Sequence record: OQ834936
DNA: 64,000 nucleotides
Reading direction: 5' to 3' (one strand)
Source: Shigella phage Henu12
In this document: in pieces, positions 1-64,000 of the stretch
How the letters are laid out: the number at the start of each line of letters is the position of its first letter
How positions within the stretch are numbered: the first letter of the stretch is position 1
The notes under the pieces: generated by a model
The model's input: the letters and a program-made list of their open reading frames with translations, nothing else
What the model was told of the DNA's origin: nothing
Database searches by the model: none
Program-made: the position numbers and the translations under genes

Positions 1-229
1 CTTCGGTCTCGCTGTCCAGCTTAAGGGTAACATCAAAGGACACTTTAAATTTCTTCGTGATAGCCATAATAATTTCTCCTATAGAATTAGTGACATACGG
101 CCCAATTAGGCCCCATCTTACAGCAGATTCTTTTCCGTTGTCAACCACTTTACCATTTAGTTTTTTAGCAGTTGCGCGAGCGTCATCACGAGATTTTGCA
201 GATACAATGATGTTTTTGATAGTAGCCAT
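1..229 (-). CDS. hypothetical early protein, 3'-truncated by window edge (starts MATIKNIIVSAKSRDDARATAKKLNGKVV...)
   Basis: Minus-strand ATG at 227-229 preceded by GGAG RBS inside a conserved leader; frame stays open to position 1. Not in the ORF track because it runs off the window. Confidence 0.4.
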   Translation of the reverse strand, partial: MATIKNIIVSAKSRDDARATAKKLNGKVVDNGKESAVRWGLIGPYVTNSIGEIIMAITKKFKVSFDVTLKLDSETE

Positions 230-319
230 TTTGATACTCCAGTTTAGGTTGATTGTTGGTAAAGCTCTTTATCTGGGGCTTATCTTATCTAACTATAAAC
301 CCCATGTAAAGGACTTTAT
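230..319 (-). promoter_or_regulatory. repeated intergenic cassette copy A1: sigma70-like promoter (-35 TTTACA 310-305, 17-nt spacer, -10 TAAGAT 287-282), stem-loop, conserved leader with GGAG RBS
   Basis: Near-identical element recurs at 701-784 and partly at 1166-1200; hairpin GGGGUUUAU/AUAAGCCCC shows a compensatory base-pair change relative to copy A2. Confidence 0.5.
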
Positions 320-700
320 TTAATTAATTTTGAAAACTGTAACGTAGCCGTCACTACCAATAGTTTGGGATACTCCAGCTTTCTCTACATCATACCCCAT
401 TTTATCAAGATGATACATTGCATCTTCATATCCATATTTTCCGCCTTGATAGCGTCTTTTTTCGCATCGTATCACAGTTTTACCACGTCCTGCAATAGCA
501 TTTATGATAGCTTTTTCACCGGATAATGTACCGTCAAGCATAGTAGCTTTGTAGTGGTTGATACGGTTACCATTAACATCATACTTAAAATTGTAAGCGT
601 GAACAACAATTATTTTTCCTTTGAAGTTTTCTTTCATAGTTTCCTCTAAGATACTACGAAAGTTTTCTTTGTTGATAAATTTAGGCGCACGATATTTCAT
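320..700 (-). CDS. hypothetical protein (126 aa)
   Basis: ORF track; start directly preceded by conserved leader and GGAG RBS; co-oriented with neighbours. Confidence 0.55.
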   Translation of the reverse strand: MKYRAPKFINKENFRSILEETMKENFKGKIIVVHAYNFKYDVNGNRINHYKATMLDGTLSGEKAIINAIAGRGKTVIRCEKRRYQGGKYGYEDAMYHLDKMGYDVEKAGVSQTIGSDGYVTVFKIN

Positions 701-784
701 TTCAGATTCTCCAGTTTAGGATTGTTGGTAAAGCTCTTTATCTGGGGCTTAAGATACTAGCTTTTAAACCCCATGTAAAGTACT
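701..784 (-). promoter_or_regulatory. repeated intergenic cassette copy A2: promoter (-35 TTTACA 779-774, -10 TATCTT 756-751), stem-loop 745-772, conserved leader/RBS
   Basis: Direct repeat of the 230-319 element; conserved tail CCAACAATCCTAAACTGGAGAATCTGAA immediately before the ATG. Confidence 0.5.
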
Positions 785-946
785 TTATGCAATAATTTTT
801 ATAAAATCTTTCATGGTTATTTTATCGCCATTTGTAAGGGCTACACAATTATTACCCATAGCAGATTTATAGAGATAGAAGACTTTACCAATTTTTGGGT
901 ATCCGTCTAAATCTTTGTATTGTATTACATCGTTTTCTTTAATCAT
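785..946 (-). CDS. small hypothetical protein (53 aa, MIKENDVIQYKDLDGYPKIGKVFYLYKSAMGNNCVALTNGDKITMKDFIKIIA)
   Basis: Hand translation of minus strand; ATG 944-946 with GAAGG RBS; stop 785-787 abuts cassette A2. Below the track's 60-aa cutoff. Confidence 0.4.
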   Translation of the reverse strand: MIKENDVIQYKDLDGYPKIGKVFYLYKSAMGNNCVALTNGDKITMKDFIKIIA

Positions 947-958
947 TGTCAAGCCTTC

Positions 959-1165
959 TTAAACGTTGTAATAATAAATTGCTGTATGTCTTGTAAACTG
1001 TCTTGTATGATTTGTCAAGTAACAATCTGACCTGATTGACGTATTAACATATTTATCAAAATCTTTTTCTGAGATACGTTGCCAAACATCACAAATTAGC
1101 ATATAGAAACGACGTTTATTTGTTTTGTTGTTGTCAACAATCATTAACTCACGTTGATATAACAT
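959..1165 (-). CDS. hypothetical protein (68 aa)
   Basis: ORF track; preceded by the conserved leader/RBS (copy A3). Confidence 0.5.
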   Translation of the reverse strand: MLYQRELMIVDNNKTNKRRFYMLICDVWQRISEKDFDKYVNTSIRSDCYLTNHTRQFTRHTAIYYYNV

Positions 1166-1200
1166 TTTCAGATTCTCCAGTTTAGGATTGTTGGGATGTT
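1166..1200 (-). promoter_or_regulatory. partial copy A3 of conserved leader/RBS (CCAACAATCCTAAACTGGAGAATCTGAAA-ATG)
   Basis: Third occurrence of the leader, with a different upstream region. Confidence 0.45.
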
Positions 1201-1214
1201 TCCCGTTGATGCAA

Positions 1215-1243
1215 ATACTATAAGACTGGATTTATGAAGTCAA
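1215..1243 (-). promoter_or_regulatory. sigma70-like promoter (TTGACT-N17-TAGTAT) heading the small early gene block
   Basis: Read on minus strand: -35 at 1243-1238, -10 at 1220-1215; lies about 50 nt upstream of the 1165 start. Confidence 0.4.
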
Positions 1244-1412
1244 CAAAATTTTTAAAAATATTTTTGATGTTTCGTGAATAGAACGCACGTATGCGGATAC
1301 ACTAAAACAGGAATCTAGTCAAGAATTATTTTTGAGTTCTCTACAAATTTTTATCTTGACTTTTGGGAGGAAGGGGAGTAAGAGGGGATGGTGGGGCTGG
1401 TTTCCTACAGCT

Positions 1413-1650
1413 ACCTACCTGCACAAACTGAAAATGAATTTTCCCTTTGGAGTCCAACTGCATCTGCACAGATTGAAAATGAAAAACCCCTTTGGAGTCT
1501 AAACCTGCACAAATTTGAAATGAATTTTCCCTTTGGAGTTCAGCTAAAGAAATCTGTCCAGAGTTCTATGCAACTATACCTGCACAAATTTAAAATGAAA
1601 AAGCCCTCCTTACCTGAGATTTTAAACTCAAACTTTGGAGGGCTTGTCTA
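1413..1650. repeat. tandem array of four imperfect direct repeats of about 45 bp (core CTGCACAAAtTtGAAAATGAAttTTCCCTTTGGAGT), last unit ending in an inverted repeat
   Basis: Units start near 1418, 1463, 1504 and 1578; intergenic between the 959-1165 gene and the macro-domain gene. Confidence 0.7.
1590..1650 (-). terminator. putative intrinsic terminator downstream of macro-domain gene (stem AAGCCCUCC/GGAGGGCUU then U-rich run)
   Basis: Inverted repeat 1602-1610/1635-1643 followed on the minus-strand RNA by UUUUCAUUUUAAAUUU; the loop is large so efficiency is uncertain. Confidence 0.35.
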
Positions 1651-1669
1651 TGTTTATCTGGGTAACTTA

Positions 1670-2464
1670 TTAGTTACGTGCTTCAACATAGTTTACGTTT
1701 TCATGTGTGATATAATCTTCTGCAAACTCTTCTGTAGTCGCATTGATATATACACTTGCATCATCGCCAAACGTTACCGCTCTGTGGTGGTGGCCTTGTA
1801 ACGGGTGGGTAACTTGAGCGTTACTTCGATTGTACTTCTCAACCGGAGGGTAACTGGTGTGTACCTTGCCATTACGCTTCACCTTGAGGGTAACTTTATC
1901 CTTGCCTACCACAGCAACACCATCAAAGTATTGAGGCTCACTGAAGTTCTCCCAACCAGTAACAGGACTAGTCAACTGACTGTACATCTTATCTTCATAG
2001 ACATACATATAAACGTCAACATCCTTCATAGTCTGGTTGATAATGGACAGTACAGCCATGCTATCAAGACCACCAATCCCTGCACCAATCATCGGAAGCC
2101 CAACTTTCTTAAGTTGATTAACTTTACAGTAGTTGTTAAGACGCTGTAAAGCTGCTTCTAAGGCGTTGTATCGTGCATCTTTGCCAGTGATAACCTGAGT
2201 GTAAAGGTTAGCAATTCGACCCTGCTTAAAACGTGCTACAGAGATGTTACCAAGCATTAGATGCTTAGGGTTATGATTTTCACCACCTACTGTAGCATAA
2301 ACTTCAGCGTCAGTTTCATAAGCTTTTGGGTAGCGTTTAGCAATTGTTGCTGCGATACCTGCTGGCATCAAGTTCATGCAGTTACAACCGTGACCAATGA
2401 TATCAAACTTCTTACCATCAAAATCTTTAAAGATATCACCTTTAATAATTTTTACGATACCCAT
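1670..2464 (-). CDS. macro-domain protein, TARG1/DarG-like (putative ADP-ribose glycohydrolase) with C-terminal extension
   Basis: Motifs GHGCNCMNLMPAGIAATIAKRYP and GLPMIGAGIGGLD resemble the TARG1 HCISEDCRMGAGIA and PRIGCGLD signatures. Start moved to internal Met (MGIVKIIKGDIF) with GGGAG RBS and ATGA overlap with the upstream stop; the track ORF extends to 2521. Confidence 0.6.
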   Translation of the reverse strand: MGIVKIIKGDIFKDFDGKKFDIIGHGCNCMNLMPAGIAATIAKRYPKAYETDAEVYATVGGENHNPKHLMLGNISVARFKQGRIANLYTQVITGKDARYNALEAALQRLNNYCKVNQLKKVGLPMIGAGIGGLDSMAVLSIINQTMKDVDVYMYVYEDKMYSQLTSPVTGWENFSEPQYFDGVAVVGKDKVTLKVKRNGKVHTSYPPVEKYNRSNAQVTHPLQGHHHRAVTFGDDASVYINATTEEFAEDYITHENVNYVEARN

Positions 2465-2465
2465 A

Positions 2466-2666
2466 TTAGTAATGCTCCCAACGTTCGTTATCTTCAGATG
2501 GTTTAACTCGGTTACCTTCATGGTCTACCCATAAAGCACCGCAACCTTCACAGATTACTGGCATTGCTGAACCAGCTTTAAATTCTGCCTTTGTAAAGAG
2601 ACCTTTTAAGTCTCCTGTATCTTTTCCAAACATCTCAACAGAACACTTAGTGCAGAAATCAGCCAT
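2466..2666 (-). CDS. small zinc-ribbon protein (CxxC...CxxC)
   Basis: ORF track; two Cys pairs (CTKC, CEGC). Confidence 0.5.
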   Translation of the reverse strand: MADFCTKCSVEMFGKDTGDLKGLFTKAEFKAGSAMPVICEGCGALWVDHEGNRVKPSEDNERWEHY

Positions 2667-2880
2667 TTGATATTACCTCTTGGAAGTATGTATGATTACT
2701 GGTGAAAGTCTGTTTAAAACTTTCAACGTTTGAACGTAAGAAGCCTTCATCTAAATAATATTTGAAGGTTTCTTTATGTGAGAAAACCTCGGTAAACGGG
2801 ATTACTTCACTTCTCCCTACATAGATACCAGATGCTATAATTTGCCGTGTCTTTTTATTTCTGACGATTAGAACTTTCAT
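2659..2880 (-). CDS. hypothetical protein (73 aa)
   Basis: ORF track; co-oriented and tightly packed. Confidence 0.45.
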   Translation of the reverse strand: MKVLIVRNKKTRQIIASGIYVGRSEVIPFTEVFSHKETFKYYLDEGFLRSNVESFKQTFTSNHTYFQEVISNG

Positions 2881-3181
2881 ACATTACCTTTTCAGTTAGT
2901 TGATATAAGTCTACATGTTCAATGCCAACAATGTCAATACCAATTTTAGCGTAACGCTCTTTGATATCATTGTCGTTCATCCAAACGAGACACCAATGAT
3001 TTCTAACAGACTCTTCGAGCTTATGTACACAATCTTGGAATGTTGGGGTATCGCCTCTTGTACCAATCATGGCGATTACACCATATAGAAACTCACCATT
3101 GCCATATGTCACTTGGGCTACACCAATATCTTTCTCATTATCTGAGAAGACGGCTACAATGGTTTTACCATTAAGTTCCAT
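2855..3181 (-). CDS. hypothetical protein (108 aa)
   Basis: ORF track. Confidence 0.5.
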   Translation of the reverse strand: MELNGKTIVAVFSDNEKDIGVAQVTYGNGEFLYGVIAMIGTRGDTPTFQDCVHKLEESVRNHWCLVWMNDNDIKERYAKIGIDIVGIEHVDLYQLTEKVMYESSNRQK

Positions 3182-3337
3182 TATAGATTACCTCTTTAAT
3201 TTGTTGTAAGATTGCTTCTGAAGCTTCTTCCCATAAGGTAGAGTTTTCAATTGAATCTTTAACCTGTGCAATACCAATATTAAAACGGGTATCACCATAC
3301 TCTTCAATCAAGTTAAGAAGCTTCTGTTTGTCCACAA

Positions 3338-3607
3338 TCACTTCCTCGTTTTAAGGACTGCATAGATTTCTTTAGACTCTTCTCCGAACCATGTGTAGTG
3401 ATTCTCGTTGATTTCAGGATGGTTGTCAACACGTATTTTGCAATCTCTTCCAACATGTTTAAGTTGTGCAGAAACACCCTGCATAAAGATGTGACAAGTT
3501 ACATCATCCATAACCGTTGGCATAATGTCAAATCTCATGTAAGTGTTATTTGGTCTTGGTAACAGAAGATAACCTTCCACAAAAAATGTTTCATTCTTCT
3601 CTGTCAT
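3338..3607 (-). CDS. hypothetical protein (89 aa)
   Basis: ORF track; overlaps the downstream gene start by 4 nt. Confidence 0.5.
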   Translation of the reverse strand: MTEKNETFFVEGYLLLPRPNNTYMRFDIMPTVMDDVTCHIFMQGVSAQLKHVGRDCKIRVDNHPEINENHYTWFGEESKEIYAVLKTRK

Positions 3608-3873
3608 TGCTGCCTATTCCCTAACAAAATCATATCAATTAAATTGTTTGCCTTAATAGTACATTCATAGTAACCATCACGATAAAACTCAAGAGCACTT
3701 GCAAGGTCTTCACCTTTAGTGCCTTTAACCTCATATCGTGCTTCTTCTTGAGTGTACTTGTCACTCTCACTTACTTGGGAGTTTTTGAAGGTACTGTTCA
3801 CTTTGTTCGTTGAACACCCTGACATAAGGCTCAGTAGCACAATCATTAATAAAGACTGTCTTAGTTTTTTCAT
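3604..3873 (-). CDS. putative o-spanin (outer-membrane lipoprotein; signal peptide ending LMSGC)
   Basis: Lipobox-like signal; gene starts inside the 3' end of the upstream TM/coiled-coil gene in another frame, as in Rz/Rz1. Confidence 0.5.
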   Translation of the reverse strand: MKKLRQSLLMIVLLSLMSGCSTNKVNSTFKNSQVSESDKYTQEEARYEVKGTKGEDLASALEFYRDGYYECTIKANNLIDMILLGNRQQ

Positions 3874-4114
3874 AGTTCAATACCTCTTTGGTGTGTTTGT
3901 TTTTAGCAAGCACATCTTTCAAATCATTTTTGTAATTGGAGCTAAGATTTGATAAACCTTCTTGATAAGCATCTTTAGCAACACTTACAAGTCTCTGGTT
4001 AGTTAACTCCTTTTCATTAACTTGACTGGTCTTGTAAGTGTAACCTCCCCAAGCACCAACACCTATTAAGAAAATGATTACAAAAGCTGCTTGACAAAAT
4101 TCTTTAAACGTCAT
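3767..4114 (-). CDS. putative i-spanin (N-terminal TM helix plus periplasmic domain)
   Basis: N-terminal hydrophobic helix FVIIFLIGVGAWGG; overlaps the lipoprotein gene by about 107 nt. Confidence 0.5.
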   Translation of the reverse strand: MTFKEFCQAAFVIIFLIGVGAWGGYTYKTSQVNEKELTNQRLVSVAKDAYQEGLSNLSSNYKNDLKDVLAKNKHTKEVLNYEKTKTVFINDCATEPYVRVFNEQSEQYLQKLPSK

Positions 4115-4130
4115 TTAACTTCTCCTAGAA

Positions 4131-4156
4131 ATGAAAAAGGCTCCCGAAGGAGCCTC
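4131..4156 (-). terminator. intrinsic terminator GGCUCC-UUCG-GGAGCC plus U5
   Basis: Perfect hairpin with UUCG tetraloop and U-tract on the minus-strand RNA, just downstream of the 4167-4631 gene. Confidence 0.7.
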
Positions 4157-4166
4157 TATAATAACT

Positions 4167-4631
4167 TTAACCAAGAACTTTCGCAAGGACATTTGCTGCC
4201 ATTGTTGAGGCTTTTGAAGCAGCAGCTACGCCAGCCTTAATGGTATTATCCTTAATCGCAGAAACCGTTGCAGTATCTGTGAAGAGGTAAGTGGTAGTCT
4301 GAGAACCACTTGTAAAGGAAAGCATAAGAGCAGTTTCCAGATTGAAAGAACGGTAAGGAGCACCGGATTGTACAATCCCTTTTGCACCTAACTCTGAAGC
4401 CATACCCATATCATAGATAGTCATCAGATTTTCTTTATGAGCAGTAGTTGAACCAACACCTTTAACGTGTTTTGTGACATTCAACATTGCACGATACTCA
4501 CGAATGTTACCATCAGCTTTCACGTTTACTGCACGAAAGATTTTACCATCGAAATTACTTTTGATAATCTCACGAACTATCTGTGATTTGTTACCGGAAG
4601 CATCGATAGCTACTGTAATAATATTTTGCAT
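4167..4631 (-). CDS. hypothetical protein (154 aa)
   Basis: ORF track; followed by a terminator. Confidence 0.5.
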   Translation of the reverse strand: MQNIITVAIDASGNKSQIVREIIKSNFDGKIFRAVNVKADGNIREYRAMLNVTKHVKGVGSTTAHKENLMTIYDMGMASELGAKGIVQSGAPYRSFNLETALMLSFTSGSQTTTYLFTDTATVSAIKDNTIKAGVAAASKASTMAANVLAKVLG

Positions 4632-4642
4632 GGTTTACTCTC

Positions 4643-5338
4643 TCAGTTTTTAACAAGCATTGTTTTGATGTGTGGTAAGATTCTTTCAACCTTTGCCACG
4701 TTCTTCACTGTATCTTCTATAAAGCATACTACATCATAGTAAGGTAGAATGCAAGACTGAAGCATACGAACTTTCAAACTTTCTGCACTAATCTCATTGT
4801 CACCAAATCCACGCATAAACAGTAGGAAATCACTGTCTACATTCTCATTCAGGAAAAGATGTGTGACAACTCTTTGTGATTCTCCACGAGCAGTTAAGAA
4901 TCCTATATCAGCATTTCTTGATATACCACACAGGATGTTAAAAACATATGTTGGTTTAGCTCTGCGAGAGTCTACCAAGTTAGTATACTGTGAGTAAGTA
5001 CCATCATCTAACAAAGTTGCATTAAGCTCCTTATTAAAGCTTGTAAGAACACCGTCAATGTCTGCTAAGACCATTTTACGTTTTTCTTCCAAGTTCTTTG
5101 CAACCAAGATAAGGCTGTTACGACCAACATCTACAGTTTTACCTGTTAGCAAATCCTGACAAGGAATCTGTGTCTTTGTTGAGTGGAAGTCTTCAAATCT
5201 ACACACAACATTTCTTGCTGTATCTGCAAAGTCAGCTTTAGCAATATCTGACCAACTTGCAGAACTGATATCTAAATCAAGTGGCTTAATATCATAAGCA
5301 TGACACAGAACCATATCAAATTGTTTTGATTCGCTCAT
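4643..5338 (-). CDS. HAD-superfamily phosphatase-like protein
   Basis: Motif LADIDGVLT (DxDGxL/T), the HAD motif I. Confidence 0.45.
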   Translation of the reverse strand: MSESKQFDMVLCHAYDIKPLDLDISSASWSDIAKADFADTARNVVCRFEDFHSTKTQIPCQDLLTGKTVDVGRNSLILVAKNLEEKRKMVLADIDGVLTSFNKELNATLLDDGTYSQYTNLVDSRRAKPTYVFNILCGISRNADIGFLTARGESQRVVTHLFLNENVDSDFLLFMRGFGDNEISAESLKVRMLQSCILPYYDVVCFIEDTVKNVAKVERILPHIKTMLVKN

Positions 5339-5864
5339 ATTTTACCTTTTTAATGTTTGTTGCAAACTCACATTGAGCAAGCAGTTTCATGTTATTGTAC
5401 ACATCTTGAGAGTATTGTCTAGCCTTTGGAATCTTGTATTTGTAACCAGCATTATAAGAAGCTAGGACACGCTTCATAGAGTACTTTCCATCTGGGTTAC
5501 CATGAACCTTAGTCCAGAATAATAGCTCCTTATGAGCCTCTTTCGCTGAGTAATGGAAGTCACTTACTAGCTTCTTCTTAGCAACCTTTGGAGATACCTT
5601 GTTACGCTTTACAACAGTCTTCAAGTGATTTTGGAAAACACCATAATCATGAGTCTTTTTATTTTCTAACATGACACCTAATTGTGACTCTTGTAAGGCT
5701 ATAGCTGCTAAAGGGATTCCCCAACCTTTTCCCATCTGTCCTTCGCCATAGTTATATGCTTTTAACATATTAACTTTCTGGCTGATTGTAAGCTCTGGAC
5801 AGTCAGACGCTGTAGCTAAATGTGCTGTAAAGAATAAGCACAAACCTAAAACAAATTTCTTCAT
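5316..5864 (-). CDS. secreted lytic transglycosylase (SLT domain), candidate endolysin
   Basis: Signal peptide MKKFVLGLCLFFTAHLATA; SLT-like motifs ES, YGVFQ and YNAGY; start set at Met9 with AGGAG RBS (track start 5888). Confidence 0.55.
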   Translation of the reverse strand: MKKFVLGLCLFFTAHLATASDCPELTISQKVNMLKAYNYGEGQMGKGWGIPLAAIALQESQLGVMLENKKTHDYGVFQNHLKTVVKRNKVSPKVAKKKLVSDFHYSAKEAHKELLFWTKVHGNPDGKYSMKRVLASYNAGYKYKIPKARQYSQDVYNNMKLLAQCEFATNIKKVKYERIKTI

Positions 5865-5920
5865 TTGCACTCCTATTTTGTTAAACATGCAGATAATTAT
5901 ACACTAACCTGCACATTTTT

Positions 5921-5950
5921 CAAATAAAAAAGGCTGCCGAAGCAGCCCCT
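5921..5950 (-). terminator. intrinsic terminator GGCUGC-UUCG-GCAGCC plus U6
   Basis: Hairpin and U-tract on minus-strand RNA downstream of rIIB. Confidence 0.7.
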
Positions 5951-5965
5951 TTAGGAATTTACTTA

Positions 5966-7087
5966 TTAAACTTCACGTTTACGCTGAGAAATCAGTTCAC
6001 CAGCAGTACCTACAACTACGTGAAGTGCTTCTGAACCATCCCACTCTTTGATGATTTCACGGCGACTATTTACAATCGCTGCAACTTCATAACGGGAAGC
6101 TCGCATTTTCATGTCGTTGTAGTCAGTTGGTACTGAAACAACATCACGAGGATGAACACGAACTTTCAGGATAGTGTCACCAGAGAAGCTAGTTACATAA
6201 TCCCAAGCACCAACGTGCAGACCCTGAGAGCAGGTTACATGGCGGTTATTATCAACCATCCAACGTGGCATCTCTACAATGTTACCCAAATCATTTGGAA
6301 CTTTGCAGGTACGAGAGTCAAACAGTTTACCACCACGAGTTGTGACTTTCTTCCAACCGATGATATAACCTTCTTCATCAATTTCAACATCGAGGTGTGA
6401 TACGAAGCCCCAAAGTTGTTCTACAGAGTCTTTTGATGGGTTTTCCATCAGTTTTTCAAAGAATGCAATCAGTCGAACAAAGCCATTATCACCTTTCTTC
6501 ATCATATCCAGAATACGGTCTACCAGAGTTGAGCGCATCTGAACAGCACCGTAATACAGGTTGTCACCTTTGATGGTTACAGCACCTTGAGTGAAGTTCT
6601 CAATAGACTTGCGAATGTTCATCAGTTCAAAAGCTTTCTTGTACTCACCTGAAACAACAGCCATTACAATATCAGTGTAGTTAGGGTGAGTTGACTCAAC
6701 AATCTCAGACTCTGCACCGAAAGTCATGATAACAGAATCACCAGTAATCATGTATTCAATCTGGCTGTTATTCTGCATTGCTTCATGCAGAGCATTTACA
6801 GGTTCTGCTTTGACTGCTTCTTTAACAGCTTTTGCAACAGGTTTCTGCTTAGATACCTTCTTGGTCGCTTTAACTTTCTTAGCACTCTTTGCAATATCTT
6901 TCAGAGTCTTTGCAGGTTTTGCTTTGGTTTTCCCTGACAGCAGCGTTGCTTCATGGCGCTCTACAGCACGACCTACCGAACGGGTTGAAGTGTTATACTT
7001 CAGAGCGATTGCAGTTTTGGTCAGTTTACCTTCTTTAACCAGTGCATAGATTTCTGCGTCGATTTGTGCTTTAGTCTTAGTAGTCAT
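5966..7087 (-). CDS. rIIB: rIIB-like protein
   Basis: C-terminal half matches remembered T4 rIIB blocks (LVDRILD, ENPS, KVHPRDVVS-P-DYND-KMR); lies directly downstream of rIIA as in T4. Confidence 0.8.
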   Translation of the reverse strand: MTTKTKAQIDAEIYALVKEGKLTKTAIALKYNTSTRSVGRAVERHEATLLSGKTKAKPAKTLKDIAKSAKKVKATKKVSKQKPVAKAVKEAVKAEPVNALHEAMQNNSQIEYMITGDSVIMTFGAESEIVESTHPNYTDIVMAVVSGEYKKAFELMNIRKSIENFTQGAVTIKGDNLYYGAVQMRSTLVDRILDMMKKGDNGFVRLIAFFEKLMENPSKDSVEQLWGFVSHLDVEIDEEGYIIGWKKVTTRGGKLFDSRTCKVPNDLGNIVEMPRWMVDNNRHVTCSQGLHVGAWDYVTSFSGDTILKVRVHPRDVVSVPTDYNDMKMRASRYEVAAIVNSRREIIKEWDGSEALHVVVGTAGELISQRKREV

Positions 7088-7130
7088 TTCAATATCTCTC
7101 TTTGTTGTTTAAAATTACTTAGTGGTTCGT

Positions 7131-7159
7131 ATTCTAAGGGGCTTTTCAGCCCCTGTCAA
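7131..7159 (-). promoter_or_regulatory. sigma70-like promoter TTGACA-N17-TAGAAT upstream of rIIB, with the GGGGCUGAAAAGCCCC palindrome in the spacer
   Basis: -35 at 7159-7154, -10 at 7136-7131; 16-nt palindrome at 7138-7153. Confidence 0.45.
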
Positions 7160-7167
7160 ACTATTTT

Positions 7168-9540
7168 TTAATCCCAGCATACAGTATCTTCTGGAATGCT
7201 CTTAGTGTCAAAACCTAAAAACTTACCAACTTCGACGGGTGATACTTTATTCCAATCCAGATTAGAAAGCAAGAAGTTTTCTTTACGGCGTTTCTCAAAG
7301 TAATCTTTGAACTTACTTTCAAGACGCTTCTTAGCGTTATCCAGAACCTTTCTTGGCTTACAAGAGCCTCTCATATTCCTGCGAATGGTATCAAGAGTGC
7401 TGGTAATATCTTTGTAAGCAACTGGTGCAGCAGTGTATGCCAAGCGTCCAAACATTGCTTCTATAGCCTCTTCATTCCCCTCTAAGAAAATAGTCTTCTT
7501 AAAGTCTTTACTGTAAATGTGGCCTCTGGACTTACGCTTATCAGCAAACATAAAGTTTCGAGAAATCACATTACAATCAGTAATATCATGATTATTAGTC
7601 ATATATTGGTGAGTCAAGAAACGATGATACTCAATCCAATGTGTAGCATCAATGAAATCTTTCATCACTTGTTCATTGACTTCTGTCCAGTCTTCAGGAA
7701 TCTTTTTCCAGTTGGCTTTACGGAAGACATAAACTGACTGTCCAGTTAACTCTGTCATCAACGTTGCAGCACGTTCTGGTGAACATGAGAAGATTCCACC
7801 AATCACTTCATCACTCTGTGCTTTGATATACAGTTGTGGTTCTTCAATCTCATCAAAGTTCTCTTTAACCTCTGTATAACGAATCATGTAAGTATTTGGA
7901 CATATAAATGCTTTATACAGTTTTACAACACCACGTACAATAGTACGTTTTTCATAGTGGTGCTCTTTAGATGACATTGTATGCACACTTAACAGACTCT
8001 TGTCAAGCATATGCAAAGCTACAAACTCATCAAATTGCTGCTGACTGCTGAACAAGAAAGCAATACCATTGTAGCGACGGAAGTTAGAGTCTTCCTGTTC
8101 ACGGTCACGGCAAGCTCCACGGATAATCTGGTTTTTACCAGTTGTCTTCTCAGACCCGTTCTTGTTTCGACGGTCATTAATAAGGAACAAATAGTTGCTC
8201 AACTTGTCTTTACTCATTGCACCAAAGATACTAAACATTGCTGCATCTTGTGAATAAGTTGCTGAAGTTGCTCGAATACGGTTCTCCAGACTGCTGTACT
8301 TGTAGTATGCTACAGGTTCATACAGATTACCAATATTAGGAACTGGATTACCATCTTTGTCAAGCCTCAAGTTACCTGCATCATCTTTCAAGAATGACGG
8401 AGAACCATCTGCTTCAGTTAACTGACCACGACGGATACCTAACAGTTTTTGTTCAAGCTTTTTCAAGTTCTGGCCTTGCCATTCCAGAGAATCTTGGACG
8501 TGAATAAAGATTTCACGAGCCTCCTTCCTCATGGTATCATAGGCTTGAGCAGCATCAATCAGAGTTGGCTTGTTAGCAATCTCTTTTACCACATCTTCTA
8601 CGATTGTCTTAGTGATTTTCTTCACAGCTTCAACAATCTTGGTCTTAGTGGTCTCATTCATCTGCAATGCTTCACGAGATGCAGCAATAGCCACTGAACC
8701 AATTGGCATGTAGATGTTAACAAGGTCTACAGCACTACGGAAGAACTGAGGCAGAATGTTTGTAAACTCTGAGCCAAGCAACTCACCCATTTCAACCGGA
8801 TAAGCAATGTTACCCATGATTACATTGAAATGGACGCTGTTACTATTTGAGCGCCAGTTCTCTTTGTACTTCATTGCATCATAGACACCATCTTCACGAG
8901 AAATGGAAGTCATTGCTTCAAGAATGTCATAGTACTCAACATTACACTCTGGCTTAACTTTAAAGTACGAGTATACATTGCTCGCTTCTTCATGAAACTT
9001 GTTGATACGGTTATCGGATACCGCTACTCGAACAGCTAAACCATTTGGCTCTGTAGTTGGGTTAGTAGTCAACTTAGTTACTTGAGGGATACCATTCTCA
9101 AGGTAAACTGAGTATTTGTTAACTACACCATCAACATAGCTTGATACAGTGAATGACTGAGCAATTGCAAATGGGGACTTTGAACCGATACCCATAGCAC
9201 CAATGTAGTCGTTTGAATCGTTCTTTGTAGATTCTCCATAGGTCATGTAAAGTTTCATAACTTTATCATGAGTCAGTCCTGTACCAAAGTCACGAACTTC
9301 AAAGAATGGCTCGAAACGAGTTGGTAAGTGAACCAAGAAAGGTTTATCAACGTTACCAGAATCAATGTGAGCATCTACTGCGTTACATGACAATTCACGA
9401 ATTACAGCACGTTCTTTATATGTGTAAACACCTGAGCTTAGAAGACTGAACATTTCAGGTGTCATCTTAATCTGAGCCTGAGAGGTTTCCAGTGTACTTG
9501 AGCTTTTAATTACCGTTGCGTGGTCATTTACCATGCGCAT
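7168..9540 (-). CDS. rIIA: rIIA-like protein (GHKL ATPase-like N-terminus)
   Basis: N-terminus PEMFSLLSS...AVIRELSCNAVDAH...RDFGTGL...IGAMGIGSKSPF matches the T4 rIIA pattern as I recall it. Confidence 0.85.
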   Translation of the reverse strand: MRMVNDHATVIKSSSTLETSQAQIKMTPEMFSLLSSGVYTYKERAVIRELSCNAVDAHIDSGNVDKPFLVHLPTRFEPFFEVRDFGTGLTHDKVMKLYMTYGESTKNDSNDYIGAMGIGSKSPFAIAQSFTVSSYVDGVVNKYSVYLENGIPQVTKLTTNPTTEPNGLAVRVAVSDNRINKFHEEASNVYSYFKVKPECNVEYYDILEAMTSISREDGVYDAMKYKENWRSNSNSVHFNVIMGNIAYPVEMGELLGSEFTNILPQFFRSAVDLVNIYMPIGSVAIAASREALQMNETTKTKIVEAVKKITKTIVEDVVKEIANKPTLIDAAQAYDTMRKEAREIFIHVQDSLEWQGQNLKKLEQKLLGIRRGQLTEADGSPSFLKDDAGNLRLDKDGNPVPNIGNLYEPVAYYKYSSLENRIRATSATYSQDAAMFSIFGAMSKDKLSNYLFLINDRRNKNGSEKTTGKNQIIRGACRDREQEDSNFRRYNGIAFLFSSQQQFDEFVALHMLDKSLLSVHTMSSKEHHYEKRTIVRGVVKLYKAFICPNTYMIRYTEVKENFDEIEEPQLYIKAQSDEVIGGIFSCSPERAATLMTELTGQSVYVFRKANWKKIPEDWTEVNEQVMKDFIDATHWIEYHRFLTHQYMTNNHDITDCNVISRNFMFADKRKSRGHIYSKDFKKTIFLEGNEEAIEAMFGRLAYTAAPVAYKDITSTLDTIRRNMRGSCKPRKVLDNAKKRLESKFKDYFEKRRKENFLLSNLDWNKVSPVEVGKFLGFDTKSIPEDTVCWD

Positions 9541-9573
9541 AAGAATATCTCCTTAGTTGTCGATGTGGCAAAC

Positions 9574-9601
9574 TATATAATTTTATAGATGCCACTGTCA
9601 A
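9574..9601 (-). promoter_or_regulatory. sigma70-like promoter TTGACA-N16-TATATA for rIIA
   Basis: -35 at 9601-9596, -10 at 9579-9574, then AGGAGA RBS and the rIIA ATG at 9540. Confidence 0.55.
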
Positions 9602-9602
9602 G

Positions 9603-9782
9603 TTACTTTTTAAATTTCTTTCCAGTTCCATTACAGTAAGGGCAACAATGACCTATACCAACTACCCCAGAACCTTCACACTCATCACAAGGTTCAGTCT
9701 CTGAGAAGTACTTGCATAGTAACATTGCAATAGCAACTATACAACCGAGTGAAAGAACAATTTCTAACCAATAACCTTGCAT
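9603..9782 (-). CDS. small membrane-anchored protein with two CxxCxGxG (DnaJ-type) zinc-finger motifs (59 aa)
   Basis: Hand translation MQGYWLEIVLSLGCIVAIAMLLCKYFSETEPCDECEGSGVVGIGHCCPYCNGTGKKFKK; AGGAGA RBS 6 nt before the ATG; just under the track cutoff. Confidence 0.45.
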   Translation of the reverse strand: MQGYWLEIVLSLGCIVAIAMLLCKYFSETEPCDECEGSGVVGIGHCCPYCNGTGKKFKK

Positions 9783-10111
9783 ACCTTATCTCCTATAGTT
9801 CTGAATAGGACAAAACTTCTGTCATGAACAATACTCGAAGATACTGCAAAACTATTCTCAAGTATCTTTTTGTTTGGATTGTAAAATTCTTCTTGAAACA
9901 AATCAAGAGCTTCTTGATGGTTCTGTGGAAGACCTTTGATATAGACCTTCAAAGTAACCGTTGTATAAATCTCAGAAGCTAACTCTGATTGTGCTGCTTG
10001 AAACAGTTCATTGATAAACTTATGACCATCTTCAGGACGCTTAATGTTTTCCCAACGTTCTTCAATGATTAAATTAACATTCATCTGTTTAATTTTCATA
10101 GTAATCTCCAC
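9764..10111 (-). CDS. hypothetical protein (115 aa)
   Basis: ORF track; GGAG RBS after the upstream terminator. Confidence 0.5.
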   Translation of the reverse strand: MEITMKIKQMNVNLIIEERWENIKRPEDGHKFINELFQAAQSELASEIYTTVTLKVYIKGLPQNHQEALDLFQEEFYNPNKKILENSFAVSSSIVHDRSFVLFRTIGDKVCKVIG

Positions 10112-10113
10112 AA

Positions 10114-10140
10114 ATTAAAAAGGCTCCCGTAGGAGCCTCT
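10114..10140 (-). terminator. intrinsic terminator GGCUCC-UACG-GGAGCC plus U5
   Basis: Hairpin and U-tract downstream of the Nampt-like gene. Confidence 0.7.
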
Positions 10141-10152
10141 TATCATACTGTT

Positions 10153-11979
10153 TTAAAGTTGCTTGTCAATAGTATTTCGAACATCACGCAGGTTAACGTA
10201 ACCATAAGGTTGCGAGTTACTAAATACCAGTTTCAAAGCACTATGACAGTTGTCAATTGCACCTTCAAACTCTGCAAAGCCAAAACCATCTACAGCTACC
10301 AGCTTGTCACCATCCCACATAGGGACAACTCCACCAAAAGCAGACTTCTTAAGACCGCTGTCAGTTTTAGGGTCTTTAGCCAGCATAATTTCTTGACCAT
10401 CCATCTGTGCAAGAGTTGCTTTAACAGCAAATGCAAAGGTGTCACGAGTCAGGTACTGATAGGTGTATGAGCCTACACCAAACACTACGTTAGAACTTGC
10501 AAAACCTTTATCAGCAAGACGTGACAGAATCTCATTAGCCCTTTCCAGAGTGATAGAATCACCGTAGATTAGCCCAATGTGCTCATCCAGTACTTTGTAC
10601 CCTTTGGAGTTAACAGTGCCACCAAAGATGTTATACAGCGTGTGTATAGCTCCATCAATTTCTGCTGTTAACATACGCTTCACAGTAAACTGTCCAGTTT
10701 TCTGAGCGGTAATCAGGTTGATTGTGTCAATATAATCAAAATCTTCATTTTCAACAACCATCTCATAACCTTCAGAGATTAACCAAGCAGAGAACCCAAA
10801 ACCAATATCAGACATTTCACAATTCAAGATTGTGTCATGCAGATGGGTATTATCTGGTGCAAGACCTTTCATGTGCTTGTAGAACATTGACTTAGCAGTT
10901 TCCCATTCAACGGCTTTGTAACCTGTAACAATGTGAACAGGGTCTCCAGAGTCTGGACGAATTACCAACTTACCATCACGATTCAGAATTACATTACGTA
11001 GCTCTGGCAGAATCTGTGTAACAGTACGCCAGAAGTTGTAAGTATCTGATACGGCACTTGCAATACCAGTTGGGTAAACTTCTGTCAGAAGGCGATGGAA
11101 AGTTTCTACCTCACCACGCCAACGTTTGGCATCTAGTAATCCTTCAGACTGCATAATGTACTGTGAGTGAATATCCTCTTCTGTCAGGTCTTTCATATTC
11201 CATGAAATGTTTGCACACATCACAGAGTGTTCAGTTGCTGGTACAGAGTTGCCAATATCACTGATTGTCATAAACTGACCATAAGCACGTTTAGCAGTAT
11301 ACACAGCAGGGAAGCTGTCAGTACCTTTAAAGCTGGTCAAGTGACCTACAGCATTAAAAGCATCATCTGTGAAGCCAGACATACCACGCATTGCAAAATC
11401 ATGACACTGCCAAGGTAAATGGAAGTCATTGTCACAGGTCTTGTCAGCCCATTGTTTACAGATACGTTTGTAATGCAGTGCAATAGTTGCAATCGTACAA
11501 GCCTTCCAGATTTCAGCAGAGAAAGCATCTTCAAGGTAACCAGCTACCCAATGGAATCCCTCTACAGTGTTTTTAAAGACAATCATCGGGACACGCATAG
11601 GGACAATTGTACCTTCCTCTACAGAGTAGACTTCAACAGGTAGGTAACCCAAGTCATGAAGTTCTTCCCAATGTTGACGACCAATAGCATCTGCACCAAG
11701 GACACCATTCATGATTTCCAAGATTTCGTCAATGGCTTCTTTCTTATCACGTTCAAAGAACGTTGCATTCCAGTGGTCTACCAGATAGTCTTTTACAAAA
11801 CGCTGAATACCAAAGGCTACAACACCATCAATCTCTAACGGAGAGTTAAACCATTTATCTCCACGAGGTGTTAAGTTCAGCATAAGATACTGTGTAGCAT
11901 CTGGATACTGGTAGAAATGGCCAGATTTGTAGGCATCTGCATTAAGTGCTGCTGGTACTGCATAAAGTGATTTAGTCAT
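10153..11979 (-). CDS. nadV: nicotinamide phosphoribosyltransferase (Nampt/NadV)-like protein
   Basis: 608-aa protein with Nampt-family character (by my recognition of the translation); adjacent to the Prs-like gene. Confidence 0.8.
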   Translation of the reverse strand: MTKSLYAVPAALNADAYKSGHFYQYPDATQYLMLNLTPRGDKWFNSPLEIDGVVAFGIQRFVKDYLVDHWNATFFERDKKEAIDEILEIMNGVLGADAIGRQHWEELHDLGYLPVEVYSVEEGTIVPMRVPMIVFKNTVEGFHWVAGYLEDAFSAEIWKACTIATIALHYKRICKQWADKTCDNDFHLPWQCHDFAMRGMSGFTDDAFNAVGHLTSFKGTDSFPAVYTAKRAYGQFMTISDIGNSVPATEHSVMCANISWNMKDLTEEDIHSQYIMQSEGLLDAKRWRGEVETFHRLLTEVYPTGIASAVSDTYNFWRTVTQILPELRNVILNRDGKLVIRPDSGDPVHIVTGYKAVEWETAKSMFYKHMKGLAPDNTHLHDTILNCEMSDIGFGFSAWLISEGYEMVVENEDFDYIDTINLITAQKTGQFTVKRMLTAEIDGAIHTLYNIFGGTVNSKGYKVLDEHIGLIYGDSITLERANEILSRLADKGFASSNVVFGVGSYTYQYLTRDTFAFAVKATLAQMDGQEIMLAKDPKTDSGLKKSAFGGVVPMWDGDKLVAVDGFGFAEFEGAIDNCHSALKLVFSNSQPYGYVNLRDVRNTIDKQL

Positions 11980-11999
11980 CTTTTTATCTCTCTCAAAGT

Positions 12000-12015
12000 G
12001 GGGCTTTTCAGCCCC
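12000..12015 (-). other. conserved stem-loop GGGGCU-GAAA-AGCCCC between Prs-like and Nampt-like genes
   Basis: Perfect 6-bp stem with GNRA-type loop; same 16-mer at 7138-7153 and a variant at 45251-45266. Confidence 0.55.
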
Positions 12016-12023
12016 TAAAGTTG

Positions 12024-12923
12024 TTATTCAATATTTGCTACGGTCACTTGTGAGAAGTGGGAAAGACCACGGTCTTTTTCATCCCCTAGTGAGTTTGTAG
12101 TGTAGATATGGTCGATACCATTGTCAAGGAGATTTTCAACACCTTTAGAGAAAATCCCATGAGTGACATACAGTTCCACACGTTCTGCTCCAGCTTCACG
12201 AAGATACTTTGCAGCCTCGATAAAGGTTCGACCACCGTCACAGATATCATCCAGAATCATGACAGTCTTACCTGTCAAGTCTACATCATCAAGGATTCGC
12301 ATACCAGTGATTTCACCAGTTTTCAGGTTTCGTACCTTAGCCATTGTAATATAAGGTTTATCAACCTCTTTAGCAGCCTCTTCAGTCTTCTTAGCTGCAC
12401 CTGCATCTGGAGCCACTAAGTAATCAATGCGTGGGTCACTTGCAAAGTGGACTGCTGCCTCTTTTTGAGGGAGGTTGTAGAAGCTCTTAAACAAATTCTC
12501 TGCAACATTACTGTGAGTATCCAGAGCACATACTGCATCGAACTCCATAGCATTTACAAGATTTGCAAAGACTTTAAGTGCTGCTGCATCACCTTTAAAC
12601 ATGTGACGGTCATAGCGAGCATTTGGTAAGAATCCAAAGACAACAGTTTTCAGAGTTGCTTTCTGAGGAATCAAACGGTCAATTGCTTCTTTAGCCATAG
12701 CTAATGCAAAGAGTGTGTCTTTGTCATAACCTTGTACTGTGAAGACTACGTTTTCAATCTTACCAGCAGCATGTTCAGCAAAGTCTACTAAGTCTTCTGA
12801 GAAGTTACCACCAATCTCCCCAGAAGGGAACTGGATAATGTTGAAGGTCTCTTGATGAGAACCTTTGGAATTTGAATTAAGTAGAACTCGAATAGTAGTT
12901 TTCATAATATTTCTCTCAGTCAA
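12024..12923 (-). CDS. ribose-phosphate pyrophosphokinase (Prs)-like protein
   Basis: PRPP-binding loop VMILDDICDGGRT; 299 aa. Confidence 0.8.
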   Translation of the reverse strand: MTERNIMKTTIRVLLNSNSKGSHQETFNIIQFPSGEIGGNFSEDLVDFAEHAAGKIENVVFTVQGYDKDTLFALAMAKEAIDRLIPQKATLKTVVFGFLPNARYDRHMFKGDAAALKVFANLVNAMEFDAVCALDTHSNVAENLFKSFYNLPQKEAAVHFASDPRIDYLVAPDAGAAKKTEEAAKEVDKPYITMAKVRNLKTGEITGMRILDDVDLTGKTVMILDDICDGGRTFIEAAKYLREAGAERVELYVTHGIFSKGVENLLDNGIDHIYTTNSLGDEKDRGLSHFSQVTVANIE

Positions 12924-13221
12924 AAGTTACAAATGTTACAGCCATAGCTGATTTACATTTCTTTGGGTCTACAATGTGGTAGATAACTGAACAGTTTCCT
13001 GTTCCGTCTGGTACTGGTTTTGTCCAAGTACGTTCAATATTTGGCTCTCCAAACTCTTTATAGAATCCGTTGGAATAGTGGTTTACCATCTCAATAGCAA
13101 GTGCATCTGGAACGTGACCACGTATCATATACATCTCACAACCATTTCCACCATCACTCACTAGTGGTATAATATCCCATTGTTCTCTAGCCATGATAAG
13201 TTGCCTCATAAACTGTCTCAA
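12916..13221 (-). CDS. hypothetical protein (101 aa)
   Basis: ORF track. Confidence 0.45.
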   Translation of the reverse strand: MRQFMRQLIMAREQWDIIPLVSDGGNGCEMYMIRGHVPDALAIEMVNHYSNGFYKEFGEPNIERTWTKPVPDGTGNCSVIYHIVDPKKCKSAMAVTFVTFD

Positions 13222-13702
13222 GCTTCAACAAGAGAGATATTGCCAGAAATGCGTATTCCCTGTCAAGCATTGGTGGCATATTATTTATAAGATATGCTTC
13301 CTGTTCTTCCCAAGTCATCTTAGGAGCTTCTGGAAGCTTCTCTCCCTGCTTCTGGTTATCTTCTTGAGTCTGGATAAACCAGTTCGAGCAATGGTGCTCT
13401 CCACCTTTTGTCACGGGCTTATGGTGGCCTAATGTGAAAGCTTTCTTTCCAGAATATCTACAAAGCTTATTAAGAGTTGCAATAGTGTTCTTGACAACAC
13501 AGTATTCATAGAGGTTGTCAATAGTATAGTGAGGGTAGTACTGGAACAAGGCACTATCACGAAACTTACCACGGTTCCAAAGTACCATGTGGTTAGAATT
13601 TGAAGGGTCATACTGATGTGAATCGATGAACTCTTGACGCTCATCAAAATCAAGACGAAGAACAGACATTGCAGCAGCACGTTTCAGATTTGAATGGTAC
13701 AT
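13187..13702 (-). CDS. HNH endonuclease-like protein
   Basis: Motif GHHKPVTKGGEHHCSNW (His-His...Asn...His). Confidence 0.55.
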   Translation of the reverse strand: MYHSNLKRAAAMSVLRLDFDERQEFIDSHQYDPSNSNHMVLWNRGKFRDSALFQYYPHYTIDNLYEYCVVKNTIATLNKLCRYSGKKAFTLGHHKPVTKGGEHHCSNWFIQTQEDNQKQGEKLPEAPKMTWEEQEAYLINNMPPMLDREYAFLAISLLLKLETVYEATYHG

Positions 13703-13711
13703 GATTTCTCC

Positions 13712-13742
13712 AAAATAAAAAGGGAACCTTTTACAGTTCCCT
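13712..13742 (-). terminator. intrinsic terminator AGGGAAC-loop-GUUCCCU plus U-tract
   Basis: Hairpin followed by UUUUUAUUUU on minus RNA, then GGAG RBS of the HNH gene. Confidence 0.6.
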
Positions 13743-13754
13743 AATCATATACGT

Positions 13755-14066
13755 TTACTGAGCTATTTTCAAGACTTTTAAGAAACCTTCCTCACCAATT
13801 GCATCATAAACGTTTTCAGTTGGCTTGATAAGGTTATTCAAGCATACAATTTTCTTACGCTTCTTGTCATAAGTAAGCTTCAGTTGTTTCAACTCTTTGT
13901 CATCTTCAGGGTGCTCATTGTACATCTTCACAGCTTCTTTAAAGCTAATGTAGCCACCACCTAGAGTAAGGAAACCTGTACCACAATAGTGGGAGTTGTG
14001 TTTATCAGCCATAAACTGGCACAGGATAGAAATCTGAATTTTACGAGTGTTATAAACCTTTTCCAT
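13755..14066 (-). CDS. hypothetical protein (103 aa)
   Basis: ORF track. Confidence 0.5.
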   Translation of the reverse strand: MEKVYNTRKIQISILCQFMADKHNSHYCGTGFLTLGGGYISFKEAVKMYNEHPEDDKELKQLKLTYDKKRKKIVCLNNLIKPTENVYDAIGEEGFLKVLKIAQ

Positions 14067-14077
14067 TTTAATAATCC

Positions 14078-14335
14078 TTACTTGCTACGTTTACGGTTGC
14101 GAGCTTTTTTAGCTGCACGTTTAATTGCTGCTGCACCAGTTTGGCGATGAGCTTGCTTCTTACCACCTTTACCACGTCCAACATGGATGTAAGGTTGCTG
14201 TTCAATCTGGCTTGCAAGAACCTGTGCAACTGCTGAAGCGTCTACTCCAACCTGCTTACCAGTCATTGAAACGATAGCTGCTGCTTTTGCCAGAGCTGCT
14301 AAGAAACCTGCTTTCATGTTTGAAAAAATTCCCAT
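14078..14335 (-). CDS. hypothetical protein with basic C-terminus (85 aa)
   Basis: ORF track; Lys/Arg-rich tail. Confidence 0.5.
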   Translation of the reverse strand: MGIFSNMKAGFLAALAKAAAIVSMTGKQVGVDASAVAQVLASQIEQQPYIHVGRGKGGKKQAHRQTGAAAIKRAAKKARNRKRSK

Positions 14336-14350
14336 TTTAATATCTCTCTG

Positions 14351-14671
14351 TTAAAGTTTAATACAGAACTGCTTCAGTTCTTCTTCTGTTACTGCGACAA
14401 CTTTATCATCAACTCTCAAGTTTGTCGCGTAAAAGTTTGAGAAATGTGCTTTGTATTTTACTTTAAATACTCCGGCGTCCTCAATCTGCTTCAAGGCTGT
14501 CATTCCAGTGGAATCAAATAGGCTTTTTGTGTAGTTTCTCCACTCTTCAAGAGTTTCTGGATTGACTTTATAGCTACCAAACAGTGACATGTTACAAGCT
14601 ACCATAACAATCTCACCACGTTTGAATCCACCATTACTCTGTACGCCATTGACAGTCGCCTTGCCAGCCAT
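14351..14671 (-). CDS. hypothetical protein (about 106 aa)
   Basis: Start set at internal Met (MAGKATV) preceded by GGAGAAAAG RBS; track ORF extends to 14752 over nrdG. Confidence 0.45.
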   Translation of the reverse strand: MAGKATVNGVQSNGGFKRGEIVMVACNMSLFGSYKVNPETLEEWRNYTKSLFDSTGMTALKQIEDAGVFKVKYKAHFSNFYATNLRVDDKVVAVTEEELKQFCIKL

Positions 14672-15125
14672 ATTCTTTTCTCCACAAGTTTTGGTTATCT
14701 GAACCACGATATGGTTTGTTCGTTGGTTTAGAAGCATCATACTTACCATCAATCACTACGTCAACATATTTCATCACTTCTTTGTTAATTTTTTCATGAA
14801 GCTGAAATCCTGTCCACAGCCAGATAGTCTTGTCTGGATAGATAGACTTAACCTTCTGACAAATCTTGGTGACTTCCTCAATATTACGGTCATCAAGTGG
14901 TTCTCCACCAAGAATTGACAGACCACTTATAGAGTCATCTTCCAAGAGTCTTATAATGCCATAAAGGTTTGCATAAGTAAACTCTTTACCAGCATTAAAC
15001 TTCCAAGATTCCTTGTTAAAACAACCTTCACAGTGATGTTTGCAGCCAGCTACAAAAAGACTGACACGAGCACCTTCACCGTTCGCTGTATCGAATTTTC
15101 GTATTTCCATGTAGTTCATTAGCAC
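14634..15125 (-). CDS. nrdG: anaerobic ribonucleotide reductase activating protein (radical SAM)
   Basis: CxxxCxxC cluster (CKHHCEGC), about 160 aa, adjacent to nrdD. Confidence 0.8.
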   Translation of the reverse strand: MLMNYMEIRKFDTANGEGARVSLFVAGCKHHCEGCFNKESWKFNAGKEFTYANLYGIIRLLEDDSISGLSILGGEPLDDRNIEEVTKICQKVKSIYPDKTIWLWTGFQLHEKINKEVMKYVDVVIDGKYDASKPTNKPYRGSDNQNLWRKEYGWQGDCQWRTE

Positions 15126-15511
15126 ACCTCAACTTCAAAACTTACATGTTTTGTGACGTACTCTTCACAATGCTCTTTAATAAATTCCTGAAGCAGTTCA
15201 TCTTCCTGAGCACGAGTCATCAAAGCAACATACTTTGGATTTATTGTTTGCTGAATACTGTAGAAAGACATGTCACCAATTTCTGTACCATATGAATCTG
15301 ACCATGTTCCAGTTACTACTAAGACTTTATCACTCAACTCCGTAGGGAGTTCAATGTCATCATCCTTTGCGTCATCAATAACAGAGTCAGTTATTAAAAG
15401 AGTACATGCTATGTAAAACTCTGAGTATTTTCTGTGAGTTTTCTCACAAGAGCCACACTCTAAAGCATAGTCTTTAAGCCAGTTCATTTGATTTTTATTT
15501 AATTTAGTCAT
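15119..15511 (-). CDS. hypothetical protein (130 aa)
   Basis: ORF track. Confidence 0.5.
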   Translation of the reverse strand: MTKLNKNQMNWLKDYALECGSCEKTHRKYSEFYIACTLLITDSVIDDAKDDDIELPTELSDKVLVVTGTWSDSYGTEIGDMSFYSIQQTINPKYVALMTRAQEDELLQEFIKEHCEEYVTKHVSFEVEVC

Positions 15512-15608
15512 TTCTCTTTCCTTTCAATGTGTTGTATAAAAGCCCTAACAAGAAACCTAGTAAGACAGAGCCTACTAAGGTGACTAACAAGAATGTCTTA
15601 ATCATCAT
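15504..15608 (-). CDS. small hydrophobic single-TM peptide (34 aa, MMIKTFLLVTLVGSVLLGFLLGLLYNTLKGKRND)
   Basis: Hand translation; start overlaps the upstream TGA (TGATG) and stop overlaps the downstream ATG, so it is translationally coupled on both sides. Confidence 0.4.
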   Translation of the reverse strand: MMIKTFLLVTLVGSVLLGFLLGLLYNTLKGKRND

Positions 15609-15865
15609 CAATACCACCATATTGTTTGGTTGTTATCACAAACATACAGGTACTCTGTCCCGATTTGTGGGACGATGATTGTAGTGTTGCCTGATATGAC
15701 TGTCATATAGTATATGTATTCCCTGCTTTGTGATGTTTGCTGACAATTGTTTGCATTCATCCAAATTCTTGTTTGATAAGTGTCATATATTAGTAACCCT
15801 ACTAGTATTGCTAATGCAATTCCAAGGAACCATAACCAGAATTTAGGCCAAAAGTCATAACTCAT
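15608..15865 (-). CDS. hypothetical membrane protein
   Basis: Hydrophobic segment FWLWFLGIALAILVGLLIY; start set at Met10 (track start 15892). Confidence 0.45.
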   Translation of the reverse strand: MSYDFWPKFWLWFLGIALAILVGLLIYDTYQTRIWMNANNCQQTSQSREYIYYMTVISGNTTIIVPQIGTEYLYVCDNNQTIWWY

Positions 15866-16044
15866 ACTGTGACCTCTTGATAAACTTTCCAAACATTCTT
15901 TGTAAACTCTTCATCGTACCAAACACCGTTAGCAGCTTGCCAAGACACAGTGTATTTGTCTTCAGACACATGCTTGAGAACAGCCTCAAAAGTTCGATTA
16001 GATTTTCCTGCAACGAAAAGATAGACCTTACCAATTTCCAGCAT
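15862..16044 (-). CDS. hypothetical protein (60 aa)
   Basis: ORF track; preferred over the overlapping 15855-16058 frame on composition. Confidence 0.4.
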   Translation of the reverse strand: MLEIGKVYLFVAGKSNRTFEAVLKHVSEDKYTVSWQAANGVWYDEEFTKNVWKVYQEVTV

Positions 16045-16108
16045 TGTGGTATCTTCAATAAAAAAGGTGATGCAAGCCTATCAAGACCTACACCACCTTG
16101 TCAACTAC

Positions 16109-18249
16109 TTACATAGATTTTCTATCCTGAATCTCAGCAATTTTTGCATCGTTCATTCTGGAAGTGCCTTTAATCTTAGTCCAGCCAAGATAACCACAAA
16201 CACGGTTAATCACAGAGATATCATGTGAGTTGCACTTAGGACATAATTCAACATCTGCACTTGGACGGTGACCACAATTTTCACAGATTGCTAAATCAAA
16301 GTTAACACCTTGGTAGAAACCTTTACCCATACCTCTTGTCACACAAGCTCTGATAGCTTTATGGTTCTCTGGGTTAGCAATACGAACATATTGGATATGA
16401 CCACCATTACAAGAGTGGAAGAAAGGTTCTTCTAGGTCTTGCTTTTCAAATGGTGTAATATCTGCACCAACATTCATATGGAAGCTGTTTGTGAAGTATT
16501 CTTTATCAGAAACACCTTTAACAACCCCGAACATATTTCTAAACTGCTTCAATTGCGTACCACAAAGACTCTCAGCAGGTGTACCATAAAGTGCATACAG
16601 GAAGCCGTCTTCCTGCTTAAACTGCTCCAGCTTGCTATTCAGATAGCTTAAAACCTTGCTTGCAATATCACCATCAGACTCATGCAATCTTCTACCTTGA
16701 GCAAGCACTGTTAATTCATCTAATGCGGTCACACCAAAAGATGCTGTAAAAGACTTAACAGTGTCCCAACCAATCTTATCAGTTGGCTTCTTATGACCTT
16801 TATACAATCCACCTTGTGTAAATGCTAAAGGGTTAGAACTTGCTGGCATATTAGCAATCATCTCATAACGCTTCTTATGGAAGCTTCGAATCATTTCAAG
16901 GTATTTGTCAAGCTCTTTCCAGAAGTCTAAATCATTCTCTTCAGAGTACTTGTAAATCATCGGCAGATTAAGAGATACTGCACCAATGTTTGCTCTACCT
17001 GTGTAGAACTCTTTACCTTCCTCATCATAGTAAGGAGATAAGAAAGCCCTACAACCCATTGGAGAGATAACTGCACCTGAACGTTCAAAAGCTTCTGCAA
17101 CAGAACCATGACCAGACACACTTAAGAAGTCTGGATACATAGCTTTAGAGCAACACTCAATAGCCTTATCATAAAGCTGCCCCTGCCAAGGGTCTAACAT
17201 ATGTCTTGTTTCATCATAGATATAAACCAGTTTAGGGAACACAACAGGCTTCTTAGATTTACCTTGACCATTCATCCTAACATCTAGAATAGTCTTAGCA
17301 ACCATAAATTGCAAACGGTTATCTTCACTAGCCATGTCTGGTTCAAGTAAACCAAATGTTAATGTTGTGAATGCAAAGTCACCACGACTGCAAGGAACAG
17401 TGTTCAGTTTCATTTCCAAAGATTGGAATCCTTGAGTTAGTTCAATCTGGAGTTGCTCTTTAGCGTAGTGGTATACTTCCTTGCTTGGAATATTATATTG
17501 CTTTGCTTTTTCCAGATGATACTCAAAAGACTTCTTAGCATATGGCACAAGAACCTTGTCAATCTCTGGGATGGTGAATCCTCCAAACTGCTGTGCAGTT
17601 GCTGAAAGTACAACATCACCGATAACCTGTAAAGCTGAGAGTACAGACTTAGGTTCACAGTACTCAATGCCGGACATTTCAAAGCCACCTTTCAGGACAC
17701 TTCCAATGTCAAACAAGCAGCAGTTAATACCCCCGAAGATTAAATCTCTTAAGTCATGGATATAAATAAATCCATCCTCAATAGCTCTTGTTTCTTCTGG
17801 TGTTAAGTGGTACTGCTTAAAGATTTCTTTTGTCAGATACCCACGAATGATTGAACCTTTTGTAGAGATTAAGCTGCTGTCAAAGTTAGCATTCTCACGG
17901 TCACCTAAGAAGAGTGTGTCTTTAGTTTTCTGGTAAAGTTCATCCCAATTCTGTGCAACCTCTTTACGATAGTTTCTGTAGGTTGAGTATGACTCATAGA
18001 TTTCATGGTTTACCTCTGCCAGAGTTCCCTCTACAATACTGTGAACATCATCTACAGAGATGAGCATAGCATTCTGATTAGTTGCTCTGACAAGCAATCT
18101 CATAAAGGCTGATTCAAGAGCGTGAATAACTTCTAGTGGTAACTCTTTGTAGCCAACTCTATTAGCTGACTTGGTAACTGCTTCGACGATTTTATTTACA
18201 TTTGGTTTTTCCAGTGAACCGTCTTTCTTAATAATTTGTACTTTAACCA
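16109..18249 (-). CDS. nrdD: anaerobic ribonucleoside-triphosphate reductase
   Basis: C-terminal glycyl-radical motif RVCGYLG; start set at MVKVQIIKKDG with AGGAG RBS (track start 18319). Confidence 0.9.
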
Positions 18250-18263
18250 TTCTGACTCCTAAT

Positions 18264-18290
18264 GCAAAAAAGGTCTCCGAAGAGACCCTT
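18264..18290 (-). terminator. intrinsic terminator GGGUCUC-UUCG-GAGACC plus U6
   Basis: Hairpin and U-tract immediately upstream of the nrdD RBS. Confidence 0.7.
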
Positions 18291-18299
18291 ATATTAATT

Positions 18300-18500
18300 C
18301 TACTTAGAAAACTTTTCAATAAGCTTTTTAAGCTTTCCGCTCAAATCATGTTTGATATCTAATATCTCAAAGATAACCCATACTAACATAGCTCCAAACA
18401 GAGCACCTTGTTTTAAATCAGTAAATAGGCTAGTAACCATGAATGCCAGAGCAATCATCGGAGCATCTTCAACAAAACCATCCCATAAACGTTTAAGCAT
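18300..18500 (-). CDS. small membrane protein (66 aa)
   Basis: ORF track; two hydrophobic segments. Confidence 0.45.
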   Translation of the reverse strand: MLKRLWDGFVEDAPMIALAFMVTSLFTDLKQGALFGAMLVWVIFEILDIKHDLSGKLKKLIEKFSK

Positions 18501-18735
18501 TATTCACCTCTGCCATAAAGTTTTGTAGTGTTCCAACAGGTTTCATTTCATTATCTTCAACCTTCATAATGAAAGGCATCTGACGAACAGGTATCTTTGC
18601 AATATCCATCAGGTCACTTAGCTCATAATCTTTCCCAAGCATTCTAACAACATGGTCTAAGCCACGAGCCTGAGCAAAGTTCTTAGCAGTCACACACTGT
18701 GGGCATCCATCTTTTGAGTAAATTACATAAGTCAT
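18493..18735 (-). CDS. nrdH: glutaredoxin-like protein (NrdH-like)
   Basis: CPQC active-site motif near the N-terminus; 80 aa; next to nrdB. Confidence 0.7.
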   Translation of the reverse strand: MTYVIYSKDGCPQCVTAKNFAQARGLDHVVRMLGKDYELSDLMDIAKIPVRQMPFIMKVEDNEMKPVGTLQNFMAEVNNA

Positions 18736-19808
18736 TAAGGAACCTCTAAAAATCCTGAATTTAAATCATCAACAACAGTATTCAAAAGATACGCACCATT
18801 TTGTTGTTCTTGGTTAGCGTTTTGCTCTTTATCAATTTCCATCTTCTTAATCATATATTTCAAAGGTGGTTCTTTAGGAGCTACGAAGTCTCTTGGAATA
18901 CCAAACATATCATACAATGGAGCAGCGTTGTAGTAAACCCATTCGTGAAGAAGTTTTGTATTTAAACCTACAACAGCACGTCCTTCAGAGAAAATATAAT
19001 AAGACCATTTCTCTTCACTTTCAACTACCTCATCCAGAATTACTTTAATTTCTGGGAGTACTTGACGGAAAGCTTCTTGCCACTCTTCATCTTTCAAAGT
19101 TTCTTTTAATGCTTCGATATCAATCTTTGTGTGAATGATTTCGTCAAGCATAATTTTCTGTACTGCTTGTGCAATCCCTTGGAACTTATCTTGTGCATCA
19201 AGTGCAAAGGTACATGCAAAGGATGCCATGAAGGAAATACCCTCAAGTGCTGTTACTGCAAAGAGACCTTTTAAGATTACTTTGTGGAAGTGTAAAGGGT
19301 CTTTCTCCATTAGCTCTTGACGAACATATCTTAAACGATAGTTAATACCTTCGTCAAGAAGTTCTGCCAGTGCTCTGTTCACAGTCTTCAATCTGTCCTG
19401 AACAGCAGCGTTCTGGTTAATCTCATCAAGGATTGTTTCAGGGTTCTTGATACACTGACGAACAATCTCTGAATAAGTTAGTGCATGAAGGTTCTCAATT
19501 TCTGATTGCTTCATGATAGCAGTTGCATAGATATCATCAGAGATGAATGGTGCAAATGCAAAAGCTAAACTCTTAGCAACCTGTGTATCTGCTTCCCATT
19601 GCCATTTCAGAATCTCAAGCATTACACCAGACATTGATTGAGGGACACTCTCAAAGTCTAAACGTGACTGTTCAAATGGGAACTCATCTTCAGACCAGTC
19701 TTGTGCTTTCTGCTGCTTATACAGTTCAAAGATTTTTGGATAGTGTTTATTCAGTGAGTCGAAAGTTTTTCGTTCACCGCCTAAGAAAATTGGATGTGGA
19801 TTAATCAT
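18735..19808 (-). CDS. nrdB: ribonucleotide reductase class Ia beta subunit
   Basis: 357-aa protein with R2-family character by my recognition; directly downstream of nrdA. Confidence 0.88.
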   Translation of the reverse strand: MINPHPIFLGGERKTFDSLNKHYPKIFELYKQQKAQDWSEDEFPFEQSRLDFESVPQSMSGVMLEILKWQWEADTQVAKSLAFAFAPFISDDIYATAIMKQSEIENLHALTYSEIVRQCIKNPETILDEINQNAAVQDRLKTVNRALAELLDEGINYRLRYVRQELMEKDPLHFHKVILKGLFAVTALEGISFMASFACTFALDAQDKFQGIAQAVQKIMLDEIIHTKIDIEALKETLKDEEWQEAFRQVLPEIKVILDEVVESEEKWSYYIFSEGRAVVGLNTKLLHEWVYYNAAPLYDMFGIPRDFVAPKEPPLKYMIKKMEIDKEQNANQEQQNGAYLLNTVVDDLNSGFLEVP

Positions 19809-20080
19809 TCTGGTAAGATTCCTGTATCTAGAAAGTTTCTGGCTTCAGTTGTTGTCATAACAACCCATTTGTCCTTGTTGAACATATCAAGTGGTCTTGC
19901 ATATGTTTGCTTTGGATTAAAACAATCAACATATCGTATATGTTCTTTCCAAGAACCATCTGGCATCTTAACTTTTAAGTCTAAGTCTGCAATATAATAC
20001 AAAGACCGTCTTGGAATATAAAATAAATATAGTGAGTTATCTTTGCTACGTATTCTCGCATTGCGAATTAAATCTAGCAT
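19805..20080 (-). CDS. hypothetical protein between nrdA and nrdB
   Basis: Start set at internal Met with GGAGAAAGG RBS (track start 20188 overlaps nrdA). Confidence 0.45.
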   Translation of the reverse strand: MLDLIRNARIRSKDNSLYLFYIPRRSLYYIADLDLKVKMPDGSWKEHIRYVDCFNPKQTYARPLDMFNKDKWVVMTTTEARNFLDTGILPE

Positions 20081-20103
20081 ACCTTTCTCCAAGTTAATTT
20101 TAG

Positions 20104-20123
20104 AGGGTCTTTTACGACCCTCA
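20104..20123 (-). other. stem-loop GAGGGUC-loop-GACCCUC between nrdA and the downstream gene
   Basis: 7-bp perfect inverted repeat; no clear U-tract. Confidence 0.35.
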
Positions 20124-20135
20124 TAGTTATTCAAA

Positions 20136-22370
20136 CTAAACGCCACAACCCTCACAGTAGGCATCTTGTAGTGCTGATTTACCAACACCGATACGACTGT
20201 TAAGGTAGTACATAGTTTTCAAACCAACAAGGTTTGCATAAATCATGTACTTCAAAGCTTGCTCTAATGATACCTTCTTAGACTTCGAGTAGTCAACATA
20301 GAAATCTGAAGAGATAGCTTGACCAGTGAATTTTTGAACAATTGCATAGCAATCAATCATATCAAATGTGTCAATACCCCAAGCAATTTCATATACATAC
20401 TTCAACTCTTCATAATCAGGTACAATAAACAGAACGTTACCAGTTGCAGACTTCTTAGTTAAGATGAAGTCACGAATAGGGTACAGACCGTTTGTTGTGT
20501 TAGTTGCCAGAGAAGAACTCTCATTAGGCATGTAAGCCTCTAACACAGAGTTACGGATTCCTCCATTTTCTTTGATTCGCTGTGACAGGTCGTCCCAATC
20601 ATAACGAAGTTTTGCATCGTGCTTTTCATCAATTTTCTTGTTAGCAGTCTTAGGTGGAACCCAACCATCAGGGTACTTAGTAAACTGCATGTACTCTGGT
20701 ACACCACGCTCTTTTGCGAGTCTTAAAGATGCTTCATGCAAGAAGTAAGAGTGCATCTCAGCCAACTCATGAAGTTTAGTTTTACCAGCCCTTGATGAGT
20801 AGTTCACATAGTTCTTCGCAAGGTAGTGAGCCACATTAGTAAGGCCAATACCAACAGAACGACGCTTCTGAACATGGTTACGCATCGACGGATACGGATA
20901 ATCCATAAGGTCAATAACGGAGTCAACCATTGCCAGAGCATAATAAGCAACGTCAGCGTATTCATCTTCTGAGATTCTCCCTGCAACCAAACTAGCTAGG
21001 AAGCAAAGAGCAACTTCACCGTCTTCTTTCTTGGCTGTGTAGCTATACAGGTCTCTTTCATCCTCAAAACCGTGAACTGGTAAGACAATCTCCATACACA
21101 GGTTTGACATTTTCAAAGGCTCTTTGAAAGGTGTATGATAGTTTGCGTTGTTAGTAAAGAACGGGTAAACACGTCCTGTAGCATAACGTTGTTGAATAAA
21201 CAACTTGGCAACTTCACGAGCCTTTACACGTTTATGTTTAACACCTGTATGAACTGCGTGACCTACTGCCATAGCAAATTCATCAGCACTTGCTGTGTAG
21301 AACATGTCATACAGTCTTGGTGCATCTTTGTAAGAGAATAGCAACCAATCTGTATCGTACTGTACACATTGCCAGAAGTAATCATTTGCACCAAATGAGT
21401 AATCCATTTCATTAATACGCTTTGCAGGAACCGTTGTAGGGTGCTTCAAGCGTAGCAAATCCTCAATCTGTGGGTCTAATGCAGTGAAGAAGTTATTAGC
21501 TGAACCACCACGACTCTTCTGCTTATTAGCCTCTACAGCAGCACGTACAAGCTTATAATAAGGGAGTTTTCCCATATGCTCAATAGTGTTTTGTCGGATT
21601 CCATCACCAATTGTTCTGGTCTCCATCAGCATACCAATACCTGCTTGCTTAGTGGTCATGTCATAAGCTACTTTTGTAGCAATGCCAAGAGATTCAGCAG
21701 TATCATTTGCTTTAATTAGGCAGCAAGAAGCATAGCCAGATTTTGTAGCTCTCAGACCGTTCAGGTACGGTGTAGGAGCATTAATCTTCAGGTCAGATAG
21801 ATATGTGTAGAGCTTAATAACATCATCTAAACGACGCTGTTTAGGCTGTCTTTCAAAGGCTTTCATAGCCATACCCATGAACATAAACTGTGGAGACTCA
21901 AACAGTTTACCACTTTTAATATCACGAATGCCGTATTTATCACGGAACTGTTTCAGTACTGCATAACCGTATGAGATATCTTTTGAGTGAACGATGTGAC
22001 CTTGTAAATAGTCAATTTCTTCAGGTGTATAATCCATGTGCTCCCAAAGTCCCATCTGTTCCATCTTCATCACGAATGGAAGTAGCTGAGGAACCTTTGT
22101 AAATCCACCAAAAGCTTCTTTGTAGATAATGCCAAGAAGTAGTCTCCCAGCCATATCAGAGTACTCTTGAGTTTGTTTATCAATACAAACGTCAATCATA
22201 GCTTGGTGCATTTCTTTTGTTGTGCAACCTTCATAGACACGCTTCATAGCTTCCATTACAACCTCTGACCAGATAATTCCTCTCTTGTCAGCCCATGAAG
22301 CCCATTTATTTAAACGTTCTGGTTCGAATGGTACGATTGTACCGTCTGATTTGCGAATAGTAGTAATCAT
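20136..22370 (-). CDS. nrdA: ribonucleotide reductase class Ia alpha subunit
   Basis: 744 aa; C-terminal CxxC (YCEGCGV); N-terminal ATP-cone-like region. Confidence 0.92.
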   Translation of the reverse strand: MITTIRKSDGTIVPFEPERLNKWASWADKRGIIWSEVVMEAMKRVYEGCTTKEMHQAMIDVCIDKQTQEYSDMAGRLLLGIIYKEAFGGFTKVPQLLPFVMKMEQMGLWEHMDYTPEEIDYLQGHIVHSKDISYGYAVLKQFRDKYGIRDIKSGKLFESPQFMFMGMAMKAFERQPKQRRLDDVIKLYTYLSDLKINAPTPYLNGLRATKSGYASCCLIKANDTAESLGIATKVAYDMTTKQAGIGMLMETRTIGDGIRQNTIEHMGKLPYYKLVRAAVEANKQKSRGGSANNFFTALDPQIEDLLRLKHPTTVPAKRINEMDYSFGANDYFWQCVQYDTDWLLFSYKDAPRLYDMFYTASADEFAMAVGHAVHTGVKHKRVKAREVAKLFIQQRYATGRVYPFFTNNANYHTPFKEPLKMSNLCMEIVLPVHGFEDERDLYSYTAKKEDGEVALCFLASLVAGRISEDEYADVAYYALAMVDSVIDLMDYPYPSMRNHVQKRRSVGIGLTNVAHYLAKNYVNYSSRAGKTKLHELAEMHSYFLHEASLRLAKERGVPEYMQFTKYPDGWVPPKTANKKIDEKHDAKLRYDWDDLSQRIKENGGIRNSVLEAYMPNESSSLATNTTNGLYPIRDFILTKKSATGNVLFIVPDYEELKYVYEIAWGIDTFDMIDCYAIVQKFTGQAISSDFYVDYSKSKKVSLEQALKYMIYANLVGLKTMYYLNSRIGVGKSALQDAYCEGCGV

Positions 22371-22389
22371 TATATTAAATCCTACAGGT

Positions 22390-22416
22390 GAAAAAGGGTC
22401 TCCGAAGAGACCCCTT
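22390..22416 (-). terminator. intrinsic terminator GGGGUCUC-UUCG-GAGACCC plus U5
   Basis: Hairpin and U-tract upstream of nrdA. Confidence 0.7.
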
Positions 22417-22421
22417 AGAGA

Positions 22422-22757
22422 TTAAATGCTAAAAATCTTTTTACTTACCCAGAGTTCAACGAACTTCTGTGATACTTTTGTCAGTGAACCTTTAGACATT
22501 GCATTCATGTACCAGTAACGTTTACCTTCATCGAATGCCATGTCAAGTTTTTCACTAACATCATCTTCAAGTCGTGCAATTGAGAAGTTGCCACGTACTT
22601 TGCAGACAACACGACCAAATTTGATATCACTGCGACCTTTGCAATCTTCAGTGTACATTACAAAGTCACCATGACGGAGTGTCTCACCAAACTTATCAGT
22701 GCCTAATTCTTCGCCAGATTTAATTTCTTCTTTAGTTAACTTTTTAGCTTTAGACAT
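22422..22757 (-). CDS. hypothetical protein (111 aa)
   Basis: ORF track. Confidence 0.5.
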   Translation of the reverse strand: MSKAKKLTKEEIKSGEELGTDKFGETLRHGDFVMYTEDCKGRSDIKFGRVVCKVRGNFSIARLEDDVSEKLDMAFDEGKRYWYMNAMSKGSLTKVSQKFVELWVSKKIFSI

Positions 22758-23076
22758 GGTATCTATCCAAGTTTCGTTTCAAGTAAATCCACTGGTCATC
22801 TGTGCGCTCTACACCCATGAACAGGGGGGCTACAACAACTTTACCAAAAGTATTTCTGTGCTGGCAAATCTCGTAAGAGTACGGTTTATCAATATTCAGC
22901 CCATACTTATACAACACTGCTGCTAATACTTGTTCATTATCCAGAATCGTTTCTGGCTTCTCTCCGTACTTGTCTAACAGTGAATCATTCATAAACACTG
23001 TCATAGAGAGGTTGTAGTTGGAGAAGTGGCTTTTTGCCACCACTTCTTCACCTTTATTAATGTTCTGTGAATCCAT
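22750..23076 (-). CDS. hypothetical protein (108 aa)
   Basis: ORF track. Confidence 0.45.
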   Translation of the reverse strand: MDSQNINKGEEVVAKSHFSNYNLSMTVFMNDSLLDKYGEKPETILDNEQVLAAVLYKYGLNIDKPYSYEICQHRNTFGKVVVAPLFMGVERTDDQWIYLKRNLDRYHV

Positions 23077-23812
23077 TATAACCGACTCCTTTCAACCACT
23101 GCTTGAGGTTGATTGCATCATAATTCAATTTCGGATATGAGGTTACATGGAACTTCTCACCATCATAGTACACAATATCCGCAAGCCATAATCCATTCTC
23201 ACGGCAGAAATCTTTATCTGCTTTTGAAGAGATTGGTTCAACTTTAGAAAAGTTTTTAATGCCAAGACTACCAAGACTTCCAATCAGTCCTTGGCAGATA
23301 ACGCATGTGTCAGATGTTACCACAAATAATTCTTTTGCGTCAACTTCTGCAATAAAACTTTCAAGTTGAACTTTTGGAAGATTAGACTGTTTCATAATCT
23401 TACCATCAGACTTGCGAATAATTGCAAACCACTCTTTACCTTCAATAATTGATTGACGCAGGTAACATTCATCACCAGTACGTTTTTCAATATCAAACAT
23501 TCGCTGTACAGCTTCTTGATAGTCGTCTGTGTATTTGAGGTTGTTGTTTTCACAAACAGCCTTAATAGCACCATCATGGTCATGCTGTGTCAGGAAAATT
23601 AAACCGTCAAGTACATACTGCAAATCAGCTTGAGCATCAAGGGTCTCAACAGGGTCTTTGGCTTCTACTGCTGCGACTAACTCTCTAGCTTCTTCAAGCA
23701 TACACAGGGATTGACTTTTCAGTGATTCCCAATACTCTGTGCTGTATGGCTCTTTTGGATTATTGCCACAACGTAGATTCCAATCTCTTACGGATTCTCT
23801 GGAATTAAACAT
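23057..23812 (-). CDS. hypothetical protein, N-terminal region weakly MazG/NTP-pyrophosphohydrolase-like
   Basis: Helical acidic segment YWESLKSQSLCMLEEARELVAAVEA; weak call. Confidence 0.35.
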   Translation of the reverse strand: MFNSRESVRDWNLRCGNNPKEPYSTEYWESLKSQSLCMLEEARELVAAVEAKDPVETLDAQADLQYVLDGLIFLTQHDHDGAIKAVCENNNLKYTDDYQEAVQRMFDIEKRTGDECYLRQSIIEGKEWFAIIRKSDGKIMKQSNLPKVQLESFIAEVDAKELFVVTSDTCVICQGLIGSLGSLGIKNFSKVEPISSKADKDFCRENGLWLADIVYYDGEKFHVTSYPKLNYDAINLKQWLKGVGYNGFTEH

Positions 23813-24042
23813 TAAGCCTCCTTATCTTCAAACAACTTTTGTTGAGACTCAATATAGTCCATTCGTTCTTTGAGTTCAACACGTTTGCTTAACAGATGTT
23901 GAATTTGTGATTCCAGAGCATCCATCTCAGCTTCTGTAGCTGACTTAGCTTTATTGATAGTCTCCTTCAGTGCTGCTACGCCGCTCTGGATTTTAGAAAC
24001 ATGGTCATTTTTGATTTTATTAAACATTTTAAACTCTCTCAT
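23812..24042 (-). CDS. small coiled-coil protein (76 aa)
   Basis: ORF track; heptad-like charged sequence. Confidence 0.45.
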   Translation of the reverse strand: MREFKMFNKIKNDHVSKIQSGVAALKETINKAKSATEAEMDALESQIQHLLSKRVELKERMDYIESQQKLFEDKEA

Positions 24043-24529
24043 TAAGTTTCATGATTTTAGTGATTCTCTTCTCAGCTTCATCATAAGTCTCTTTTGTAAG
24101 AAACTTGATTGCTGCAATGTTTGCATTGTAGAAGAGTCGAAGCTTAGAGTCAATCCTTTTTGTCATGACGTCAAACTTATGTTGTAGGTTAGCTTCGCCG
24201 TAAACTAAGCCACCTCGCGTATAGTAAGTCTGGATAATGTAGAAGTCAAATTCTTTTTCACCAAATGCTTCAATATCTTTCTTGATGTACTCAGAAGAAG
24301 TTTGGTAGACCATCCAATCACTTTCTTTTGTCACTACTTTACGTCTGGTCTTTCCAGCAACCTTCTTCTTAGTGATACTGTTAAACTGCTTTTTACCCAA
24401 ATAATATTGACCAGTCTTTTTACAGTATACTAAGTAGACAAATCCGAAGTACTTAGCGGGGTCAATCTCCCCGCATAGTGAAATCCAGTGACCATAAGTA
24501 GGGCAATTGCCAAAACCTTTAATCTTCAT
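24029..24529 (-). CDS. GIY-YIG-like nuclease domain protein (possible homing endonuclease)
   Basis: Segment FGFVYLVYCKKTGQYYLGKK resembles the GIY-(10 aa)-YIG motif. Confidence 0.4.
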   Translation of the reverse strand: MKIKGFGNCPTYGHWISLCGEIDPAKYFGFVYLVYCKKTGQYYLGKKQFNSITKKKVAGKTRRKVVTKESDWMVYQTSSEYIKKDIEAFGEKEFDFYIIQTYYTRGGLVYGEANLQHKFDVMTKRIDSKLRLFYNANIAAIKFLTKETYDEAEKRITKIMKLNERV

Positions 24530-25026
24530 TCATAAGTTTCTCCGTGATTTGCAAACTCTCTGTGGAGTTCTTCTCTTTTCTTTCTAATTGCTTCTTTGGC
24601 ATCATCAACGTTATCAAACAGACCAAGGAAATGTGTTACACCGTGAACCATAATCCTTGCTCTCCACTTCTGTGAAGCTTTGTTGAATGATACACCTTTT
24701 ACACCAGATGTATTGTTGGAGTGTATTTTTCTATTCCAACAATTTTCAGCTTGAGTGCAAACTCTCAAGTTCATTCTTCGGTTGTCATCAGTAATTCCGT
24801 TACGATGGTCTACACGGTCTGGTAAGAACCCCTCTGTGTAAAGAATGGCTAAATCATGAGCCATGTATGATTTTCTCTTTATGGTAATCCTGATATAACC
24901 CCTTTTATGGGGTGTTCCAGCAACTGAACCAATGACTGTCCTATTAGCCGATTTCTTCAACCAAGTAAAGACCCCTGTTTCGGGGTCATAGTGTAGATAT
25001 TCTTTAAGAATCTGCCGAGTTAACAT
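24526..25026 (-). CDS. HNH homing endonuclease with AP2-like DNA-binding domain
   Basis: Motifs YDPETGVFTW, VDHRNGITDDNRRMNLRVCTQAENCWN and a C-terminal AP2-like block; paralogue of the 34605-35120 gene. Start set at internal Met (track 25062). Confidence 0.65.
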   Translation of the reverse strand: MLTRQILKEYLHYDPETGVFTWLKKSANRTVIGSVAGTPHKRGYIRITIKRKSYMAHDLAILYTEGFLPDRVDHRNGITDDNRRMNLRVCTQAENCWNRKIHSNNTSGVKGVSFNKASQKWRARIMVHGVTHFLGLFDNVDDAKEAIRKKREELHREFANHGETYE

Positions 25027-26077
25027 TTGGTGTCCACCCATACTTATCAAAAGTGAAATCATCTTTCTTATTTCTTTCCTGATAAGCTAAGAAAAAGTGT
25101 TGCTGCATTAACTCTAAAGGTGTTCTGGTAATTGTCTGACCATCCCATGAAACATAAGTGTAAGAGTCTTTCTTAGCATACAGTTCATAAATTGCATCAA
25201 GACATTCTTTGTAAGTAGTTTTACCTTCAAGAGCTTTCATTACTGCAACTTTACCAGCACCCTTTAAACCGAAGTAGTTATCTGCGTTATCACCAGCTAC
25301 GGCTTGGTAGCAGAGGAATTTAAATCCTACTCCAACTGTCTTCTTAGCTTTTGGTGTAGATTTTATTGGGCAATCCCAAATTTCACCAACGTTATTATCA
25401 GCGATAAAAATCAATGGGGCTTTCTCATAAGTCATATCAATGCAGTAAGTACCTTCAGCTTGTCGAAGGTCTTTGTCAATACTCATGAGGGCAGCTTTTT
25501 TACCCATCTTTTCAGCTTTTGCAATAACGATAGAGTCAGCTTCAAACCCATCAAGAATCAGCTTAAACTCTGGTCGTGACAGAAGATACTCACGACAAGC
25601 AACTAGGTGTGTAGGTGTTACAGCTTCTTTTCTGTTACCTTGGTATTGGTGTTCAAGACCTTTGATATCCTTGTGTTTGTGAACACCTTTCTCAGTAAGG
25701 TAACCCATCCATTTGCGTTCTTTACCAACGACTTTCAACCACTCCTGAAGAACTTGCTGTGTAGCCATAATTGCTTCAGCTTCACTTTTAGCTTCTTTCC
25801 AAGTCTGTCTTTCCCATTCATCTTCATCAAAGTCAAGTCCTAACTCTTCAGTTAAAACTCTTTGGTCAGACAACCATTGTGCTGCCAGTTTTGCACTATC
25901 AAAAGCATCGGATTCTTCAGCAGTGATTTTATTCACATACTTGTACTTTGCTTTTTCAACTACACAAGCACCTTTGTAAGCAATGCTATCAGAGTCAATA
26001 AAGACGTGTGTAACGCTCTCTGGGAGCTTTGTTAAGGTGTATTGTTCCATTGTACTCTCCATACGAAAAAGCCCCAT
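25004..26077 (-). CDS. 5'-3' exonuclease / flap endonuclease (RNase H-like)
   Basis: Motif AVAGDNADNYFGLKGAGKVAVMKALEG resembles the 5'-nuclease helix-3-turn-helix signature. Confidence 0.65.
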   Translation of the reverse strand: MGLFRMESTMEQYTLTKLPESVTHVFIDSDSIAYKGACVVEKAKYKYVNKITAEESDAFDSAKLAAQWLSDQRVLTEELGLDFDEDEWERQTWKEAKSEAEAIMATQQVLQEWLKVVGKERKWMGYLTEKGVHKHKDIKGLEHQYQGNRKEAVTPTHLVACREYLLSRPEFKLILDGFEADSIVIAKAEKMGKKAALMSIDKDLRQAEGTYCIDMTYEKAPLIFIADNNVGEIWDCPIKSTPKAKKTVGVGFKFLCYQAVAGDNADNYFGLKGAGKVAVMKALEGKTTYKECLDAIYELYAKKDSYTYVSWDGQTITRTPLELMQQHFFLAYQERNKKDDFTFDKYGWTPNVNSADS

Positions 26078-26096
26078 ACGTCTGTACAGGGCTTTG
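26066..26096 (-). terminator. putative intrinsic terminator (AAGCCC...GGGCUU plus U5)
   Basis: Hairpin with 14-nt loop and U-tract downstream of the SSB candidate. Confidence 0.45.
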
Positions 26097-26112
26097 TAGT
26101 AGTTACTGACTA

Positions 26113-26973
26113 TTACTCGTCGTCAGTTTCGAAATCATCTTCGTCGTCATCATCTGGGTTTGGCAGGTCGTCGTCATCGTCATCACCACCTTTACCTTCA
26201 TCACCAGAATCTTTTGCATCTTCTTCAGTGATTTCACCGTTGTCTTCAACACCTGCAAGACCAAGCATTGCCAGTTCATCTTCATCCAGTTCAGTCTCAG
26301 TAGCACCACCAGTACCACCAGTGTAAGGAACCAGAGTATCAATGATAAATTGTTCCTGAATTGGCTTGGTCAGAACGTTACCTTCAAATGTGTAGAAGTG
26401 AGTCGCCAGAATCACACTACCAAATGAACCGTTACCAACTGCAATATCTGGATGAATTACATCGTAAGTCTTATCATCATCGTGCTTATCAGATTTTGCT
26501 GCCTTGATTTTCTTCATAGGCTGCTTAACTGCAACACGCTTACCGTTGATTTCTTCAACCAGCATTACAGGGAAACTCTGTTTTGCTGACCACACAGCAC
26601 CGTCTTTATATGCTGCTGAACGGCTAACCTTCAGGATGTGATAGGTGTCAGCTTCAAACGGAGGCTCACAACCAAACTTCTCTTCGAAGTCATCTGCATC
26701 AACAGCCTCTGTAGTAACTTTATCCCAACCTTCAGGACTCTTTTTAGACTTGGTGAACTCTTTAAAGAGCTTGTTACCATCTTTTGCCAGAATTGAAACG
26801 CTGTAGTTACAATCTTTGCCCGGAAAATGCTTATCCACAGATTTACCCTTTTGAGGACGTGGAATAGTGTTCAGGTAATAGAACCAAACATCTTTCAGCA
26901 GGTAACGAAGAGTCTCACGTTCTTGACCATTGTACTTCTCTACCGGAGCTTTCATTTTAACAACTTTAGACAT
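26113..26973 (-). CDS. putative single-stranded DNA-binding protein (T7 gp2.5-like, acidic C-terminal tail)
   Basis: C-terminus GDDDDDDLPNPDDDDEDDFETDDE; sits among T7-type replication genes. Confidence 0.5.
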   Translation of the reverse strand: MSKVVKMKAPVEKYNGQERETLRYLLKDVWFYYLNTIPRPQKGKSVDKHFPGKDCNYSVSILAKDGNKLFKEFTKSKKSPEGWDKVTTEAVDADDFEEKFGCEPPFEADTYHILKVSRSAAYKDGAVWSAKQSFPVMLVEEINGKRVAVKQPMKKIKAAKSDKHDDDKTYDVIHPDIAVGNGSFGSVILATHFYTFEGNVLTKPIQEQFIIDTLVPYTGGTGGATETELDEDELAMLGLAGVEDNGEITEEDAKDSGDEGKGGDDDDDDLPNPDDDDEDDFETDDE

Positions 26974-27024
26974 TTTAATACCTCTTTCTCAAATTAACTT
27001 TCAACTCAACTATCAAGGAGTACA

Positions 27025-27053
27025 ATCTTACAGACTTCGTACTCCCTTGTCAA
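27025..27053 (-). promoter_or_regulatory. sigma70-like promoter TTGACAAGG-N-TAAGAT upstream of the SSB candidate
   Basis: -35 at 27053-27048, 17-nt spacer, -10 at 27030-27025. Confidence 0.45.
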
Positions 27054-27058
27054 ACACT

Positions 27059-27196
27059 TTAAGCAGATTTCTTAGCTGCTTTACGAGCCGTCTTACCTGT
27101 ACGAACTCGCTTCTGTACATAGTGTTCAGCAGATTTACCAGCAGTTGCTTTCATGGAATCGCCAAATACTTTCTCGAATGCTTTAGAATGTTTCAT
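27059..27196 (-). CDS. small basic protein (45 aa, MKHSKAFEKVFGDSMKATAGKSAEHYVQKRVRTGKTARKAAKKSA)
   Basis: Hand translation; GGAGAG RBS; ATGA overlap with the upstream stop at 27193. Confidence 0.4.
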   Translation of the reverse strand: MKHSKAFEKVFGDSMKATAGKSAEHYVQKRVRTGKTARKAAKKSA

Positions 27197-27474
27197 GAAT
27201 CTCTCCGATATATTTCATATTCAAAATGTTTATTAGTCAAGGTAAAGGTGTAAACTGTAGATAACCCATCAATCGCTAATGCAAATTGCTCAACATTATC
27301 TTTTGATAAGTGTTCAAACTTTACTTCATGTCCCTTGTTGATGAGTACTTTACCGAACTGCTCTATCTTAGTCAAGCACTCTTTTACAAATTTTTCTCTG
27401 CTTTTTTCTGAATAGAAGGGTTCAAAACCCTCCTTCAGATAACTATCAATCAGTTTCGAACGGACAGTCATCAT
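27193..27474 (-). CDS. hypothetical protein (93 aa)
   Basis: ORF track. Confidence 0.5.
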   Translation of the reverse strand: MMTVRSKLIDSYLKEGFEPFYSEKSREKFVKECLTKIEQFGKVLINKGHEVKFEHLSKDNVEQFALAIDGLSTVYTFTLTNKHFEYEIYRRDS

Positions 27475-29437
27475 TATCCTCGTTAATCACAGGTGGAATG
27501 GTGGAACTTTCACGTTGTTCTTGTGTGTAAATCTCTCCAGATTCACGGTCAAAATCAACATCTTCATAGTGTGGCATAGAGTCATCGTAATGGTCTTCAG
27601 CCTCACCAATACCAAACTGCTGACGAATATTCTCTGCTGCACCATCAATATCAACACCACATCCAGCAGCCTTTACAAGACGACCTGTATCTGGATTATA
27701 CCAAGTGTGACCAGCAATACCAGTTGACTTACCATGACGGCGACATTTTGTTAGCTTGATTTTTGTCAAGTTCTTTTTAACAGGGTCTGGGTCAACCTTG
27801 TTACGCATAAGCAAAATGTTGTTCATGGAAATCTGGAAGTATGCACCAGAACCCTTGATATCTTCTTCAGAAATATCACCACCTTCAGAGTTGGCCTTTT
27901 GACCACCTGCACTCTTACGAACGTGACATACGTTTACCTGAGCATACTGATAACGCTTACAGCGACGAAGTAACTCAGACAGAACTTCTTCTTCATCTGT
28001 ATCAGAGCGTGACAGTGCCAATGTAATAGGGTCAAGGATGATAATCTTACAATCGAGACTGTTAACCAGATAGTCAACAAACTCCAGCAGGTTATCTTGG
28101 TCAATTGCCCCTTGGTGGTCTACGATGTGAATACGACGACCTTTTGACAACTCAGCATGTGCAACCTTAATCTCATCCCAATTACGCTCATCGTAAGGAA
28201 TCTCTGAAATCTGCTTACTAAGATGGATTGCACAGAGCATTTCCATAAGTTCTTCGTAAGTATCTTCTACAGGAATTACACCGATGTTGTACTCAGTATC
28301 TTTCCATGCTTTGTAAATCATCTCACGAGTATATGCAGATTTACCTACAGATGAAGGTGCAGCAAGGGTTGTAATCTCACCTAAACCATACCCGCCATAA
28401 GTCAGCTTATTCAAATCCCCGAAAGAATCTGGGAAAGGAATTAAAGGAATCTGACCACGATTCTTCATAGCATCGAAACCATCTGCAAAGTTCTTGATAC
28501 CAGCAGGGCAGTAACGAGGTGCATTGTAGATTCGTTGTTTAAATCCTTCTAAGACTGTATCTTTGTCTTTGAAGAACTTAGTCCACCACTCACTAAGGTC
28601 TTTAATACCTTCAGGATACTGGAATAGTCTTACTTTCTCAATAGGTAAGATACCAGCAGCTTCCTTAGTTGCTTTAGCCCCTGCTTCATCATTATCAAAG
28701 CATAGGTAAATCTCATCAAAGGAAGTAATATACTGATAGTTCTCTTTGATAGACTTAACATTAGCACCAGATGGTACAGAAACGTGGCAGTAATTCTTAC
28801 GTCTAGACTTATCTTTAATTGCTAAAGAAGTCATGTAGATTGCTGTAGCACATTCCATCTCACCTTCCCAGATGAAAAGACGGTTACCACCTTCTGGAGC
28901 AATCCATGAACCGAACATAGCCAGTTCACCTTTAATATCTCCGACACCACCAGAAAAGTCTTTCAACTTCCCACGTAAGTGCTCTTTGTGATAGTCATCT
29001 GGATATTTGTGACGAACACGATAACCTACATGTTGCAACTTACCATCTTCATCCTTTTTGTATGTTGGATAGAAATGTGCATCAATATCACCGTTATCAT
29101 CAATATCAACTTTAATACCGAGACGCTCAAGGACTTTTGCAGGAATCTTCCTATCTTTTAAATCCATTGCTTCTAGGTTTTCTTTCACATCATCCAAATC
29201 CATACCACGAAATGTACGGTTTTTATTCTCTGAACCTGAAGTATGAGTACTCACAATCTGCCCTTTATCAAAATCCCACTCTGGAAAACCTTTTCCACAA
29301 CTGAAACATGTCATTGAATATGAACCGTCATCATGACGATATATAGAACCTGCATCTGAAGATAAACATTGAGGGCGTGGACATGCACAGTGGCCTACAA
29401 ATGTTCCAGCATCTTTCAGTTTTCTCTGTTTAGCCAT
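27446..29437 (-). CDS. DNA primase-helicase (T7 gp4-like)
   Basis: N-terminal zinc-binding CxxC...CxxC; C-terminal Walker A (SSVGKSAYT) helicase domain. Confidence 0.85.
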   Translation of the reverse strand: MAKQRKLKDAGTFVGHCACPRPQCLSSDAGSIYRHDDGSYSMTCFSCGKGFPEWDFDKGQIVSTHTSGSENKNRTFRGMDLDDVKENLEAMDLKDRKIPAKVLERLGIKVDIDDNGDIDAHFYPTYKKDEDGKLQHVGYRVRHKYPDDYHKEHLRGKLKDFSGGVGDIKGELAMFGSWIAPEGGNRLFIWEGEMECATAIYMTSLAIKDKSRRKNYCHVSVPSGANVKSIKENYQYITSFDEIYLCFDNDEAGAKATKEAAGILPIEKVRLFQYPEGIKDLSEWWTKFFKDKDTVLEGFKQRIYNAPRYCPAGIKNFADGFDAMKNRGQIPLIPFPDSFGDLNKLTYGGYGLGEITTLAAPSSVGKSAYTREMIYKAWKDTEYNIGVIPVEDTYEELMEMLCAIHLSKQISEIPYDERNWDEIKVAHAELSKGRRIHIVDHQGAIDQDNLLEFVDYLVNSLDCKIIILDPITLALSRSDTDEEEVLSELLRRCKRYQYAQVNVCHVRKSAGGQKANSEGGDISEEDIKGSGAYFQISMNNILLMRNKVDPDPVKKNLTKIKLTKCRRHGKSTGIAGHTWYNPDTGRLVKAAGCGVDIDGAAENIRQQFGIGEAEDHYDDSMPHYEDVDFDRESGEIYTQEQRESSTIPPVINEDNDDCPFETD

Positions 29438-29630
29438 TCACACCTCTTCGTTGTAGTTCTGCCTTAAGACCGTTTTCAATCTTATCAAGCTCATGGATTT
29501 CTTCTGCAATCTCTTTCCTTCTTGAAGCGACCCTTTCAAGTCGCTCCATCATAACTTCTTTGGAAAGAGATGAGAGTTCCACTGTACGGTGGTCAATTAC
29601 TTTAAAGTTATTATCTCTCATCTTCAACAC
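29430..29630 (-). CDS. small coiled-coil protein (66 aa)
   Basis: ORF track. Confidence 0.4.
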   Translation of the reverse strand: MLKMRDNNFKVIDHRTVELSSLSKEVMMERLERVASRRKEIAEEIHELDKIENGLKAELQRRGVNG

Positions 29631-29633
29631 CTT

Positions 29634-30374
29634 TTATAGATTGATAATGGTTTTAAGTTTACTCTCTAACTCTTCCATCGTTCCGTTATTCTGGATAATA
29701 TCACGGGAGAAGTTAGTGGAGATACCTTTTTCAGAACTGTGTGACGCAACCTGAATAGCATTGTTTCTGGTCACCTCAATTATCTGACTATCATAACTCT
29801 GAAGAAACTCTGCTTCAAGGTCAAATCGTAAATCACATATTAGAGCAATACCTATATGAGACTTGTTATGACATTCTCCAAAGAATGATTCCATTCTCTC
29901 AGCAAGGTCTCTTATCCAGAACTTCTCACCTAACACTTTACGGACAACTTCACTACCCCATATCTGCTGGATTTGGCGTGATGAGAATATGTACTCTTCT
30001 TTTAAACCGAGCCTTGTTTTGAAAGTCGGTTTAGCCACCTTCTTAATTTCAGTGATAAGTTTATCTGCAATTTCACCACACAATTTATCATCACTGTGGA
30101 TACCTTTGTCTTTCATAATTTTGTAGAAAGCCCACTTAACTTTTTGTAATACTTCTGAGAATGTCAAGTCAAACTTTTTAGGAGTTTCCTTTGTTGCCCC
30201 ATACAGGTCTTGCCAATCCAAATCAAAGATGAATCCAGCAGTTGCTTTTAAGTTGTCTGCAAACGCAAAAACTTTAACAGTATAGCCAGAGTCAATCAAG
30301 AGGTTTTTCACAAGTGTGCATGATGTATCTTTTCCAGAGCGAGCCTTTCCAGTGAATGCAATTACTGATTTCAT
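29634..30374 (-). CDS. deoxynucleoside monophosphate kinase (T4 gene 1-like)
   Basis: P-loop AFTGKARSGKDT and C-terminal NNGTMEELESKLKTI resemble T4 dNMP kinase. Confidence 0.7.
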   Translation of the reverse strand: MKSVIAFTGKARSGKDTSCTLVKNLLIDSGYTVKVFAFADNLKATAGFIFDLDWQDLYGATKETPKKFDLTFSEVLQKVKWAFYKIMKDKGIHSDDKLCGEIADKLITEIKKVAKPTFKTRLGLKEEYIFSSRQIQQIWGSEVVRKVLGEKFWIRDLAERMESFFGECHNKSHIGIALICDLRFDLEAEFLQSYDSQIIEVTRNNAIQVASHSSEKGISTNFSRDIIQNNGTMEELESKLKTIINL

Positions 30375-30384
30375 TGTGTATCTC

Positions 30385-30418
30385 CATAATAAAAAGCCCC
30401 CAATTAAGGAGGCTTAAA
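30385..30418 (-). terminator. putative intrinsic terminator (AGCCUCC...GGGGGCU plus U-tract)
   Basis: 7-bp stem with one G-U pair, followed by UUUUAUUAU. Confidence 0.45.
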
Positions 30419-30430
30419 AGTTAATAACTG

Positions 30431-31225
30431 TTACTGCAAGCGAGCACCAGACAGTTCACGTTCAGCCATGCTGTCTAACTGTTCAACAAACTCATCACCA
30501 AAGTTGATTGCCAGCTTAGTACTCAGTACTGCTGCACCAGTTTGCGTGAAGACTTCGTTAAGTGCTTTTGAGTGAGCACCTTGAGAGATTTCTTCAACAA
30601 ACGCAGGGTCTGCTTCAAGCATCTTAGAAACCTCTAAGAGAGCATGGATACCCATAATGCTGAAGATTGCATTGAGCATTGAAGTTAATTGAACCTGAAC
30701 AGGATTCATTTCAATATCTTCACTAATCTCAACAAGACGCTTCATAGTCTCTTCAGTGAGAGTCAGAACTCGTTCAGAGATTTCTTCAAAGCCCCAATCC
30801 AGTTTTGCATAACGTGGAGCTTGGTCACTCATACGTTTTTCAAGTGAAGCCATTACAGATGCAACAGATGCACAGATACACTTCATGATTTCTGCATCAG
30901 ACATGTTATCAAGTTCTTTGATACCAGCTTCAGTCATCTGGATATAACCACCAGAATACATCTCTGCAAATACGTATGCAGCAAAGGCATCAACACCAAT
31001 TGCAATGGTTTTCAAAGCAACTGTCTGGTTACTCAGAAGATATTCAACCTCTTTACGGAAATCTTCGTCATTCTCTACAGCGTTTTTTACAACACGCAGA
31101 GATTCAGGGATAAATTTTCCTGACAGTGAGTTGCTACGCATAATGATAGCAAGAGTCTCAACAGTGTTCAGCATGAATGCTTCGTCAATACCTTTTTCTT
31201 CCAGAATCTCATTTACAGTTTTCAT
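30431..31225 (-). CDS. hypothetical protein (264 aa)
   Basis: ORF track. Confidence 0.5.
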   Translation of the reverse strand: MKTVNEILEEKGIDEAFMLNTVETLAIIMRSNSLSGKFIPESLRVVKNAVENDEDFRKEVEYLLSNQTVALKTIAIGVDAFAAYVFAEMYSGGYIQMTEAGIKELDNMSDAEIMKCICASVASVMASLEKRMSDQAPRYAKLDWGFEEISERVLTLTEETMKRLVEISEDIEMNPVQVQLTSMLNAIFSIMGIHALLEVSKMLEADPAFVEEISQGAHSKALNEVFTQTGAAVLSTKLAINFGDEFVEQLDSMAERELSGARLQ

Positions 31226-31649
31226 CTTTAATCTCTCTCATTTTGTTAATAGTAAGTCGTGATAATCTTAAGCTTTCTTGTGAAGAGAAGTCAAGTCCTT
31301 TTTCAGACCGTGGGAAGTAATTTCTGTCCCACGTATTCTCTGCATCCTGAAGCAGTTGGGATAGACTATCTAAGTCCGTTCCATTTTGCAACTTATTTTT
31401 TAAGGTATCTATCAAAAAGATTGTGTCTTTCGCTTTACGTCTTTCTGAAGATATCTCTTTCATGTGCTCAAATACAGAACACTTTAAACCTTCGTCGTAT
31501 CCACTTGATAGTTCTATCTCATGCTGAACATCAACCATTCGACGATGTTGATAAGCATACTCCTTCTGAGCCTCGATGTAAAGTGCTTCAACTCTTTCTA
31601 AAGCTTGGACAAGGTTATTGATATCTGGGTGAACGTACATCCTCTGCAT
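31209..31649 (-). CDS. hypothetical protein (146 aa)
   Basis: ORF track; first gene of the minus block after the divergent region. Confidence 0.5.
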   Translation of the reverse strand: MQRMYVHPDINNLVQALERVEALYIEAQKEYAYQHRRMVDVQHEIELSSGYDEGLKCSVFEHMKEISSERRKAKDTIFLIDTLKNKLQNGTDLDSLSQLLQDAENTWDRNYFPRSEKGLDFSSQESLRLSRLTINKMREIKDENCK

Positions 31650-31908
31650 GATTGCCTCTGTTAAGTATCTATAAAGATTTTAATCTCTTATCTTTATGTA
31701 TGTTATACATATAACTTTAAAGCTTTTTAAAAGCTATTAAAAATCTTTTAAGACTTTTAAAGAAACTGTATAGTTAATCTATAAAGGGAGTCTATTAAGA
31801 TAAAACCCACTTCGAAAAGACTAACACCTTGTCAAGTAGTTTGTCAACTTGCTTTTTGCAGAAAATTGCTGTAGGGTATTATCCAGAATGATTTGAGAGG
31901 GAGTAAAA
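31650..31908. promoter_or_regulatory. AT-rich divergent intergenic region with short repeats and two TTGTCAA copies
   Basis: Strand-switch point between the minus and plus blocks; near-palindrome AGCTTTTTAAAAGCT. Confidence 0.5.
31855..31882 (+). promoter_or_regulatory. candidate sigma70-like promoter TTTGCA-N16-TATTAT for the DNA polymerase gene
   Basis: Read on plus strand; followed by GAGGGAG RBS and ATG at 31909. Confidence 0.4.
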
Positions 31909-34608
31909 ATGGACAATGTAGATTTCGAAAAATTACATTTGGTTGGTGATACAGAAACTGATGGGTTGCTCCTTGAGTTTACAAAAGCACACGTAATGGC
32001 TTTCGCAGACTATAAAGATGACAGTGATGAACCTGCTGTGTGGGTTTTCACTGATGAGCCTATTCTTGGTCACAAGTATACAAAATACATCAAAGGTGGT
32101 CTGCGTGAAGGTGTTGAGTTTGCACTGAAAGCTAAACGTCTTTGTATCCACAATGGTCTTGGTTATGACTGGTGGGTGTTTAATCACATTGCACCTGACC
32201 TGTGGAACTTTGAGAATCCTAAGTGTAAGCCTTGGAGTGACTTCTTTCAGGATTCACTTATCCAATCTCGCGTACAGTGGATGGATAGACCTACACCAAA
32301 AGGTTACAAAGGTGCTCATGGTTTGGCTGCATGGGGTGCTCGTGTTGGTGTTCGTAAACCAGAGATTGAAGAGTGGGGTGTATGGAATGCAGAGATTCTT
32401 ACTCGTGTTGTAGAAGATATTAAGATTAACGCCAAAACTAAACGTGCTCTTGATAATGAGTACCTTAAGCTTAAGAAGTGTGGTGTTGACACTTATGAAA
32501 CCTATATGCGAGCTAAAGAAACATCTTTCTGGATGAGCCAGCAAGCTATCAACGGTTGGAAAGCTGATGTAGAACTTATGCAGTTCCATGTTAAAGAACT
32601 TGACAAGTTAACTAATGAGTTAGCTGCTGAGGTTGAGCCACACCTGCCACCAACTATCAAGACAAAAGGTAAGGTCACAGGTGAAGAGTTTGCTAAGTCT
32701 TGGAATGAGTATGTGGATACATTTGGTCACGTTGACGGCTTAAAAAGGATTACCAAGTACCCTAAGACAAAGTATCGTGAACAGATGCGTGAAGGTGAGT
32801 TGAAGCAATACCCTATCAAGCCATATGGAAAGCCAACTACAAAGATTTTTAACGTTGAGAAACGTAACTGCTACACACCAACTAATACGGTTACCAAAGA
32901 AGAGTACCCTGAAGGTTTCGTAGCAATGAAAGATGCTCGTGCAGTTTGTAATGAACTGAATGAGAAGATTGGGAAGAAGTGTAAAGATTGGAAACCAGTT
33001 AAGACTGTGAAGATTGTGAAGTACTATAATGTGCATGTTGTAAATCACTTCGAGTTGGAGTCAAGTCGCTACACTGGTTTGATTGATGCACCATTCACAC
33101 CAATTGAGTTTGAAGTTTCACGAATGACTCAGGTAGCTGTGGTGAAGGATTACTTAAAATCTGTTGGTTGGATTCCTGATGATTGGAACTACAAAAAAGA
33201 TTCTGATGGTCGTCCGGTTAAGGTTTGCAGATTCAAAGACAACAAAAAGATGATTCGCAAACATCCTAAGTGGGATGAGATGGTTGAGCGTTGTGGGTTG
33301 AACTATATTGAGCATGAAGGTGTCTATTACATCGAGCATAACTGGTCTGTTAAGAAGTACACAGATGTGCTTGAGCCTTGCTTGATTAGGACTTCACCAA
33401 AGCTTACAGAGTCTTCTTATGATACAATCGAAGGTGAGCTTGGACAGAAGATTGCGAAGTACTATACTTTGATGCACCGACGCAGGACTATTGAGAACTC
33501 AAAGGATGATGAGAAAGGTTGGCTGAACCAGATTCGTCCAGATGGTCGTTTGAGTGCAGGTGCAATGGTGTTTGGTACTTCTACTGGACGTATGACTCAG
33601 TATGGTATTGTAAACGTACCTTCTGGTGCTGCTGTTTACGGTGAGCCAATGAGGGCAGTGTGGATTTGTGAAGAGGGAACCAACGTAGTATCTGTTGATA
33701 TGAACTCTGCACAGCTTGTACTACTCTGTAACTTCATGGGTGATAAAGACTTCACCAAAGCGGTAACAGAGGGTAAAGAAGAGATTGAGTTTGTTCGTCA
33801 AGAGGATGGAAGATACTACTGCAAACACTTTGACCAGTATCTGAATCCAGAGATTGACAAGTATCTGCGTTATGACTCTGAAAACGATTTGTACGTAGTT
33901 TACTCAGGGACTGATGCTCACACTCTGAACAGTATCTACTTCAGCCTTAATGATGAGCAAGATATCTTGACTTGTCGTGCTACTCAGGATGAGAATCTTC
34001 TTCATGAGATTAGCAAGGGACGTAAGAAAGCTAAGAATGGTATCTATGCCCTGTTGTTCGGTGCAGGTGATGAGAAGTTTGCTAAAACAATTAAAGCAGC
34101 AACTACTCAGGAAGGTGCATTGACTAAGCAGACTTACTTTGTGCGCTTGCCGAAGATTAAGAAACTGTTAGACAACTTGGAAGCTGATTTCAAAGCAACT
34201 AAGAAAGCACTTGAAGAGGTGTTTGGTAAAACTGCTGCGATAGCTAAAGGTGGTTTTGTGAAGGTTGCTGGAGCTTGGCTGTGGTGTAAGTCTCCACACA
34301 AGCTGTTAAATTACCTTTTGATGGGTTCAGAAAGTCAAGTCCAGAATGAAGCAATTAACCTTGCATGTCGTCGTATGATTGATGAAGGTTTGATGAAGTT
34401 GAATGGTCGTAAACCAGCTATTGGCGCTCGCTTACTCTGTGCTTACCACGACGAAACAAGTTGGGAATGTCCAGAGCACATGACAGCAGATGTGAAAGCA
34501 GTAACTGACTGGTATTATGGTCAAGCATCTAAGAACCTTGGACTAAGGAAAGAAACCTTGGTAACAGGTACTGGTAAAGTTGGTAAGAGCTGGTATGAGG
34601 TACATTGA
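31909..34608 (+). CDS. DNA polymerase, family A (T7 gp5-like) with 3'-5' exonuclease domain
   Basis: DTETDG exo motif; HGLAAWGARVG, YALLFGAGDEK and HDE blocks resemble T7 DNA polymerase. Confidence 0.9.
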   Translation: MDNVDFEKLHLVGDTETDGLLLEFTKAHVMAFADYKDDSDEPAVWVFTDEPILGHKYTKYIKGGLREGVEFALKAKRLCIHNGLGYDWWVFNHIAPDLWNFENPKCKPWSDFFQDSLIQSRVQWMDRPTPKGYKGAHGLAAWGARVGVRKPEIEEWGVWNAEILTRVVEDIKINAKTKRALDNEYLKLKKCGVDTYETYMRAKETSFWMSQQAINGWKADVELMQFHVKELDKLTNELAAEVEPHLPPTIKTKGKVTGEEFAKSWNEYVDTFGHVDGLKRITKYPKTKYREQMREGELKQYPIKPYGKPTTKIFNVEKRNCYTPTNTVTKEEYPEGFVAMKDARAVCNELNEKIGKKCKDWKPVKTVKIVKYYNVHVVNHFELESSRYTGLIDAPFTPIEFEVSRMTQVAVVKDYLKSVGWIPDDWNYKKDSDGRPVKVCRFKDNKKMIRKHPKWDEMVERCGLNYIEHEGVYYIEHNWSVKKYTDVLEPCLIRTSPKLTESSYDTIEGELGQKIAKYYTLMHRRRTIENSKDDEKGWLNQIRPDGRLSAGAMVFGTSTGRMTQYGIVNVPSGAAVYGEPMRAVWICEEGTNVVSVDMNSAQLVLLCNFMGDKDFTKAVTEGKEEIEFVRQEDGRYYCKHFDQYLNPEIDKYLRYDSENDLYVVYSGTDAHTLNSIYFSLNDEQDILTCRATQDENLLHEISKGRKKAKNGIYALLFGAGDEKFAKTIKAATTQEGALTKQTYFVRLPKIKKLLDNLEADFKATKKALEEVFGKTAAIAKGGFVKVAGAWLWCKSPHKLLNYLLMGSESQVQNEAINLACRRMIDEGLMKLNGRKPAIGARLLCAYHDETSWECPEHMTADVKAVTDWYYGQASKNLGLRKETLVTGTGKVGKSWYEVH

Positions 34609-35120
34609 TGCGAGATTGTGGATTCACACATGAACAGTTAAAGTCTTGGTTAAACTATGACCCCGAAACAGGGGTCTTAACGTGGATTGGCAGGCCTCCA
34701 CATAGTAGTAGGGTGGTTATTGGGAGCCAAGCCGGAGCAATCAAGCGCACAAGGTCTGGTGTGTATATGCACACACAGATTTTAGGATACAGGACAGGCA
34801 ATCACCGAATTGCTTGGTTCTGGATGACAGGCAAGTGGCCTGATAAACACATTGACCACAAAGATGGAGATGGTTTGAATAACGCTTGGGACAATCTCAG
34901 GGAGGCCACAAAAGAACAGAACATGTCTAATAGGAGACAACCCAGAACATCAAAAAACTTAAAAGGTACAAGTAGAAGCAAGTCTGGTAAGTGGATAGCC
35001 CAGATTAACCATAATGGCAAGACTATACATATAGGTACATACACAACAGAAGAAGAAGCCCATAAAGCTTACTGTGAAGCTGCTATTAAACTCCACGGAG
35101 AGTTTGCAAAACTAAGTTGA
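34605..35120 (+). CDS. HNH homing endonuclease with AP2-like domain
   Basis: YDPETGVLTW, IDHKDGDGLNNAWDNLREATKEQN and AP2-like C-terminus; ATGA overlap with the polymerase stop. Confidence 0.7.
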   Translation: MMRDCGFTHEQLKSWLNYDPETGVLTWIGRPPHSSRVVIGSQAGAIKRTRSGVYMHTQILGYRTGNHRIAWFWMTGKWPDKHIDHKDGDGLNNAWDNLREATKEQNMSNRRQPRTSKNLKGTSRSKSGKWIAQINHNGKTIHIGTYTTEEEAHKAYCEAAIKLHGEFAKLS

Positions 35121-35171
35121 CAAGGTGCTCATGGAAGAGTACCTTATACTATATCTTGTATAGGAGGTTAC

Positions 35172-35390
35172 ATGACACTTTCAGACGTTATCCAACAACT
35201 TCAGGTAAGTGGTTACACTCAAGAGCAAATTGATGAGCTAAACATCATATCCATGCCAAACCGTTTTGTTAAAGCTTTTGGGTTAGAAGTTGTAAGGATG
35301 GCACATATACTCATTGTGGATGGTCTTCTTATCAAAGACAGAACTGGTGCTTTGAAAGGTAAGAGAATCGATATCACGGAGATATTATGA
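35172..35390 (+). CDS. hypothetical protein (72 aa)
   Basis: ORF track; AGGAGG RBS. Confidence 0.45.
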   Translation: MTLSDVIQQLQVSGYTQEQIDELNIISMPNRFVKAFGLEVVRMAHILIVDGLLIKDRTGALKGKRIDITEIL

Positions 35391-35596
35391 GTCACCGTGG
35401 TAGAACTCATCTTGCCATGATGCAAGGGGCTTCAAAAGAGACTATCAAGAATCGTAAGAAAACTCTTTTTGACAGAATGAATAGACTCATTGACAATGCA
35501 AGTCTACCTAACTCTGAAAAGGTTTTCTTGAAAGGGAATCTGAAGAGTATTGCACAGGAACTTATTGACATTGAATTTTGGAGACACCAAAAATGA
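35387..35596 (+). CDS. hypothetical protein (69 aa)
   Basis: ORF track. Confidence 0.45.
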   Translation: MSHRGRTHLAMMQGASKETIKNRKKTLFDRMNRLIDNASLPNSEKVFLKGNLKSIAQELIDIEFWRHQK

Positions 35597-35796
35597 CTTA
35601 TGAAGAAGCTATTGAAGCCATGAAGAGTGGTCACAAAGTACGTAATGAAAATTTCACATCTGATGAGTTCTTCGAAATGAAAGATGGGAAGATTGTCTGT
35701 GAAATGGGTTACCCAATGGCTACATGGTATAAGGGAGAACCTTGGCAGAAAACTGGATGGAGTATCTTTAATGAAATTTTACACCATTTGGGGTAG
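35578..35796 (+). CDS. hypothetical protein (72 aa)
   Basis: ORF track; preferred over the overlapping 35684-35914 frame. Confidence 0.4.
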   Translation: METPKMTYEEAIEAMKSGHKVRNENFTSDEFFEMKDGKIVCEMGYPMATWYKGEPWQKTGWSIFNEILHHLG

Positions 35797-35903
35797 AGTC
35801 GGTAAAGGTTATGACTGGATTCTCCTTAAAACAAATGTTAAAAGTAATGAGATAGTTTACTACAAAGTCTATTACCATAAAACTTTTAGAGAGGTAGAGT
35901 ATC

Positions 35904-36155
35904 GTGAGCAGTAGAGAAGAAGAAGCTTTAGCAATCTTCAAGAATGAAGATAAATCAATATCTTTTGTATCAGAGGCTTGGTGCAGGGGCTTAGGTTATG
36001 ATTGGTATCTCTTCTTATGTGCTAAGAAAGATGTTAAACCAGTTGATGAAACCCGATTCAAAGAACTGTATACTGTCTGCCAAGAGGGTTATGAAGAACA
36101 CTACGAAGGCTCTTTGAATCCTGTAAATTCAAAAGCTTCAGATTTATTTTATTGA
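35904..36155 (+). CDS. hypothetical protein (83 aa)
   Basis: ORF track. Confidence 0.45.
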   Translation: MSSREEEALAIFKNEDKSISFVSEAWCRGLGYDWYLFLCAKKDVKPVDETRFKELYTVCQEGYEEHYEGSLNPVNSKASDLFY

Positions 36156-36165
36156 GAGGTCTAAA

Positions 36166-36402
36166 ATGTTAAAATTATTGATACCAGCTTTAGTAGTTCT
36201 ACTAGTTGGGTGTAACCCTTCTTACGAGAATAAGGATGCTTCTTACAGACTTCCTCCAGAAATGCAAGACTGCAAGATTTATAAGCTTAATGGTGATGCA
36301 ACTAGCAGGGATGTTATTGTAGTTCGCTGTCCAAATTCTCAGACGACTACTTCTTACAAGTATGGAAAGAATAGTCAGTCACATACTACTGTTTTTGATT
36401 GA
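36166..36402 (+). CDS. putative lipoprotein (signal peptide ending LLVGC)
   Basis: Lipobox-like LVGC after a hydrophobic signal. Confidence 0.5.
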   Translation: MLKLLIPALVVLLVGCNPSYENKDASYRLPPEMQDCKIYKLNGDATSRDVIVVRCPNSQTTTSYKYGKNSQSHTTVFD

Positions 36403-36412
36403 GGATATTAAT

Positions 36413-36619
36413 ATGCAGGTTCTGGTAAATTTTATCTATAAGTATGAAAACATCTTCAGCACCATGACTGAAGGTCAACGCAATCCAGTTATCCCACGGG
36501 AAGGGGAGATTGTTGAGATTAATGACTGGAACCACAGAGTTGCAGAGGTCAAGCATAAACTTAAAGATGGTTATGACCACCAAGTTGTAAATGTGTATTT
36601 AGAAGGTAAGTGGCAATGA
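36413..36619 (+). CDS. hypothetical protein (68 aa)
   Basis: Start set at internal Met with GAGGA RBS (track start 36362). Confidence 0.4.
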   Translation: MQVLVNFIYKYENIFSTMTEGQRNPVIPREGEIVEINDWNHRVAEVKHKLKDGYDHQVVNVYLEGKWQ

Positions 36620-36710
36620 GCATCTTACATATCATCTCTGAAGATTTTGGAGGGTGCTCTTGGCACTCATTTTTCACAAAAGGTTGTCTAGCTTGTGAGG
36701 CACGTAAAAA

Positions 36711-37811
36711 ATGACAATTCTGTACAAACAAAACAAAGATGGTTCTTTCAACGTTTGGTCATGTGTTGCTGTAGGTGATAAAGTTGTTACAACCTACGGT
36801 AAAGAAAATGGCAAGATGATGTTCGAAGAGTACACAGCAGAACCAAAGAACATTGGTAAGAAGAATGAGCGTAATGCTGAACAGCAAGCTCTCTTTGAAG
36901 TTGCTGCTAAGTACAAGAAGCAGGTTGACCGTAAAGGGTATGCTTACACAAAGTCTGAAGCAGAGAATGTTGAGAAGGTTGGTGTACAGCTTGCTCAGGA
37001 TGCTTCCAAGATAAGTCACAAGAAGTATCTGGTATTCCCTGCCGATGCTCAACCTAAACTTGATGGTGTTCGTTGCAGGATTTCAAGAGATGCTGACTCA
37101 GAAAGTTTTACGGCATATTCTCGTGAGAACACGGTATACAACATTCCTGTAGAGTTGATTCCTGATGTTCTTCTTATGCTGAAACTGCACAAAGATGTTG
37201 AGGATTTCGATGGTGAGATTTATGCTCATGGTTGGGACTTGGAAGATATTGTATCTATGATTAAGAATGCTGACAATCCAGACCGTCACCTTCTTAAGTT
37301 CTACTGGTATGATATCTGTGACAAGACTAAATCTTGGCCTGAGCGTCGTGAAGTTATTGAGACTTCACCTTTAAATGACCTGAGAAATGGCTGTAGAGTT
37401 GTCCCTGTTAAATCTCGTCGTGTTAACTCTTGGGAAGAATTTGACACTGCTCATGATAAGTGGGTTGAAGCGAAGTTTGAAGGGGCAATGTACCGTTCAA
37501 TCTCCCCAGATTCATTCTATGAGTGTGGTCACCGTTCATACTTCTTGATTAAACATAAGAAGATGCACACCAAAGAGTTCACAGTAACGGGTGTGAAGAC
37601 TGATAAGCGTGGTCATGGCAAGTTCGTTGTAGAGACTCTTCCTAACGTCTTTGTAGATGTTTCATGGAAAACTACACACGAGAAGAAAAAGTATCTTGCT
37701 GAACATCCTGAAGAGTTTATCGGGAAGCCTTTAACGGTTCAGTTCCAGAAGATGACTCGTAAGGGTTCTTTACAGTTCCCTGTTGGGCTAGTAATTCGAG
37801 ACTATGAATAG
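36711..37811 (+). CDS. ATP-dependent DNA ligase
   Basis: Adenylation motif I KLDGVR and overall size (366 aa) typical of phage ligases. Confidence 0.75.
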   Translation: MTILYKQNKDGSFNVWSCVAVGDKVVTTYGKENGKMMFEEYTAEPKNIGKKNERNAEQQALFEVAAKYKKQVDRKGYAYTKSEAENVEKVGVQLAQDASKISHKKYLVFPADAQPKLDGVRCRISRDADSESFTAYSRENTVYNIPVELIPDVLLMLKLHKDVEDFDGEIYAHGWDLEDIVSMIKNADNPDRHLLKFYWYDICDKTKSWPERREVIETSPLNDLRNGCRVVPVKSRRVNSWEEFDTAHDKWVEAKFEGAMYRSISPDSFYECGHRSYFLIKHKKMHTKEFTVTGVKTDKRGHGKFVVETLPNVFVDVSWKTTHEKKKYLAEHPEEFIGKPLTVQFQKMTRKGSLQFPVGLVIRDYE

Positions 37812-37819
37812 AGGCCAGT

Positions 37820-37969
37820 ATGTTTAGTGCAATTGTTCTGTTTATATTTGTTGTTTTATCATTGGCTTACTTCACAAGTAAACTCTTAAGTATAACATAC
37901 AAAGCAGCCTTAGCCCTTACTCTGTTGTCATTTGCAGTAAATGCAGCAGTTAGAATGTATTTAGTATAA
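37820..37969 (+). CDS. small hydrophobic membrane protein (49 aa)
   Basis: Hand translation MFSAIVLFIFVVLSLAYFTSKLLSITYKAALALTLLSFAVNAAVRMYLV; GAGG RBS 5 nt upstream. Confidence 0.35.
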   Translation: MFSAIVLFIFVVLSLAYFTSKLLSITYKAALALTLLSFAVNAAVRMYLV

Positions 37970-37974
37970 AATTG

Positions 37975-38003
37975 TTGACATGAGTAACCTGACGGGTATA
38001 CTA
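37975..38003 (+). promoter_or_regulatory. sigma70-like promoter TTGACA-N16/17-TATACT
   Basis: Good -35 and -10 about 40 nt upstream of the secreted-protein gene. Confidence 0.55.
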
Positions 38004-38046
38004 CCTATATAGAAAATTATATAGGAACCCGTCAGAAACCTCGGGG

Positions 38047-38433
38047 GTGTTTATGAAAAAGTTACTTGTTGGTGTCATTGCTCTTGGTATGAGTTTTAGT
38101 GCAGCAGCTATGAAGATGCCTGAAGCAAACTTTAATGGTATCGCTTTAGAATCTTGTAAGATTGTACAGAAAATCGCTTCAAATGCTGGAGAGTTGACTA
38201 AACCGTTGTCTGCTCAGACTGTTCAAGAAATGACTGATAAGATGGTTGACTACAACTACCATTTTATGGGAGATTACTATGACAGATTAGCAGATGAGAT
38301 GGTCACTCAGAACGTTGACCTTCTTGATAGCAAAGGTATTGAGACTGTAGAAGATGTGAAAGACAACTTTATGCGTGAGTCTTTCAAAGGTGTTCAATAC
38401 TTTATTGAAAATCGTCACTGCATGGGTTTATAA
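38047..38433 (+). CDS. secreted/periplasmic hypothetical protein (signal peptide)
   Basis: N-terminal signal MKKLLVGVIALGMSFSAAA. Confidence 0.5.
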   Translation: MFMKKLLVGVIALGMSFSAAAMKMPEANFNGIALESCKIVQKIASNAGELTKPLSAQTVQEMTDKMVDYNYHFMGDYYDRLADEMVTQNVDLLDSKGIETVEDVKDNFMRESFKGVQYFIENRHCMGL

Positions 38434-38435
38434 TC

Positions 38436-38639
38436 ATGAAGAAGAACATCTGTAGAACAGACTATGGTGAAGTGGTCGATGATGACGGAGTAGTTATTTA
38501 CAGAGTTTGGGCTAATGATTTTGCAACCGTTGTAGAATCTTTAGATAACTACATTAATGGGACTCGTGAAAACGTCAGAGCAACTAATCTTGATTCGTTA
38601 ATAGACACTTCTCGAAAACGGAGAAAGAAAGATGAATGA
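38436..38639 (+). CDS. hypothetical protein (67 aa)
   Basis: ORF track. Confidence 0.45.
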   Translation: MKKNICRTDYGEVVDDDGVVIYRVWANDFATVVESLDNYINGTRENVRATNLDSLIDTSRKRRKKDE

Positions 38640-38931
38640 AGTCTTTGACCCATATGCACCTCAAGATTCTTGGGAGGCTGATAGAGAGGCTGAAATGGAG
38701 AGTTATGTCTGTCCAATGGATATAGAAGAGATGAAAGACTTTGTATCTTTCAGATTCTTTAAAGAGATTGAGAAGCTAAAACTTTCTCAGGCTCAAGTAG
38801 CAACTGTTTGTGAAATCTCGCAGAGTCGTGTGTCAAATATCATTAACGACCCTCAAAAGATTTCTTTAGAGTACATGCTTAATGCTTGTACAAAACTTGG
38901 TGTAAATTTTAACTTAAGGCTGGCAGATTAA
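38632..38931 (+). CDS. helix-turn-helix DNA-binding protein
   Basis: HTH-like segment LSQAQVATVCEISQSRVSNI. Confidence 0.5.
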   Translation: MNEVFDPYAPQDSWEADREAEMESYVCPMDIEEMKDFVSFRFFKEIEKLKLSQAQVATVCEISQSRVSNIINDPQKISLEYMLNACTKLGVNFNLRLAD

Positions 38932-38932
38932 T

Positions 38933-39292
38933 ATGAAACGTGAAAATGCAATCTTTAATGATAACTTTGCAATTGGCTTCTATGGTAAACCAACTCCAGC
39001 AGAGAAACTTTATGGTAATGCAATTCTGGAGACCTTGAAAGAGGTTTACACAACTGGTGGTATGAAGCATACTGAAGCAAACCGTGTAAGAGGTTATATG
39101 GCAATTGGCTCTGCAATCTCTAACATCAAACTTGAAACTACAAGTGCTAAAAAGGTACGAGACCACTTCATCAAAGAGTTGTCAGATAACCTAGATGGTG
39201 TTGAAGTCAAGGCTGTCTGGTTAGATGTTGATGGTCACAACTACACAACTTTTGTGTTTAAAAATGAGGATATCAAATGTCTCTTCCCTTAA
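38933..39292 (+). CDS. hypothetical protein (119 aa)
   Basis: ORF track. Confidence 0.5.
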   Translation: MKRENAIFNDNFAIGFYGKPTPAEKLYGNAILETLKEVYTTGGMKHTEANRVRGYMAIGSAISNIKLETTSAKKVRDHFIKELSDNLDGVEVKAVWLDVDGHNYTTFVFKNEDIKCLFP

Positions 39293-39780
39293 AACTCGAT
39301 TTATACTTTGGGTACAGTGTATTGCAAGGCAGCATACTATCACTACCAAAGTCAGATTATCGTTGTGATTTAGGTTCTGTGAAACGTGCATCACACTTTA
39401 ACAACAACATCTTAGGCTTGCAGACACTTCACAGGTGGCTTGAGGAAGATGGACGGTTGAATGAATATCTTCACCAACTAGAACTAGCCAAAGAAGAAGG
39501 GCATATGGGTTGGGATTTACTACCCCATCTGTACAAGCCTGCAAGCCCTATGGAGATACGCTATAACGAACAAGCAATTGATAGTTATAACAAATATAAT
39601 ATAACTATTGGCTCCAGAGCTTGGAAGGAGTATATGAAACTCCGTGAAATCATCATACAGACTATTGGAAAGCGTGTAGCAAAAGGTCTTGCTTATGATG
39701 AAAAGGTTGACTGGAATACACAAAAGTGTATAAAATTCTTCAAGTACGATAATGACAAGGATACTTTTGTAGAGGTTTAA
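39277..39780 (+). CDS. hypothetical protein (167 aa)
   Basis: ORF track. Confidence 0.5.
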   Translation: MSLPLKLDLYFGYSVLQGSILSLPKSDYRCDLGSVKRASHFNNNILGLQTLHRWLEEDGRLNEYLHQLELAKEEGHMGWDLLPHLYKPASPMEIRYNEQAIDSYNKYNITIGSRAWKEYMKLREIIIQTIGKRVAKGLAYDEKVDWNTQKCIKFFKYDNDKDTFVEV

Positions 39781-39781
39781 C

Positions 39782-40297
39782 ATGAAAATTGGAATTACCT
39801 TTTGCCAGCCTGAAGCAGAGTTCTTGAAATCAATGTTGTCTGAGCATATGAAAGCTACAAATCATACTGAGAAGACATTCTTGATTGACACTAACTATGA
39901 TGCAGGAACTATTGAGTTCATTGATGAAGACACTGCTGACTCTCTGTGTGTTCTTCCTGCTCACTTATTTACTCCAGAGCTACGTGACAGTCGTTCTATT
40001 GAAGTTAATCTGGAGCCAAGTATTGAACTCTACTCAGACATACAGTATCCAAGAAGCTTTAAAGCATTGCTAAACATCTTCATAGCTGATATTGTAGAGA
40101 TTGTTAAGCAGACCGAAGGTGGTCATGTAGTAACTGCTGAGTATGAACAAGGGACTATCAAACTGACAGGTGACTTTGGTTCTATGAGTTTCTTAGACTT
40201 TGTTCCAAAACACTTTGAAGATTTCCTGTCAAGTGAAGTTGATGACCTTGATTTCATACTAAAATTTGAACGCACTTTTAAGGTAAACAAAAAATGA
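39782..40297 (+). CDS. hypothetical protein (171 aa)
   Basis: ORF track. Confidence 0.5.
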   Translation: MKIGITFCQPEAEFLKSMLSEHMKATNHTEKTFLIDTNYDAGTIEFIDEDTADSLCVLPAHLFTPELRDSRSIEVNLEPSIELYSDIQYPRSFKALLNIFIADIVEIVKQTEGGHVVTAEYEQGTIKLTGDFGSMSFLDFVPKHFEDFLSSEVDDLDFILKFERTFKVNKK

Positions 40298-40566
40298 AAA
40301 TCTTAAGCGGAGTATCACAGTGTTACATGAATGATGGTGAGCCAGTTAAATGCTGCCATTGTGGAGGTGAGAACTTCCAAGGTGAAGTTTCAGAGATTGT
40401 CTCTGGCAACATCGCTGAAGAGTACACCCGTTGCTGTGGATGTGGAAAGATTTTATCTTTTTGGGCTTATGGAAGTTATGAACCACAACCTCACCTTATT
40501 TACCATCCGAACAGGATTGTGAAGCGTGTTCTGAACTGGTTCATTATCAAAGGATTTACAAAATGA
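40294..40566 (+). CDS. zinc-ribbon protein (CxxC...CxxC)
   Basis: CCHCGG and CCGCG cysteine clusters. Confidence 0.45.
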   Translation: MKILSGVSQCYMNDGEPVKCCHCGGENFQGEVSEIVSGNIAEEYTRCCGCGKILSFWAYGSYEPQPHLIYHPNRIVKRVLNWFIIKGFTK

Positions 40567-41108
40567 TTAAGCTAATTTTTGCAAGTGGTATTAACGGGGA
40601 ATTTGGCACAGCTACTGGAATGCCTTGGCCTCGTAATAAACAAGATATGGCAGAGTTTAAGAAGCAGACTATTAACCAGTTAGTCTTGGTGGGTAGCGAA
40701 ACTTGGAAGACTCTTGGGAGCAAACCTTTGCCAAACCGTGAGAACCTTGTCTTGACAAACTCTCTTGACTTTTATGGTCTGGACTTTAAAGATGATTCTC
40801 ATTGCAAAGCAAAAGTTAAGTCTGAAGCTTTTGGGGCTTTCCTAAAGTATATTGATAGTTCTATTGATGAAGATGTTTTAGTAATCGGTGGAGCCAATAT
40901 CTTAATCTCAGCTTTGCCGTATGCTGACGTAGTTTTCCACAGTGTTATTAAGGAAGTTACTGAAGAGGCTACTGTCAAGCTACCTTATGAGGGTTTCTTC
41001 CAGTACTTGTATGACACAGAGTTATTTGCTAAAGTACAGTCCAAACCCTCAGAAGATAAGTCTGTGGTGTTTGATACCTATGTTCCACAAGTAAGAGGAC
41101 GTTTCTAA
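40563..41108 (+). CDS. frd: dihydrofolate reductase
   Basis: DHFR-like N-terminus (GMPWP...F) and VIGGANI glycine motif; directly upstream of thymidylate synthase. Confidence 0.75.
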   Translation: MIKLIFASGINGEFGTATGMPWPRNKQDMAEFKKQTINQLVLVGSETWKTLGSKPLPNRENLVLTNSLDFYGLDFKDDSHCKAKVKSEAFGAFLKYIDSSIDEDVLVIGGANILISALPYADVVFHSVIKEVTEEATVKLPYEGFFQYLYDTELFAKVQSKPSEDKSVVFDTYVPQVRGRF

Positions 41109-41109
41109 T

Positions 41110-42009
41110 ATGTCACAAGCAGATGTAAGCTACAAAGCTATTTTAAACCATGTTTTATCAGTTGGTGAGTTGCGTAAAACCCGAACTGGCTCAGTGATTT
41201 CGACCTTTGCTCCACCTGAGTTCCGTTTTGATATGCGTAGTGGATTCCCATTAATCACCTCAAAACAAACATTTATGCGTCAAGTCCTCGGTGAAGCATT
41301 ATGGTTTATGAACGGTGAAAACCAACTAGGCCATTTGCGTTACAGAACTTGGGGGGAGAACGACGGAGAGCGTTGGACTATCTGGACAGATGATTTTAAA
41401 CGTTGGTTGAAAACAACCTATGCTACAGAGAATGATTGGCTGGAGGACGCTGGAGGAAGAATCTACGGAGTACAATGGAGAGCCTACGAAGGTCATGGTG
41501 GCGTTGTTGTAGACCAGTTGAGTAATCTTGTAGAGAAGATGAGAAAGTCCCCTACAGACCGTTACATGCTCGTTAACGCATGGAATGCAGCAGATATCTC
41601 AAGTAACTCTATGGCATTAGCACCTTGTCATGTACTTTTTCAGATTTATATCTCGAACACTAATGAGGTGGATTTGAAATGGTATCAGCGTTCTTGTGAT
41701 ACGTTCTTAGGGTTACCGTTTAACATCGCTTCCTATGCCTTTATCTTGGAAGTGTTGTGTAAACTGACGGGATATACACCGCGATATCTGATAGGGACTT
41801 ATGGTGATACTCAAATATACCAGAACCATATGTCGCAGGTTTTTCAACTTCTTGGTAATGAAGAGTTTCCAGCACCTAAGTTTGAAATTCATCAAGATTT
41901 GAAGTCTCTTGAAGACTTGAGACATATGACAGCAGATGACTTTCTAGGTGGGTTGAAAGGGTATAAACATGCTGGTAAGATTGAAGCACCTTTATCAGTA
42001 GGTAAGTAG
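41110..42009 (+). CDS. thyA: thymidylate synthase
   Basis: Active-site block PCH-FQ and QRSCDTFLGLPFNIASYA. Confidence 0.92.
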   Translation: MSQADVSYKAILNHVLSVGELRKTRTGSVISTFAPPEFRFDMRSGFPLITSKQTFMRQVLGEALWFMNGENQLGHLRYRTWGENDGERWTIWTDDFKRWLKTTYATENDWLEDAGGRIYGVQWRAYEGHGGVVVDQLSNLVEKMRKSPTDRYMLVNAWNAADISSNSMALAPCHVLFQIYISNTNEVDLKWYQRSCDTFLGLPFNIASYAFILEVLCKLTGYTPRYLIGTYGDTQIYQNHMSQVFQLLGNEEFPAPKFEIHQDLKSLEDLRHMTADDFLGGLKGYKHAGKIEAPLSVGK

Positions 42010-42010
42010 A

Positions 42011-42050
42011 AACAAAAAAGGCTCCCGTAAAAAGGAGCCTTAGAATTATT
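42011..42050. terminator. bidirectional intrinsic terminator (GGCUCC-loop-GGAGCC flanked by A- and U-runs) at the convergence point
   Basis: Hairpin 42020-42039 with A6 upstream and U-rich downstream; sits between the thyA stop and the stop of the 42046-42420 gene. Confidence 0.6.
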
Positions 42051-42420
42051 TCTTTTTAGTGCTTTGGGTATTTTGTTCTGTAATTGCTTGCAAAGCTGAT
42101 ACAGATTGTGCTAAGTTGTTAACACTGTCAGAGAACTTATCAAGGGTCTTAGTCAACTTAGCGTTTTCTCCCTTAACATTCTCTAGCTGAACTTTCTGGT
42201 TCTCCATCCCTAATTGTAGGAGCTTCATATCAGACTGTAAATCACGAATAGCTGAATAGTTACCTTTTGAGTAACTATCCAACTGTTGTAACTTTGTGTT
42301 GATAGAAACTTCTTGCTTTCCATCAGAGACCTGCATCGTAGTGTACATGCCAATTACACTGAAAATACCTACAACAATTGCACCAATGTTGTTCTTAAAA
42401 GCCTCTTCAATCCACTTCAT
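42046..42420 (-). CDS. membrane protein with N-terminal TM helix and coiled-coil domain
   Basis: Hydrophobic helix IGAIVVGIFSVIGMY followed by heptad-like Q/L/K-rich sequence. Confidence 0.5.
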   Translation of the reverse strand: MKWIEEAFKNNIGAIVVGIFSVIGMYTTMQVSDGKQEVSINTKLQQLDSYSKGNYSAIRDLQSDMKLLQLGMENQKVQLENVKGENAKLTKTLDKFSDSVNNLAQSVSALQAITEQNTQSTKKK

Positions 42421-42614
42421 TATTTTTCACCCTTAAAAGCCTTTTCCAAGGTATCTACAAATTCATCATCGATAGGTGTGTCTGTTTTACTCGCAAGGTA
42501 TCTTGCAAGCTTAAAGAACACTTTTTCAATCATGTATTCGCTAAGAAGAGAAAGTAGAAGCTTCCAGAAGAATGCCCCAAGATTTTTCAAGAGGATTGCT
42601 AGAATGGTTGGCAT
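42420..42614 (-). CDS. small membrane protein (64 aa)
   Basis: Hydrophobic N-terminal half, charged C-terminus. Confidence 0.5.
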   Translation of the reverse strand: MPTILAILLKNLGAFFWKLLLSLLSEYMIEKVFFKLARYLASKTDTPIDDEFVDTLEKAFKGEK

Positions 42615-42663
42615 TTAATCACCTTACTTCTTGAGCCAAGATGGTGAGAATACCTACTAAGAA

Positions 42664-42692
42664 ATATTAACACCATCTTGACAGTTAGTCAA
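42664..42692 (-). promoter_or_regulatory. sigma70-like promoter TTGACT-N17-TAATAT bracketed by a perfect 10-bp inverted repeat (CAAGATGGTG, 42637-42646 and 42671-42680)
   Basis: -10 lies inside the 24-bp loop of the inverted repeat; operator-like arrangement. Confidence 0.45.
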
Positions 42693-42700
42693 CAAGGTAA

Positions 42701-45232
42701 TTATGCAGTTCTTACCCAAGCCATTAGTTTAATGTAAGTGTTAAGAACACTGAATGCTGCACCAGAACCAGTTGCCCCAGTGTTACCACTTAATGTGTGG
42801 GCATGAGCACCAATTGTCACAGTGTGTGTATGGTTACCATCGCCAGCAGCACTACCAGAGAATCCGTGAGCGTGGTCACCTACAGCTTCTGTTGCTTGAT
42901 AACCTGCAACACCAGCCCATTGACCAGCAGCACCGACATAAGCAAACTGCTGAGAAGTGTTCAGGTAACGAACTGCAACATTATGGGCGTGACCACCCGC
43001 ACCAGCCGTTGAACCAGACACAGAGTGTCCATGCCAACCATTTAATGAAGTCCCAATCGTCCCGTGGTCATGTGTAGATGTTGTTGCAGAGAAACTATGT
43101 GTATGACTTGGAAGATGACCTACAGCAATACTCTTAGAGTCTGAGCCACCTACAGAACCAACATCCTCACCAGTTGAAGAGGCAATTCTAATAGTTCTGA
43201 ACTGACCATTTGATAGGTAAGCCCAAGTAGTTCCTGCAAATGCTGTATTAGGGTTTACATTCGATGCAAAGAACGTTACCATACCAACTGGATAGATTTT
43301 GTTAAGGTCTGTTGAGTTAGAAATAGCTGTTGCAATCTTCTGGTCAGTCTCTGCTTTAGTGTAAGCTCCAACATCTCCAGCAGAAGGTTTCTGGAAAGTG
43401 TTGTAATCAATTACCACATAACCATCAACCGCATTAGCTGGCTTAGTAGATGACACAGTAGGAGCAGAATGGACAGTAATAACTGCACCATTGACACCCT
43501 GAAACTCTACCAGAGTACCCATCGCATATGGCCCAACTTGTAAGTAAACATCATAGTTATCTCCACCAACTGAAACAGTACATACATCAACACCAACACC
43601 ACTATCTGTACTTCTGTAAAGAACAGCATTTAGACCCGATGGGTTTGCATTTCCACTTCTCAATACTAGTTCATTTTTACCACACTGATTAAATGAACCA
43701 ACGTTGAAACCTGTACCACCATAGAGTCTTAAAGTTGCTGTTGATGGTGTTTGTGGCATTGTTACAGTAGCAATTTTCACCCAACCACTGTCATAAGTTG
43801 TTGCATTCATAGCAGTAGCTCTTGAGAATACAGTATTAGCAACACTTTGTGTGTAGTACCTTGCATCAAAGTTAGATACATCTGTAGGGATAACTTGACC
43901 TTCAACTCTTAAAGGTTTATTGAGATAAGCTACATCCCTTAACTCTAGATATGTATTCACCTTATAGTTGTGAAAGCGAATAACATCAGAACTGTCGAAA
44001 TTACCAATAAACCATCTACCAGCACCAGTACTATCTTTTGCAATAACCCCGTTGCTATTCATTGGCTGGGTATTCTGAAGAACTAGTGGAACTCCATCTG
44101 CAAGAATAGTTTGAGCACCTGTGAAAGTGTTTGCAGAGTTATTTCTTGCAAGACTACTTAATGTTGCAGCCGGAATATATCTTGAGTCAAAGTTAGCAAA
44201 GTCAGATGGTTTAACCTGACCAGTCACATTCAGAGGCTTGCTGAAGAAGAACTCTGTAGAGAGTCTCATAGTTGCACCTGTCATCTGGTTAAACAAGTTA
44301 ACATCCTGCTTAGTCCCATCAGGTTGACCAAGATACCAAGACTCTGAACCAGAACCTGCGTAGGCTTGAACAAATACTGCACCGTTTGCTGTAGCTGGTT
44401 TCAATCTAAGCAAAGACCCATCAGAAATAATTGTCTGATAGTTTGTGAAGTTGTTTGCACCTGAGAAGGTATTATTTTCAGTTAGTCTTGCAAATCTTTG
44501 GTCAGCAGCATTCTGAGTGAAGTATCTAGCATCTAAGTTAGAGAAGTCAGAAGGTTGAACTTGACCAGTGATTCTTAGTGTTTTATTGATAGCAATATCA
44601 TTAGTGAGATTAACTAGGGAACCGGTCTTGTTGTTGTAGAAAATAACATCGTCACTTCCTGAATCATTACCTACATACCACCTATTAGCTCCAGTACTAT
44701 CCTGGCCTCTGATATACAACGGTGAGTTCTCAGAAGAGTTTTTTAACCTAATAGCTTCACCATTTGCTTGAATAACTTGTTGGGAGGTAAAGATGTTATT
44801 TGCAGCTAGTCTTGAGTATCTTGCATCATTTTCCTCATTTGTTCTCATACCCAAATCAGCAGGGCTTGGTTTATTTAGAGTATGGTAAACAAATGCTGTT
44901 CTTGTTGCATCAGAAACCTTCAAAGCTAACCCATTAGCGTTAATTTTAAAAGTCTTGGCAACATCCCCTAAAATAATCTCAGAAGAACCTGTTGGGTCTA
45001 ATAAATCTTTTCCACCGTAAGTTAACTTAACAATACCCAGATTACCTGTCATATTCCCGCCAGCTAATTGCAAGAATCTTTCAAGTCTGAATGAAGCTAA
45101 GAAGTTTGCATAGGTCATTTTACGGTCTTCATCACCTAGCATATCTGACCTTTTAATTACTCTCAAATGTAATAGGTCGTCTGAGCGAACTGTATCAATT
45201 GTGTTTAGTTCACTTAGTTTGTATTCAGCCAT
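42701..45232 (-). CDS. tail fibre protein with internal roughly 100-aa repeats and C-terminal His-x-His repeat domain
   Basis: Three tandem modules each ending (V/I)xGQVxPxDxxNFDxRY; C-terminal HxH motifs (HGHSV, HAHNV, HAHGF, HTHTV, HAHTL). Confidence 0.75.
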   Translation of the reverse strand: MAEYKLSELNTIDTVRSDDLLHLRVIKRSDMLGDEDRKMTYANFLASFRLERFLQLAGGNMTGNLGIVKLTYGGKDLLDPTGSSEIILGDVAKTFKINANGLALKVSDATRTAFVYHTLNKPSPADLGMRTNEENDARYSRLAANNIFTSQQVIQANGEAIRLKNSSENSPLYIRGQDSTGANRWYVGNDSGSDDVIFYNNKTGSLVNLTNDIAINKTLRITGQVQPSDFSNLDARYFTQNAADQRFARLTENNTFSGANNFTNYQTIISDGSLLRLKPATANGAVFVQAYAGSGSESWYLGQPDGTKQDVNLFNQMTGATMRLSTEFFFSKPLNVTGQVKPSDFANFDSRYIPAATLSSLARNNSANTFTGAQTILADGVPLVLQNTQPMNSNGVIAKDSTGAGRWFIGNFDSSDVIRFHNYKVNTYLELRDVAYLNKPLRVEGQVIPTDVSNFDARYYTQSVANTVFSRATAMNATTYDSGWVKIATVTMPQTPSTATLRLYGGTGFNVGSFNQCGKNELVLRSGNANPSGLNAVLYRSTDSGVGVDVCTVSVGGDNYDVYLQVGPYAMGTLVEFQGVNGAVITVHSAPTVSSTKPANAVDGYVVIDYNTFQKPSAGDVGAYTKAETDQKIATAISNSTDLNKIYPVGMVTFFASNVNPNTAFAGTTWAYLSNGQFRTIRIASSTGEDVGSVGGSDSKSIAVGHLPSHTHSFSATTSTHDHGTIGTSLNGWHGHSVSGSTAGAGGHAHNVAVRYLNTSQQFAYVGAAGQWAGVAGYQATEAVGDHAHGFSGSAAGDGNHTHTVTIGAHAHTLSGNTGATGSGAAFSVLNTYIKLMAWVRTA

Positions 45233-45250
45233 TTATCAATCCTCTTTATA

Positions 45251-45266
45251 GGGGCTGTGTAGCCCC
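45251..45266 (-). other. stem-loop GGGGCU-N4-AGCCCC between the two tail fibre genes
   Basis: Same arms as the 7138-7153 and 12000-12015 elements; 18 nt upstream of the fibre ATG. Confidence 0.5.
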
Positions 45267-45277
45267 TTTATAAATTT

Positions 45278-46486
45278 TTAAGCAACTCTCTTCCACACAT
45301 AAACAACATAAGATGGTTGTTCAACACTGAAAGCTTGTCCACCACCAGTGCTACCAGAAGTACCAGAGTGAGTGTGGTCAGCATTAGCAATGTTAACCGT
45401 AATGTTGTGTGAGTGAGCACCAATAGCTACAGAGTGGCTATGTGAGCCAATTGCTACAGAGTGAGCGTGAGCACCAACATACAAAGAGTGGTTGTGTGCT
45501 CCAATCGTCACAACGTGAGAGTGGTCACCTGCCCCATAAGTTGGTTGTGAAGTTGATGTTACACCACCATCACCACCTGCTGCAAAGTTGTTGTTACCAC
45601 GTCCACCAACGTTCTGTACAAGAGCTTGGTGAGTGTGATTGCCAGAGTTGTTTGTATTCCTTGAACCATAGTCAAAAGTACTGGTATACTTAGTTCCATA
45701 GTCAAAGTCACTTGTAGATTTTGTACCATAATCAAACACACTCGTTGTCTTATTTCCGTGGTCGAAACTTGAAGCTGACGCACTATTACCATGCGTGTGA
45801 GTTCCACCAGTTAAATAAATAGAGTGGGTGTGTGGTGGTAAGTTATTCTGAGAAAGTGCTACAGATGCACTACCAAAATTAGTTTCAACTGGTCTTGTGT
45901 CAGAATCATAACCAACTAATGCTCTACCTTTAGAGACAAGTTCCCAAGTCCCTCCGCACAGTAAATATGTAGCAGGGTTTGCAGGGTTAACTGACAAATG
46001 AATAGTACCAATTGGATAGCTATTCTGGATAGCTCTATATAAAGCATTCACAGCTTTTGCAGTAGCATACTTATCAGCATCTTCAGAGTAAGAGTTTGAA
46101 TATGTCCAGTTTTGAATATTAGACAAACCTACTTGAATCTTGTTAGTGTTGTGAGGGTTATTCTTGTCATTAATGTGATTTTGAATAAGGGCATTAACTT
46201 CATCACTTGAAAGGATTCCAAGGTTTAATCTAGCCTCAGCAACATTTACCACGTCTGACAAGTTATTAGCAGCCACTAATTGGAGTGCGTTAACAACATT
46301 ACCAAGTTCTACGTGAACCTTTGTAACACCGTGTGGGTTATTTCTTAAAGATGCGTGTGGAGCAAGTAATTGCTCAAGTGTGCATCGTTTATCCTCAATA
46401 CCTTGCTTAAGGTGAAAGATATCACTTAAATCAATAGGCAACGAGGCTTGAGGTAATGCACTAATTTGAATTTCACCTACTGGCAT
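45278..46486 (-). CDS. tail fibre protein with FDYGTK repeats and His-x-His repeats
   Basis: Repeats FDHGNKTTSV/FDYGTKSTSD/FDYGTKYTST/FDYGSRNTNN; C-terminus GAHNHS/GAHAHS/GSHSHS/GAHSHN similar to the C-terminus of the 843-aa fibre. Confidence 0.75.
   Translation of the reverse strand: MPVGEIQISALPQASLPIDLSDIFHLKQGIEDKRCTLEQLLAPHASLRNNPHGVTKVHVELGNVVNALQLVAANNLSDVVNVAEARLNLGILSSDEVNALIQNHINDKNNPHNTNKIQVGLSNIQNWTYSNSYSEDADKYATAKAVNALYRAIQNSYPIGTIHLSVNPANPATYLLCGGTWELVSKGRALVGYDSDTRPVETNFGSASVALSQNNLPPHTHSIYLTGGTHTHGNSASASSFDHGNKTTSVFDYGTKSTSDFDYGTKYTSTFDYGSRNTNNSGNHTHQALVQNVGGRGNNNFAAGGDGGVTSTSQPTYGAGDHSHVVTIGAHNHSLYVGAHAHSVAIGSHSHSVAIGAHSHNITVNIANADHTHSGTSGSTGGGQAFSVEQPSYVVYVWKRVA
45646..45772 (-). 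repeat. intragenic tandem repeat of about 27-30 bp encoding (F)DYGTKxTSx four times
   Basis: Direct DNA repeats visible on plus strand (ccatagtcaaa...); approximate coordinates. Confidence 0.5.
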
Positions 46487-46488
46487 TA

Positions 46489-46788
46489 TTAGCTCCCTTT
46501 ATATTCGTATGTGTAAAGGTTAGTCGTGCTAGTGGGTGCAGTTCCTGTTACTGTGTCAATTAATTCCCAACCATTGGAAACTAAATCAGGTTGCTCTGTA
46601 GCAAATGAACGAACCTCTCCAACCGTACCATTTACTTTGTTAAGCAAATAGTTGATAATATAGTTAAACCACTGACGACCCATAGGCTCACCCCTTAATA
46701 GGCCAGTGGCTTGAATTTCTGGAGGTGGTAAAACTTTAAGCTGGTTACCATCAGCATCAACTGTGTCTGTAGACCATGAAAGAGACAT
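46489..46788 (-). CDS. hypothetical tail/fibre-associated protein (99 aa)
   Basis: ORF track; located between baseplate and fibre genes. Confidence 0.45.
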
Positions 46789-47684
46789 TATGAACTTCCT
46801 TCTTGTTGAGATTTATCTTTTCTGCCTTTGACGATTTGGGCGACTTCTGCCATAATCCCATAATCACCACCTGCTACTGTTTCTTTACCAGCAATGAAAT
46901 AGTCGTTGCTATTGTTTGTTTTGCTGACTTTTAAATAATCTTTACTGGTACTTCCACCAGTTTTATCCACTCTTACATAACCATCTCTTACACCTGCATC
47001 TGCAAAACTACCTAATTTATTTGCTTCTAGAGAGCCACCTGTGTTGTTCGTAATAAGACCCTTGTTAGTGTTTGTTACAAACCAGTTATTGTTCTCATCA
47101 GTAATTGCCAGAGATGAATCAGCAACCTCTACAGGAGTCCAAGCAGTACCATTTAAGGTAACATCTCTAAGGATAACTGCTGAACCAATAGTTGTTGCAG
47201 CAATCTTAGAAAGTGTGTATGCTGTATCTAACACGTTATTACGAGTGTTTACACGGATAACAATTCCACCAGTCATTGGTGTGATATGTTCAAAGATTTG
47301 ACTAAACGTTGCATTGTAAAGGGTCATAACAGCCCTTTGTAAGAAGCTTGGTGTGGTATCAGAACGTCTTAAGAAAATTTGAATGTAGAGGATAGCTCTG
47401 TAAGTGTCATCATCAGCACCAATAGGTCTAGGGACTTTAATCAAAGCCCCAATGTTATCAAGTTGTGTGCCAACACCTACACGAATATTTCTTTCAGTAT
47501 ATAACTGATTACTGATATCCTCTAATAATTGTAACTCATCTGTGATAGATTTCAATAGACTCGTGTAAATAAACTTATCTTTGAATTGAGTTACAGTTCT
47601 TTCGTCCAATGTTTTCTCATAAAAGTTTTCAATCTTTTTAAACATTGTTACTCCTTGGTAATTGTATACTGTGAGCTTTCCCAA
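46788..47684 (-). CDS. baseplate/fibre-attachment protein (P2 gpI-like position)
   Basis: Synteny: follows a J-like gene and precedes the fibres. Confidence 0.45.
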
Positions 47685-49117
47685 ACAGTGTACTGGTCAC
47701 CATCAATAGTGATTCTTGAAGTTGTGTACTGCCCCTCAGCAGGTGGAATTGCTTGGTTATTTGAAAGTGCTACTTTGATTTCATTAATCTCGATACCTTG
47801 AATCACATCATAGATATGTCCATAGATTCTGTTAGGGATTACATCGTTACCAACTTTCAAAGTTCTACCGTAGGCATTAATACCTTGAACAATTCTGTCA
47901 TGAATATCCTGTTCAGGGATGTTAAGAGTTTCTTCATCGTAAAGAGAGTAAGTAACCTTGACAAAAACGTATTTAGGCATTGGTCTACTAAAGTAAACGT
48001 CGTGAGGTAATGAACCTAAGTCATATGCAGTACCAAAGATAGTACCAAATGCACGAATACCAGCAGGTTTCGTGTCCCAGATTGCCTGTGCAATATTATC
48101 ATTCTGACCACCAACTACAACAATCTTAAAAGACTTCGGAGGAAGACCATCAGCGTTTGTTGTCTCAGTATCATTTTCTACACCAGAAGCATCAGACACA
48201 CCTTGAACCCTCTTGACAGCAGCCACAATAGCGTCTAAAGTACCTACACCAGTAACGGCTAAGGATTCTAGGTAACGCTGTCTAAGCTCTGTGTCAGTTT
48301 CTTCGTTACGACCAGTTACTAAATCATATCTGTTGAATACACTATCAAGACCATCTACAGTTGTCTCAATTTCAATAAGTGTCCCTGCTAAGGTCTGGAT
48401 AGCTCCAGTTTCTTCAGCTACAACGTCACTAATTGACACAATCTTTGTAAATGTTAGGAAGGTTGTTGCAGTTACAACCATAGGGTTTGTTCTTGCAATG
48501 ATATCTCCAGTATCTTTGTAGATTCTTAATAGGGAGCCATCATTAATAACTTCAGCCTTTGCAACAATACCACCATTAATAGCATCTGCTAAGTTTTGTA
48601 GCAGGGTTGTGATGGTGTCGGAACTTGTAGGGTGATAAGAGTACTCAACGTTATCAATGATAATAACATAGTTTGCATCAGTACGTAAAGAGTTAACTTC
48701 CAAATTTGCTTCAACACAGTAAGAAGGTGTCAATGTAAATGTATTCACAGGGTAAAAGATATTACCTGCTGTGCTTCTTAATCTTGTAGTGGCTGGTACA
48801 GGAGCACCAGAATTACCAGTGAACTCAGCTTGGCCTCTTGTAGCCTGTGCCACATATCTGTATACAGCATTCAAAGCTGTTACATCATCTAAACTGAATC
48901 CTTCAGCTTTGTCAATAGTACCACCGTCATAAATTTCTGACAAGATTTCATGAACGTCTGCAAGACCCCGGCAAACAGAAGCTAAGAATAACCCAAGTTC
49001 GCTATCTTCAGAAACATCAAGGTTTGGTGAGATATCTCTATACAGACTTGCTTTAACATCATCCAAGATTTCTTGATATCTTTTTGTTTGTAAACCTGTA
49101 GTTGTTAATCCAGCCAT
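47648..49117 (-). CDS. baseplate J-like protein
   Basis: Size (489 aa) and position in a V-W-J-I-fibre order. Confidence 0.55.
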
Positions 49118-49532
49118 TAAATGTTTACCTCTGTATTAATTTCAACATCGTCAGCAGTTGTCGTTGCATTAAATCTTACTGACACTTTCCTCATTGCATT
49201 ATCCATTGTTGAAGAGTAGTTGTAGATGTTTGTTACATCTCTCGTTTCAACAAGGTAACCTTTCATATAATTATCAAAAATAGAGGTCTTCTGCTTGAAC
49301 TTAGCAAGCTGTAAATAAGGGAATCCAGCAGATGTATTAAAGAATACCTCTCCAGCCCTTAGAAGACACCTAATATGTAATCTTTGAGCTACCTGAGTAG
49401 CTTTATCGTCTTCTGGGATAATTCTAATCTGATTACCCGTAATTTTTAAATCTCCGTGAGCAACGTATACAGAATCATTTCCTAATTTAGCTACGTAGTC
49501 ACCACCAAGATTAATTGCAAAATCTGTTTTCA

Positions 49533-49533
<1 letters not shown>
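49117..49533 (-). CDS. baseplate protein (gpW/gp25-like position)
   Basis: 138 aa, between V-like and J-like genes. Confidence 0.45.
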
Positions 49534-52294
<2,761 letters not shown>

Positions 52295-52295
<1 letters not shown>

Positions 52296-54532
52296 TATTC
52301 ATCCTCTGGGTAGCTAGAGTTTAACAGAATATCTTCCTGACTCTTATCAGTGATATCCACCATCTTAGTAGCAATCTGCTTACCATCCAGATTAAAGGAA
52401 ACGTTAAGCGTCTGCTTAGTTTGCAATGGTAGTCCAGAGGGAGTCATCATCATAGGTGTCTGGTTAAACTTGTTTGCAAAGTTATTTAGAGACTCAGACA
52501 GGTTGTTCATGATAATATCCCAATTTGACAAACCATTATCAACCCTCTGAATATTTCCAGAAGTGTCTGTGGTATATTGTGCAAACTGAAGTTGCCCATT
52601 CTGGTCAAAGAACATTGGACGTTTTGGATTAGTGATTCCTGAGATAGCTTCATTGAAAGGATTAGGTGTGTTAACCTCGTTAAATCTCTTTCCAGCATTC
52701 TTGTCAACTGAACCAGATAACATTAATGCAGAACCACCTACACCAAGAGCCATTCTGGTTGCTGATACACCAGCCGTTGTAGCTGCTGTTTCTGCTGCTG
52801 TAGTTAATCCAAACTTCTGTGCAATCTTAGCTAAGATACCTTCTTCAAAGATACTCTTGACAAATGCTACAGTACCACCAAAGATTTTAGCGACTTTTGT
52901 AATAGCTGCAATTGAGACACCAATAGCGGTGAACGTAGCAACTAACTCAGCAGAATCCTTGATTAGTTTCTGTTGACTAGCATCTAATTCCTTGAAATAG
53001 CCCATTGAGGTATAGTACAATGAAGAAATGCGGTACATGATATCTGTCACGAAGTCTAGAAGGTTACTAGCACCTTTTAAAAGGTAACCAATACCTGTAC
53101 CAAGTGCTTCAGATGTACCAAGGGAACCTTGCAAGAACATTGCAACTGAGTTAGAGAGTTGTGAGATACCTTCGCTAGAGTTGTTAAACAAAGCTACAAG
53201 GGTGTTATCCCACATTGCCTTTGCTTGACCCATAGAGGTAGCTGTCTGCTTAGAAACTGCATTCATACCACCTGCTGCTTCAACAAGCTCTCTCATTTTT
53301 TCTGAGACTTTTGGTAGAACGTCTTTTGCAAGAAGCTGACCATCTTTCATCATCTTGTCAAGTTCTTGTGGAGTTTTACCAATAGCATCAGCAAATAACT
53401 GAACCGCACCTGCCAAACGGTCACCTAACTGACCACGAAGTTCTTCAGCCTGAATCTTACCTTTAGATGCCATTTGCTGGAAAGCAACCATGATACCTTT
53501 CAAGTCTTCATCAGAAGCACCACGAATACGTGAGAACATAGCAGCATTTTTATAGAACTCTTGAGTTCCTTTAAAACCTAACTCTGGTTGAGCACCAGCA
53601 GCGAAGTTTGAGTACTGCTTCATAGTGTCTGTGTAGTTCTGACCAATCTGGTGAGAGAACGTAGCAGCGAACATTCTAGCTTGCTGTGTATCCCCTCCAA
53701 AGATAGCTGTTGAGGCTAACTGTGCAGACTGTCTCTTTACACCTGCATCAATAGTCTTCTGAGCTAATTCCAGCATAGCATACGCTGAAACAAAACCACC
53801 TACAAGCTGTCTTAGTGAAGAGTTTGCTCTGTCTTGTAACCAAGCTGACTCTCTGACTGCCTTAAGTCTAGCATTTTCTGCAATAACCCAACGTTTGGTA
53901 GTGTCAATGAGTTTCTTGACTTCCATCTCATACTCACCAACTTTACCACTACCTTTGTACTTATTATAGATTCCTTGTAAGCTTCCTCTGAAGGAAGTAG
54001 CCATTTGGTTACCTTGTCCACCAATTGTTTCAAGACGACGAGTCAAACCAGAATAGAAGTTGTTGTTAAACATTCTTTCCATCTGTCTTTGAGCAATATC
54101 AGGTCTAACTCTAGGTGAACCACCACCTCCAACCGGAGGGATAGTGTTACCACGGCCTCTACCAACTCCACCACGAACATTGACTTTACCTTCAACATTC
54201 ATAGCTTGTCTTAGAGCCTTATTAATTTCTTTGGCTGTTTTCTTACCCTGTGTTTCTAATCTACGAAGTGATTTTACACCTTGTGAATCTAAATTCATAG
54301 CATTGTTTAGGGATTTATTGATTCTGCCTGAAGCAGTCTGAGCGTTTTTTACAAGTCTGTTTAGAGCGTCTTGTGAACTTCTATTAGGCTTCACATCAAA
54401 GGCTTTATTGATATTGCGTTCAATACGTTGAGCAGACTGCATAGCCATTTTCTCAACTCTTTGCAAACCCTTAATAACCTTTTCACTGAATCCAAGTTCA
54501 ACAATAAAACTATCAACTGTATATTGTGCCAT
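52295..54532 (-). CDS. tail tape measure protein
   Basis: 745 aa, helical repetitive composition, G-rich segment, glycine-zipper-like hydrophobic stretch; positioned after the chaperones. Confidence 0.75.
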
Positions 54533-54821
54533 TAAATTTTACCTGCTTTTCTGAGTTCGTTGTAAGCCATTTCTTCTTTATATGACTTCTGGATTTCTAA
54601 ATATTGACGTAGAGATAATAAATCAACGAAGGTCATATCAAAAAGTTGGTTGAGTGTTTCTTTACACCCATCCATACCATAAATAGCAAGCACAAATTTC
54701 ATCTCATCTGCTTCATCATAAGTTGCCTTTACAGCCCCGTCAGTCAGCGGGGTCTGCATAGAATAACTTAAGCTTCCTGTTGAGAAGTTAGGCTTTTGAA
54801 AATGCTTGCCTCGAAAAAACT
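54532..54821 (-). CDS. tail assembly chaperone -1 frameshift extension (fusion with the 54768-55169 product)
   Basis: The -1 frame is open from 54855 to the stop at 54532 and passes through slippery heptamer U UUU UUC (54819-54813). Confidence 0.5.
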
Positions 54822-55169
54822 TCCGAAGTTTGCCTCCAAAGCAAAAGCTAAAAAGTCAATAAATTCACCGTAGTTCGCTTGGAAGTAACTATCAATTTTC
54901 AGTGGGAAGTCATTAACTGTTGCCCCCTGAAATAGTGTCTCTGCCATTGCATCAATATCTAGTTCATCAACCTTTTCAAAGCAAGCTTCAACGAGTTCTT
55001 TAAATGGGATTTTAGATTCCCCATCTTTAGAGGTTAAACCAGAGAACATCTGTGCAAATGCTGGTACAACTGCTTTACCAAGTTTCATAGAGATACGGAT
55101 ACCATCTCTTGCTCCAAGAAGAATAATAGTTACCTTCTTGCCATTAATCATTTTAGTTTCAGTCTTCAT
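54768..55169 (-). CDS. tail assembly chaperone
   Basis: 133-aa acidic protein between tail tube and tape measure; followed by the frameshift-accessible ORF. Confidence 0.6.
   Translation of the reverse strand: MKTETKMINGKKVTIILLGARDGIRISMKLGKAVVPAFAQMFSGLTSKDGESKIPFKELVEACFEKVDELDIDAMAETLFQGATVNDFPLKIDSYFQANYGEFIDFLAFALEANFGSFFEASIFKSLTSQQEA
54813..54819 (-). other. slippery heptanucleotide UUUUUUC (X XXY YYZ) for programmed -1 ribosomal frameshift
   Basis: In the upstream gene's frame reads AGU UUU UUC GAG; the -1 frame reads UUU UUU CGA. Confidence 0.5.
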
Positions 55170-55192
55170 TGTGATTCCTTAAAAGTTATGCT

Positions 55193-55233
55193 ATAAAAAC
55201 ACAAAAGGGGAAGACCTTTTACAGTCTCCCCCT
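55193..55233 (-). terminator. intrinsic terminator (GGGGGAGAC-loop-GUCUUCCCC plus U-rich run) after the tail tube gene
   Basis: 9-bp stem and UUUUGUGUUUUU on minus RNA. Confidence 0.6.
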
Positions 55234-55245
55234 TATTAGGATTTG

Positions 55246-55692
55246 TTAAACGCTTGACGCAGGGATTGTTGAAGTGTAGTCTAACTTCTCACAACCGAAA
55301 ATCCAAGTTTTCGAGTTCTGGTCACGACCTAATTCAATCTGTGGAAGCTCTTGCAACCAAGCATTAATACCTGTTGCCAGAACTGAACCAGATGGGTCGT
55401 AAATTACAAAGTTAGATGAGATATCTTCTTCAAGTTCCATGTCATCTTGTTTAGCTTGAATTGCAGAAAGCATCTGGTTTGATAGAGAAGTCTGCATTAG
55501 CTCAATCTCAATCGTACCTGTCTTGTCTGCATTTCTTGTCAGAGCTACTTGACCACCTGCACCTACAACTGGCGTAACAAGTGGAGAAGTTCTCTGAAGA
55601 CGCAAGAATGAGTCTGGTGCAAAACCTTCAATGGCAATGCCATTCCAGCTACAAACTACATCTTTAGGGGAATATTGCTGATACATAGCCAT
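55246..55692 (-). CDS. tail tube protein
   Basis: 148 aa, immediately downstream of the sheath gene. Confidence 0.6.
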   Translation of the reverse strand: MAMYQQYSPKDVVCSWNGIAIEGFAPDSFLRLQRTSPLVTPVVGAGGQVALTRNADKTGTIEIELMQTSLSNQMLSAIQAKQDDMELEEDISSNFVIYDPSGSVLATGINAWLQELPQIELGRDQNSKTWIFGCEKLDYTSTIPASSV

Positions 55693-55706
55693 TCCTAATT
55701 ACTCCT

Positions 55707-57059
55707 TTATTCGTAAGCCACTGTGCCTTTCAAGTCAACATCCAAGATAGCCCCTGCAAGAATACCGTGGAAGGTAACGTCTTTCAGGATACGTGCTTTC
55801 TTATCTGCCAATGCAACTTGTGAGGCTTTAGGAACAGTAACGGTGTAAGTTGACAAAAAGTTTCTGTTAACTGCTCGCTGAAGAGATGTTTCAATGACCT
55901 GACGAATACGGGTAATACCAGTATCATCATAAGTAATCTTACCACCCTTCTGATTAATTAGCAAGTCTCTCAGAGATGTTTTCAAATCAGATTCAAGCCA
56001 ATCAACACCACGTACAATATCAATCCATTCACCACCAGAAGTGATACCTCTACGCACTACAGGAACCCCACCATCGAGGTCAATGAAATTACAGCTACGG
56101 GTATCCAAAGCTGACTTCTGAATGCTTGTCAGTGGTCTCTGGTTAGCAGGTTGTAGAGATGCTGCAACACCAGTTAATTGAGCGTTACCCCAAGCAATTG
56201 AACCTGCATCATATGGAGAACCATATGCGATGTAAGCCATTTCTGGGTAGTCATACTCGGCTGTGTGATGCCACAAGCAAACTGTACGAGTGTACTTGCT
56301 CTTAGCTAACTGTGCCGGAACGTCAGTAGCAGAAGCCAGTTCAGTTCCTTGCAGAGCTTTCACGTCATTGCTTGCTGTGAAGAAAATCTTTCTGCGAGCC
56401 TGAATCTCAGAAGCCATTGCAGTAACGAACTGTGAAGTTCTGTCTTCAGTTGCAATAAAGTACCAATCAGTTGAGTACGTTTCAATTGCAGCCAGAGCTA
56501 CAGAAGCACTATCAGCAGTTGTTGCAGAGATTGAAAGAGTCTGTGCAGTTGTTGTAACTTTTACGAAATCATTCTCTCCAGCTTTTGTGATAATCATCGT
56601 AGCAGAACCAGCAGAACCGGAAACGCTAACTGTTACATTATCCTTCAAAGCAGGGTTTGCTTCAATCTGTGTCTTAAACTGAGTCAGTACAACTTCAGCA
56701 GTGTCATCAGACTGAGCAGTGTACTGGAACGGTTGAGAAACACCGCCACCTACAGCAACTGTCAGAGAGTAATCTGTACTTTCAGTAACTTCGTCAGGAA
56801 TAGAAACAGTATATTGCATAGTTCTTCTACCAATATACAGTTGAGTTACTTTTGGAGTTTGGCTCCATAGCTGTTTTGCAGCTTTATACGCAGCAGTACT
56901 TTCATCAAAGTCTTCAGCTACTTCTGTTAATGAAGTATAACCACGGATTCTTTCTTCAAAGTTATCTGTTGAAGCAAGGAATAATGGTAAACCAAAACCT
57001 TCTCTTGTAGTTCCTGCTGTGTTCAATGTAATATCTACATTAACAATTGGATTCCACAT
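55707..57059 (-). CDS. contractile tail sheath protein
   Basis: 450 aa; position and general character of sheath proteins. Confidence 0.7.
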   Translation of the reverse strand: MWNPIVNVDITLNTAGTTREGFGLPLFLASTDNFEERIRGYTSLTEVAEDFDESTAAYKAAKQLWSQTPKVTQLYIGRRTMQYTVSIPDEVTESTDYSLTVAVGGGVSQPFQYTAQSDDTAEVVLTQFKTQIEANPALKDNVTVSVSGSAGSATMIITKAGENDFVKVTTTAQTLSISATTADSASVALAAIETYSTDWYFIATEDRTSQFVTAMASEIQARRKIFFTASNDVKALQGTELASATDVPAQLAKSKYTRTVCLWHHTAEYDYPEMAYIAYGSPYDAGSIAWGNAQLTGVAASLQPANQRPLTSIQKSALDTRSCNFIDLDGGVPVVRRGITSGGEWIDIVRGVDWLESDLKTSLRDLLINQKGGKITYDDTGITRIRQVIETSLQRAVNRNFLSTYTVTVPKASQVALADKKARILKDVTFHGILAGAILDVDLKGTVAYE

Positions 57060-57659
57060 TTATTTTACCCCTTTGGAGTCTACATCTAGATGGATAGTAT
57101 ATTCTGGTGGCTCCTGTCCTTCCTCGTAAACCAATTCACCATCCACAATGACACGTTCAATAATACTTCCACGTTCATCTTTTAATACTGAATTTTTTAC
57201 AAGGGTTACAACAAGAGGTGCAGAATTTTCAAAATCTGTGTTGAGATAAGTATAATCATTTGGGATAGCCCCTGTATCAAGTACTGAAGCACCTGTCATG
57301 TCAGCTAGATAATCTCTTGTAGTACTCATCTCTAATCTTTGTTTTAGCTCAAGCATAATACTGTGAGCACCTTTACCATTTACAGTAATCAGTACAGGAA
57401 TCTGAAAAGCAATTCTATAACAAACTACATCATCTTCCACGAACTTATCAAGAACCCAACCATAAGGTGTGGTAGCATCTTGACAGTATACTGTAATAAA
57501 AGGCTGGTCTGGTTTTAGACCTTTATCATTGGAATTATCTGAAGGGTAAGCCCTAATAACATTTGGTCTGTTATTCTTGTCTCTCGCTAAACGGTGACCA
57601 ATAACATCAACCAAAACTCGGACAATACCTTTCTCAAGTTCTGCTGTTTCTAACTGCAT
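57060..57659 (-). CDS. neck/tail completion protein (putative)
   Basis: Synteny between capsid and sheath. Confidence 0.4.
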   Translation of the reverse strand: MQLETAELEKGIVRVLVDVIGHRLARDKNNRPNVIRAYPSDNSNDKGLKPDQPFITVYCQDATTPYGWVLDKFVEDDVVCYRIAFQIPVLITVNGKGAHSIMLELKQRLEMSTTRDYLADMTGASVLDTGAIPNDYTYLNTDFENSAPLVVTLVKNSVLKDERGSIIERVIVDGELVYEEGQEPPEYTIHLDVDSKGVK

Positions 57660-58035
57660 TCATCTTATCCCTTCTAATAATGATATACTCATAATGGGAT
57701 GTGTGAGCTAATTGTTCAGACCAATCCATTGTCATAAAGACTTCGTATTCGTGTCCCTTAATCATGACAATATCCGCTTCAGTCCAATCAACATCATCAG
57801 ACGTTCTTAACTCAGCTACAGTGAAAAGGATTCTTGTATCTGTCAATCTGATACCTTCAGGTAAAACAATCTGTGTACCATTCTTTACAGAACCCTTAAT
57901 ATAAGGTTGAATATTACCTTTACAGTTAATTGATACAATATCCTGTGAAGCTACCCAATCACCATCTTCATTGTAATAACCATCTTCAGATACCTTCCTT
58001 TTAACTACAAAGCTGTGTCTATTTAAGAGTCTCAT
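57634..58035 (-). CDS. head-tail joining protein (putative)
   Basis: Synteny. Confidence 0.4.
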   Translation of the reverse strand: MRLLNRHSFVVKRKVSEDGYYNEDGDWVASQDIVSINCKGNIQPYIKGSVKNGTQIVLPEGIRLTDTRILFTVAELRTSDDVDWTEADIVMIKGHEYEVFMTMDWSEQLAHTSHYEYIIIRRDKMNAVRNSRT

Positions 58036-58514
58036 TTTTTAATACCTTTCTTAGTAGAGATTTTATAAACAAGGTTATCTCGTAAATCTCCAGTTTCCAC
58101 AAGAGGGGCATTGAAACCTTTCTTTTTAACTGTAGATGGAGCGTTAGGAGGCAATATAGCCGTATTACCAAAACCTCTTTTAATTGCTTTCTGAGCACTC
58201 TTTGCAAATGCTTCTAAAGTATCTGAGGGGTCAGTATTAAGACTGTTTAATTGCTTATAGAGATTCTTCTTAGTCTGCTCTAACAAGGCCTGTCTGTGTA
58301 ACATCATAGTAATTTCAAACAACCTACGATATACTTTGCCTGAAGCTGCTGGTACACCAATAACTTCATGCAAGTACATTAAAGCAGAGTAAGAAAAACC
58401 AGAGCTATGTTGACCTTGTTCCTGAAAATACCCAACTTGAGCATTAGCCGTATGCAAGTTCTTCATAGCCCCGACTAATTTAGCTCTAGCGGGGTGAATA
58501 ACCCTTTTAACCAT
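58032..58514 (-). CDS. head-tail adaptor / virion morphogenesis protein (putative)
   Basis: Synteny. Confidence 0.4.
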   Translation of the reverse strand: MVKRVIHPARAKLVGAMKNLHTANAQVGYFQEQGQHSSGFSYSALMYLHEVIGVPAASGKVYRRLFEITMMLHRQALLEQTKKNLYKQLNSLNTDPSDTLEAFAKSAQKAIKRGFGNTAILPPNAPSTVKKKGFNAPLVETGDLRDNLVYKISTKKGIKK

Positions 58515-58963
58515 TATTCATCTCGCTCGATAATAAATACACCGTTGACACGTTCACAGTAATCTCTACCATAGTATCTAACAGCATCGCCATATTCAGT
58601 ATATTTCTTGACAGAGCAAGGATTTTGACGACGCATGTCAATATCACACTGGTTAATACCACCCGCATAAGGGAGGCCACTAACAGAGCTTTTAACTAGG
58701 TCGTCATAGACAGCTTTCAGAGATTTGAATCTGGAAGAGTTTCGTAAATAAACACCACCAACTTTCTCATCTCCCATCTTGGCTACTTGAAAGAGTAAAT
58801 ATTTAAGAGCTTTGATGGCTGCTTTCTTTTCATCCTTTCCAGATTCTTGGTAGAACCACTCTAGCACCGATTGGTCAATGAGGATTTCATTGTTGTCAGT
58901 ATCGGTGCAGAGGATTCGAACTCTATCAAGAGGGTTATTAGCGGGGTCGCCTGTATAACACAT
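58514..58963 (-). CDS. head completion protein (putative)
   Basis: Synteny directly downstream of the major capsid gene. Confidence 0.4.
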   Translation of the reverse strand: MCYTGDPANNPLDRVRILCTDTDNNEILIDQSVLEWFYQESGKDEKKAAIKALKYLLFQVAKMGDEKVGGVYLRNSSRFKSLKAVYDDLVKSSVSGLPYAGGINQCDIDMRRQNPCSVKKYTEYGDAVRYYGRDYCERVNGVFIIERDE

Positions 58964-58985
58964 TTATAACCCTCCTTTCAAGTTA

Positions 58986-60089
58986 TTACTCAGCGTCTGA
59001 ACGAACGTCAACAAGCAGTTGAGGACGTGTGCAGTATGGCAGCATGTAAGAGTGGGCTTCGAAGTCAATACCTTCGTCACGGTCTTTCTCATATTCGAAC
59101 ACATACAGTTCCTGACCCAGAGTGTTTGCATAACCCATCTTAGGACATGGAGCGTAAGCAACTTCGAAGATGTTGTTAGCTTCACCCAACATTGCTACGT
59201 TAGGGAATGCGTGACCTACACCAACATTAGTATCAGATACACCGTCAATGCTAACCAGAGTATGAGTCTTACCACGCTTATCTTTGAACTTACCGTTGTA
59301 CTGTACGAATACAACACCACCGTAGTAGAAGCGGTTCATGTGAGCCTGAACACCATCAGTACCACCAGTTCTCAGAGAACCAGTAATCTGTTGCCAAGCC
59401 AGCGGAGTCTGCTGTGCAAGGTATGCGTCACGAATCTTAGGATGCTTGATAAGCTTGCTGAAGAAAGTTCTGTCAACAACGATGTGAATTTCTTCACCGT
59501 TGATTACAGTACCTGTCTTAGCTTCATCTTCCATGTGCATACGCAGGTCTTCAATGTGCGCATCGATATCAGAGTTCGGGTTGTCCAAGTCGAAGTAGAT
59601 AGTCTTCTTAGTTACATCGAACTGCTTGTACAGGTCTGCGTACAGAACACCGTTAGCGTCGATAACTTTACCCTTCAGGGCTTGCATAAACAAGAACTCA
59701 CGAGTAATATCAAACTTGGTACGAATCTTCATCAGCTTCTTAGCACGTACAACTGCTTCAGTAGTCAGTTCATTTGCAGTGCCTGGCTGACGAACACCCT
59801 GAATCTCATCAGGAGTGATGCTCTCAACTTCCTTGAAGTACATCATCGGGAAGCTAATCTGACGAACACGCTCAGGAGCGCTAGTCTCAGCTTTACGGCT
59901 GGTACGGTCTACCGCATCCAGTAAGCTGATATCCCAATCAGTCAAGTCCATCAGGAAAGTAGTCTGTGTTTGTGGAGCAGAACGGAACAGTCCCAGACCA
60001 GAGATATATCCGTAAGTATTTGGAATAGACTGGACTTCACCAGTTAAGTCAGCAAGGAAAAATCTGCTTTTTTCAGAATTAGTCAACAT
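58986..60089 (-). CDS. major capsid protein
   Basis: 367 aa, downstream of protease/scaffold and decoration genes. Confidence 0.7.
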   Translation of the reverse strand: MLTNSEKSRFFLADLTGEVQSIPNTYGYISGLGLFRSAPQTQTTFLMDLTDWDISLLDAVDRTSRKAETSAPERVRQISFPMMYFKEVESITPDEIQGVRQPGTANELTTEAVVRAKKLMKIRTKFDITREFLFMQALKGKVIDANGVLYADLYKQFDVTKKTIYFDLDNPNSDIDAHIEDLRMHMEDEAKTGTVINGEEIHIVVDRTFFSKLIKHPKIRDAYLAQQTPLAWQQITGSLRTGGTDGVQAHMNRFYYGGVVFVQYNGKFKDKRGKTHTLVSIDGVSDTNVGVGHAFPNVAMLGEANNIFEVAYAPCPKMGYANTLGQELYVFEYEKDRDEGIDFEAHSYMLPYCTRPQLLVDVRSDAE

Positions 60090-60120
60090 TGTAAAATTCT
60101 CCAGAATGTCTTATTATTAA

Positions 60121-60498
60121 TTACAGGCCAGTTGGGACGAAATCAATACCTTTCGCCTTAAGAGCAGACTTGACAGCAGCAGCATCAACACTATCTGCCA
60201 GAGTTAGCATGTCTTTCAGTTCAGCGTCACGGTAAATACCAACAACTTTTAACTGACCGTGGTAAGACAGTTGTAGGTCTGCGTAGAAGTTAACGATACA
60301 TACAGAATCTGCCTGAGCTTCTTCACCTGCTGCAACTTTAGTACCATCAGCTTTCAGAACTTCACCTACACGATACTCAGTGCTGGCTACTGGAGCGTAC
60401 TCTTTACGAGAGTGACCAGTTGGTGTAATCTGTTCCCAAAGGATGATATCGTTCAGAGGTTCTCTGTTACCTAATTTAGTAAAACCTTGATATGCCAT
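60121..60498 (-). CDS. head decoration protein (putative)
   Basis: 125 aa, between protease/scaffold and capsid genes (lambda gpD-like position). Confidence 0.5.
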   Translation of the reverse strand: MAYQGFTKLGNREPLNDIILWEQITPTGHSRKEYAPVASTEYRVGEVLKADGTKVAAGEEAQADSVCIVNFYADLQLSYHGQLKVVGIYRDAELKDMLTLADSVDAAAVKSALKAKGIDFVPTGL

Positions 60499-60510
60499 TA
60501 TTTGTGTTCC

Positions 60511-61857
60511 TTATTTGATAAGAGTTTTCAAAGCATTCTGGAGAGCCAGTTTGCGTTGGTCAGCGTTAGCATTAGCATTTGCTTCTGGAGCGGTGTCTTT
60601 ACCGTCATCCACTTCTGCTTCGCCGTCATTGCCAAGTTCTTCCATAGCGTTTGAGTGTTCCAGAACAGCACCAGCAGTTTCTTTCAGCTTAGTGATTTCA
60701 GAATCCTTCTCAGACATGGCAGAAGCATGGGACGCGATAGTTTCATTAAGTTTCTGGTTAGCACCTTCCATAGCATTCATAAACAGAACACTCAGAGGGT
60801 TGTCAAGACCAGCACCTAAAATAGCTGTTGCAGCTTCTTTTGCATCAAACCCAAAAGCTTCAGCAGATGCAGAAATCTTACCAGTTAAATCTGTAAGAAC
60901 TGTTTCCTGTTCCTTAGCTTTCATTTGAGCAACCTGAAGACGCAGAGCTTCTAGTTCTTGCTTTTCTTGTTCAGTCATTTCTTCACCTGAATTGTTTGTG
61001 TTTAAACTTACAGGAGCTTCTTCAGAACCTTGTAAGTAATTTAAGAAATCATCTTGAGACATGATAGAGTTAATTAAACCAAGTTCAAGAGCTTCCTGAG
61101 CAGAATAAACATTCGCCTCAGTATTCTTTACAGCTTCTTCAGAGATATTACGTGAGTCTGCAACAAAACTAGTAAAAGTCTTGTAAGTGTCATCAATTCT
61201 CTTTTGAAGTCTATTCTTGCTTTCTTCTGATAATGCTTGGAATGGGGAACCCATACCTTTAAATTCACCAGCTTTAATAACGTTAATAGTTACGCCATTC
61301 TTTTCAAATGCTTTAGTTAATTCTTGGTGAACCATAATCACACCAATTGAACCAACATCTGCATCTGGTGATGCAATAATTTCTTCAGCGGAAGATGCAA
61401 GAGCGTATGCAGCAGAGCAAGCAAACTCATCTACATAAGCAATAATTTTCTTTTGGCCTCTTGAAGCCATGATGTGACGTGCCAACTCAAAACAACCTGA
61501 CGCTTCACCACCACCTGAATCAACGTGCAGCACGATAGTCTTAATAGACTCATCTGCTAGGGCTTCGTCAAAGCCTCTGCGTAAACCTTCATAAGAACTT
61601 AGTCCACCAGTACACATTGCATCCATGAAGGTCATACGATGTGTTAGGCCACCCATAATAGGGATGATAGCAATGTCTTCTTTAACTTTTAAAAGACTTC
61701 TTGCTTCACCTTTTGGCTTATCGAAGTTTACTGCTGCTTGTACCTCACCTAACAAGCGGTTATTAACATAAGTCGCTGCTGAGTGGGCTAATGATTCTGT
61801 AGCTAGTAAAGGTTGGTTGAATAATCTGTCAGCAAGTCTGAAGATATTCGAACTCAT
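60511..61857 (-). CDS. prohead protease (S49/ClpP-like) fused to scaffold-like C-terminal domain
   Basis: S49-like core with G-rich turn before the nucleophile region (VDSGGGEASG...AYVDEFACSAAY); C-terminal half coiled-coil and Ala/Glu-rich. Confidence 0.7.
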   Translation of the reverse strand: MSSNIFRLADRLFNQPLLATESLAHSAATYVNNRLLGEVQAAVNFDKPKGEARSLLKVKEDIAIIPIMGGLTHRMTFMDAMCTGGLSSYEGLRRGFDEALADESIKTIVLHVDSGGGEASGCFELARHIMASRGQKKIIAYVDEFACSAAYALASSAEEIIASPDADVGSIGVIMVHQELTKAFEKNGVTINVIKAGEFKGMGSPFQALSEESKNRLQKRIDDTYKTFTSFVADSRNISEEAVKNTEANVYSAQEALELGLINSIMSQDDFLNYLQGSEEAPVSLNTNNSGEEMTEQEKQELEALRLQVAQMKAKEQETVLTDLTGKISASAEAFGFDAKEAATAILGAGLDNPLSVLFMNAMEGANQKLNETIASHASAMSEKDSEITKLKETAGAVLEHSNAMEELGNDGEAEVDDGKDTAPEANANANADQRKLALQNALKTLIK

Positions 61858-61868
61858 TTTTACTCACC

Positions 61869-62201
61869 CTATTTATTTAAGTCAATGGATACTGAAGAGA
61901 TAACATAAATTCCTTCTTCAGCAAAGAACTGAGGGCTACTTAGAGCACCTGTTGCCACGCACTTAGAGTTGTCATCCCATAAACTAAAATGAGAAACTGT
62001 AGCAGAAGCCGGAACAGTAATATTAACTGTGTCTTCTGAGGCAATTAATCCATTGTTAGGTTCTGAGAAGAAGATAGCCACTGGCTGAGTAACCTTGTTT
62101 GCTGTAGGGTCTGCCGTTGGGTCTACATTGTGTAATACAATAGTTGTCGGGGTTAGTGTGGCTAGGATTTTATTCTTACCATCAATCGTTAATGTTCCCA
62201 T
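61869..62201 (-). CDS. hypothetical head protein (110 aa)
   Basis: ORF track. Confidence 0.4.
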   Translation of the reverse strand: MGTLTIDGKNKILATLTPTTIVLHNVDPTADPTANKVTQPVAIFFSEPNNGLIASEDTVNITVPASATVSHFSLWDDNSKCVATGALSSPQFFAEEGIYVISSVSIDLNK

Positions 62202-62701
62202 TAATTAAACCTTACTTTTTGTTTAAGGATTGTTGAATGGTTACCAGATTCATCTACCACATTTACAATCATATCATAAACTTTACCTTTGACAAGTACT
62301 TTGTAATCATTTTGTGAAAAAATGTACTCAAGTCTGTTAGACTCTTTATTTACTGTCATTGGAGATTGAAATGCTGTATCAATGGTAATGAATGCAGCTT
62401 CAACACTATTAACGTTAACACGTTTATTCTCACAGTTATATAACTTTACACCCAAAAGGCATGAACTGTCAAATGGAATTTTAACAATTTCGTTACAATT
62501 GTTTGAAATAAACTGTTTTCCGCTCATTGGAGCATCAAGTAACCTGCAAATAGTGAAAACGTCAGAGGTTCCACCATCACTAACATACCCTGAAAGGCTG
62601 ACCCTTGAGCCAGCCTCTACAGTTAATTCATCAGTGATAATTAAGACACCTCTATAAGAATGCACTCGCGTAGCATTGGAAATAGAGATAACTTCTGCCA
62701 T
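62201..62701 (-). CDS. hypothetical head protein (166 aa)
   Basis: ORF track. Confidence 0.4.
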   Translation of the reverse strand: MAEVISISNATRVHSYRGVLIITDELTVEAGSRVSLSGYVSDGGTSDVFTICRLLDAPMSGKQFISNNCNEIVKIPFDSSCLLGVKLYNCENKRVNVNSVEAAFITIDTAFQSPMTVNKESNRLEYIFSQNDYKVLVKGKVYDMIVNVVDESGNHSTILKQKVRFN

Positions 62702-64000
62702 TATTTGTTTGCCTTATTAGCCGTACTTGGGTCTTTAGCTGAAGGAGTTTTAGCAGTCCCTTCTCCAGCAGTTTGATAACCATCACCAGAACGACTTTGA
62801 GTGTTTGGAGATAGCTTCTCAGATACTGGTTTAGACTCATCAGCAGGTTCAAGGTCAAGATATTCTCTAAGCTTGTTAGACAATGGTTTGTCAACTTCCA
62901 GAGCACCAACTGCAACGGTCTTCTGAATAAAGGATGCAATAGCTTCCAAATCTGGAGTCTCAATATCATCATACACAATTTCTACGTGTTCTTCATCATC
63001 CCACATATTCAGTGCATAAGTCTGAGCAACCAAATCACGGTTAATTACATTCTTCACTTGCTTCAGAAGAATATCAACTGACATTGCCAGTAAGCTTGTC
63101 TTAGAATCTGCCAGAGAGAATGAGCCATACTTTGACTGTCCCATAGCAAGAACATCAGACATAAACGCCATCATAATTTGCTTAGAGTATCTATCAATGA
63201 TAGAACCTGTATCATAAGCTTTAGCACCCTGTCGAGAAACTAATGAGAACTCAAAGATATCTTCTTTAGTTTCTGGGTCGATAAATCTAGGCCAAATTAA
63301 ACCTGCTCTGTCATTAGCAATTAAATCATTTACTACTTCTTGGCAGTATTTAACAAAAGCTTTCTTTTCAGGTTCTGCATCTTCACCTAAGTAATCAGGT
63401 GGAAGACCAATCTTTGGCATACCTACTAAGTCTCTGGAAACACCAACTGCTTCAAACTCTTCAATTTGAACTTTGTATTTCCAAGGAACATAAGCATTAA
63501 GTAATGGTGAACGTCCCTCTGGGTTACCATATTCATCGTCATACTTGAACAATAAGAATTTACTTCTAGGAAGCTTTCTTGTCAATGGTTGTTCACCAAG
63601 ATTAATTGCTCCTGCAATATGGGAAACATTACGCAGGTTCTGTCTAACACCAATGACTTTTCTATAGTCAGAGTCAAAGTACCATTTGTCTAATGTAGTC
63701 TGATTACGGATTGGTAATTTAGCCCAACCAATTAAACCATCATTATATTTTGAAGGGTACTTACCTTTCTTGCCTTGACGTTTCTTATAAACTTTCTCGT
63801 TTACACAGAAACCGTAAGTACAGAATGACATTACAGAGTTAATAAAGTCAGCCCAATCGTGCTCCATGTCATTCATTAGTGAGTTAAAGAAATTAGCCCT
63901 TTCAATCATCTTGGCATCTTTCTCTTTTCCCTTCGGTGGTACGAATCTCCAGTTAACCTTTCTGACAAACATCTTAATAATATTTACAGAGGCTGCTACT
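62701..64000 (-). CDS. portal protein (5' end probably beyond the window)
   Basis: Large ORF at the head of the head module upstream of the protease; track begins at Met 63972 but the frame may continue upstream. Confidence 0.55.
   Translation of the reverse strand, partial: VAASVNIIKMFVRKVNWRFVPPKGKEKDAKMIERANFFNSLMNDMEHDWADFINSVMSFCTYGFCVNEKVYKKRQGKKGKYPSKYNDGLIGWAKLPIRNQTTLDKWYFDSDYRKVIGVRQNLRNVSHIAGAINLGEQPLTRKLPRSKFLLFKYDDEYGNPEGRSPLLNAYVPWKYKVQIEEFEAVGVSRDLVGMPKIGLPPDYLGEDAEPEKKAFVKYCQEVVNDLIANDRAGLIWPRFIDPETKEDIFEFSLVSRQGAKAYDTGSIIDRYSKQIMMAFMSDVLAMGQSKYGSFSLADSKTSLLAMSVDILLKQVKNVINRDLVAQTYALNMWDDEEHVEIVYDDIETPDLEAIASFIQKTVAVGALEVDKPLSNKLREYLDLEPADESKPVSEKLSPNTQSRSGDGYQTAGEGTAKTPSAKDPSTANKANK

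What the first reader, a model, noticed from the sequence alone, without database searches (positions are those of the whole stretch)
42046..42692. Stand-alone two-gene membrane-protein cassette with an operator-like inverted repeat over its promoter
Seen: two small membrane proteins (64 aa; 124 aa with TM plus coiled coil) sit between the thyA convergence terminator and the tail fibres, driven by TTGACT-N17-TAATAT whose -10 lies inside a perfect 10-bp inverted repeat (CAAGATGGTG 42637-42646 and its complement 42671-42680), and ended by a bidirectional terminator. Inference: a separately regulated unit; candidates are holin/antiholin, superinfection exclusion or another membrane-acting function, with the inverted repeat as a repressor operator.
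Basis: partly seen in the sequence, partly recalled or inferred. Interest (0 to 1): 0.55.

Follow-up and report, generated by a model that had tools for sequence, protein, structure and literature searches.

The report
Felix O1-type two-gene lysis cassette
The two small membrane-protein genes are the lysis module of Felix O1-like phages, pairing a homologue of the PM2 lysis factor P18 with the family's unproven "putative holin"; it has its own promoter, and the inverted repeat over that promoter looks more like an RNA hairpin than a repressor site, so the finding is mostly ordinary.

Summary
The window is a Mooglevirus (Felix O1-like) phage, 99.9% identical to Shigella phage Henu11.

- **64-aa protein:** a homologue of corticovirus PM2 lysis factor P18 (Pfam PF26925 Phage_PM2_Gpl). 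This link was published for Felix O1 in 2007.
- **124-aa protein:** an N-terminal membrane helix plus one 86-residue helix. It is Felix O1 gp79, widely annotated "putative holin" with no experimental test. Its holin role rests on association. P18-like genes sit beside holins or single-pass membrane proteins in PM2, RB49-like, T7-like and Ounavirinae phages. Disrupting the presumed Bas63 counterparts, matched by gene order, lowers phage fitness.
- **Promoter:** the σ70-type extended -10 promoter is conserved in three of four related lineages, so a separate transcription unit is plausible.
- **Inverted repeat:** it is conserved, but arm spacing varies by up to 3 bp. It occurs only once in 64 kb. 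Sister lineages have an unrelated-sequence terminator hairpin between the tail-fibre (or adhesin) gene and the cassette; one keeps the promoter without a repeat over it. It is probably an RNA hairpin in read-through transcripts, helping to hide the ribosome-binding site. An operator is not excluded.

Verdict: a known kind of cassette, with a modest, undescribed regulatory detail.

The parts
42420..42614 (-). 64-aa gene: homologue of PM2 lysis factor P18 (Pfam PF26925 Phage_PM2_Gpl; PHROG 402; Felix O1 gp78)
   Evidence: ORF. PHROG 402, E = 1e-21. PF26925 is precomputed on homologues of 53-96% identity and named Phage_PM2_Gpl. 41% identity, E = 7e-12, to ORF l of corticovirus GXT1010. Family motif KTxTxxDDEF. 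PMC1950889 names Felix O1 as carrying a P18 homologue. AF2 model: helix 2-43, loop 44-49, helix 50-60.
42046..42420 (-). 124-aa gene: single N-terminal membrane helix plus a long coiled-coil helix (PHROG 4038; Felix O1 gp79; annotated 'putative holin'). Its start overlaps the upstream stop codon by one base.
   Evidence: ORF. PHROG 4038, E = 3e-70, function unknown. No Pfam hit above the curated cut-offs (only sub-threshold coiled-coil matches) and no NCBIfam family. AF2 model: helices 3-29 and 37-122. 'Holin' labels in public records. Conserved across four Ounavirinae lineages.
42687..42692 (-). -35 hexamer TTGACT
   Evidence: TTGAC is conserved in window-type loci, in L049/L050 and in Kolesnikvirus.
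42664..42672 (-). Extended -10: TGT-TAATAT
   Evidence: TG before the second hexamer. Equivalents: TGA-TAAGAT in L049/L050 and TGC-TACCTT in Kolesnikvirus, all at a 17-nt spacing.
42665..42680 (-). 5' arm of the inverted repeat / hairpin (CAAGATGGTGTTAATA). It overlaps the promoter spacer and the -10.
42637..42652 (-). 3' arm of the inverted repeat / hairpin (TATTCTCACCATCTTG). It lies in the 5' UTR of the promoter's own transcript and contains UCACC, which is complementary to the Shine-Dalgarno sequence.
   Evidence: CCATCTTGGC is kept even in L049/L050, which lack the partner arm.
42691..42703 (-). Outer left strand: tail-fibre stop codon plus UUACCUUGUU (an anti-Shine-Dalgarno sequence), predicted to pair with the ribosome-binding site in read-through RNA
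   Evidence: Minimum-energy fold. Probability that the SD is unpaired is 0.01 in the long RNA.
42618..42625 (-). Shine-Dalgarno sequence AAGGTGAT of the 64-aa gene
   Evidence: Read directly from the sequence. Paired in the folds.
42018..42041 (.). Bidirectional intrinsic terminator shared with the convergent thyA gene
   Evidence: Corresponds to Felix O1 t79/t80 (PMC3185647, Table 2). Annotated as a terminator in phage Mijalis.
42701..45232 (-). Upstream tail-fibre gene (context: the source of read-through transcripts)

Best explanation
The locus is the conserved two-gene lysis module of Felix O1-like phages (Ounavirinae).

**Gene 1 (64 aa)** belongs to the PM2 P18 / Phage_PM2_Gpl family. It has one long N-terminal hydrophobic-to-amphipathic helix and an invariant TxTxxDD loop. 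In corticovirus PM2, P18 is needed to break the outer membrane at lysis.

**Gene 2 (124 aa)** is translationally coupled to gene 1. It is anchored in the inner membrane by one helix and carries an 86-residue coiled-coil rod. It is most likely the holin-type partner that permeabilises the inner membrane and releases the soluble endolysin encoded elsewhere (inferred).

**Transcription.** The pair is transcribed from its own host-type extended -10 promoter, placed 8 nt after the tail-fibre stop codon. It ends at the terminator shared with thyA.

**The inverted repeat** is best read as an RNA hairpin, not a protein-binding site. The complete hairpin exists only in transcripts reading through from the tail-fibre gene, because the promoter's own transcripts start in its loop. 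It occupies the same intergenic gap where sister lineages have an intrinsic terminator. With a flanking anti-Shine-Dalgarno sequence, it is predicted to bury the ribosome-binding site of gene 1 in read-through RNA. This would insulate lysis-protein synthesis from heavy late transcription.

**Shown:** homology of gene 1, protein architectures, synteny, conservation, predicted folds.
**Inferred:** the holin role of gene 2, promoter activity and the effect of the hairpin on translation.
For: **Identity of the phage and locus**
- 99.9% identical to Henu11; 273 Ounavirinae-type records share the locus.

**64-aa protein is P18-like**
-.
- PMC1950889 states that P18 homologues occur in Felix O1 and RB49.
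- P17/P18 functions are described in PMC9502842 and PMC6356626.

**124-aa protein as holin, by association**
P18-like genes sit next to:
- the holin-like P17 position in a PM2-like virus;
- holin t in RB49 and its relatives;
- a 90-aa membrane-helix-plus-coiled-coil protein in a T7-like gene order, between the tail-fibre-like gene and the small terminase subunit, which is the slot of T7 holin gp17.5;
- the 111-128-aa homologues in four Ounavirinae lineages.

**Canonical spanins are elsewhere**
- An overlapped spanin pair lies at 3604-4114 (PMC6139136). Gene 2 is therefore not needed as the i-spanin.

**Fitness data (Bas63 PhageMaP, preprint 10.1101/2024.10.10.617714)**
Genes were matched to the window by synteny.
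- Gene 29 (the 124-aa homologue): -1.4 to -1.7 in MG1655.
- Gene 28 (the 64-aa homologue): about -0.6 to -0.75 in MG1655.
- Endolysin: about -0.5 to -0.9 in MG1655.
- Spanins and a second annotated 'holin*' are dispensable.

**Promoter**
-. Conserved as TTGAC-N17 with TGn in three lineages.
- The L049 type has a terminator upstream of it.
- Felix O1 RT-PCR puts genes 78/79 earlier than tail-fibre gene 77 (PMC3185647, Table 3; weak data).

**Hairpin**
- Fold z = -4.56.
- 98.6% of cells paired, with several G-U pairs and a few compensated pairs.
- Loop length varies from 9 to 12 nt.
- Kolesnikvirus and the L045 type have unrelated-sequence terminator hairpins between the tail-fibre or adhesin gene and the cassette. 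Each is again flanked by an anti-SD/SD pair.
- Probability that the SD is unpaired: 0.01 in long RNA versus 0.26 in short RNA in the window.
Against: **Against the holin role**
- No test of holin activity in any family member was found in the papers searched.
- There is no detectable similarity to PM2 P17-like proteins, T-type holins or any holin family.
- An 86-residue coiled-coil rod is more typical of i-spanins. A relative hits the Rz-like spanin PHROG 739 at E = 2e-7.
- A sigma-70-type promoter, and the 'early' RT-PCR call for gp79, are unusual for a holin.

**Against the RNA reading of the repeat**
- The arms are far more conserved than a bare structure would require: 1 of 32 arm positions differs where about 40% of third codon positions differ.
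- 13 of the 19 inner pairs never vary, so covariation support is weak.

**Against the occlusion model**
- It is not uniform. In Felixounavirus-type sequences the SD is no more exposed in the short transcript (0.21) than in the long one (0.25-0.43).
- The hairpin has no U-tract, so it is not itself a terminator.

**Other weaknesses**
- The transcription start site is only predicted.
- The Bas63 genes were matched by synteny, not by sequence.
Confidence: 0.6

Rival explanations
1. The inverted repeat is a DNA operator. A phage-encoded (or host) dimeric regulator binds the two arms flanking the -10 and switches the cassette promoter off or on at a set time.
For: - The repeat brackets the -10 and includes the TG of the extended -10.
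- Both arms are almost invariant in 30 loci from three genera, while nearby synonymous sites are about 40% diverged.
- This is stronger sequence conservation than pairing alone would demand.
- These phages encode putative transcriptional regulators (Bas63 gene 35).
Against: - The distance between the arms varies (9-12 nt) among otherwise conserved relatives. That would rotate the half-sites by up to about 100 degrees.
- The half-site centres are about 28 bp apart, which is atypical for a dimeric repressor.
- No second copy of the 16-mer occurs in 64 kb beyond chance.
- The extended stem needs G-U pairs, which means sense-strand RNA.
- The same promoter exists without a repeat over it in L049/L050 (fold z = -1.9 and -1.2).
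- Kolesnikvirus has an unrelated terminator hairpin there.
Confidence: 0.2
2. The 124-aa protein is not the holin. It is an inner-membrane-anchored, periplasm-reaching coiled-coil partner of the P18-like protein. Together they form a lipoprotein-independent, spanin-like device that disrupts the outer membrane, and the true holin lies elsewhere in the genome.
For: - Architecture is like an i-spanin: an N-terminal membrane helix plus an 86-residue helix of about 13 nm.
- Weak to moderate hits to the Rz-like spanin PHROG 739: E = 0.011 for the window protein, 2e-7 for the L045 relative, 0.0024 for the L088 neighbour.
- P18 is the outer-membrane-disruption factor of PM2 (PMC9502842).
- The phages named as P18 carriers (PM2, PaP3, P-SSM2, P-SSM4, S-PM2; PMC1950889) are all listed as spanin-less in PMC6139136.
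- The two genes are translationally coupled and always adjacent in Ounavirinae.
Against: - Profile comparison shows no similarity to lambda Rz (sequence recalled from memory) or to the phage's own i-spanin.
- The phage already has a canonical overlapped spanin pair.
- In Bas63 the spanins are dispensable, but gene 29 is clearly needed for fitness in MG1655. That fits a holin better than an outer-membrane accessory.
- In PM2 and RB49 the neighbour of P18 is a holin.
- The coiled-coil hits may reflect composition only.
Confidence: 0.2
3. The cassette acts early as a superinfection-exclusion or membrane-remodelling function, like T4 Imm/Sp, and not in lysis.
For: - A host-type sigma-70 promoter.
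- Felix O1 RT-PCR lists gp79 as maximal at 5 min and gp78 at 25 min, against 60 min for tail-fibre gene 77 (PMC3185647, Table 3).
Against: - That RT-PCR table also calls the major capsid gene 'early', so it is unreliable.
- The 64-aa protein is homologous to an experimentally defined lysis factor (PMC9502842).
- Neighbours of family members in other phages are lysis or holin genes.
- Disruption lowers fitness in single-infection pooled assays, where exclusion should not matter.
- No similarity to Imm, Sp, Cor or Llp families was found.
Confidence: 0.07

Closest known systems
PM2 (Corticoviridae) lysis system P17/P18 (Krupovic et al. 2007, as cited in PMC1950889, PMC9502842 and PMC6356626)
   Same: - The 64-aa protein is a sequence homologue of P18 / Gp l (41% identity to a PM2-like ORF l; Pfam PF26925).
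- It is adjacent to and co-transcribed with a small protein that has an N-terminal membrane helix followed by a coiled coil, as P17 is.
- It lies at the end of a late structural operon.
   Different: - The gene order is reversed (P18-like gene first).
- The partner is 124 aa, against about 50 aa, with no detectable sequence similarity to the P17-like protein.
- The host phage also has a canonical endolysin and spanins. PM2 is on the spanin-less list and was long thought to lack its own endolysin; P5 is now proposed as one (PMC9502842).
T4-type holin T locus as arranged in RB49-like phages
   Same: - The order is tail-fibre gene, then P18-like gene, then a single-pass N-terminal-helix protein with a large extracytoplasmic domain.
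- This matches the order in the window.
   Different: - T has a globular periplasmic domain and belongs to PHROG 860.
- The 124-aa protein is a pure coiled coil (PHROG 4038) with no similarity to T.
T7 gp17.5 holin slot
   Same: - A small membrane lysis protein is encoded directly after the tail-fibre gene.
- In a T7-like contig (L088) that slot holds a membrane-helix-plus-coiled-coil protein and a P18-like protein.
   Different: No sequence similarity to gp17.5 was found, and there are two genes where T7 has one.
T4 gene e / I-TevI type translational control, in which the ribosome-binding site is sequestered in read-through transcripts and a promoter sits inside the hairpin (my own knowledge of McPheeters et al. 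1986 and Gott et al. 1988; not retrieved here)
   Same: - The promoter lies within a stable hairpin.
- Long transcripts are predicted to bury the Shine-Dalgarno sequence.
- Transcripts from the internal promoter lack the 5' strand.
   Different: - The internal promoter here is sigma-70-like and the read-through comes from late genes, which is the opposite temporal logic.
- The short transcript still pairs its SD partly with UCACC.
- The effect is not uniform across relatives.
Two-component spanins (lambda Rz/Rz1)
   Same: The 124-aa protein has the i-spanin-like plan of an N-terminal membrane helix plus a periplasmic coiled coil. P18 acts on the outer membrane in PM2.
   Different: - It has no lipoprotein partner.
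- There is no sequence similarity to Rz.
- A genuine overlapped spanin pair exists elsewhere in the window.

Membership tests
PM2 P18 / Pfam PF26925 Phage_PM2_Gpl (64-aa protein) | Significant sequence similarity to corticoviral Gp l / P18 | tested here: met
   BLASTP 41% identity, E = 7e-12 pairwise, to GXT1010 ORF l. The database-wide tblastn E-value is 9e-3. PF26925 is precomputed on homologues of 53-96% identity. The family is absent from the local Pfam copy, which explains the lack of a hit.
PM2 P18 / Pfam PF26925 Phage_PM2_Gpl (64-aa protein) | Family architecture: 50-80 aa, an N-terminal hydrophobic/amphipathic helix, and a conserved K-T-x-T-x-x-D-D-E-F motif | tested here: met
   T44, D49 and D50 are invariant; F33, F34, A37 and T46 are nearly invariant across 10 diverse members. 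AF2 model: helix 2-43, loop 44-49, helix 50-60. Best hydrophobic 19-mer has KD 1.66.
PM2 P18 / Pfam PF26925 Phage_PM2_Gpl (64-aa protein) | Required for outer-membrane disruption at lysis | not testable with these tools
   Only indirect evidence: presumed Bas63 counterpart (gene 28, by gene order) has a mild fitness cost in two hosts and none in others.
Holin (124-aa protein) | Small integral membrane protein with at least one membrane helix and a charged C-terminus | tested here: met
   Membrane helix at residues 11-29. The protein ends in KKK. AF2 model.
Holin (124-aa protein) | Homology to an established holin family | tested here: not met
   No Pfam hit above the curated cut-offs and no NCBIfam family hit. 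PHROG 4038 has no assigned function. hhalign against a P17-like protein finds nothing. Only a Kolesnikvirus relative grazes holin PHROG 1296, at E = 0.006.
Holin (124-aa protein) | Genetic linkage to other lysis genes | tested here: met
   It overlaps the P18-like gene. P18-like genes neighbour holins in PM2-like and RB49-like phages. The endolysin, however, is encoded elsewhere (PMC4319497).
Holin (124-aa protein) | Forms lethal membrane lesions that release endolysin at a defined time | not testable with these tools
   No experiment found in the papers searched. Presumed Bas63 counterpart (gene 29) scores -1.4 to -1.7 in MG1655, which shows importance but not function.
i-spanin (124-aa protein) | N-terminal membrane helix plus a periplasmic coiled coil | tested here: met
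i-spanin (124-aa protein) | A cognate outer-membrane lipoprotein (o-spanin) gene embedded, overlapping or adjacent | tested here: not met
   A lipobox scan finds candidates only at 3604..3873(-), 36166..36402(+) and a weak one at 40556..40723(-), none in or next to the cassette. The first of these is the real overlapped spanin partner. The 64-aa protein has no cysteine.
i-spanin (124-aa protein) | Sequence similarity to Rz-type families | tested here: inconclusive
   PHROG 739 at E = 0.011 (window protein) and 2e-7 (L045 relative). hhalign against lambda Rz (sequence from memory) and against the phage's own i-spanin finds nothing.
Repressor operator (inverted repeat) | Dyad-symmetric half-sites at a fixed spacing | tested here: not met
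   The spacing between arms varies from 9 to 12 nt among relatives.
Repressor operator (inverted repeat) | Overlaps core promoter elements | tested here: met
Repressor operator (inverted repeat) | Conserved together with the promoter it controls, or repeated at other regulated promoters | tested here: not met
   It is unique within the 64 kb. The promoter is kept without a repeat over it in L049/L050, and with an unrelated hairpin in Kolesnikvirus.
Intrinsic terminator (inverted repeat) | A stable stem followed by a U-tract | tested here: not met
   The stem is followed by GGCUCAAGAAG and the terminator scan does not report it. The hairpins in the same intergenic gap in Kolesnikvirus, the L045 type and the L049 type do have U-tracts.
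RBS-sequestering hairpin with an internal promoter (T4 gene e type) | The Shine-Dalgarno sequence is paired in read-through RNA and freed in the promoter's own RNA | tested here: inconclusive
   Probability that the SD is unpaired, long versus short RNA: window 0.01 versus 0.26; Felixounavirus type 0.25-0.43 versus 0.21; Kolesnikvirus 0.27-0.37 versus 0.91-0.94.

The most novel reading that the evidence does not exclude
P18-like proteins (PF26925) and an adjacent single-pass coiled-coil membrane protein form a widespread two-gene lysis module. It would recur in corticoviruses, T7-like phages and Ounavirinae. In the Felix O1 group the 124-aa 'holin' would actually be a periplasm-spanning partner of the P18-like protein. 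The pair would then be a lipoprotein-free route to outer-membrane disruption working alongside canonical spanins. A promoter-embedded hairpin would decide which transcripts (own-promoter or late read-through) are translated.
Probability: 0.15. Interest if true: 0.55.

Novelty: new member of a known kind. Interest (0 to 1): 0.3.

Why it matters
Felix O1-like phages are widely used for Salmonella and E. coli typing, biocontrol and therapy, yet no experimental identification of their holin turned up in the papers searched. The P18-like gene is labelled "hypothetical" in most of the records listed.

Linking the 64-aa gene to the PM2 lysis factor would correct annotation in several hundred genomes. 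The repeated pairing of this family with holin-type proteins also gives concrete candidates for lysis-timing engineering.

The promoter-in-a-hairpin arrangement is a cheap, testable example of how a phage may shield a dosage-sensitive lysis operon from read-through of highly expressed structural genes. None of this changes current concepts of phage lysis.

Tried and rejected
- **Protein family searches:** Pfam and NCBIfam gave only sub-threshold coiled-coil noise for the 124-aa protein and nothing for the 64-aa protein. PF26925 is missing from the local Pfam copy.
- **Profile comparisons of the 124-aa family:** no relationship to a PM2 P17-like protein, lambda Rz (sequence recalled from memory) or the phage's own i-spanin. 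A PDB profile search returned only generic coiled coils such as Lpp, sigma-1 and designed coils. A BFVD fold search found nothing.
- **Rfam:** no family for the hairpin region.
- **Other copies of the repeat:** a search of the window for further copies found none beyond chance.
- **Covariation on 16 distinct sequences:** too little variation to decide; 13 of 19 inner pairs are invariant.
- **Accessibility calculations for the 'read-through is silenced, own transcript is translated' idea:** results were inconsistent between lineages, so it is kept only as a partial model.
- **Small ORF starting at the AUG inside the left arm:** rejected because loop indels shift its frame among relatives.
- **The + strand ORF 42313..42618:** rejected because it is antisense to two genes under clear purifying selection.
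- **Fetching the Bas63 record by a guessed accession:** failed; MZ501111 is Bas51. Bas63 genes 28/29 were therefore matched by synteny only.
- **Literature search for transcriptomics or start-site mapping of Felixounavirus:** nothing found.
Full report
**What the window is.** A megablast of 41900-42800 finds 273 phage records. The best is Shigella phage Henu11 at 99.9% identity, followed by Mooglevirus and Felixounavirus genomes. The window is therefore a Felix O1-like myophage (Ounavirinae). The locus lies between the convergent thyA gene and the last tail-fibre gene, as in every relative.

**Checking the observation.** All the described features exist.
- The two ORFs are 42420..42614(-), 64 aa, and 42046..42420(-), 124 aa. 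The stop of the first and the start of the second share one base.
- Both are under purifying selection. Against a Felixounavirus locus, 26 of 34 and 53 of 70 differences lie at third codon positions.
- Each has one N-terminal hydrophobic segment.
- AF2 models the 124-aa protein as helix 3-29 plus one uninterrupted helix 37-122, with pLDDT above 90 over roughly residues 61-110. It models the 64-aa protein as helix 2-43, loop 44-49 and helix 50-60.
- The promoter-like site TTGACT-N17-TAATAT, with a TG giving an extended -10, is found at 42692->42664.
- The inverted repeat has perfect 10-nt arms, extendable to 16 nt at 88%.
- The bidirectional terminator is at 42018-42041 and matches t79/t80 of Felix O1 (PMC3185647).

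Two details need correcting. The -10 hexamer lies just outside the perfect arm, in its imperfect extension. Also, a perfect 10-bp repeat is not in itself rarer than chance in 64 kb: 3 were observed against 3.9 +/- 2.8 in shuffles. The element is real because the 121-nt RNA folds far better than shuffles (-36.2 kcal/mol, z = -4.56). It is also almost invariant in 30 related loci.

**The 64-aa protein.**
- It has no hit in the local Pfam or NCBIfam, but it belongs to PHROG 402.
- A translated search finds relatives outside Ounavirinae. These include RB49-like T4-type phages, Vibrio and Aeromonas phages, 7-11-like podophages and a PM2-like corticovirus, where the hit is "gp l; Orf l".
- Pairwise comparison gives 41% identity and E = 7e-12.
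- Homologues in the large protein collection carry the precomputed family PF26925, whose name is Phage_PM2_Gpl.
- A ten-member alignment shows an invariant T..DD and a near-invariant FF..A...KT.T..DDEF core.
- The literature already says this. PMC1950889 reports P18 homologues in PaP3, Felix O1, RB49, P-SSM4, S-PM2 and P-SSM2, citing Krupovic et al. 2007.
- In PM2, P17 permeabilises the cytoplasmic membrane as a distinct class of holin. P18 is needed to disrupt the outer membrane (PMC9502842, PMC6356626).
- This gene is Felix O1 gp78. Its identity is known, although most of the GenBank records listed call it hypothetical.

**The 124-aa protein.**
- It is Felix O1 gp79. Whichard et al. named it as one of five holin candidates on topology alone (PMC3185647). 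Many records now call it "holin" or "putative holin".
- I found no experimental support for that label.
- It belongs to PHROG 4038, of unknown function, and is conserved at 27-93% identity in four Ounavirinae lineages.
- It shows no profile similarity to the P17-like protein of a PM2-like virus, to lambda Rz or to the phage's own i-spanin. PDB and BFVD searches return nothing specific.
- Its plan, a membrane anchor plus an 86-residue rod, resembles an i-spanin. Relatives graze the Rz-like spanin PHROG 739, at E = 0.011 for the window protein and 2e-7 for a 28%-identical relative.
- However, the window already contains a canonical overlapped spanin pair: an i-spanin at 3767..4114(-) and a lipoprotein o-spanin at 3604..3873(-). 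This agrees with the spanin census (PMC6139136) and the Moogle genome note (PMC4319497).

**Evidence from gene neighbourhoods.** P18-like genes repeatedly sit beside a single-pass membrane protein.
- In the PM2-like virus, a 49-aa protein with a membrane helix plus coiled coil lies directly upstream.
- In RB49 and a relative, the order is tail fibre, P18-like gene, holin t.
- In a T7-like gene order (L088), the order is tail-fibre-like gene, a 90-aa membrane-helix-plus-coiled-coil protein, the P18-like gene, then the small terminase subunit. That is the slot of T7 holin gp17.5.
- In L090, a coiled-coil protein with a C-terminal membrane helix follows the P18-like gene.
- In a Vibrio phage, the P18-like gene follows a lysozyme gene.
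- In 7-11-like podophages it sits in the tail module with no such neighbour.

Two of these neighbours belong to experimentally grounded holin types (PM2 P17 and T4-type T). Association therefore favours a holin-type role for the 124-aa protein.

**Fitness data from a close relative.** In the PhageMaP screen of the Felixounavirus Bas63 (preprint 10.1101/2024.10.10.617714), the gene order is:
- 27, tail fibre
- 28
- 29, "holin*"
- 30, thymidylate synthase
- 31, dihydrofolate reductase

This reproduces the order in the window. I matched the genes by synteny only.

| Bas63 gene | MG1655 | S17 | Defence-strain hosts |
|---|---|---|---|
| 29 (124-aa homologue) | -1.4 to -1.7 | -0.35 to -0.48 | -0.47 (TerY-P); +0.06 to -0.57 (AVAST type 4) |
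| 28 (64-aa homologue) | about -0.6 to -0.75 | about -0.5 to -0.75 | about 0 to +0.3 |
| Endolysin | -0.5 to -0.9 | about -1.0 to -1.2 | +0.25 to +0.4 (TerY-P) |

The spanins and a second "holin*" score positive in S17 and MG1655. Both genes therefore matter for propagation, gene 29 more so. This fits a holin better than an accessory outer-membrane factor, but it does not prove either.

**The promoter.**
- TTGAC(T/A), a 17-nt spacer and a TGn extended -10 recur just downstream of the upstream structural gene in three lineages. In the window type and Kolesnikvirus it starts a few nucleotides after the tail-fibre stop codon. In L049/L050 it follows an intervening terminator.
- The window type has TGT-TAATAT. 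A 78%-identity lineage (L049/L050) has TGA-TAAGAT. Kolesnikvirus has TGC-TACCTT.
- In L049/L050 a canonical terminator precedes the promoter, which is the textbook layout of an independent unit.
- A fourth lineage (L045-L048, L082) has only a terminator.
- Felix O1 RT-PCR places gp79 and gp78 earlier than tail-fibre gene 77. The same table calls capsid genes early, so I give it little weight (PMC3185647).
- This promoter is not among those listed by Whichard et al.

**The inverted repeat: operator or RNA?**

For an operator:
- It brackets the -10.
- Its arms differ at 1 of 32 positions, where about 40% of third codon positions differ.

Against an operator:
- The distance between arms varies from 9 to 12 nt among relatives.
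- The centres lie about 28 bp apart.
- No further copy exists in 64 kb.
- The full 19-bp stem uses four G-U pairs, so it works only as sense-strand RNA.
- The few variable pairs stay paired: C-G to U-G at one pair, and C-G to U-A in three sequences at another.
- L049/L050 keep the promoter but have no significant hairpin over it (z = -1.9 and -1.2).
- Kolesnikvirus and the L045 type have hairpins of wholly different sequence in the same gap. These are canonical terminators with U-tracts.

In the window, in Kolesnikvirus and in the L045 type, the hairpin is flanked by a short sequence complementary to the Shine-Dalgarno site. In the window this is UUACCUU at 42700-42694 pairing with AAGGUGA. 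The read-through RNA is therefore predicted to form a two-tier structure that buries the ribosome-binding site.

The predicted start of the promoter's own transcript falls in the hairpin loop, so that RNA lacks the 5' arm and the outer anti-SD. This resembles the T4 gene e / I-TevI arrangement, which I know from the literature but did not retrieve here.

Partition-function estimates support the model only partly:

| Lineage | SD unpaired, long RNA | SD unpaired, short RNA |
|---|---|---|
| Window | 0.01 | 0.26 |
| Kolesnikvirus | about 0.3 | 0.9 |
| Felixounavirus type | 0.25-0.43 | 0.21 |

The 3' arm itself contains UCACC, which can pair with the SD in the short RNA. The motif CCATCTTGGC persists in L049/L050 without a partner arm, which I cannot explain.

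I conclude that the repeat most likely acts as RNA, roughly 0.6 against 0.2 for an operator. It is the counterpart, now fused with the promoter, of the tail-fibre-operon terminator or insulator seen in sister lineages. Its exact effect is unresolved. It has no U-tract and matches no Rfam family.

**Comparison with what is known, and novelty.** The cassette is a member of a known kind: a PM2-type P18 lysis factor plus a holin candidate. The P18 link in Felix O1 was published in 2007 and now exists as a Pfam family.

What I did not find described:
- the conserved promoter-in-hairpin arrangement;
- the recurrent pairing of PF26925 genes with single-pass coiled-coil proteins across unrelated phages;
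- the observation that the five phages named as P18 carriers other than Felix O1 and RB49 are all on the published "spanin-less" list (PMC1950889 against PMC6139136). This fits P18 as an alternative outer-membrane disruptor.

These are useful leads but not surprising to a lysis specialist, so the interest score is low to moderate.

Noticed in passing
window 3604-4114 (-): A canonical overlapped two-component spanin pair. The i-spanin is at 3767..4114 (115 aa, N-terminal membrane helix). The o-spanin lipoprotein is at 3604..3873 (89 aa, MKKLRQSLLMIVLLSLMSGC...). The lysis genes of this phage are therefore scattered, as reported for Moogle and Felix O1.
   Followed up: partly
window 36166-36402 (+): A second small lipoprotein ORF (78 aa, MLKLLIPALVVLLVGC...) among small early-looking ORFs. 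It is not next to any i-spanin-like gene. It could be a Cor/Llp-type exclusion lipoprotein; this was not examined.
   Followed up: no
L088 1223-2010; L090 1492-2059; L041 2361-2659; L002 2501-3430: PF26925 (P18-like) genes recur next to single-pass membrane proteins in unrelated phages. Examples are a T7-like contig (in the gp17.5 holin slot, just before the small terminase subunit), a 21-kb contig (a coiled-coil protein with a C-terminal membrane helix), a PM2-like corticovirus and RB49 (holin t).
   Followed up: partly
literature cross-check (PMC1950889 against PMC6139136): PM2, PaP3, P-SSM2, P-SSM4 and S-PM2 are named as carrying P18 homologues. All five appear on the 2018 list of spanin-less phages. 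Felix O1 and RB49 carry both P18-like genes and spanins.
   Followed up: no
L049 and L050, about 1100-1200 (upstream of their P18-like gene): The 5'-UTR motif CCATCTTGGC and the loop-like TTCTTAATAGGT are conserved with the window, even though the complementary 5' arm of the hairpin is absent in this lineage. This hints at a sequence-specific role for the 3' arm on its own.
   Followed up: no
L045-L048 and L082 (upstream of the P18-like gene): In this Ounavirinae-like lineage, two Gp38-type adhesin genes (PF21721 / PF05268) precede the lysis cassette where the window has the tail-fibre gene. Only a canonical terminator separates them from it, with no TTGAC promoter.
   Followed up: no
PhageMaP supplement (Bas63 gene 28): The presumed P18-like gene of Bas63 is labelled 'L-fuculose phosphate aldolase*' there. 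For a protein of about 64 aa this is almost certainly a spurious remote-similarity label.
   Followed up: no
PMC3185647, Table 3: The Felix O1 RT-PCR timing table lists the major capsid gene and several tail genes as 'early' (5 min). Its early call for gp79 should therefore not be over-read.
   Followed up: no

What the first reader, a model, noticed from the sequence alone, without database searches (positions are those of the whole stretch)
42701..46486. Two paralogous tail fibres with His-x-His repeat tips and intragenic tandem repeats
Seen: both fibre proteins end in repeated GAHxHS/HxH units followed by a similar GQAFSV/AAFSV tail. The 402-aa fibre contains four tandem FDYGTK-type repeats (DNA repeats about 45646-45772); the 843-aa fibre contains three tandem modules of roughly 100 aa. 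Established: HxH repeats coordinate metal ions in T4 long and short tail-fibre tips. Inference: the repeat regions are likely hot spots for host-range variation.
Basis: partly seen in the sequence, partly recalled or inferred. Interest (0 to 1): 0.5.

Follow-up and report, generated by a model that had tools for sequence, protein, structure and literature searches.

The report
Two T4-like phage tail fibres
These are the short and long receptor-binding tail fibres of a Moogle-type (Felix O1-like) phage, whose histidine-repeat "needle" tips were already described in 2025 cryo-EM papers. The one notable extra is that this phage took the business ends of both fibres in a single 3.2-kb swap from a Citrobacter phage.

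Summary
ORFs 45278-46486(-) (402 aa) and 42701-45232(-) (843 aa) carry 9 and 7 HxH motifs (0 of 20,000 shuffles reach this). The 402-aa protein has four 10-aa FDYGTK-type units. The 843-aa protein has three ~110-aa modules. Both end in a similar tail.

It is known biology. Both proteins are identical to annotated fibres of Shigella phage Henu12. They correspond to the short and long fibres seen by cryo-EM in Bas63 and Sf14, whose tips resemble the T4 gp37 collar-needle-head tip (PDB 2XGF, E=7.6e-16).

The "repeats are hot spots" inference is only partly right:
- The DNA repeat copies are 41-73% identical, with no exact repeat longer than 11 nt.
- The three long-fibre modules are invariant in 120 homologue clusters.
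- The most variable part is the ~33-aa non-repeat head lying between the repeat arms. In one relative it is swapped exactly at the flanking His boxes.
- FDYGTK units (up-strand) and 9-aa His units (down-strand) co-vary as n and n+1 in 191 of 210 homologues.

The window is a chimera. It has a Henu11-like backbone, with a 3,211-nt block (42784-45993) identical to Citrobacter phage Moogle that covers the distal parts of both fibres. Metal binding and receptor are inferred, not tested.

The parts
45278..46486 (-). Short tail fibre (STF), 402 aa. Identical to Shigella phage Henu12 WKB10196.1. Corresponds by position and domain layout to Bas63 gp26, Sf14 gp52 and Moogle gp57.
   Evidence: ORF; exact look-up; phrog_2097 tail fibre 9e-137; Pfam Gp10_C 4.3e-17; 2XGF E=7.6e-16; PMC12609058; PMC11821841.
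46067..46486 (-). STF N-terminal baseplate-binding region and helix-turn segments (aa 1-140). This is the conserved part.
   Evidence: Identity to 48 orthologues 0.73-0.99. The EDKRCT motif is noted for Sf14 gp52 in PMC11821841. Helices in the AF2 model.
45836..46066 (-). STF collar domain (aa ~141-217), equivalent to T4 gp10 C-terminal domain / gp37 D10.
   Evidence: Pfam PF21939 at aa 155-253; hits to T4 gp10 chains 5HX2 and 2FKK; AF2 pLDDT 86-93; Foldseek top hits are gp10, marginal at E~0.02-0.03.
45629..45835 (-). STF ascending needle strand (aa 218-286) with HxH at 219, 230 and 284.
   Evidence: AF2 predicts a strand at 219-242 paired with 357-380.
45650..45769 (-). Four tandem 10-aa FDYGTK-type units (aa 240-279) on the ascending strand.
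   Evidence: T4 gp37 has two such units at aa 892-911 (alignment).
45530..45628 (-). STF head (tip) cassette, aa 287-319. Predicted receptor-contacting part and the hypervariable element.
   Evidence: Lowest conservation in the protein. Replaced in relative L003 with breakpoints exactly at GNHTH and GDHxH. This head type occurs only in Citrobacter phages plus one Shigella phage. Aligns with the T4 tip subdomain 932-959 (PMC6957217).
45347..45529 (-). STF descending needle strand (aa 320-380). Five HxH at 9-aa spacing (322-360; DNA period 27 at 45413-45505) plus H371.
   Evidence: H349, H351, H358 and H360 are invariant in 72 homologues.
45281..45346 (-). STF C-terminal tail (aa 381-402, GGGQAFSV...WKRVA). 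It is the last strand returning into the collar.
   Evidence: AF2 strand 396-400 with pLDDT 85-93. T4 D10 includes residues 1010-1026 (PMC6957217). Conservation 0.79.
42701..45232 (-). Long tail fibre (LTF), 843 aa. Identical to Henu12 WKB10195.1. Differs from Moogle gp56 at only 7 residues, all after aa 816. Corresponds to Bas63 gp27 and Sf14 gp53.
   Evidence: phrog_4277 E=0; Pfam; PMC11821841; PMC12609058.
43871..44857 (-). Three tandem ~110-aa beta modules (aa 126-232, 233-347, 348-454) separated by short helices. This is the rod of the long fibre.
   Evidence: PF20744 matched three times, 2e-53; alignment; HMM count of 3 in nearly all of 120 homologues; AF2 pLDDT 75-86; Foldseek hits to T7 gp17 tip (E=2e-4), Mu gp49 (E=1.5e-5) and weakly T4 gp34.
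43409..43822 (-). LTF central beta-sandwich domain (aa ~471-608). Variable among relatives; the ~60-aa length difference between the ~785-aa and ~843-aa LTF classes lies upstream of the collar.
   Evidence: AF2 pLDDT 76-89; PHROG hits at aa 480-627; conservation 0.33-0.59; HxH positions shift by ~59 residues between the two length classes.
42785..43315 (-). LTF tip: collar (aa ~640-708), ascending strand (709-750; HxH at 710, 721, 734, 748), head (751-784) and descending strand (785-816; HxH at 787, 801, 810).
   Evidence: Pfam Gp10_C 2.4e-7; 2XGF 7e-5. This head type occurs only in Citrobacter freundii phages. H721/H723 replace the F and Y of an FDYGTK unit that is conserved in at least 90% of homologues.
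42784..45993 (.). 3,211-nt mismatch-free block shared with Citrobacter phage Moogle. It covers STF aa ~165-402, the intergenic spacer and LTF aa 1-816, and is set in a Henu11-like backbone.
   Evidence: next-longest run against Moogle is 204 nt. Flanks are 100% and 97% identical to Shigella phage Henu11. Henu11 is only 13-84% identical inside the block.
46489..46788 (-). 99-aa ORF upstream of the STF. Probable long-fibre platform (Bas63 gp25-like), assigned by gene order only.
   Evidence: phrog_4141, unknown function. Gene order of 489 aa, 285 aa, 99 aa, 402 aa, 843 aa matches Bas63 gp23-gp27 (PMC12609058). This is an inference.

Best explanation
The two genes encode the short fibre (402 aa) and long fibre (843 aa) of a Mooglevirus (Ounavirinae) virion. 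Both are expected to be homotrimers that attach to the baseplate by their N-termini and end in a T4-gp37-type tip made of three parts:
- a collar domain;
- a long six-stranded needle, formed because each chain runs out to the tip and back;
- a small head at the far end that touches the receptor, most likely the LPS core.

The HxH motifs point into the trimer axis, so three chains give six histidines per site, each holding a metal ion as in T4. That predicts 9 sites in the short fibre and 6-7 in the long fibre.

The FDYGTK decamers on the outgoing strand lie opposite the 9-aa GAHxHSVxI units on the returning strand. The two repeat families are therefore one structural spacer, and its copy number sets needle length. 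The three ~110-aa modules are rod domains that give the long fibre its extra reach.

Specificity evolves by recombination at conserved joints (His boxes, the collar, the C-terminal strand), which swaps heads or whole tips. In this genome the distal parts of both fibres were imported together from a Moogle-like Citrobacter phage.

Shown here: sequence anatomy, homology, conservation profile, the co-variation rule and the recombination blocks. Inferred: trimer state, metal occupancy, receptor identity and the effect on host range.
For: Identity and homology:
- Exact match to Henu12 fibre proteins. 98.2% nucleotide identity to Moogle, where the genes are annotated as tail fibre / tail protein.
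- Homology to T4 gp37 residues covering collar, needle and head: STF E=7.6e-16, LTF E=7e-5.
- Gp10_C scores above the Pfam cut-off in both (63.8 and 32.2 against 27), and gp37_trimer matches three times.
- Cryo-EM papers describe the corresponding fibres as 430 A and 630 A long, with collar, HxH needle and head (PMC12609058; PMC11821841).

Metal sites: HxH enrichment far beyond chance. Iron coordination by HxH in T4 is documented (PMC6957217).

Structure models: the AF2 monomer model gives a confident collar and C-terminal strand and an antiparallel pairing of 219-242 with 357-380. The LTF model shows three beta modules plus a beta-sandwich, with Foldseek hits to T7 gp17, Mu gp49 and T4 gp34.

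Repeat coupling: the number of 9-aa-spaced HxH equals the number of FD units plus one in 191 of 210 homologues, across six copy-number states. The off-diagonal cases I inspected by eye are mostly explained by degenerate FD units that the pattern missed. The T4 contacts G921-F970 and H929-G964 place FD units 892-911 opposite H980-H1000.

Where variation lies: the heads are the least conserved part. In relative L003 the head cassette is replaced exactly between the His boxes, with 98-100% identical flanks. The head types found here are restricted to Citrobacter phages in a collection of 50,697 phage records.

Chimera: Henu11-like backbone with a Moogle-identical block.
Against: - No direct evidence here for trimerisation, metal binding or receptor.
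- AF2 could only be run on monomers. The distal needle and head have pLDDT below 50 (STF), and the whole LTF tip is below 50.
- The Foldseek search with the STF model gave only marginal gp10 hits and did not return 2XGF.
- H230/H232 and H371/H373 may fall at nearly the same axial level, and H721/H723 occupy an FDYGTK position. The counts of 9 and 7 metal sites are therefore upper estimates.
- No gp38-, gp57A- or Tfa-type chaperone was found in the adjacent ORFs, although T4 gp37 needs chaperones. PMC11821841 also reports none for Sf14.
- The link between head type and host rests on isolation hosts written in database records and is confounded by phylogeny.
Confidence: 0.85

Rival explanations
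1. One reading: the intragenic tandem repeats are themselves the hot spots. Copy number would change by slippage or unequal crossing-over, and this would shift host range, as in the T4 mutants whose host range expanded through duplications of a small domain in gp37.
For: FD-unit number differs between lineages (1-6), and HxH counts range from 4 to 11. The near-isogenic pair Henu11 and this window differ at 2 versus 4 FD units. There is a T4 precedent: Tetart et al. 1996, J Mol Biol 258:726. Only its title was seen, in the reference lists of PMC6669636 and PMC9603124; the details are from my own knowledge.
Against: Repeat copies are 41-73% identical at the DNA level, with at most 11 nt of exact repeat. 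Copy number is constant among relatives 72-94% identical, while their heads differ. A viable change needs matched gain or loss on both arms, which lie ~240 nt apart. The three LTF modules are invariant in 120 homologue clusters (PMC12609058). The 2-versus-4 difference between Henu11 and the window arose by replacement of the whole cassette, not by stepwise change.
Confidence: 0.15
2. The 402-aa protein is a baseplate wedge or tail-pin component (T4 gp10/gp11-like), as one Moogle GenBank record annotates it, and not a fibre.
For: The Pfam hit is to Gp10_C. PDB sequence hits and Foldseek hits include T4 gp10. The KM236239 annotation reads 'baseplate wedge subunit and tail pin'.
Against: The gp10 similarity covers only the collar domain, which T4 gp10, gp11, gp12 and gp37 share (PMC6957217). 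The best PDB match is the gp37 tip, including the needle. Cryo-EM of Bas63 and Sf14 places the corresponding protein as a 430 A fibre.
Confidence: 0.04
3. The Henu11/Moogle chimeric pattern is an assembly artefact from a mixed lysate or co-assembly, not a natural recombinant.
For: Both junctions fall in short stretches identical in the two parents (8 nt and 20 nt). The junction-bearing proteins are found only in the Henu12 record, and other cluster members do not share the junction. The contig on record for Henu12 is 69.8 kb, against about 88 kb for complete relatives.
Against: Recombination at conserved stretches gives the same picture, and similar mosaicism is seen in independent metagenome contigs (L003). 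The window also has stretches that match neither Henu11 nor Moogle perfectly, for example 48201-48800, so it is not a simple mix of two genomes. Both fibre reading frames remain intact.
Confidence: 0.12
4. The HxH-bound iron is functional bait, as in the 'Ferrojan horse' idea: the fibres would mimic iron-siderophore cargo to engage iron-uptake receptors, rather than the metal being purely structural.
For: The proteins are rich in predicted iron sites. The idea is discussed for other HxH-bearing fibres (PMC11705849, seen only in the listing).
Against: In T4 the irons are buried in the trimer core and are needed for folding (PMC6957217). Felix O1-like phages depend on the LPS core, not on protein receptors (PMC8594841). 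The HxH units are the conserved parts and the metal-free head is the variable part.
Confidence: 0.02

Closest known systems
T4 gp37 long-tail-fibre receptor-binding tip (PDB 2XGF; domains D10 and D11)
   Same: Collar, a needle made of an outgoing and a returning strand with colinear HxH motifs, a small head between the arms, and a C-terminal strand that returns to the collar. FDYGTK-type units lie opposite 9-aa His units. Direct sequence homology: E=7.6e-16 for the STF and 7e-5 for the LTF.
   Different: T4 has 7 HxH, 2 FD units and 50-residue arms. The STF here has 9 HxH, 4 FD units and ~69-residue arms; the LTF has 6-7 HxH and ~42-residue arms. Here the tip sits on single-gene fibres of 402 and 843 aa rather than on a four-protein fibre. 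No gp38 or gp57A chaperone gene lies next to them. The head sequences are unrelated to T4's.
Ounavirinae fibre pair: Bas63 gp26 (STF) and gp27 (LTF), and Sf14 gp52 and gp53 (cryo-EM, 2025)
   Same: Same gene order and similar lengths, an N-terminal baseplate-binding motif, a gp37-like tip on both fibres, and beta repeat domains in the long fibre. Variability is concentrated in the tips (PMC12609058; PMC11821841). Moogle gp56, discussed by name in PMC11821841, differs from this LTF at 7 residues.
   Different: Bas63 is reported with 7 HxH (STF) and 6 HxH (LTF), against 9 and 7 here. This STF has the 4-FD architecture (402 aa) instead of the 2-FD architecture (391 aa) of Sf14 and Henu11. This LTF is the 843-aa class, against 792 aa for Sf14 and Henu11. 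Bas63 is described with five beta-helix repeat domains; here three clear sequence repeats plus one beta-sandwich were resolved.
Adhesin swapping at conserved motifs in T-even distal fibre genes (Tetart et al. 1996 and 1998)
   Same: A variable receptor-binding segment flanked by conserved GxHxH motifs at which exchange occurs. In the STF the head cassette (aa 287-319) is replaced exactly between GNHTH and GDHxH.
   Different: Seen here in Ounavirinae short fibres. In addition, a larger unit of exchange (3.2 kb, both fibres at once) has joints in the collar and in the C-terminal strand. The T-even details are from my own knowledge; those papers are not held in the library.
T7 gp17 C-terminal domain, Mu gp49 and T4 gp34 rod domains
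   Same: The LTF modules are small beta domains of this general kind. Foldseek gives 4A0T E=2e-4 (prob 1.0), 5YVQ E=1.5e-5 and 5NXH E=4.7e-3; phmmer gives 4A0U E=0.03. Both cryo-EM papers note the same resemblance.
   Different: Here the modules are internal rod elements, not a terminal receptor-binding domain. Sequence similarity is marginal.

Membership tests
T4 gp37-type receptor-binding tip (collar-needle-head; 2XGF) | Significant sequence similarity to gp37 residues spanning collar, needle and head | tested here: met
   STF aa 145-371 against 2XGF chain positions 17-228, E=7.6e-16. LTF aa 700-821, E=7e-5.
T4 gp37-type receptor-binding tip (collar-needle-head; 2XGF) | Collar domain of the gp10/gp11/gp12/gp37 type | tested here: met
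   PF21939 Gp10_C scores 63.8 bits (STF) and 32.2 bits (LTF) against a cut-off of 27. AF2 pLDDT 86-93 for the STF collar.
T4 gp37-type receptor-binding tip (collar-needle-head; 2XGF) | A series of HxH motifs on both the outgoing and the returning strand | tested here: met
   STF has 3 outgoing and 6 returning; LTF has 4 outgoing and 3 returning. 0 of 20,000 shuffles reach these counts. The returning-strand histidines are invariant or nearly so in 72 homologues.
T4 gp37-type receptor-binding tip (collar-needle-head; 2XGF) | Chain doubles back at the head, and the C-terminal strand rejoins the collar | tested here: inconclusive
   The AF2 monomer model pairs 219-242 with 357-380 and gives a confident C-terminal strand at 396-400. 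The distal needle and head have pLDDT below 50, and Foldseek did not retrieve 2XGF.
T4 gp37-type receptor-binding tip (collar-needle-head; 2XGF) | Homotrimer with metal ions octahedrally coordinated by six histidines per site | not testable with these tools
   Only monomer prediction is available and there is no metal modelling. Inferred from T4 (PMC6957217).
Ounavirinae STF/LTF pair (Bas63 gp26/gp27; Sf14 gp52/gp53) | Gene order wedge 2, wedge 1, platform, STF, LTF at the end of the tail operon | tested here: met
   ORFs of 489, 285-298, 99, 402 and 843 aa on the minus strand, followed by small ORFs annotated as holin-like and a terminator-like hairpin at 42018-42041. The same order is seen in L003 and L004.
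Ounavirinae STF/LTF pair (Bas63 gp26/gp27; Sf14 gp52/gp53) | Orthology to fibres of classified Moogleviruses | tested here: met
   98.2% nucleotide identity to Moogle. STF is 72% and LTF 47% identical to Henu11 gp88 and gp89 over full length. Phrog_4277 and phrog_2097 matches.
Ounavirinae STF/LTF pair (Bas63 gp26/gp27; Sf14 gp52/gp53) | Presence in the virion as 430 A and 630 A fibres folded back along the sheath | not testable with these tools
   Known only from cryo-EM of Bas63 and Sf14.
PF20744 gp37_trimer repeat modules | Profile match above the gathering score, in tandem | tested here: met
   178.8 bits against a cut-off of 21.7, three stretches. Own HMM finds modules at 126-232, 232-347 and 347-454.
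T4 gp10/gp11 baseplate pin proteins | Similarity beyond the shared collar domain (the gp10 N-terminal and middle domains) | tested here: not met
   Matches to gp10 chains cover only STF aa 78-229 against gp10 379-522, the C-terminal domain. The remainder matches the gp37 needle.

The most novel reading that the evidence does not exclude
The gp37-type needle may be a length-adjustable scaffold with two coupled arms. FDYGTK decamers on the outgoing strand and HxHxVxIG nonamers on the returning strand would have to be gained or lost as matched pairs (n and n+1, for n = 1 to 6, across Ounavirinae fibres, prophage side fibres and T4). The GxHxH boxes would double as recombination joints that let a ~33-aa head be exchanged even between phage subfamilies: some Ounavirinae short fibres carry a head ~79% identical to the T4 gp37 tip.

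On this reading, the window phage is a natural chimera that acquired the specificity parts of both fibres in one 3.2-kb exchange from a Citrobacter phage. That predicts a change in adsorption specificity relative to its near-isogenic sibling Henu11.
Probability: 0.45. Interest if true: 0.45.

Novelty: already known. Interest (0 to 1): 0.25.

Why it matters
The finding as written adds nothing new. The proteins are in GenBank as tail fibres, and their collar-needle-head architecture with HxH motifs was published for this phage group in 2025.

The follow-up has practical value for phage engineering and host-range prediction in three ways:
- It locates the specificity element: a ~33-aa head between two His boxes in the short fibre, and aa ~751-784 in the long fibre.
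- It gives a simple design rule: change FD units and His units together.
- It offers a natural near-isogenic pair, Henu11 and Henu12, that differ essentially by the distal parts of both fibres. This is a ready-made test of what those parts do.

Tried and rejected
- AF2 monomer models of both fibres. They were useful for the collar and rod modules but had low confidence in the needle and head, as expected for an intertwined trimer. They cannot test metal binding.
- Foldseek of the STF model against the PDB gave only marginal gp10 hits and no 2XGF. I relied on the sequence match instead.
- phmmer of the LTF rod and central region against the PDB gave only a marginal T7 gp17 hit (E=0.03) and a spurious RecA hit.
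- A 'largest HxH gap' heuristic for extracting heads failed for the 4-FD proteins, where the FD block is the largest gap. Heads were then defined from alignments and breakpoints.
- Bartual et al. 2010 (PMC2996694) is not held, so the needle register was derived from contacts quoted in PMC6957217.
- A literature search for 'His box' found no open paper. The T-even precedent is therefore cited from reference lists and from my own knowledge.
- Promoter and terminator scans around the genes were at background level, except for a terminator-like hairpin at 42018-42041 found on both strands.
- A baseplate-pin role for the 402-aa protein and an iron-bait function were considered and rejected (see the rival explanations).
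- No tail-fibre chaperone was found among the neighbouring ORFs. The rest of the window was not scanned for one.

Full report
**What the window is**

The region 42701-46486 is 98.2% identical in DNA to Citrobacter phage Moogle (Ounavirinae, genus Mooglevirus). There the two genes are annotated as tail fibre protein and tail protein. An exact-sequence look-up shows that both proteins are identical to the tail fibre protein WKB10195.1 and the putative tail fibre protein WKB10196.1 of Shigella phage Henu12.

The genes lie at the end of the minus-strand tail operon, in this order:
- baseplate J-like wedge protein, 489 aa;
- baseplate protein, 285-298 aa;
- a 99-aa ORF;
- the 402-aa protein;
- the 843-aa protein;
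- two small ORFs that relatives annotate as holin-like;
- a terminator-like hairpin at 42018-42041, found on both strands.

**Check of the observation**

- **HxH motifs.** The 402-aa protein has 9 and the 843-aa protein has 7. Shuffles that keep composition give means of 1.6 and 0.4, and none of 20,000 reaches the observed counts.
- **FDYGTK-type units.** Four tandem 10-aa units occupy aa 240-279, nt 45650-45769. A second array of 9-aa GAHxHSVAI units gives a DNA period of 27 at 45413-45505.
- **Modules in the long protein.** Three modules at aa 126-232, 232-347 and 347-454 are 38-39% identical to the first and match Pfam PF20744 three times (E=2e-53).
- **Paralogy.** The C-terminal ~230-275 residues of the two proteins are homologous (26% identity, E=2e-12). 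Paralogy is therefore real for the tips. The middle of the long protein has no counterpart in the short one.

**What it is**

The 402-aa protein matches the crystallised T4 gp37 tip (2XGF) from collar to needle with E=7.6e-16. The 843-aa protein matches it with E=7e-5. Both pass the Pfam cut-off for the gp10-type collar domain.

Two cryo-EM papers from 2025 describe the corresponding proteins. Bas63 gp26 and gp27 are a 430 A short fibre and a 630 A long fibre. [quoted passage not shown] The long fibre additionally has beta-helix repeat domains like the T4 gp34 rod (PMC12609058). Sf14 gp52 and gp53 are described likewise, and that paper names Moogle gp56 as the homologue of gp53 (PMC11821841). 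Moogle gp56 differs from this window's long fibre at only 7 residues. The finding is therefore established biology.

**Anatomy in this phage**

T4 domain borders were taken from PMC6957217 and transferred through the alignment.

| Part | Short fibre (STF) | Long fibre (LTF) |
|---|---|---|
| N-terminal part | aa 1-140, conserved | aa 1-125 |
| Rod | none | three beta modules, aa 126-454, then a beta-sandwich at aa ~471-608 |
| Collar | aa ~141-217 | aa ~640-708 |
| Outgoing needle strand | aa 218-286 (HxH at 219, 230, 284; four FD units) | aa 709-750 |
| Head | aa 287-319 | aa 751-784 |
| Returning strand | aa 320-380 (five HxH at 9-aa spacing, plus H371) | aa 785-816 |
| Closing collar strand | aa 381-402 | aa 817-843 |

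The AF2 monomer models agree where they are confident:
- In the STF, the collar and the last strand have pLDDT 85-93, and 219-242 pairs with 357-380.
- In the LTF, the three modules and the beta-sandwich have pLDDT 75-89, with short helices between them. Foldseek gives hits to T7 gp17, Mu gp49 and, weakly, T4 gp34.

The distal needles and heads are poorly modelled, as expected for chains that are intertwined in a trimer.

**The repeats are one structural device**

Among the 240 homologue-cluster representatives retrieved, 210 have at least one strict FD unit. In 191 of these, the number of HxH at 9-aa spacing equals the number of FD units plus one, through six states from (1,2) to (6,7). The off-diagonal cases I inspected by eye are mostly proteins with degenerate FD units that the pattern missed. 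T4 itself has 2 FD units and 3 such HxH.

The T4 contacts G921-F970 and H929-G964 (PMC6957217) place FD units 892-911 directly opposite H980-H1000. The rule is therefore what a hairpin-like needle requires: both arms must lengthen together. I did not find this stated in the papers I could read. Bartual et al. 2010 is not held, so I cannot say that it is new.

Most short-fibre orthologues keep 9 HxH and similar arm lengths whichever unit types they use. This would fit a length constraint from the folded-back position of the fibre on the sheath (PMC12609058); that link is an inference.

In the long fibre, the second HxH (H721-D-H723) occupies the place where at least 90% of homologues have FDYGTK. 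Six is therefore the typical count and seven is an upper estimate of the metal sites.

**Where variation really is**

Conservation profiles over 48 short-fibre and 120 long-fibre homologues are lowest in the heads. Identity is 0.24-0.33 at STF aa 261-340 and 0.22 at LTF aa 751-780. The collars and the returning His units are much better conserved.

Relatives 72-94% identical to the short fibre all keep 4 FD units and 9 HxH but carry at least three unrelated heads. Against a metagenomic relative (L003), DNA identity is 98-100% on both sides of the head and ~40% inside it. The breakpoints fall exactly after GNHTH and at GDHxH.

The three long-fibre modules are constant in number in the 120 homologue clusters. 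PMC12609058 reached the same conclusion.

At the DNA level the repeat copies are 41-73% identical, and no exact repeat is longer than 11 nt. The repeats are therefore conserved scaffolding and recombination joints rather than slippage-prone hot spots.

**A chimeric genome**

- Against Moogle, the window has a mismatch-free run of 3,211 nt (42784-45993) in a background of about 92% identity. The next-longest run is 204 nt. The probability of such a run at 8% divergence is about 0.92^3211, or roughly 1e-116.
- Against Shigella phage Henu11, the flanks are 100% identical over 38012-42791 and 97-100% identical from ~45974 onwards. Inside the block the identity is only 13-84%.
- The crossover intervals are 42784-42791 (long-fibre codons ~814-817, just after the last HxH) and 45974-45993 (short-fibre codons ~165-171, in the collar).
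- Henu11 has the other fibre types: 391 aa with 2 FD units, and 792 aa with 4 HxH.

The window phage therefore carries a Shigella-Mooglevirus backbone together with the distal parts of both fibres of a Citrobacter phage.

In the 50,697-record phage collection, the short-fibre head type occurs only in Citrobacter phages and, at 79% identity, in one Shigella phage. The long-fibre head type occurs only in Citrobacter freundii phages. This fits the heads being host determinants, but it rests on isolation hosts as recorded and is confounded by relatedness.

An assembly artefact cannot be excluded from sequence alone, because the junctions are seen only in the Henu12 record. However, the window also contains stretches that match neither parent perfectly.

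**Mechanism, with its status**

- Shown: homology to the T4 tip, the repeat anatomy, the coupling of the two repeat families, the position of variability and the recombination blocks.
- From the literature on relatives: both proteins are virion fibres attached to the baseplate; HxH motifs bind iron in T4 gp37; the T4 tip subdomain contacts LPS and OmpC; Felix O1-like phages depend on the LPS core (PMC6957217, PMC12609058, PMC11821841, PMC8594841). Zinc binding by an HxH motif in the T4 short fibre gp12 is from my own knowledge (Thomassen et al. 2003).
- Inferred for this phage: trimers with about 9 and 6-7 axial metal sites, heads that bind LPS-core structures, and a host-range effect of the cassette exchange.

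**Verdict**

The specific "repeat hot-spot" inference is only partly supported. The feature is already known, so interest is low, at about 0.25. The modest new points are the n/n+1 coupling of the two repeat families, the head swap exactly at the His boxes, the T4-like head in some Ounavirinae short fibres, and the exchange of both fibre tips in one event, which makes Henu11 and Henu12 a natural test pair.

Noticed in passing
window 38012-42791 and 45974-51000, against 42784-45993: The window is a mosaic. Its flanks are 100% and 97-100% identical to Shigella phage Henu11, while the 3.2-kb fibre block is 100% identical to Citrobacter phage Moogle and only 13-84% identical to Henu11. The crossover intervals are 8 nt and 20 nt long.
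   Followed up: yes
window 48201-48800 (baseplate J-like wedge gene): A second mosaic patch: about 85% identity to Henu11 but 94-97% to Moogle, while the surrounding sequence is 100% Henu11-like.
   Followed up: no
proteins P0037 and P0044 (short-fibre orthologues from metagenomes): Their head cassette ([34 protein letters not shown]) is about 79% identical (27 of 34, counted by hand) to the T4 gp37 tip residues 932-965. This suggests head exchange between Tevenvirinae long fibres and Ounavirinae short fibres.
   Followed up: partly
window 43064-43072 (LTF aa 721-723): The second HxH of the long fibre (T-H-D-H-G-T-I) replaces the FDYGTK unit that at least 90% of homologues have at this position. 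F-x-Y and H-x-H therefore seem interchangeable in the needle.
   Followed up: partly
window 42046-42614 (-): No tail-fibre chaperone gene (gp38-, gp57A- or Tfa-like) follows the fibre genes. The two small downstream ORFs (64 and 124 aa) match only unknown-function phage families in PHROGs; relatives annotate them as holin-like. How these gp37-type tips fold without a dedicated neighbouring chaperone is open. PMC11821841 notes the same for Sf14.
   Followed up: partly
locus L002 (Shigella phage vB_SflM_004, MK295205.1) 3001-6594: In this record the two fibre genes are annotated as five short 'tail fiber' CDSs. That suggests frameshift sequencing errors or pseudogenisation in that record.
   Followed up: no
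window 46481-46483 (STF codon 2): The short fibre begins MPVGE, whereas 44 of the 48 full-length orthologues above 50% identity begin MAVGE and none has proline at position 2. It is a single substitution of unknown significance.
   Followed up: no

What the first reader, a model, noticed from the sequence alone, without database searches (positions are those of the whole stretch)
54532..55169. Programmed -1 frameshift site (UUUUUUC) in the tail assembly chaperone pair
Seen: the chaperone gene 54768-55169 contains AGU UUU UUC GAG 16 codons before its stop; the -1 frame is open from there through the stop at 54532, so a slip on the X XXY YYZ heptamer would give a fused longer product. Established: tailed phages conserve a programmed frameshift in the two chaperone ORFs between the tail tube and tape-measure genes (lambda G/GT, P2 E/E'). 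Inference: the 54532-54759 ORF of the track is the frameshift extension rather than an independent gene.
Basis: partly seen in the sequence, partly recalled or inferred. Interest (0 to 1): 0.5.

Follow-up and report, generated by a model that had tools for sequence, protein, structure and literature searches.

The report
Known tail-chaperone frameshift site, Felix O1-like phage
This is the usual programmed -1 ribosomal frameshift that makes a short and a long tail-assembly chaperone in a Felix O1-like (Mooglevirus) phage; the site is real and strongly conserved, but it is already annotated and published for sister phages, so it is ordinary.

Summary
On the minus strand the 133-codon chaperone gene (55169-54768) reads AGT TTT TTC GAG at codons 117-120. 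The heptamer T TTT TTC (54819-54813) is the only in-frame X XXY YYZ in the gene. The -1 frame is open from codon 105 to the TAA at 54534-54532, which overlaps the tape-measure ATG. A slip would give a 212-aa fusion. The window is a Mooglevirus, 100% identical to Shigella phage Henu11 over this stretch. Comparative evidence is strong. The heptamer is in frame in all 34 unique Ounavirinae sequences, down to 44% protein identity. Codons 117-125 are frozen at synonymous sites (8 of 9, against 1 of 26 upstream). The ATG of the 75-aa ORF is not conserved, and Erwinia-phage relatives have no start codon for 55 codons. An Alteromonas phage has T TTT TTT at the same motif. No 3' RNA structure is supported. 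A GGAGG 13 nt upstream may act as a Shine-Dalgarno-like stimulator. I found no experimental proof.

The parts
54768..55169 (-). Short tail assembly chaperone (TAC-N, lambda gpG analogue), 133 aa, made by standard translation
   Evidence: ORF. Pfam PF21822 Phage_TAC_15, E = 1e-19. PHROG 1613 'tail assembly chaperone', E = 1e-48.
54813..54819 (-). Slippery heptamer T TTT TTC (codons AGT TTT TTC, 117-119), the proposed -1 shift site
   Evidence: Only in-frame X XXY YYZ in the gene. In frame and invariant in all 34 unique Ounavirinae sequences. Same T-run annotated as 'ribosomal slippage' in Michonne. T TTT TTT at the homologous motif in Alteromonas phage PT11-V22.
54532..54813 (-). -1-frame extension, 93 codons plus stop. 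It starts by re-reading C54813 and forms the C-terminal 'T' part of the 212-aa long form, join(55169..54813, 54813..54532).
   Evidence: Frame open. The extension aligns across lineages and fusion lengths are 209-217 aa. All full-length tblastn matches of the fusion come in two frames.
54532..54759 (-). The 75-aa ORF usually annotated as a separate gene. It is the distal part of the extension.
   Evidence: PHROG 4963 'tail assembly chaperone', E = 2e-51. Its ATG is not conserved in relatives.
54794..54822 (-). 29-nt block AAGTTTTTTCGARGCAAGCATTTTCAAAA, invariant except for one position. It holds the shift site and the start of the dual-coded overlap.
   Evidence: Alignment A1 of 12 lineage representatives. 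Codon-level counts.
54833..54837 (-). Internal Shine-Dalgarno-like GGAGG with a 13-nt spacer to the heptamer. Candidate 5' stimulator (inferred).
   Evidence: Only 14 GGAGG on this strand in 64 kb, and no start codon follows this one. Invariant in 29 enterobacterial-lineage sequences while the flanking synonymous sites vary; absent in Erwinia and Hafnia lineages. The working spacing for -1 shifts is 9-14 nt (PMC5009743).
55205..55234 (-). Intrinsic terminator-like hairpin (12-bp stem, T-tract) between the tube gene and the chaperone gene. It probably lowers chaperone and tape-measure transcript levels relative to sheath and tube.
   Evidence: Scan. Annotated as a terminator at the homologous place in Michonne.
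52295..54532 (-). Tape measure protein, 745 aa. Its ATG overlaps the stop of the extension (TAATG).
   Evidence: Pfam PF20155 TMP_3; PHROG 4036. Junction sequence.
55246..55692 (-). Tail tube protein (KPP10 Orf10 / rV5 Orf52-like), directly upstream
   Evidence: Pfam PF11681. PHROG 280.
55707..57059 (-). Tail sheath protein (DUF3383)
   Evidence: Pfam PF11863; PHROG 205 'tail sheath', E = 1e-118.

Best explanation
Most ribosomes translating the chaperone gene (55169-54768) stop at TAA 54770-54768 and make the 133-aa short chaperone. A minority slip back one base on U UUU UUC (54819-54813), with the P-site and A-site tRNA-Phe re-pairing from UUU UUC to UUU UUU. Those ribosomes continue in the -1 frame to TAA 54534-54532 and make a 212-aa long form: residues 1-119 of the short form, a roughly 20-residue linker, and a roughly 70-residue conserved C-terminal domain. 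By analogy with lambda gpG/gpGT, both forms coat the tape measure protein, and the extra domain of the long form recruits the tube protein to start tail polymerisation. Neither form is expected in the finished virion. What is shown here is the sequence layout, its conservation, and the lack of an independent start in several lineages. What is inferred is the slip itself, its efficiency, a stimulating role for the GGAGG 13 nt upstream, and the assembly function.
For: Frame geometry and the unique heptamer. Synteny of sheath, tube, TAC, extension and tape measure, with TAC family matches. The heptamer is in frame in every relative and the -1 frame always runs to about the tape-measure start. The codon choice AGT TTT TTC is invariant in 34 unique sequences, although codon usage predicts it only about 5% of the time for S-F-F. 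Synonymous freezing starts at codon 117 (8 of 9 against 1 of 26, p = 3e-6). There is no conserved start for the downstream ORF: Erwinia phages have none for 55 codons, Hafnia phages none for 27-37, and L025 has ATA in place of ATG. Fusion length is conserved at 209-217 aa and the extension is homologous across lineages. No relative has an in-frame fusion; 298 records hold both parts in two frames. Alteromonas phage PT11-V22 has T TTT TTT at the same N-F-x-S-F-F motif, with the -1 frame ending at its tape-measure start. Curators and authors reached the same conclusion. The lambda mechanism is summarised in PMC5009743.
Against: I found no experimental evidence (fusion peptide, reporter assay or mutant) for any Ounavirinae phage. 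No 3' stimulatory structure is supported: z = 0.23 over 63 nt and z = -1.54 over 123 nt, the alifold consensus is only -6.8 kcal/mol on invariant columns, and there is no Rfam match. According to PMC5009743, U-rich heptamers such as U UUU UUA and U UUU UUU are much less shift-prone in E. coli than A AAA AAG, so efficiency may be low. In this phage an ATG (54759) lies 8 nt after the chaperone stop, so some independently made 75-aa product is possible. Pseudomonas Nankokuvirus relatives keep the two-frame layout with a non-canonical GTT TTT C, so the exact slip mechanism may not be a classical tandem slip everywhere.
Confidence: 0.85

Rival explanations
1. Transcriptional slippage. RNA polymerase stutters on the T6 run and adds one extra U to a fraction of transcripts. 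Standard translation of those mRNAs then gives the same 212-aa fusion.
For: What is conserved most widely is a T-run (GTTTTT) rather than a fixed heptamer phase: T6 in Ounavirinae, T7 in the Alteromonas phage, and T5 in a different codon phase in Nankokuvirus (PMC12846349). No 3' RNA stimulator was found.
Against: PMC5009743 describes bacterial transcriptional slippage on runs of about 9 A or T, and six is short. In Ounavirinae and the Alteromonas phage the run sits in the exact X XXY YYZ phase. A GGAGG sits at the 9-14 nt spacing expected for a ribosomal stimulator.
Confidence: 0.07
2. Two independent genes only. The 75-aa ORF is translated from its own ATG (54759), perhaps by coupling or reinitiation after the chaperone stop 8 nt upstream. 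The heptamer would then be a by-product of the conserved S-F-F residues.
For: An ATG is present close to the upstream stop in the Moogle and Felix O1 clades. Many GenBank records annotate two separate CDS. An AGGAAG lies 13 nt upstream of the ATG.
Against: The ATG position is not conserved, and Erwinia, Hafnia and L025 sequences have no usable start. Synonymous freezing begins at the heptamer, not at the ATG. The codon choice AGT TTT TTC is invariant, against about 5% expected from codon usage. The -1 frame is kept open upstream of the ATG in all lineages.
Confidence: 0.04
3. P-site-only (single-tRNA) slippage on the U-run rather than a tandem two-tRNA slip. The product is the same or differs by one residue at the junction.
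For: Nankokuvirus relatives have GTT TTT CAA, where only one tRNA-Phe can re-pair perfectly. The review notes evidence for peptidyl-tRNA-only slippage in a dnaX variant.
Against: In this phage the full canonical heptamer is present and conserved in phase. The two mechanisms cannot be told apart from sequence alone.
Confidence: 0.04

Closest known systems
Tape-measure chaperone frameshift annotated in Citrobacter phages Michonne, Moogle, Mijalis and Mordin (Mooglevirus)
   Same: Same genus and about 94% nucleotide identity. The heptamer and flanks are identical. Michonne's joined CDS 'ribosomal slippage (47149)' maps to the same T-run and gives the same 212-aa product. The frameshift is stated in the genome announcements.
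   Different: Nothing of substance. The record identical to this window (Henu11), and several others (Sf14, 3HA14), annotate two separate CDS or hypothetical proteins instead.
Conserved GTTTTT frameshift motif in TAC-N genes of Vandenendeviridae and Andersonviridae (phage Adele paper, PMC12846349)
   Same: Same locus and the same argument: the -1 frame is open through the 'intergenic' region, and a poly-T motif is conserved near the 3' end. The paper covers 231 Andersonviridae phages, the family that contains Mooglevirus.
   Different: That paper is also purely comparative. Here the site is resolved as a full canonical T TTT TTC heptamer in Ounavirinae, against a non-canonical GTT TTT C in Nankokuvirus. 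Synonymous-site and start-codon tests were added.
Lambda gpG/gpGT (Levin 1993; Xu, Hendrix and Duda 2004, 2013, 2014)
   Same: Position between the tube and tape-measure genes. [quoted passage not shown] Short and long forms that share an N-terminal part. The functional model.
   Different: No detectable sequence similarity to lambda G or T; the match is to a different Pfam TAC family (PF21822). The heptamer is T TTT TTC, whereas lambda uses G GGA AAG (from memory). This is a myovirus with a sheath. Ratio and function are untested here.
P2 E/E+E' and Mu gp41/42 myovirus chaperone pairs
   Same: A contractile-tail phage with the same two-ORF -1 arrangement before the tape-measure gene (established knowledge, Xu et al. 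2004).
   Different: Different protein families. Not compared directly here.
E. coli dnaX and IS-element -1 frameshift cassettes
   Same: An X XXY YYZ heptamer with a Shine-Dalgarno-like element 9-14 nt upstream. Here the GGAGG is at 13 nt.
   Different: No 3' stem-loop was found. The heptamer is U-rich rather than A AAA AAG. The SD-like element is absent in the Erwinia and Hafnia lineages.

Membership tests
Phage tail assembly chaperone pair with programmed -1 frameshift (lambda G/GT type, Xu et al. 2004) | The gene pair lies between the major tail (tube) gene and the tape measure gene | tested here: met
   Sheath 57059-55707, tube 55692-55246, TAC 55169-54768, extension to 54532, tape measure 54532-52295.
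Phage tail assembly chaperone pair with programmed -1 frameshift (lambda G/GT type, Xu et al. 2004) | [quoted passage not shown] | tested here: met
   The -1 frame is open from codon 105 of the first ORF to 54532. The same holds in all relatives.
Phage tail assembly chaperone pair with programmed -1 frameshift (lambda G/GT type, Xu et al. 2004) | A slippery sequence lies in the overlap, in phase, and is conserved among relatives | tested here: met
   T TTT TTC at 54819-54813. It is invariant in 34 unique sequences, with synonymous freezing.
Phage tail assembly chaperone pair with programmed -1 frameshift (lambda G/GT type, Xu et al. 2004) | The downstream ORF does not depend on its own translation start | tested here: met
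   The start codon is not conserved and is missing in the Erwinia, Hafnia and L025 lineages. In this window an ATG does exist, at 54759.
Phage tail assembly chaperone pair with programmed -1 frameshift (lambda G/GT type, Xu et al. 2004) | The upstream protein belongs to a recognised TAC family | tested here: met
   Pfam PF21822, 71.7 bits against a cut-off of 22. PHROG 1613 and 3840.
Phage tail assembly chaperone pair with programmed -1 frameshift (lambda G/GT type, Xu et al. 2004) | TAC three-dimensional fold | tested here: inconclusive
   The single-sequence AlphaFold2 model has mean pLDDT 52, which is too poor for a fold search. No PDB relatives were found by sequence.
Phage tail assembly chaperone pair with programmed -1 frameshift (lambda G/GT type, Xu et al. 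2004) | Both short and long products are made in a fixed ratio, both are needed for tail assembly, and both are absent from virions | not testable with these tools
   This needs proteomics and genetics. I found no such data for Ounavirinae.
dnaX/IS-type -1 frameshift cassette (5' SD-like element + heptamer + 3' stem-loop) | A Shine-Dalgarno-like sequence 9-14 nt 5' of the heptamer | tested here: met
   GGAGG at 54837-54833 with a 13-nt spacer. It is conserved only in the enterobacterial-host lineages.
dnaX/IS-type -1 frameshift cassette (5' SD-like element + heptamer + 3' stem-loop) | A stable 3' stem-loop or pseudoknot 5-9 nt after the heptamer | tested here: not met
   z = 0.23 over 63 nt. 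The consensus fold is -6.8 kcal/mol and shows no real covariation near the site. No Rfam match.
Transcriptional slippage site | A homopolymer run long enough for RNA polymerase realignment (about 9 A or T in bacteria, per PMC5009743) | tested here: not met
   The run is T6, at 54819-54814.

The most novel reading that the evidence does not exclude
The shift may be tuned differently in different lineages, without any RNA structure. Phages of Escherichia, Salmonella, Citrobacter and Shigella carry an invariant internal GGAGG 13 nt upstream that would raise -1 frameshifting by pairing with 16S rRNA. Erwinia and Hafnia relatives lack it, and Pseudomonas relatives use a non-canonical GTT TTT C. On this reading the short-to-long chaperone ratio is set by different means on a homologous site.
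Probability: 0.3. Interest if true: 0.3.

Novelty: already known. Interest (0 to 1): 0.1.

Why it matters
The main use is correct annotation. The record identical to this window (Henu11), and many Felix O1-like genomes used in phage therapy and biocontrol work, list two separate 'hypothetical' or 'chaperone' genes where a joined frameshift CDS belongs. The locus adds nothing conceptually new to recoding or tail assembly. It is a clean, deeply conserved U UUU UUC example with no 3' structure and a possible 5' SD-like stimulator, and so could serve as a simple test case for U-rich shift sites in enterobacteria.

Tried and rejected
1. I looked for a downstream stimulatory RNA structure. Folding 63 nt and 123 nt after the heptamer gave z = 0.23 and z = -1.54. 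RNAalifold on 12 lineage representatives gave only -6.8 kcal/mol, mostly A-U and G-U pairs on invariant columns. Rfam gave nothing at E up to 1. I rejected this as unsupported.

2. The hairpin CCCCG-N8-CGGGG (54752-54735) is about 55 nt downstream and is absent from Felix O1-like genomes. It is too far away and not conserved, so I did not count it as a stimulator.

The short form alone gave pLDDT 52, so I ran no fold search. I ran no further search on an ordinary finding.

4. NCBIfam and the PDB sequence search on the fusion gave no meaningful matches.

5. I looked for natural in-frame G-T fusions among relatives and found none in the sampled rows.

6. I looked for experimental literature on Felix O1-like chaperone frameshifting and found none. 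Vladimirov et al. 2022 is not held in the library. According to PRFect's summary, it concerns separate short and long genes in T4-like phages, which does not fit this layout.

7. A +1 shift is rejected, because the +1 frame closes 11 codons after the site.
Full report
**1. What is in the sequence**

All the genes discussed here are on the minus strand. The 133-codon ORF 55169-54768 reads AGT TTT TTC GAG at codons 117-120. The heptamer T TTT TTC therefore occupies 54819-54813 in the canonical X XXY YYZ phase. It is the only in-frame heptamer of that type in the gene. The -1 frame is open from codon 105 to the TAA at 54534-54532, and that stop overlaps the ATG of the next gene (TAATG). The +1 frame closes after 11 codons. 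A -1 slip would join residues 1-119 to 93 further residues and give a 212-aa protein.

**2. Context and identity**

The flanking genes, in order, are:
- a tail sheath (57059-55707; DUF3383, PHROG 205);
- a tail tube (55692-55246; KPP10 Orf10-like);
- the chaperone (Pfam PF21822 Phage_TAC_15, E = 1e-19; PHROG 1613, E = 1e-48);
- the 75-aa ORF (PHROG 4963, 'tail assembly chaperone');
- a 745-aa tape measure protein.

The stretch 54300-55900 is 100% identical to Shigella phage Henu11 and 94-99% identical to other Mooglevirus phages such as Sf14, Sf17, Michonne and Moogle. The genus belongs to Ounavirinae, family Andersonviridae. A strong terminator-like hairpin (55234-55205) separates the tube gene from the chaperone gene and is annotated as a terminator in Michonne.

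**3. Is it more than chance?**

In a single sequence the evidence is weak. In-frame X XXY YYZ heptamers occur at 0.0027 per codon in this window's long ORFs, so a 29-codon overlap would hold one about 8% of the time. This is, however, the only in-frame TTTTTTN among 18,917 codon positions.

The comparative evidence is decisive.
- Across 34 unique chaperone genes from IMG/VR contigs and GenBank phages, down to 44% protein identity (Erwinia phiEa21-4-like and Hafnia phages), TTTTTTC is always present and in frame. The -1 frame always continues to about the tape-measure start.
- Of the 26 amino-acid-invariant, codon-degenerate columns upstream of codon 117, only 1 is codon-invariant. From codon 117 to 125, 8 of 9 are (Fisher p = 3e-6).
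- Codons 117-119 lie before any dual coding and yet are always AGT TTT TTC. The window's codon usage predicts that choice only about 5% of the time for S-F-F.
- The sequences are phylogenetically related, but the upstream and downstream columns share the same tree, so the contrast between them is fair.
- A 29-nt block (54822-54794) has a single variable position across all lineages.

**4. Extension or independent gene?**

The ATG at 54759 is not conserved. Felix O1-like genomes have CTA at that codon and an ATG four codons earlier. One contig (L025) has ATA there and no start codon for 36 codons. Hafnia-type phages have none for 27-37 codons, and Erwinia phages have none for 55 of 94 codons. 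The extension nevertheless aligns from the slip site onward, the conserved C-terminal domain begins before those starts, and the predicted fusion length is held at 209-217 aa. A tblastn search with the fusion finds 298 phage records that hold both parts, always in two frames, and none with an in-frame fusion in the sampled rows. That is what is expected if both the short and the long form are needed. Outside the family, Alteromonas phage PT11-V22 (35% identity) has AGT TTT TTT at the same N-F-x-S-F-F motif, with 113 open -1 codons that end exactly at its tape-measure start. Pseudomonas Nankokuvirus phages (27% identity) keep the layout but have TCG GTT TTT CAA, which is not a canonical heptamer.

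**5. Stimulators**

No 3' structure is supported. The 63 nt after the site fold no better than shuffled sequence (z = 0.23) and 123 nt give z = -1.54. The consensus fold of 12 lineages is only -6.8 kcal/mol, with pairs on invariant columns. Rfam has no match. The invariance of the block is better explained by dual coding: E-A-S-I-F-K in frame 0 and R-[GS]-K-H-F-Q-K in frame -1.

Upstream, a GGAGG (54837-54833) lies 13 nt before the heptamer. Only 14 GGAGG occur on this strand in 64 kb, and no start codon follows this one. It is invariant in the 29 enterobacterial-lineage sequences even though the adjacent synonymous positions vary (TTG/CTG, GCA/GCT). It is absent from the Erwinia and Hafnia lineages. 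The Atkins et al. review gives 9-14 nt as the working spacing for Shine-Dalgarno-like stimulators of -1 shifts, as in dnaX and many IS elements (PMC5009743). A stimulating role here is my inference, not a demonstrated fact.

**6. Mechanism and rivals**

The best-supported reading is a classical tandem -1 slip of two tRNA-Phe on U UUU UUC. This yields a minor 212-aa long chaperone beside the major 133-aa form. By analogy with lambda gpG/gpGT, both forms would bind the tape measure and the extra domain would recruit tube subunits.

The rivals are these.
- **Transcriptional slippage on the T-run.** The more widely conserved feature is GTTTTT, but six T is short compared with the roughly nine described for bacterial slippage.
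- **Two independent genes.** This is contradicted by the start-codon and synonymous-site data.
- **Single-tRNA P-site slippage.** This cannot be distinguished from a tandem slip by sequence.

No experiment on any Ounavirinae phage was found.

**7. Comparison with what is known**

This is not new. Michonne's GenBank record has a joined CDS labelled 'ribosomal slippage (47149)' that maps into the same T-run. [quoted passage not shown] The 2025 phage Adele paper reports a conserved GTTTTT motif in the TAC-N genes of 231 Andersonviridae phages and cites the Mooglevirus annotation (PMC12846349). Many records still annotate two separate genes, including the one identical to this window.

**8. Verdict**

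The feature is an already known kind and an already predicted instance. Interest is low. The only mildly new points are the codon-level evidence, the lineage-restricted SD-like element, and the non-canonical site in the Pseudomonas relatives.

Noticed in passing
window 54833-54837 (- strand): An internal GGAGG lies 13 nt upstream of the heptamer and no start codon follows it. It is invariant in 29 enterobacterial-lineage sequences while neighbouring synonymous sites vary. It is absent in Erwinia and Hafnia relatives. It may be an SD-like frameshift stimulator.
   Followed up: partly
window 54735-54752 (- strand): Hairpin CCCCG-N8-CGGGG immediately after the ATG at 54759. Contigs L008 and L009 have CCCCA...TGGGG, a double synonymous change that keeps the pair. 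Felix O1-like genomes lack the hairpin. It could damp independent initiation at that ATG, or it could be coincidence.
   Followed up: partly
window 55205-55234 (- strand): Strong intrinsic-terminator-like hairpin (12-bp stem, T-tract) between the tube gene and the chaperone gene, annotated as a terminator in Michonne. It probably sets lower expression of the chaperone and tape measure relative to sheath and tube.
   Followed up: partly
L036, L037, L040 (Pseudomonas phages PAK_P3, PAK_P5, Epa18), around locus positions 1820-1840: These homologous chaperones have TCG GTT TTT CAA at the equivalent motif (NFGSVFQA). There is no canonical heptamer, yet 100 codons of the -1 frame stay open up to the tape-measure gene, which suggests a non-canonical slip on a U5 run. 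PAK_P5's chaperone CDS is annotated as a truncated 89-aa ORF.
   Followed up: partly
L041 (Alteromonas phage vB_AmeM_PT11-V22, MN877442), locus about 1839-1845: A marine myovirus outside Andersonviridae has AGT TTT TTT at the same motif, and the -1 frame is open to the tape-measure start. The record annotates only a 39-aa 'hypothetical protein' there, so the frameshift looks unannotated.
   Followed up: yes
GenBank records seen: Several annotations look inconsistent. VpaE1_ev035 and SUT_S920 call this chaperone a 'head closure protein'. SFPB calls one of the pair 'tape measure protein'. Erwinia phage Coenus splits the extension into two small CDS. 'Listeria phage LPML1' (OK283618) and 'Campylobacter phage A132' (MG065664) carry typical Ounavirinae chaperone loci, so their host labels look doubtful.
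   Followed up: no
window 1-64000: ARAGORN finds no tRNA gene in the 64-kb window, although Felix O1-like genomes carry about 22-25 tRNAs (PMC5543628). The tRNA cluster must lie in the roughly 25 kb of the genome outside this window.
   Followed up: no
L025 (IMGVR_UViG_3300045988_004167), about 40 nt after the heptamer: In this Felix O1-like metagenomic contig the usual ATG of the downstream ORF is ATA. The extension then has no start codon for 36 codons. This is a natural variant, or a sequencing error, that fits with the ATG being dispensable.
   Followed up: partly
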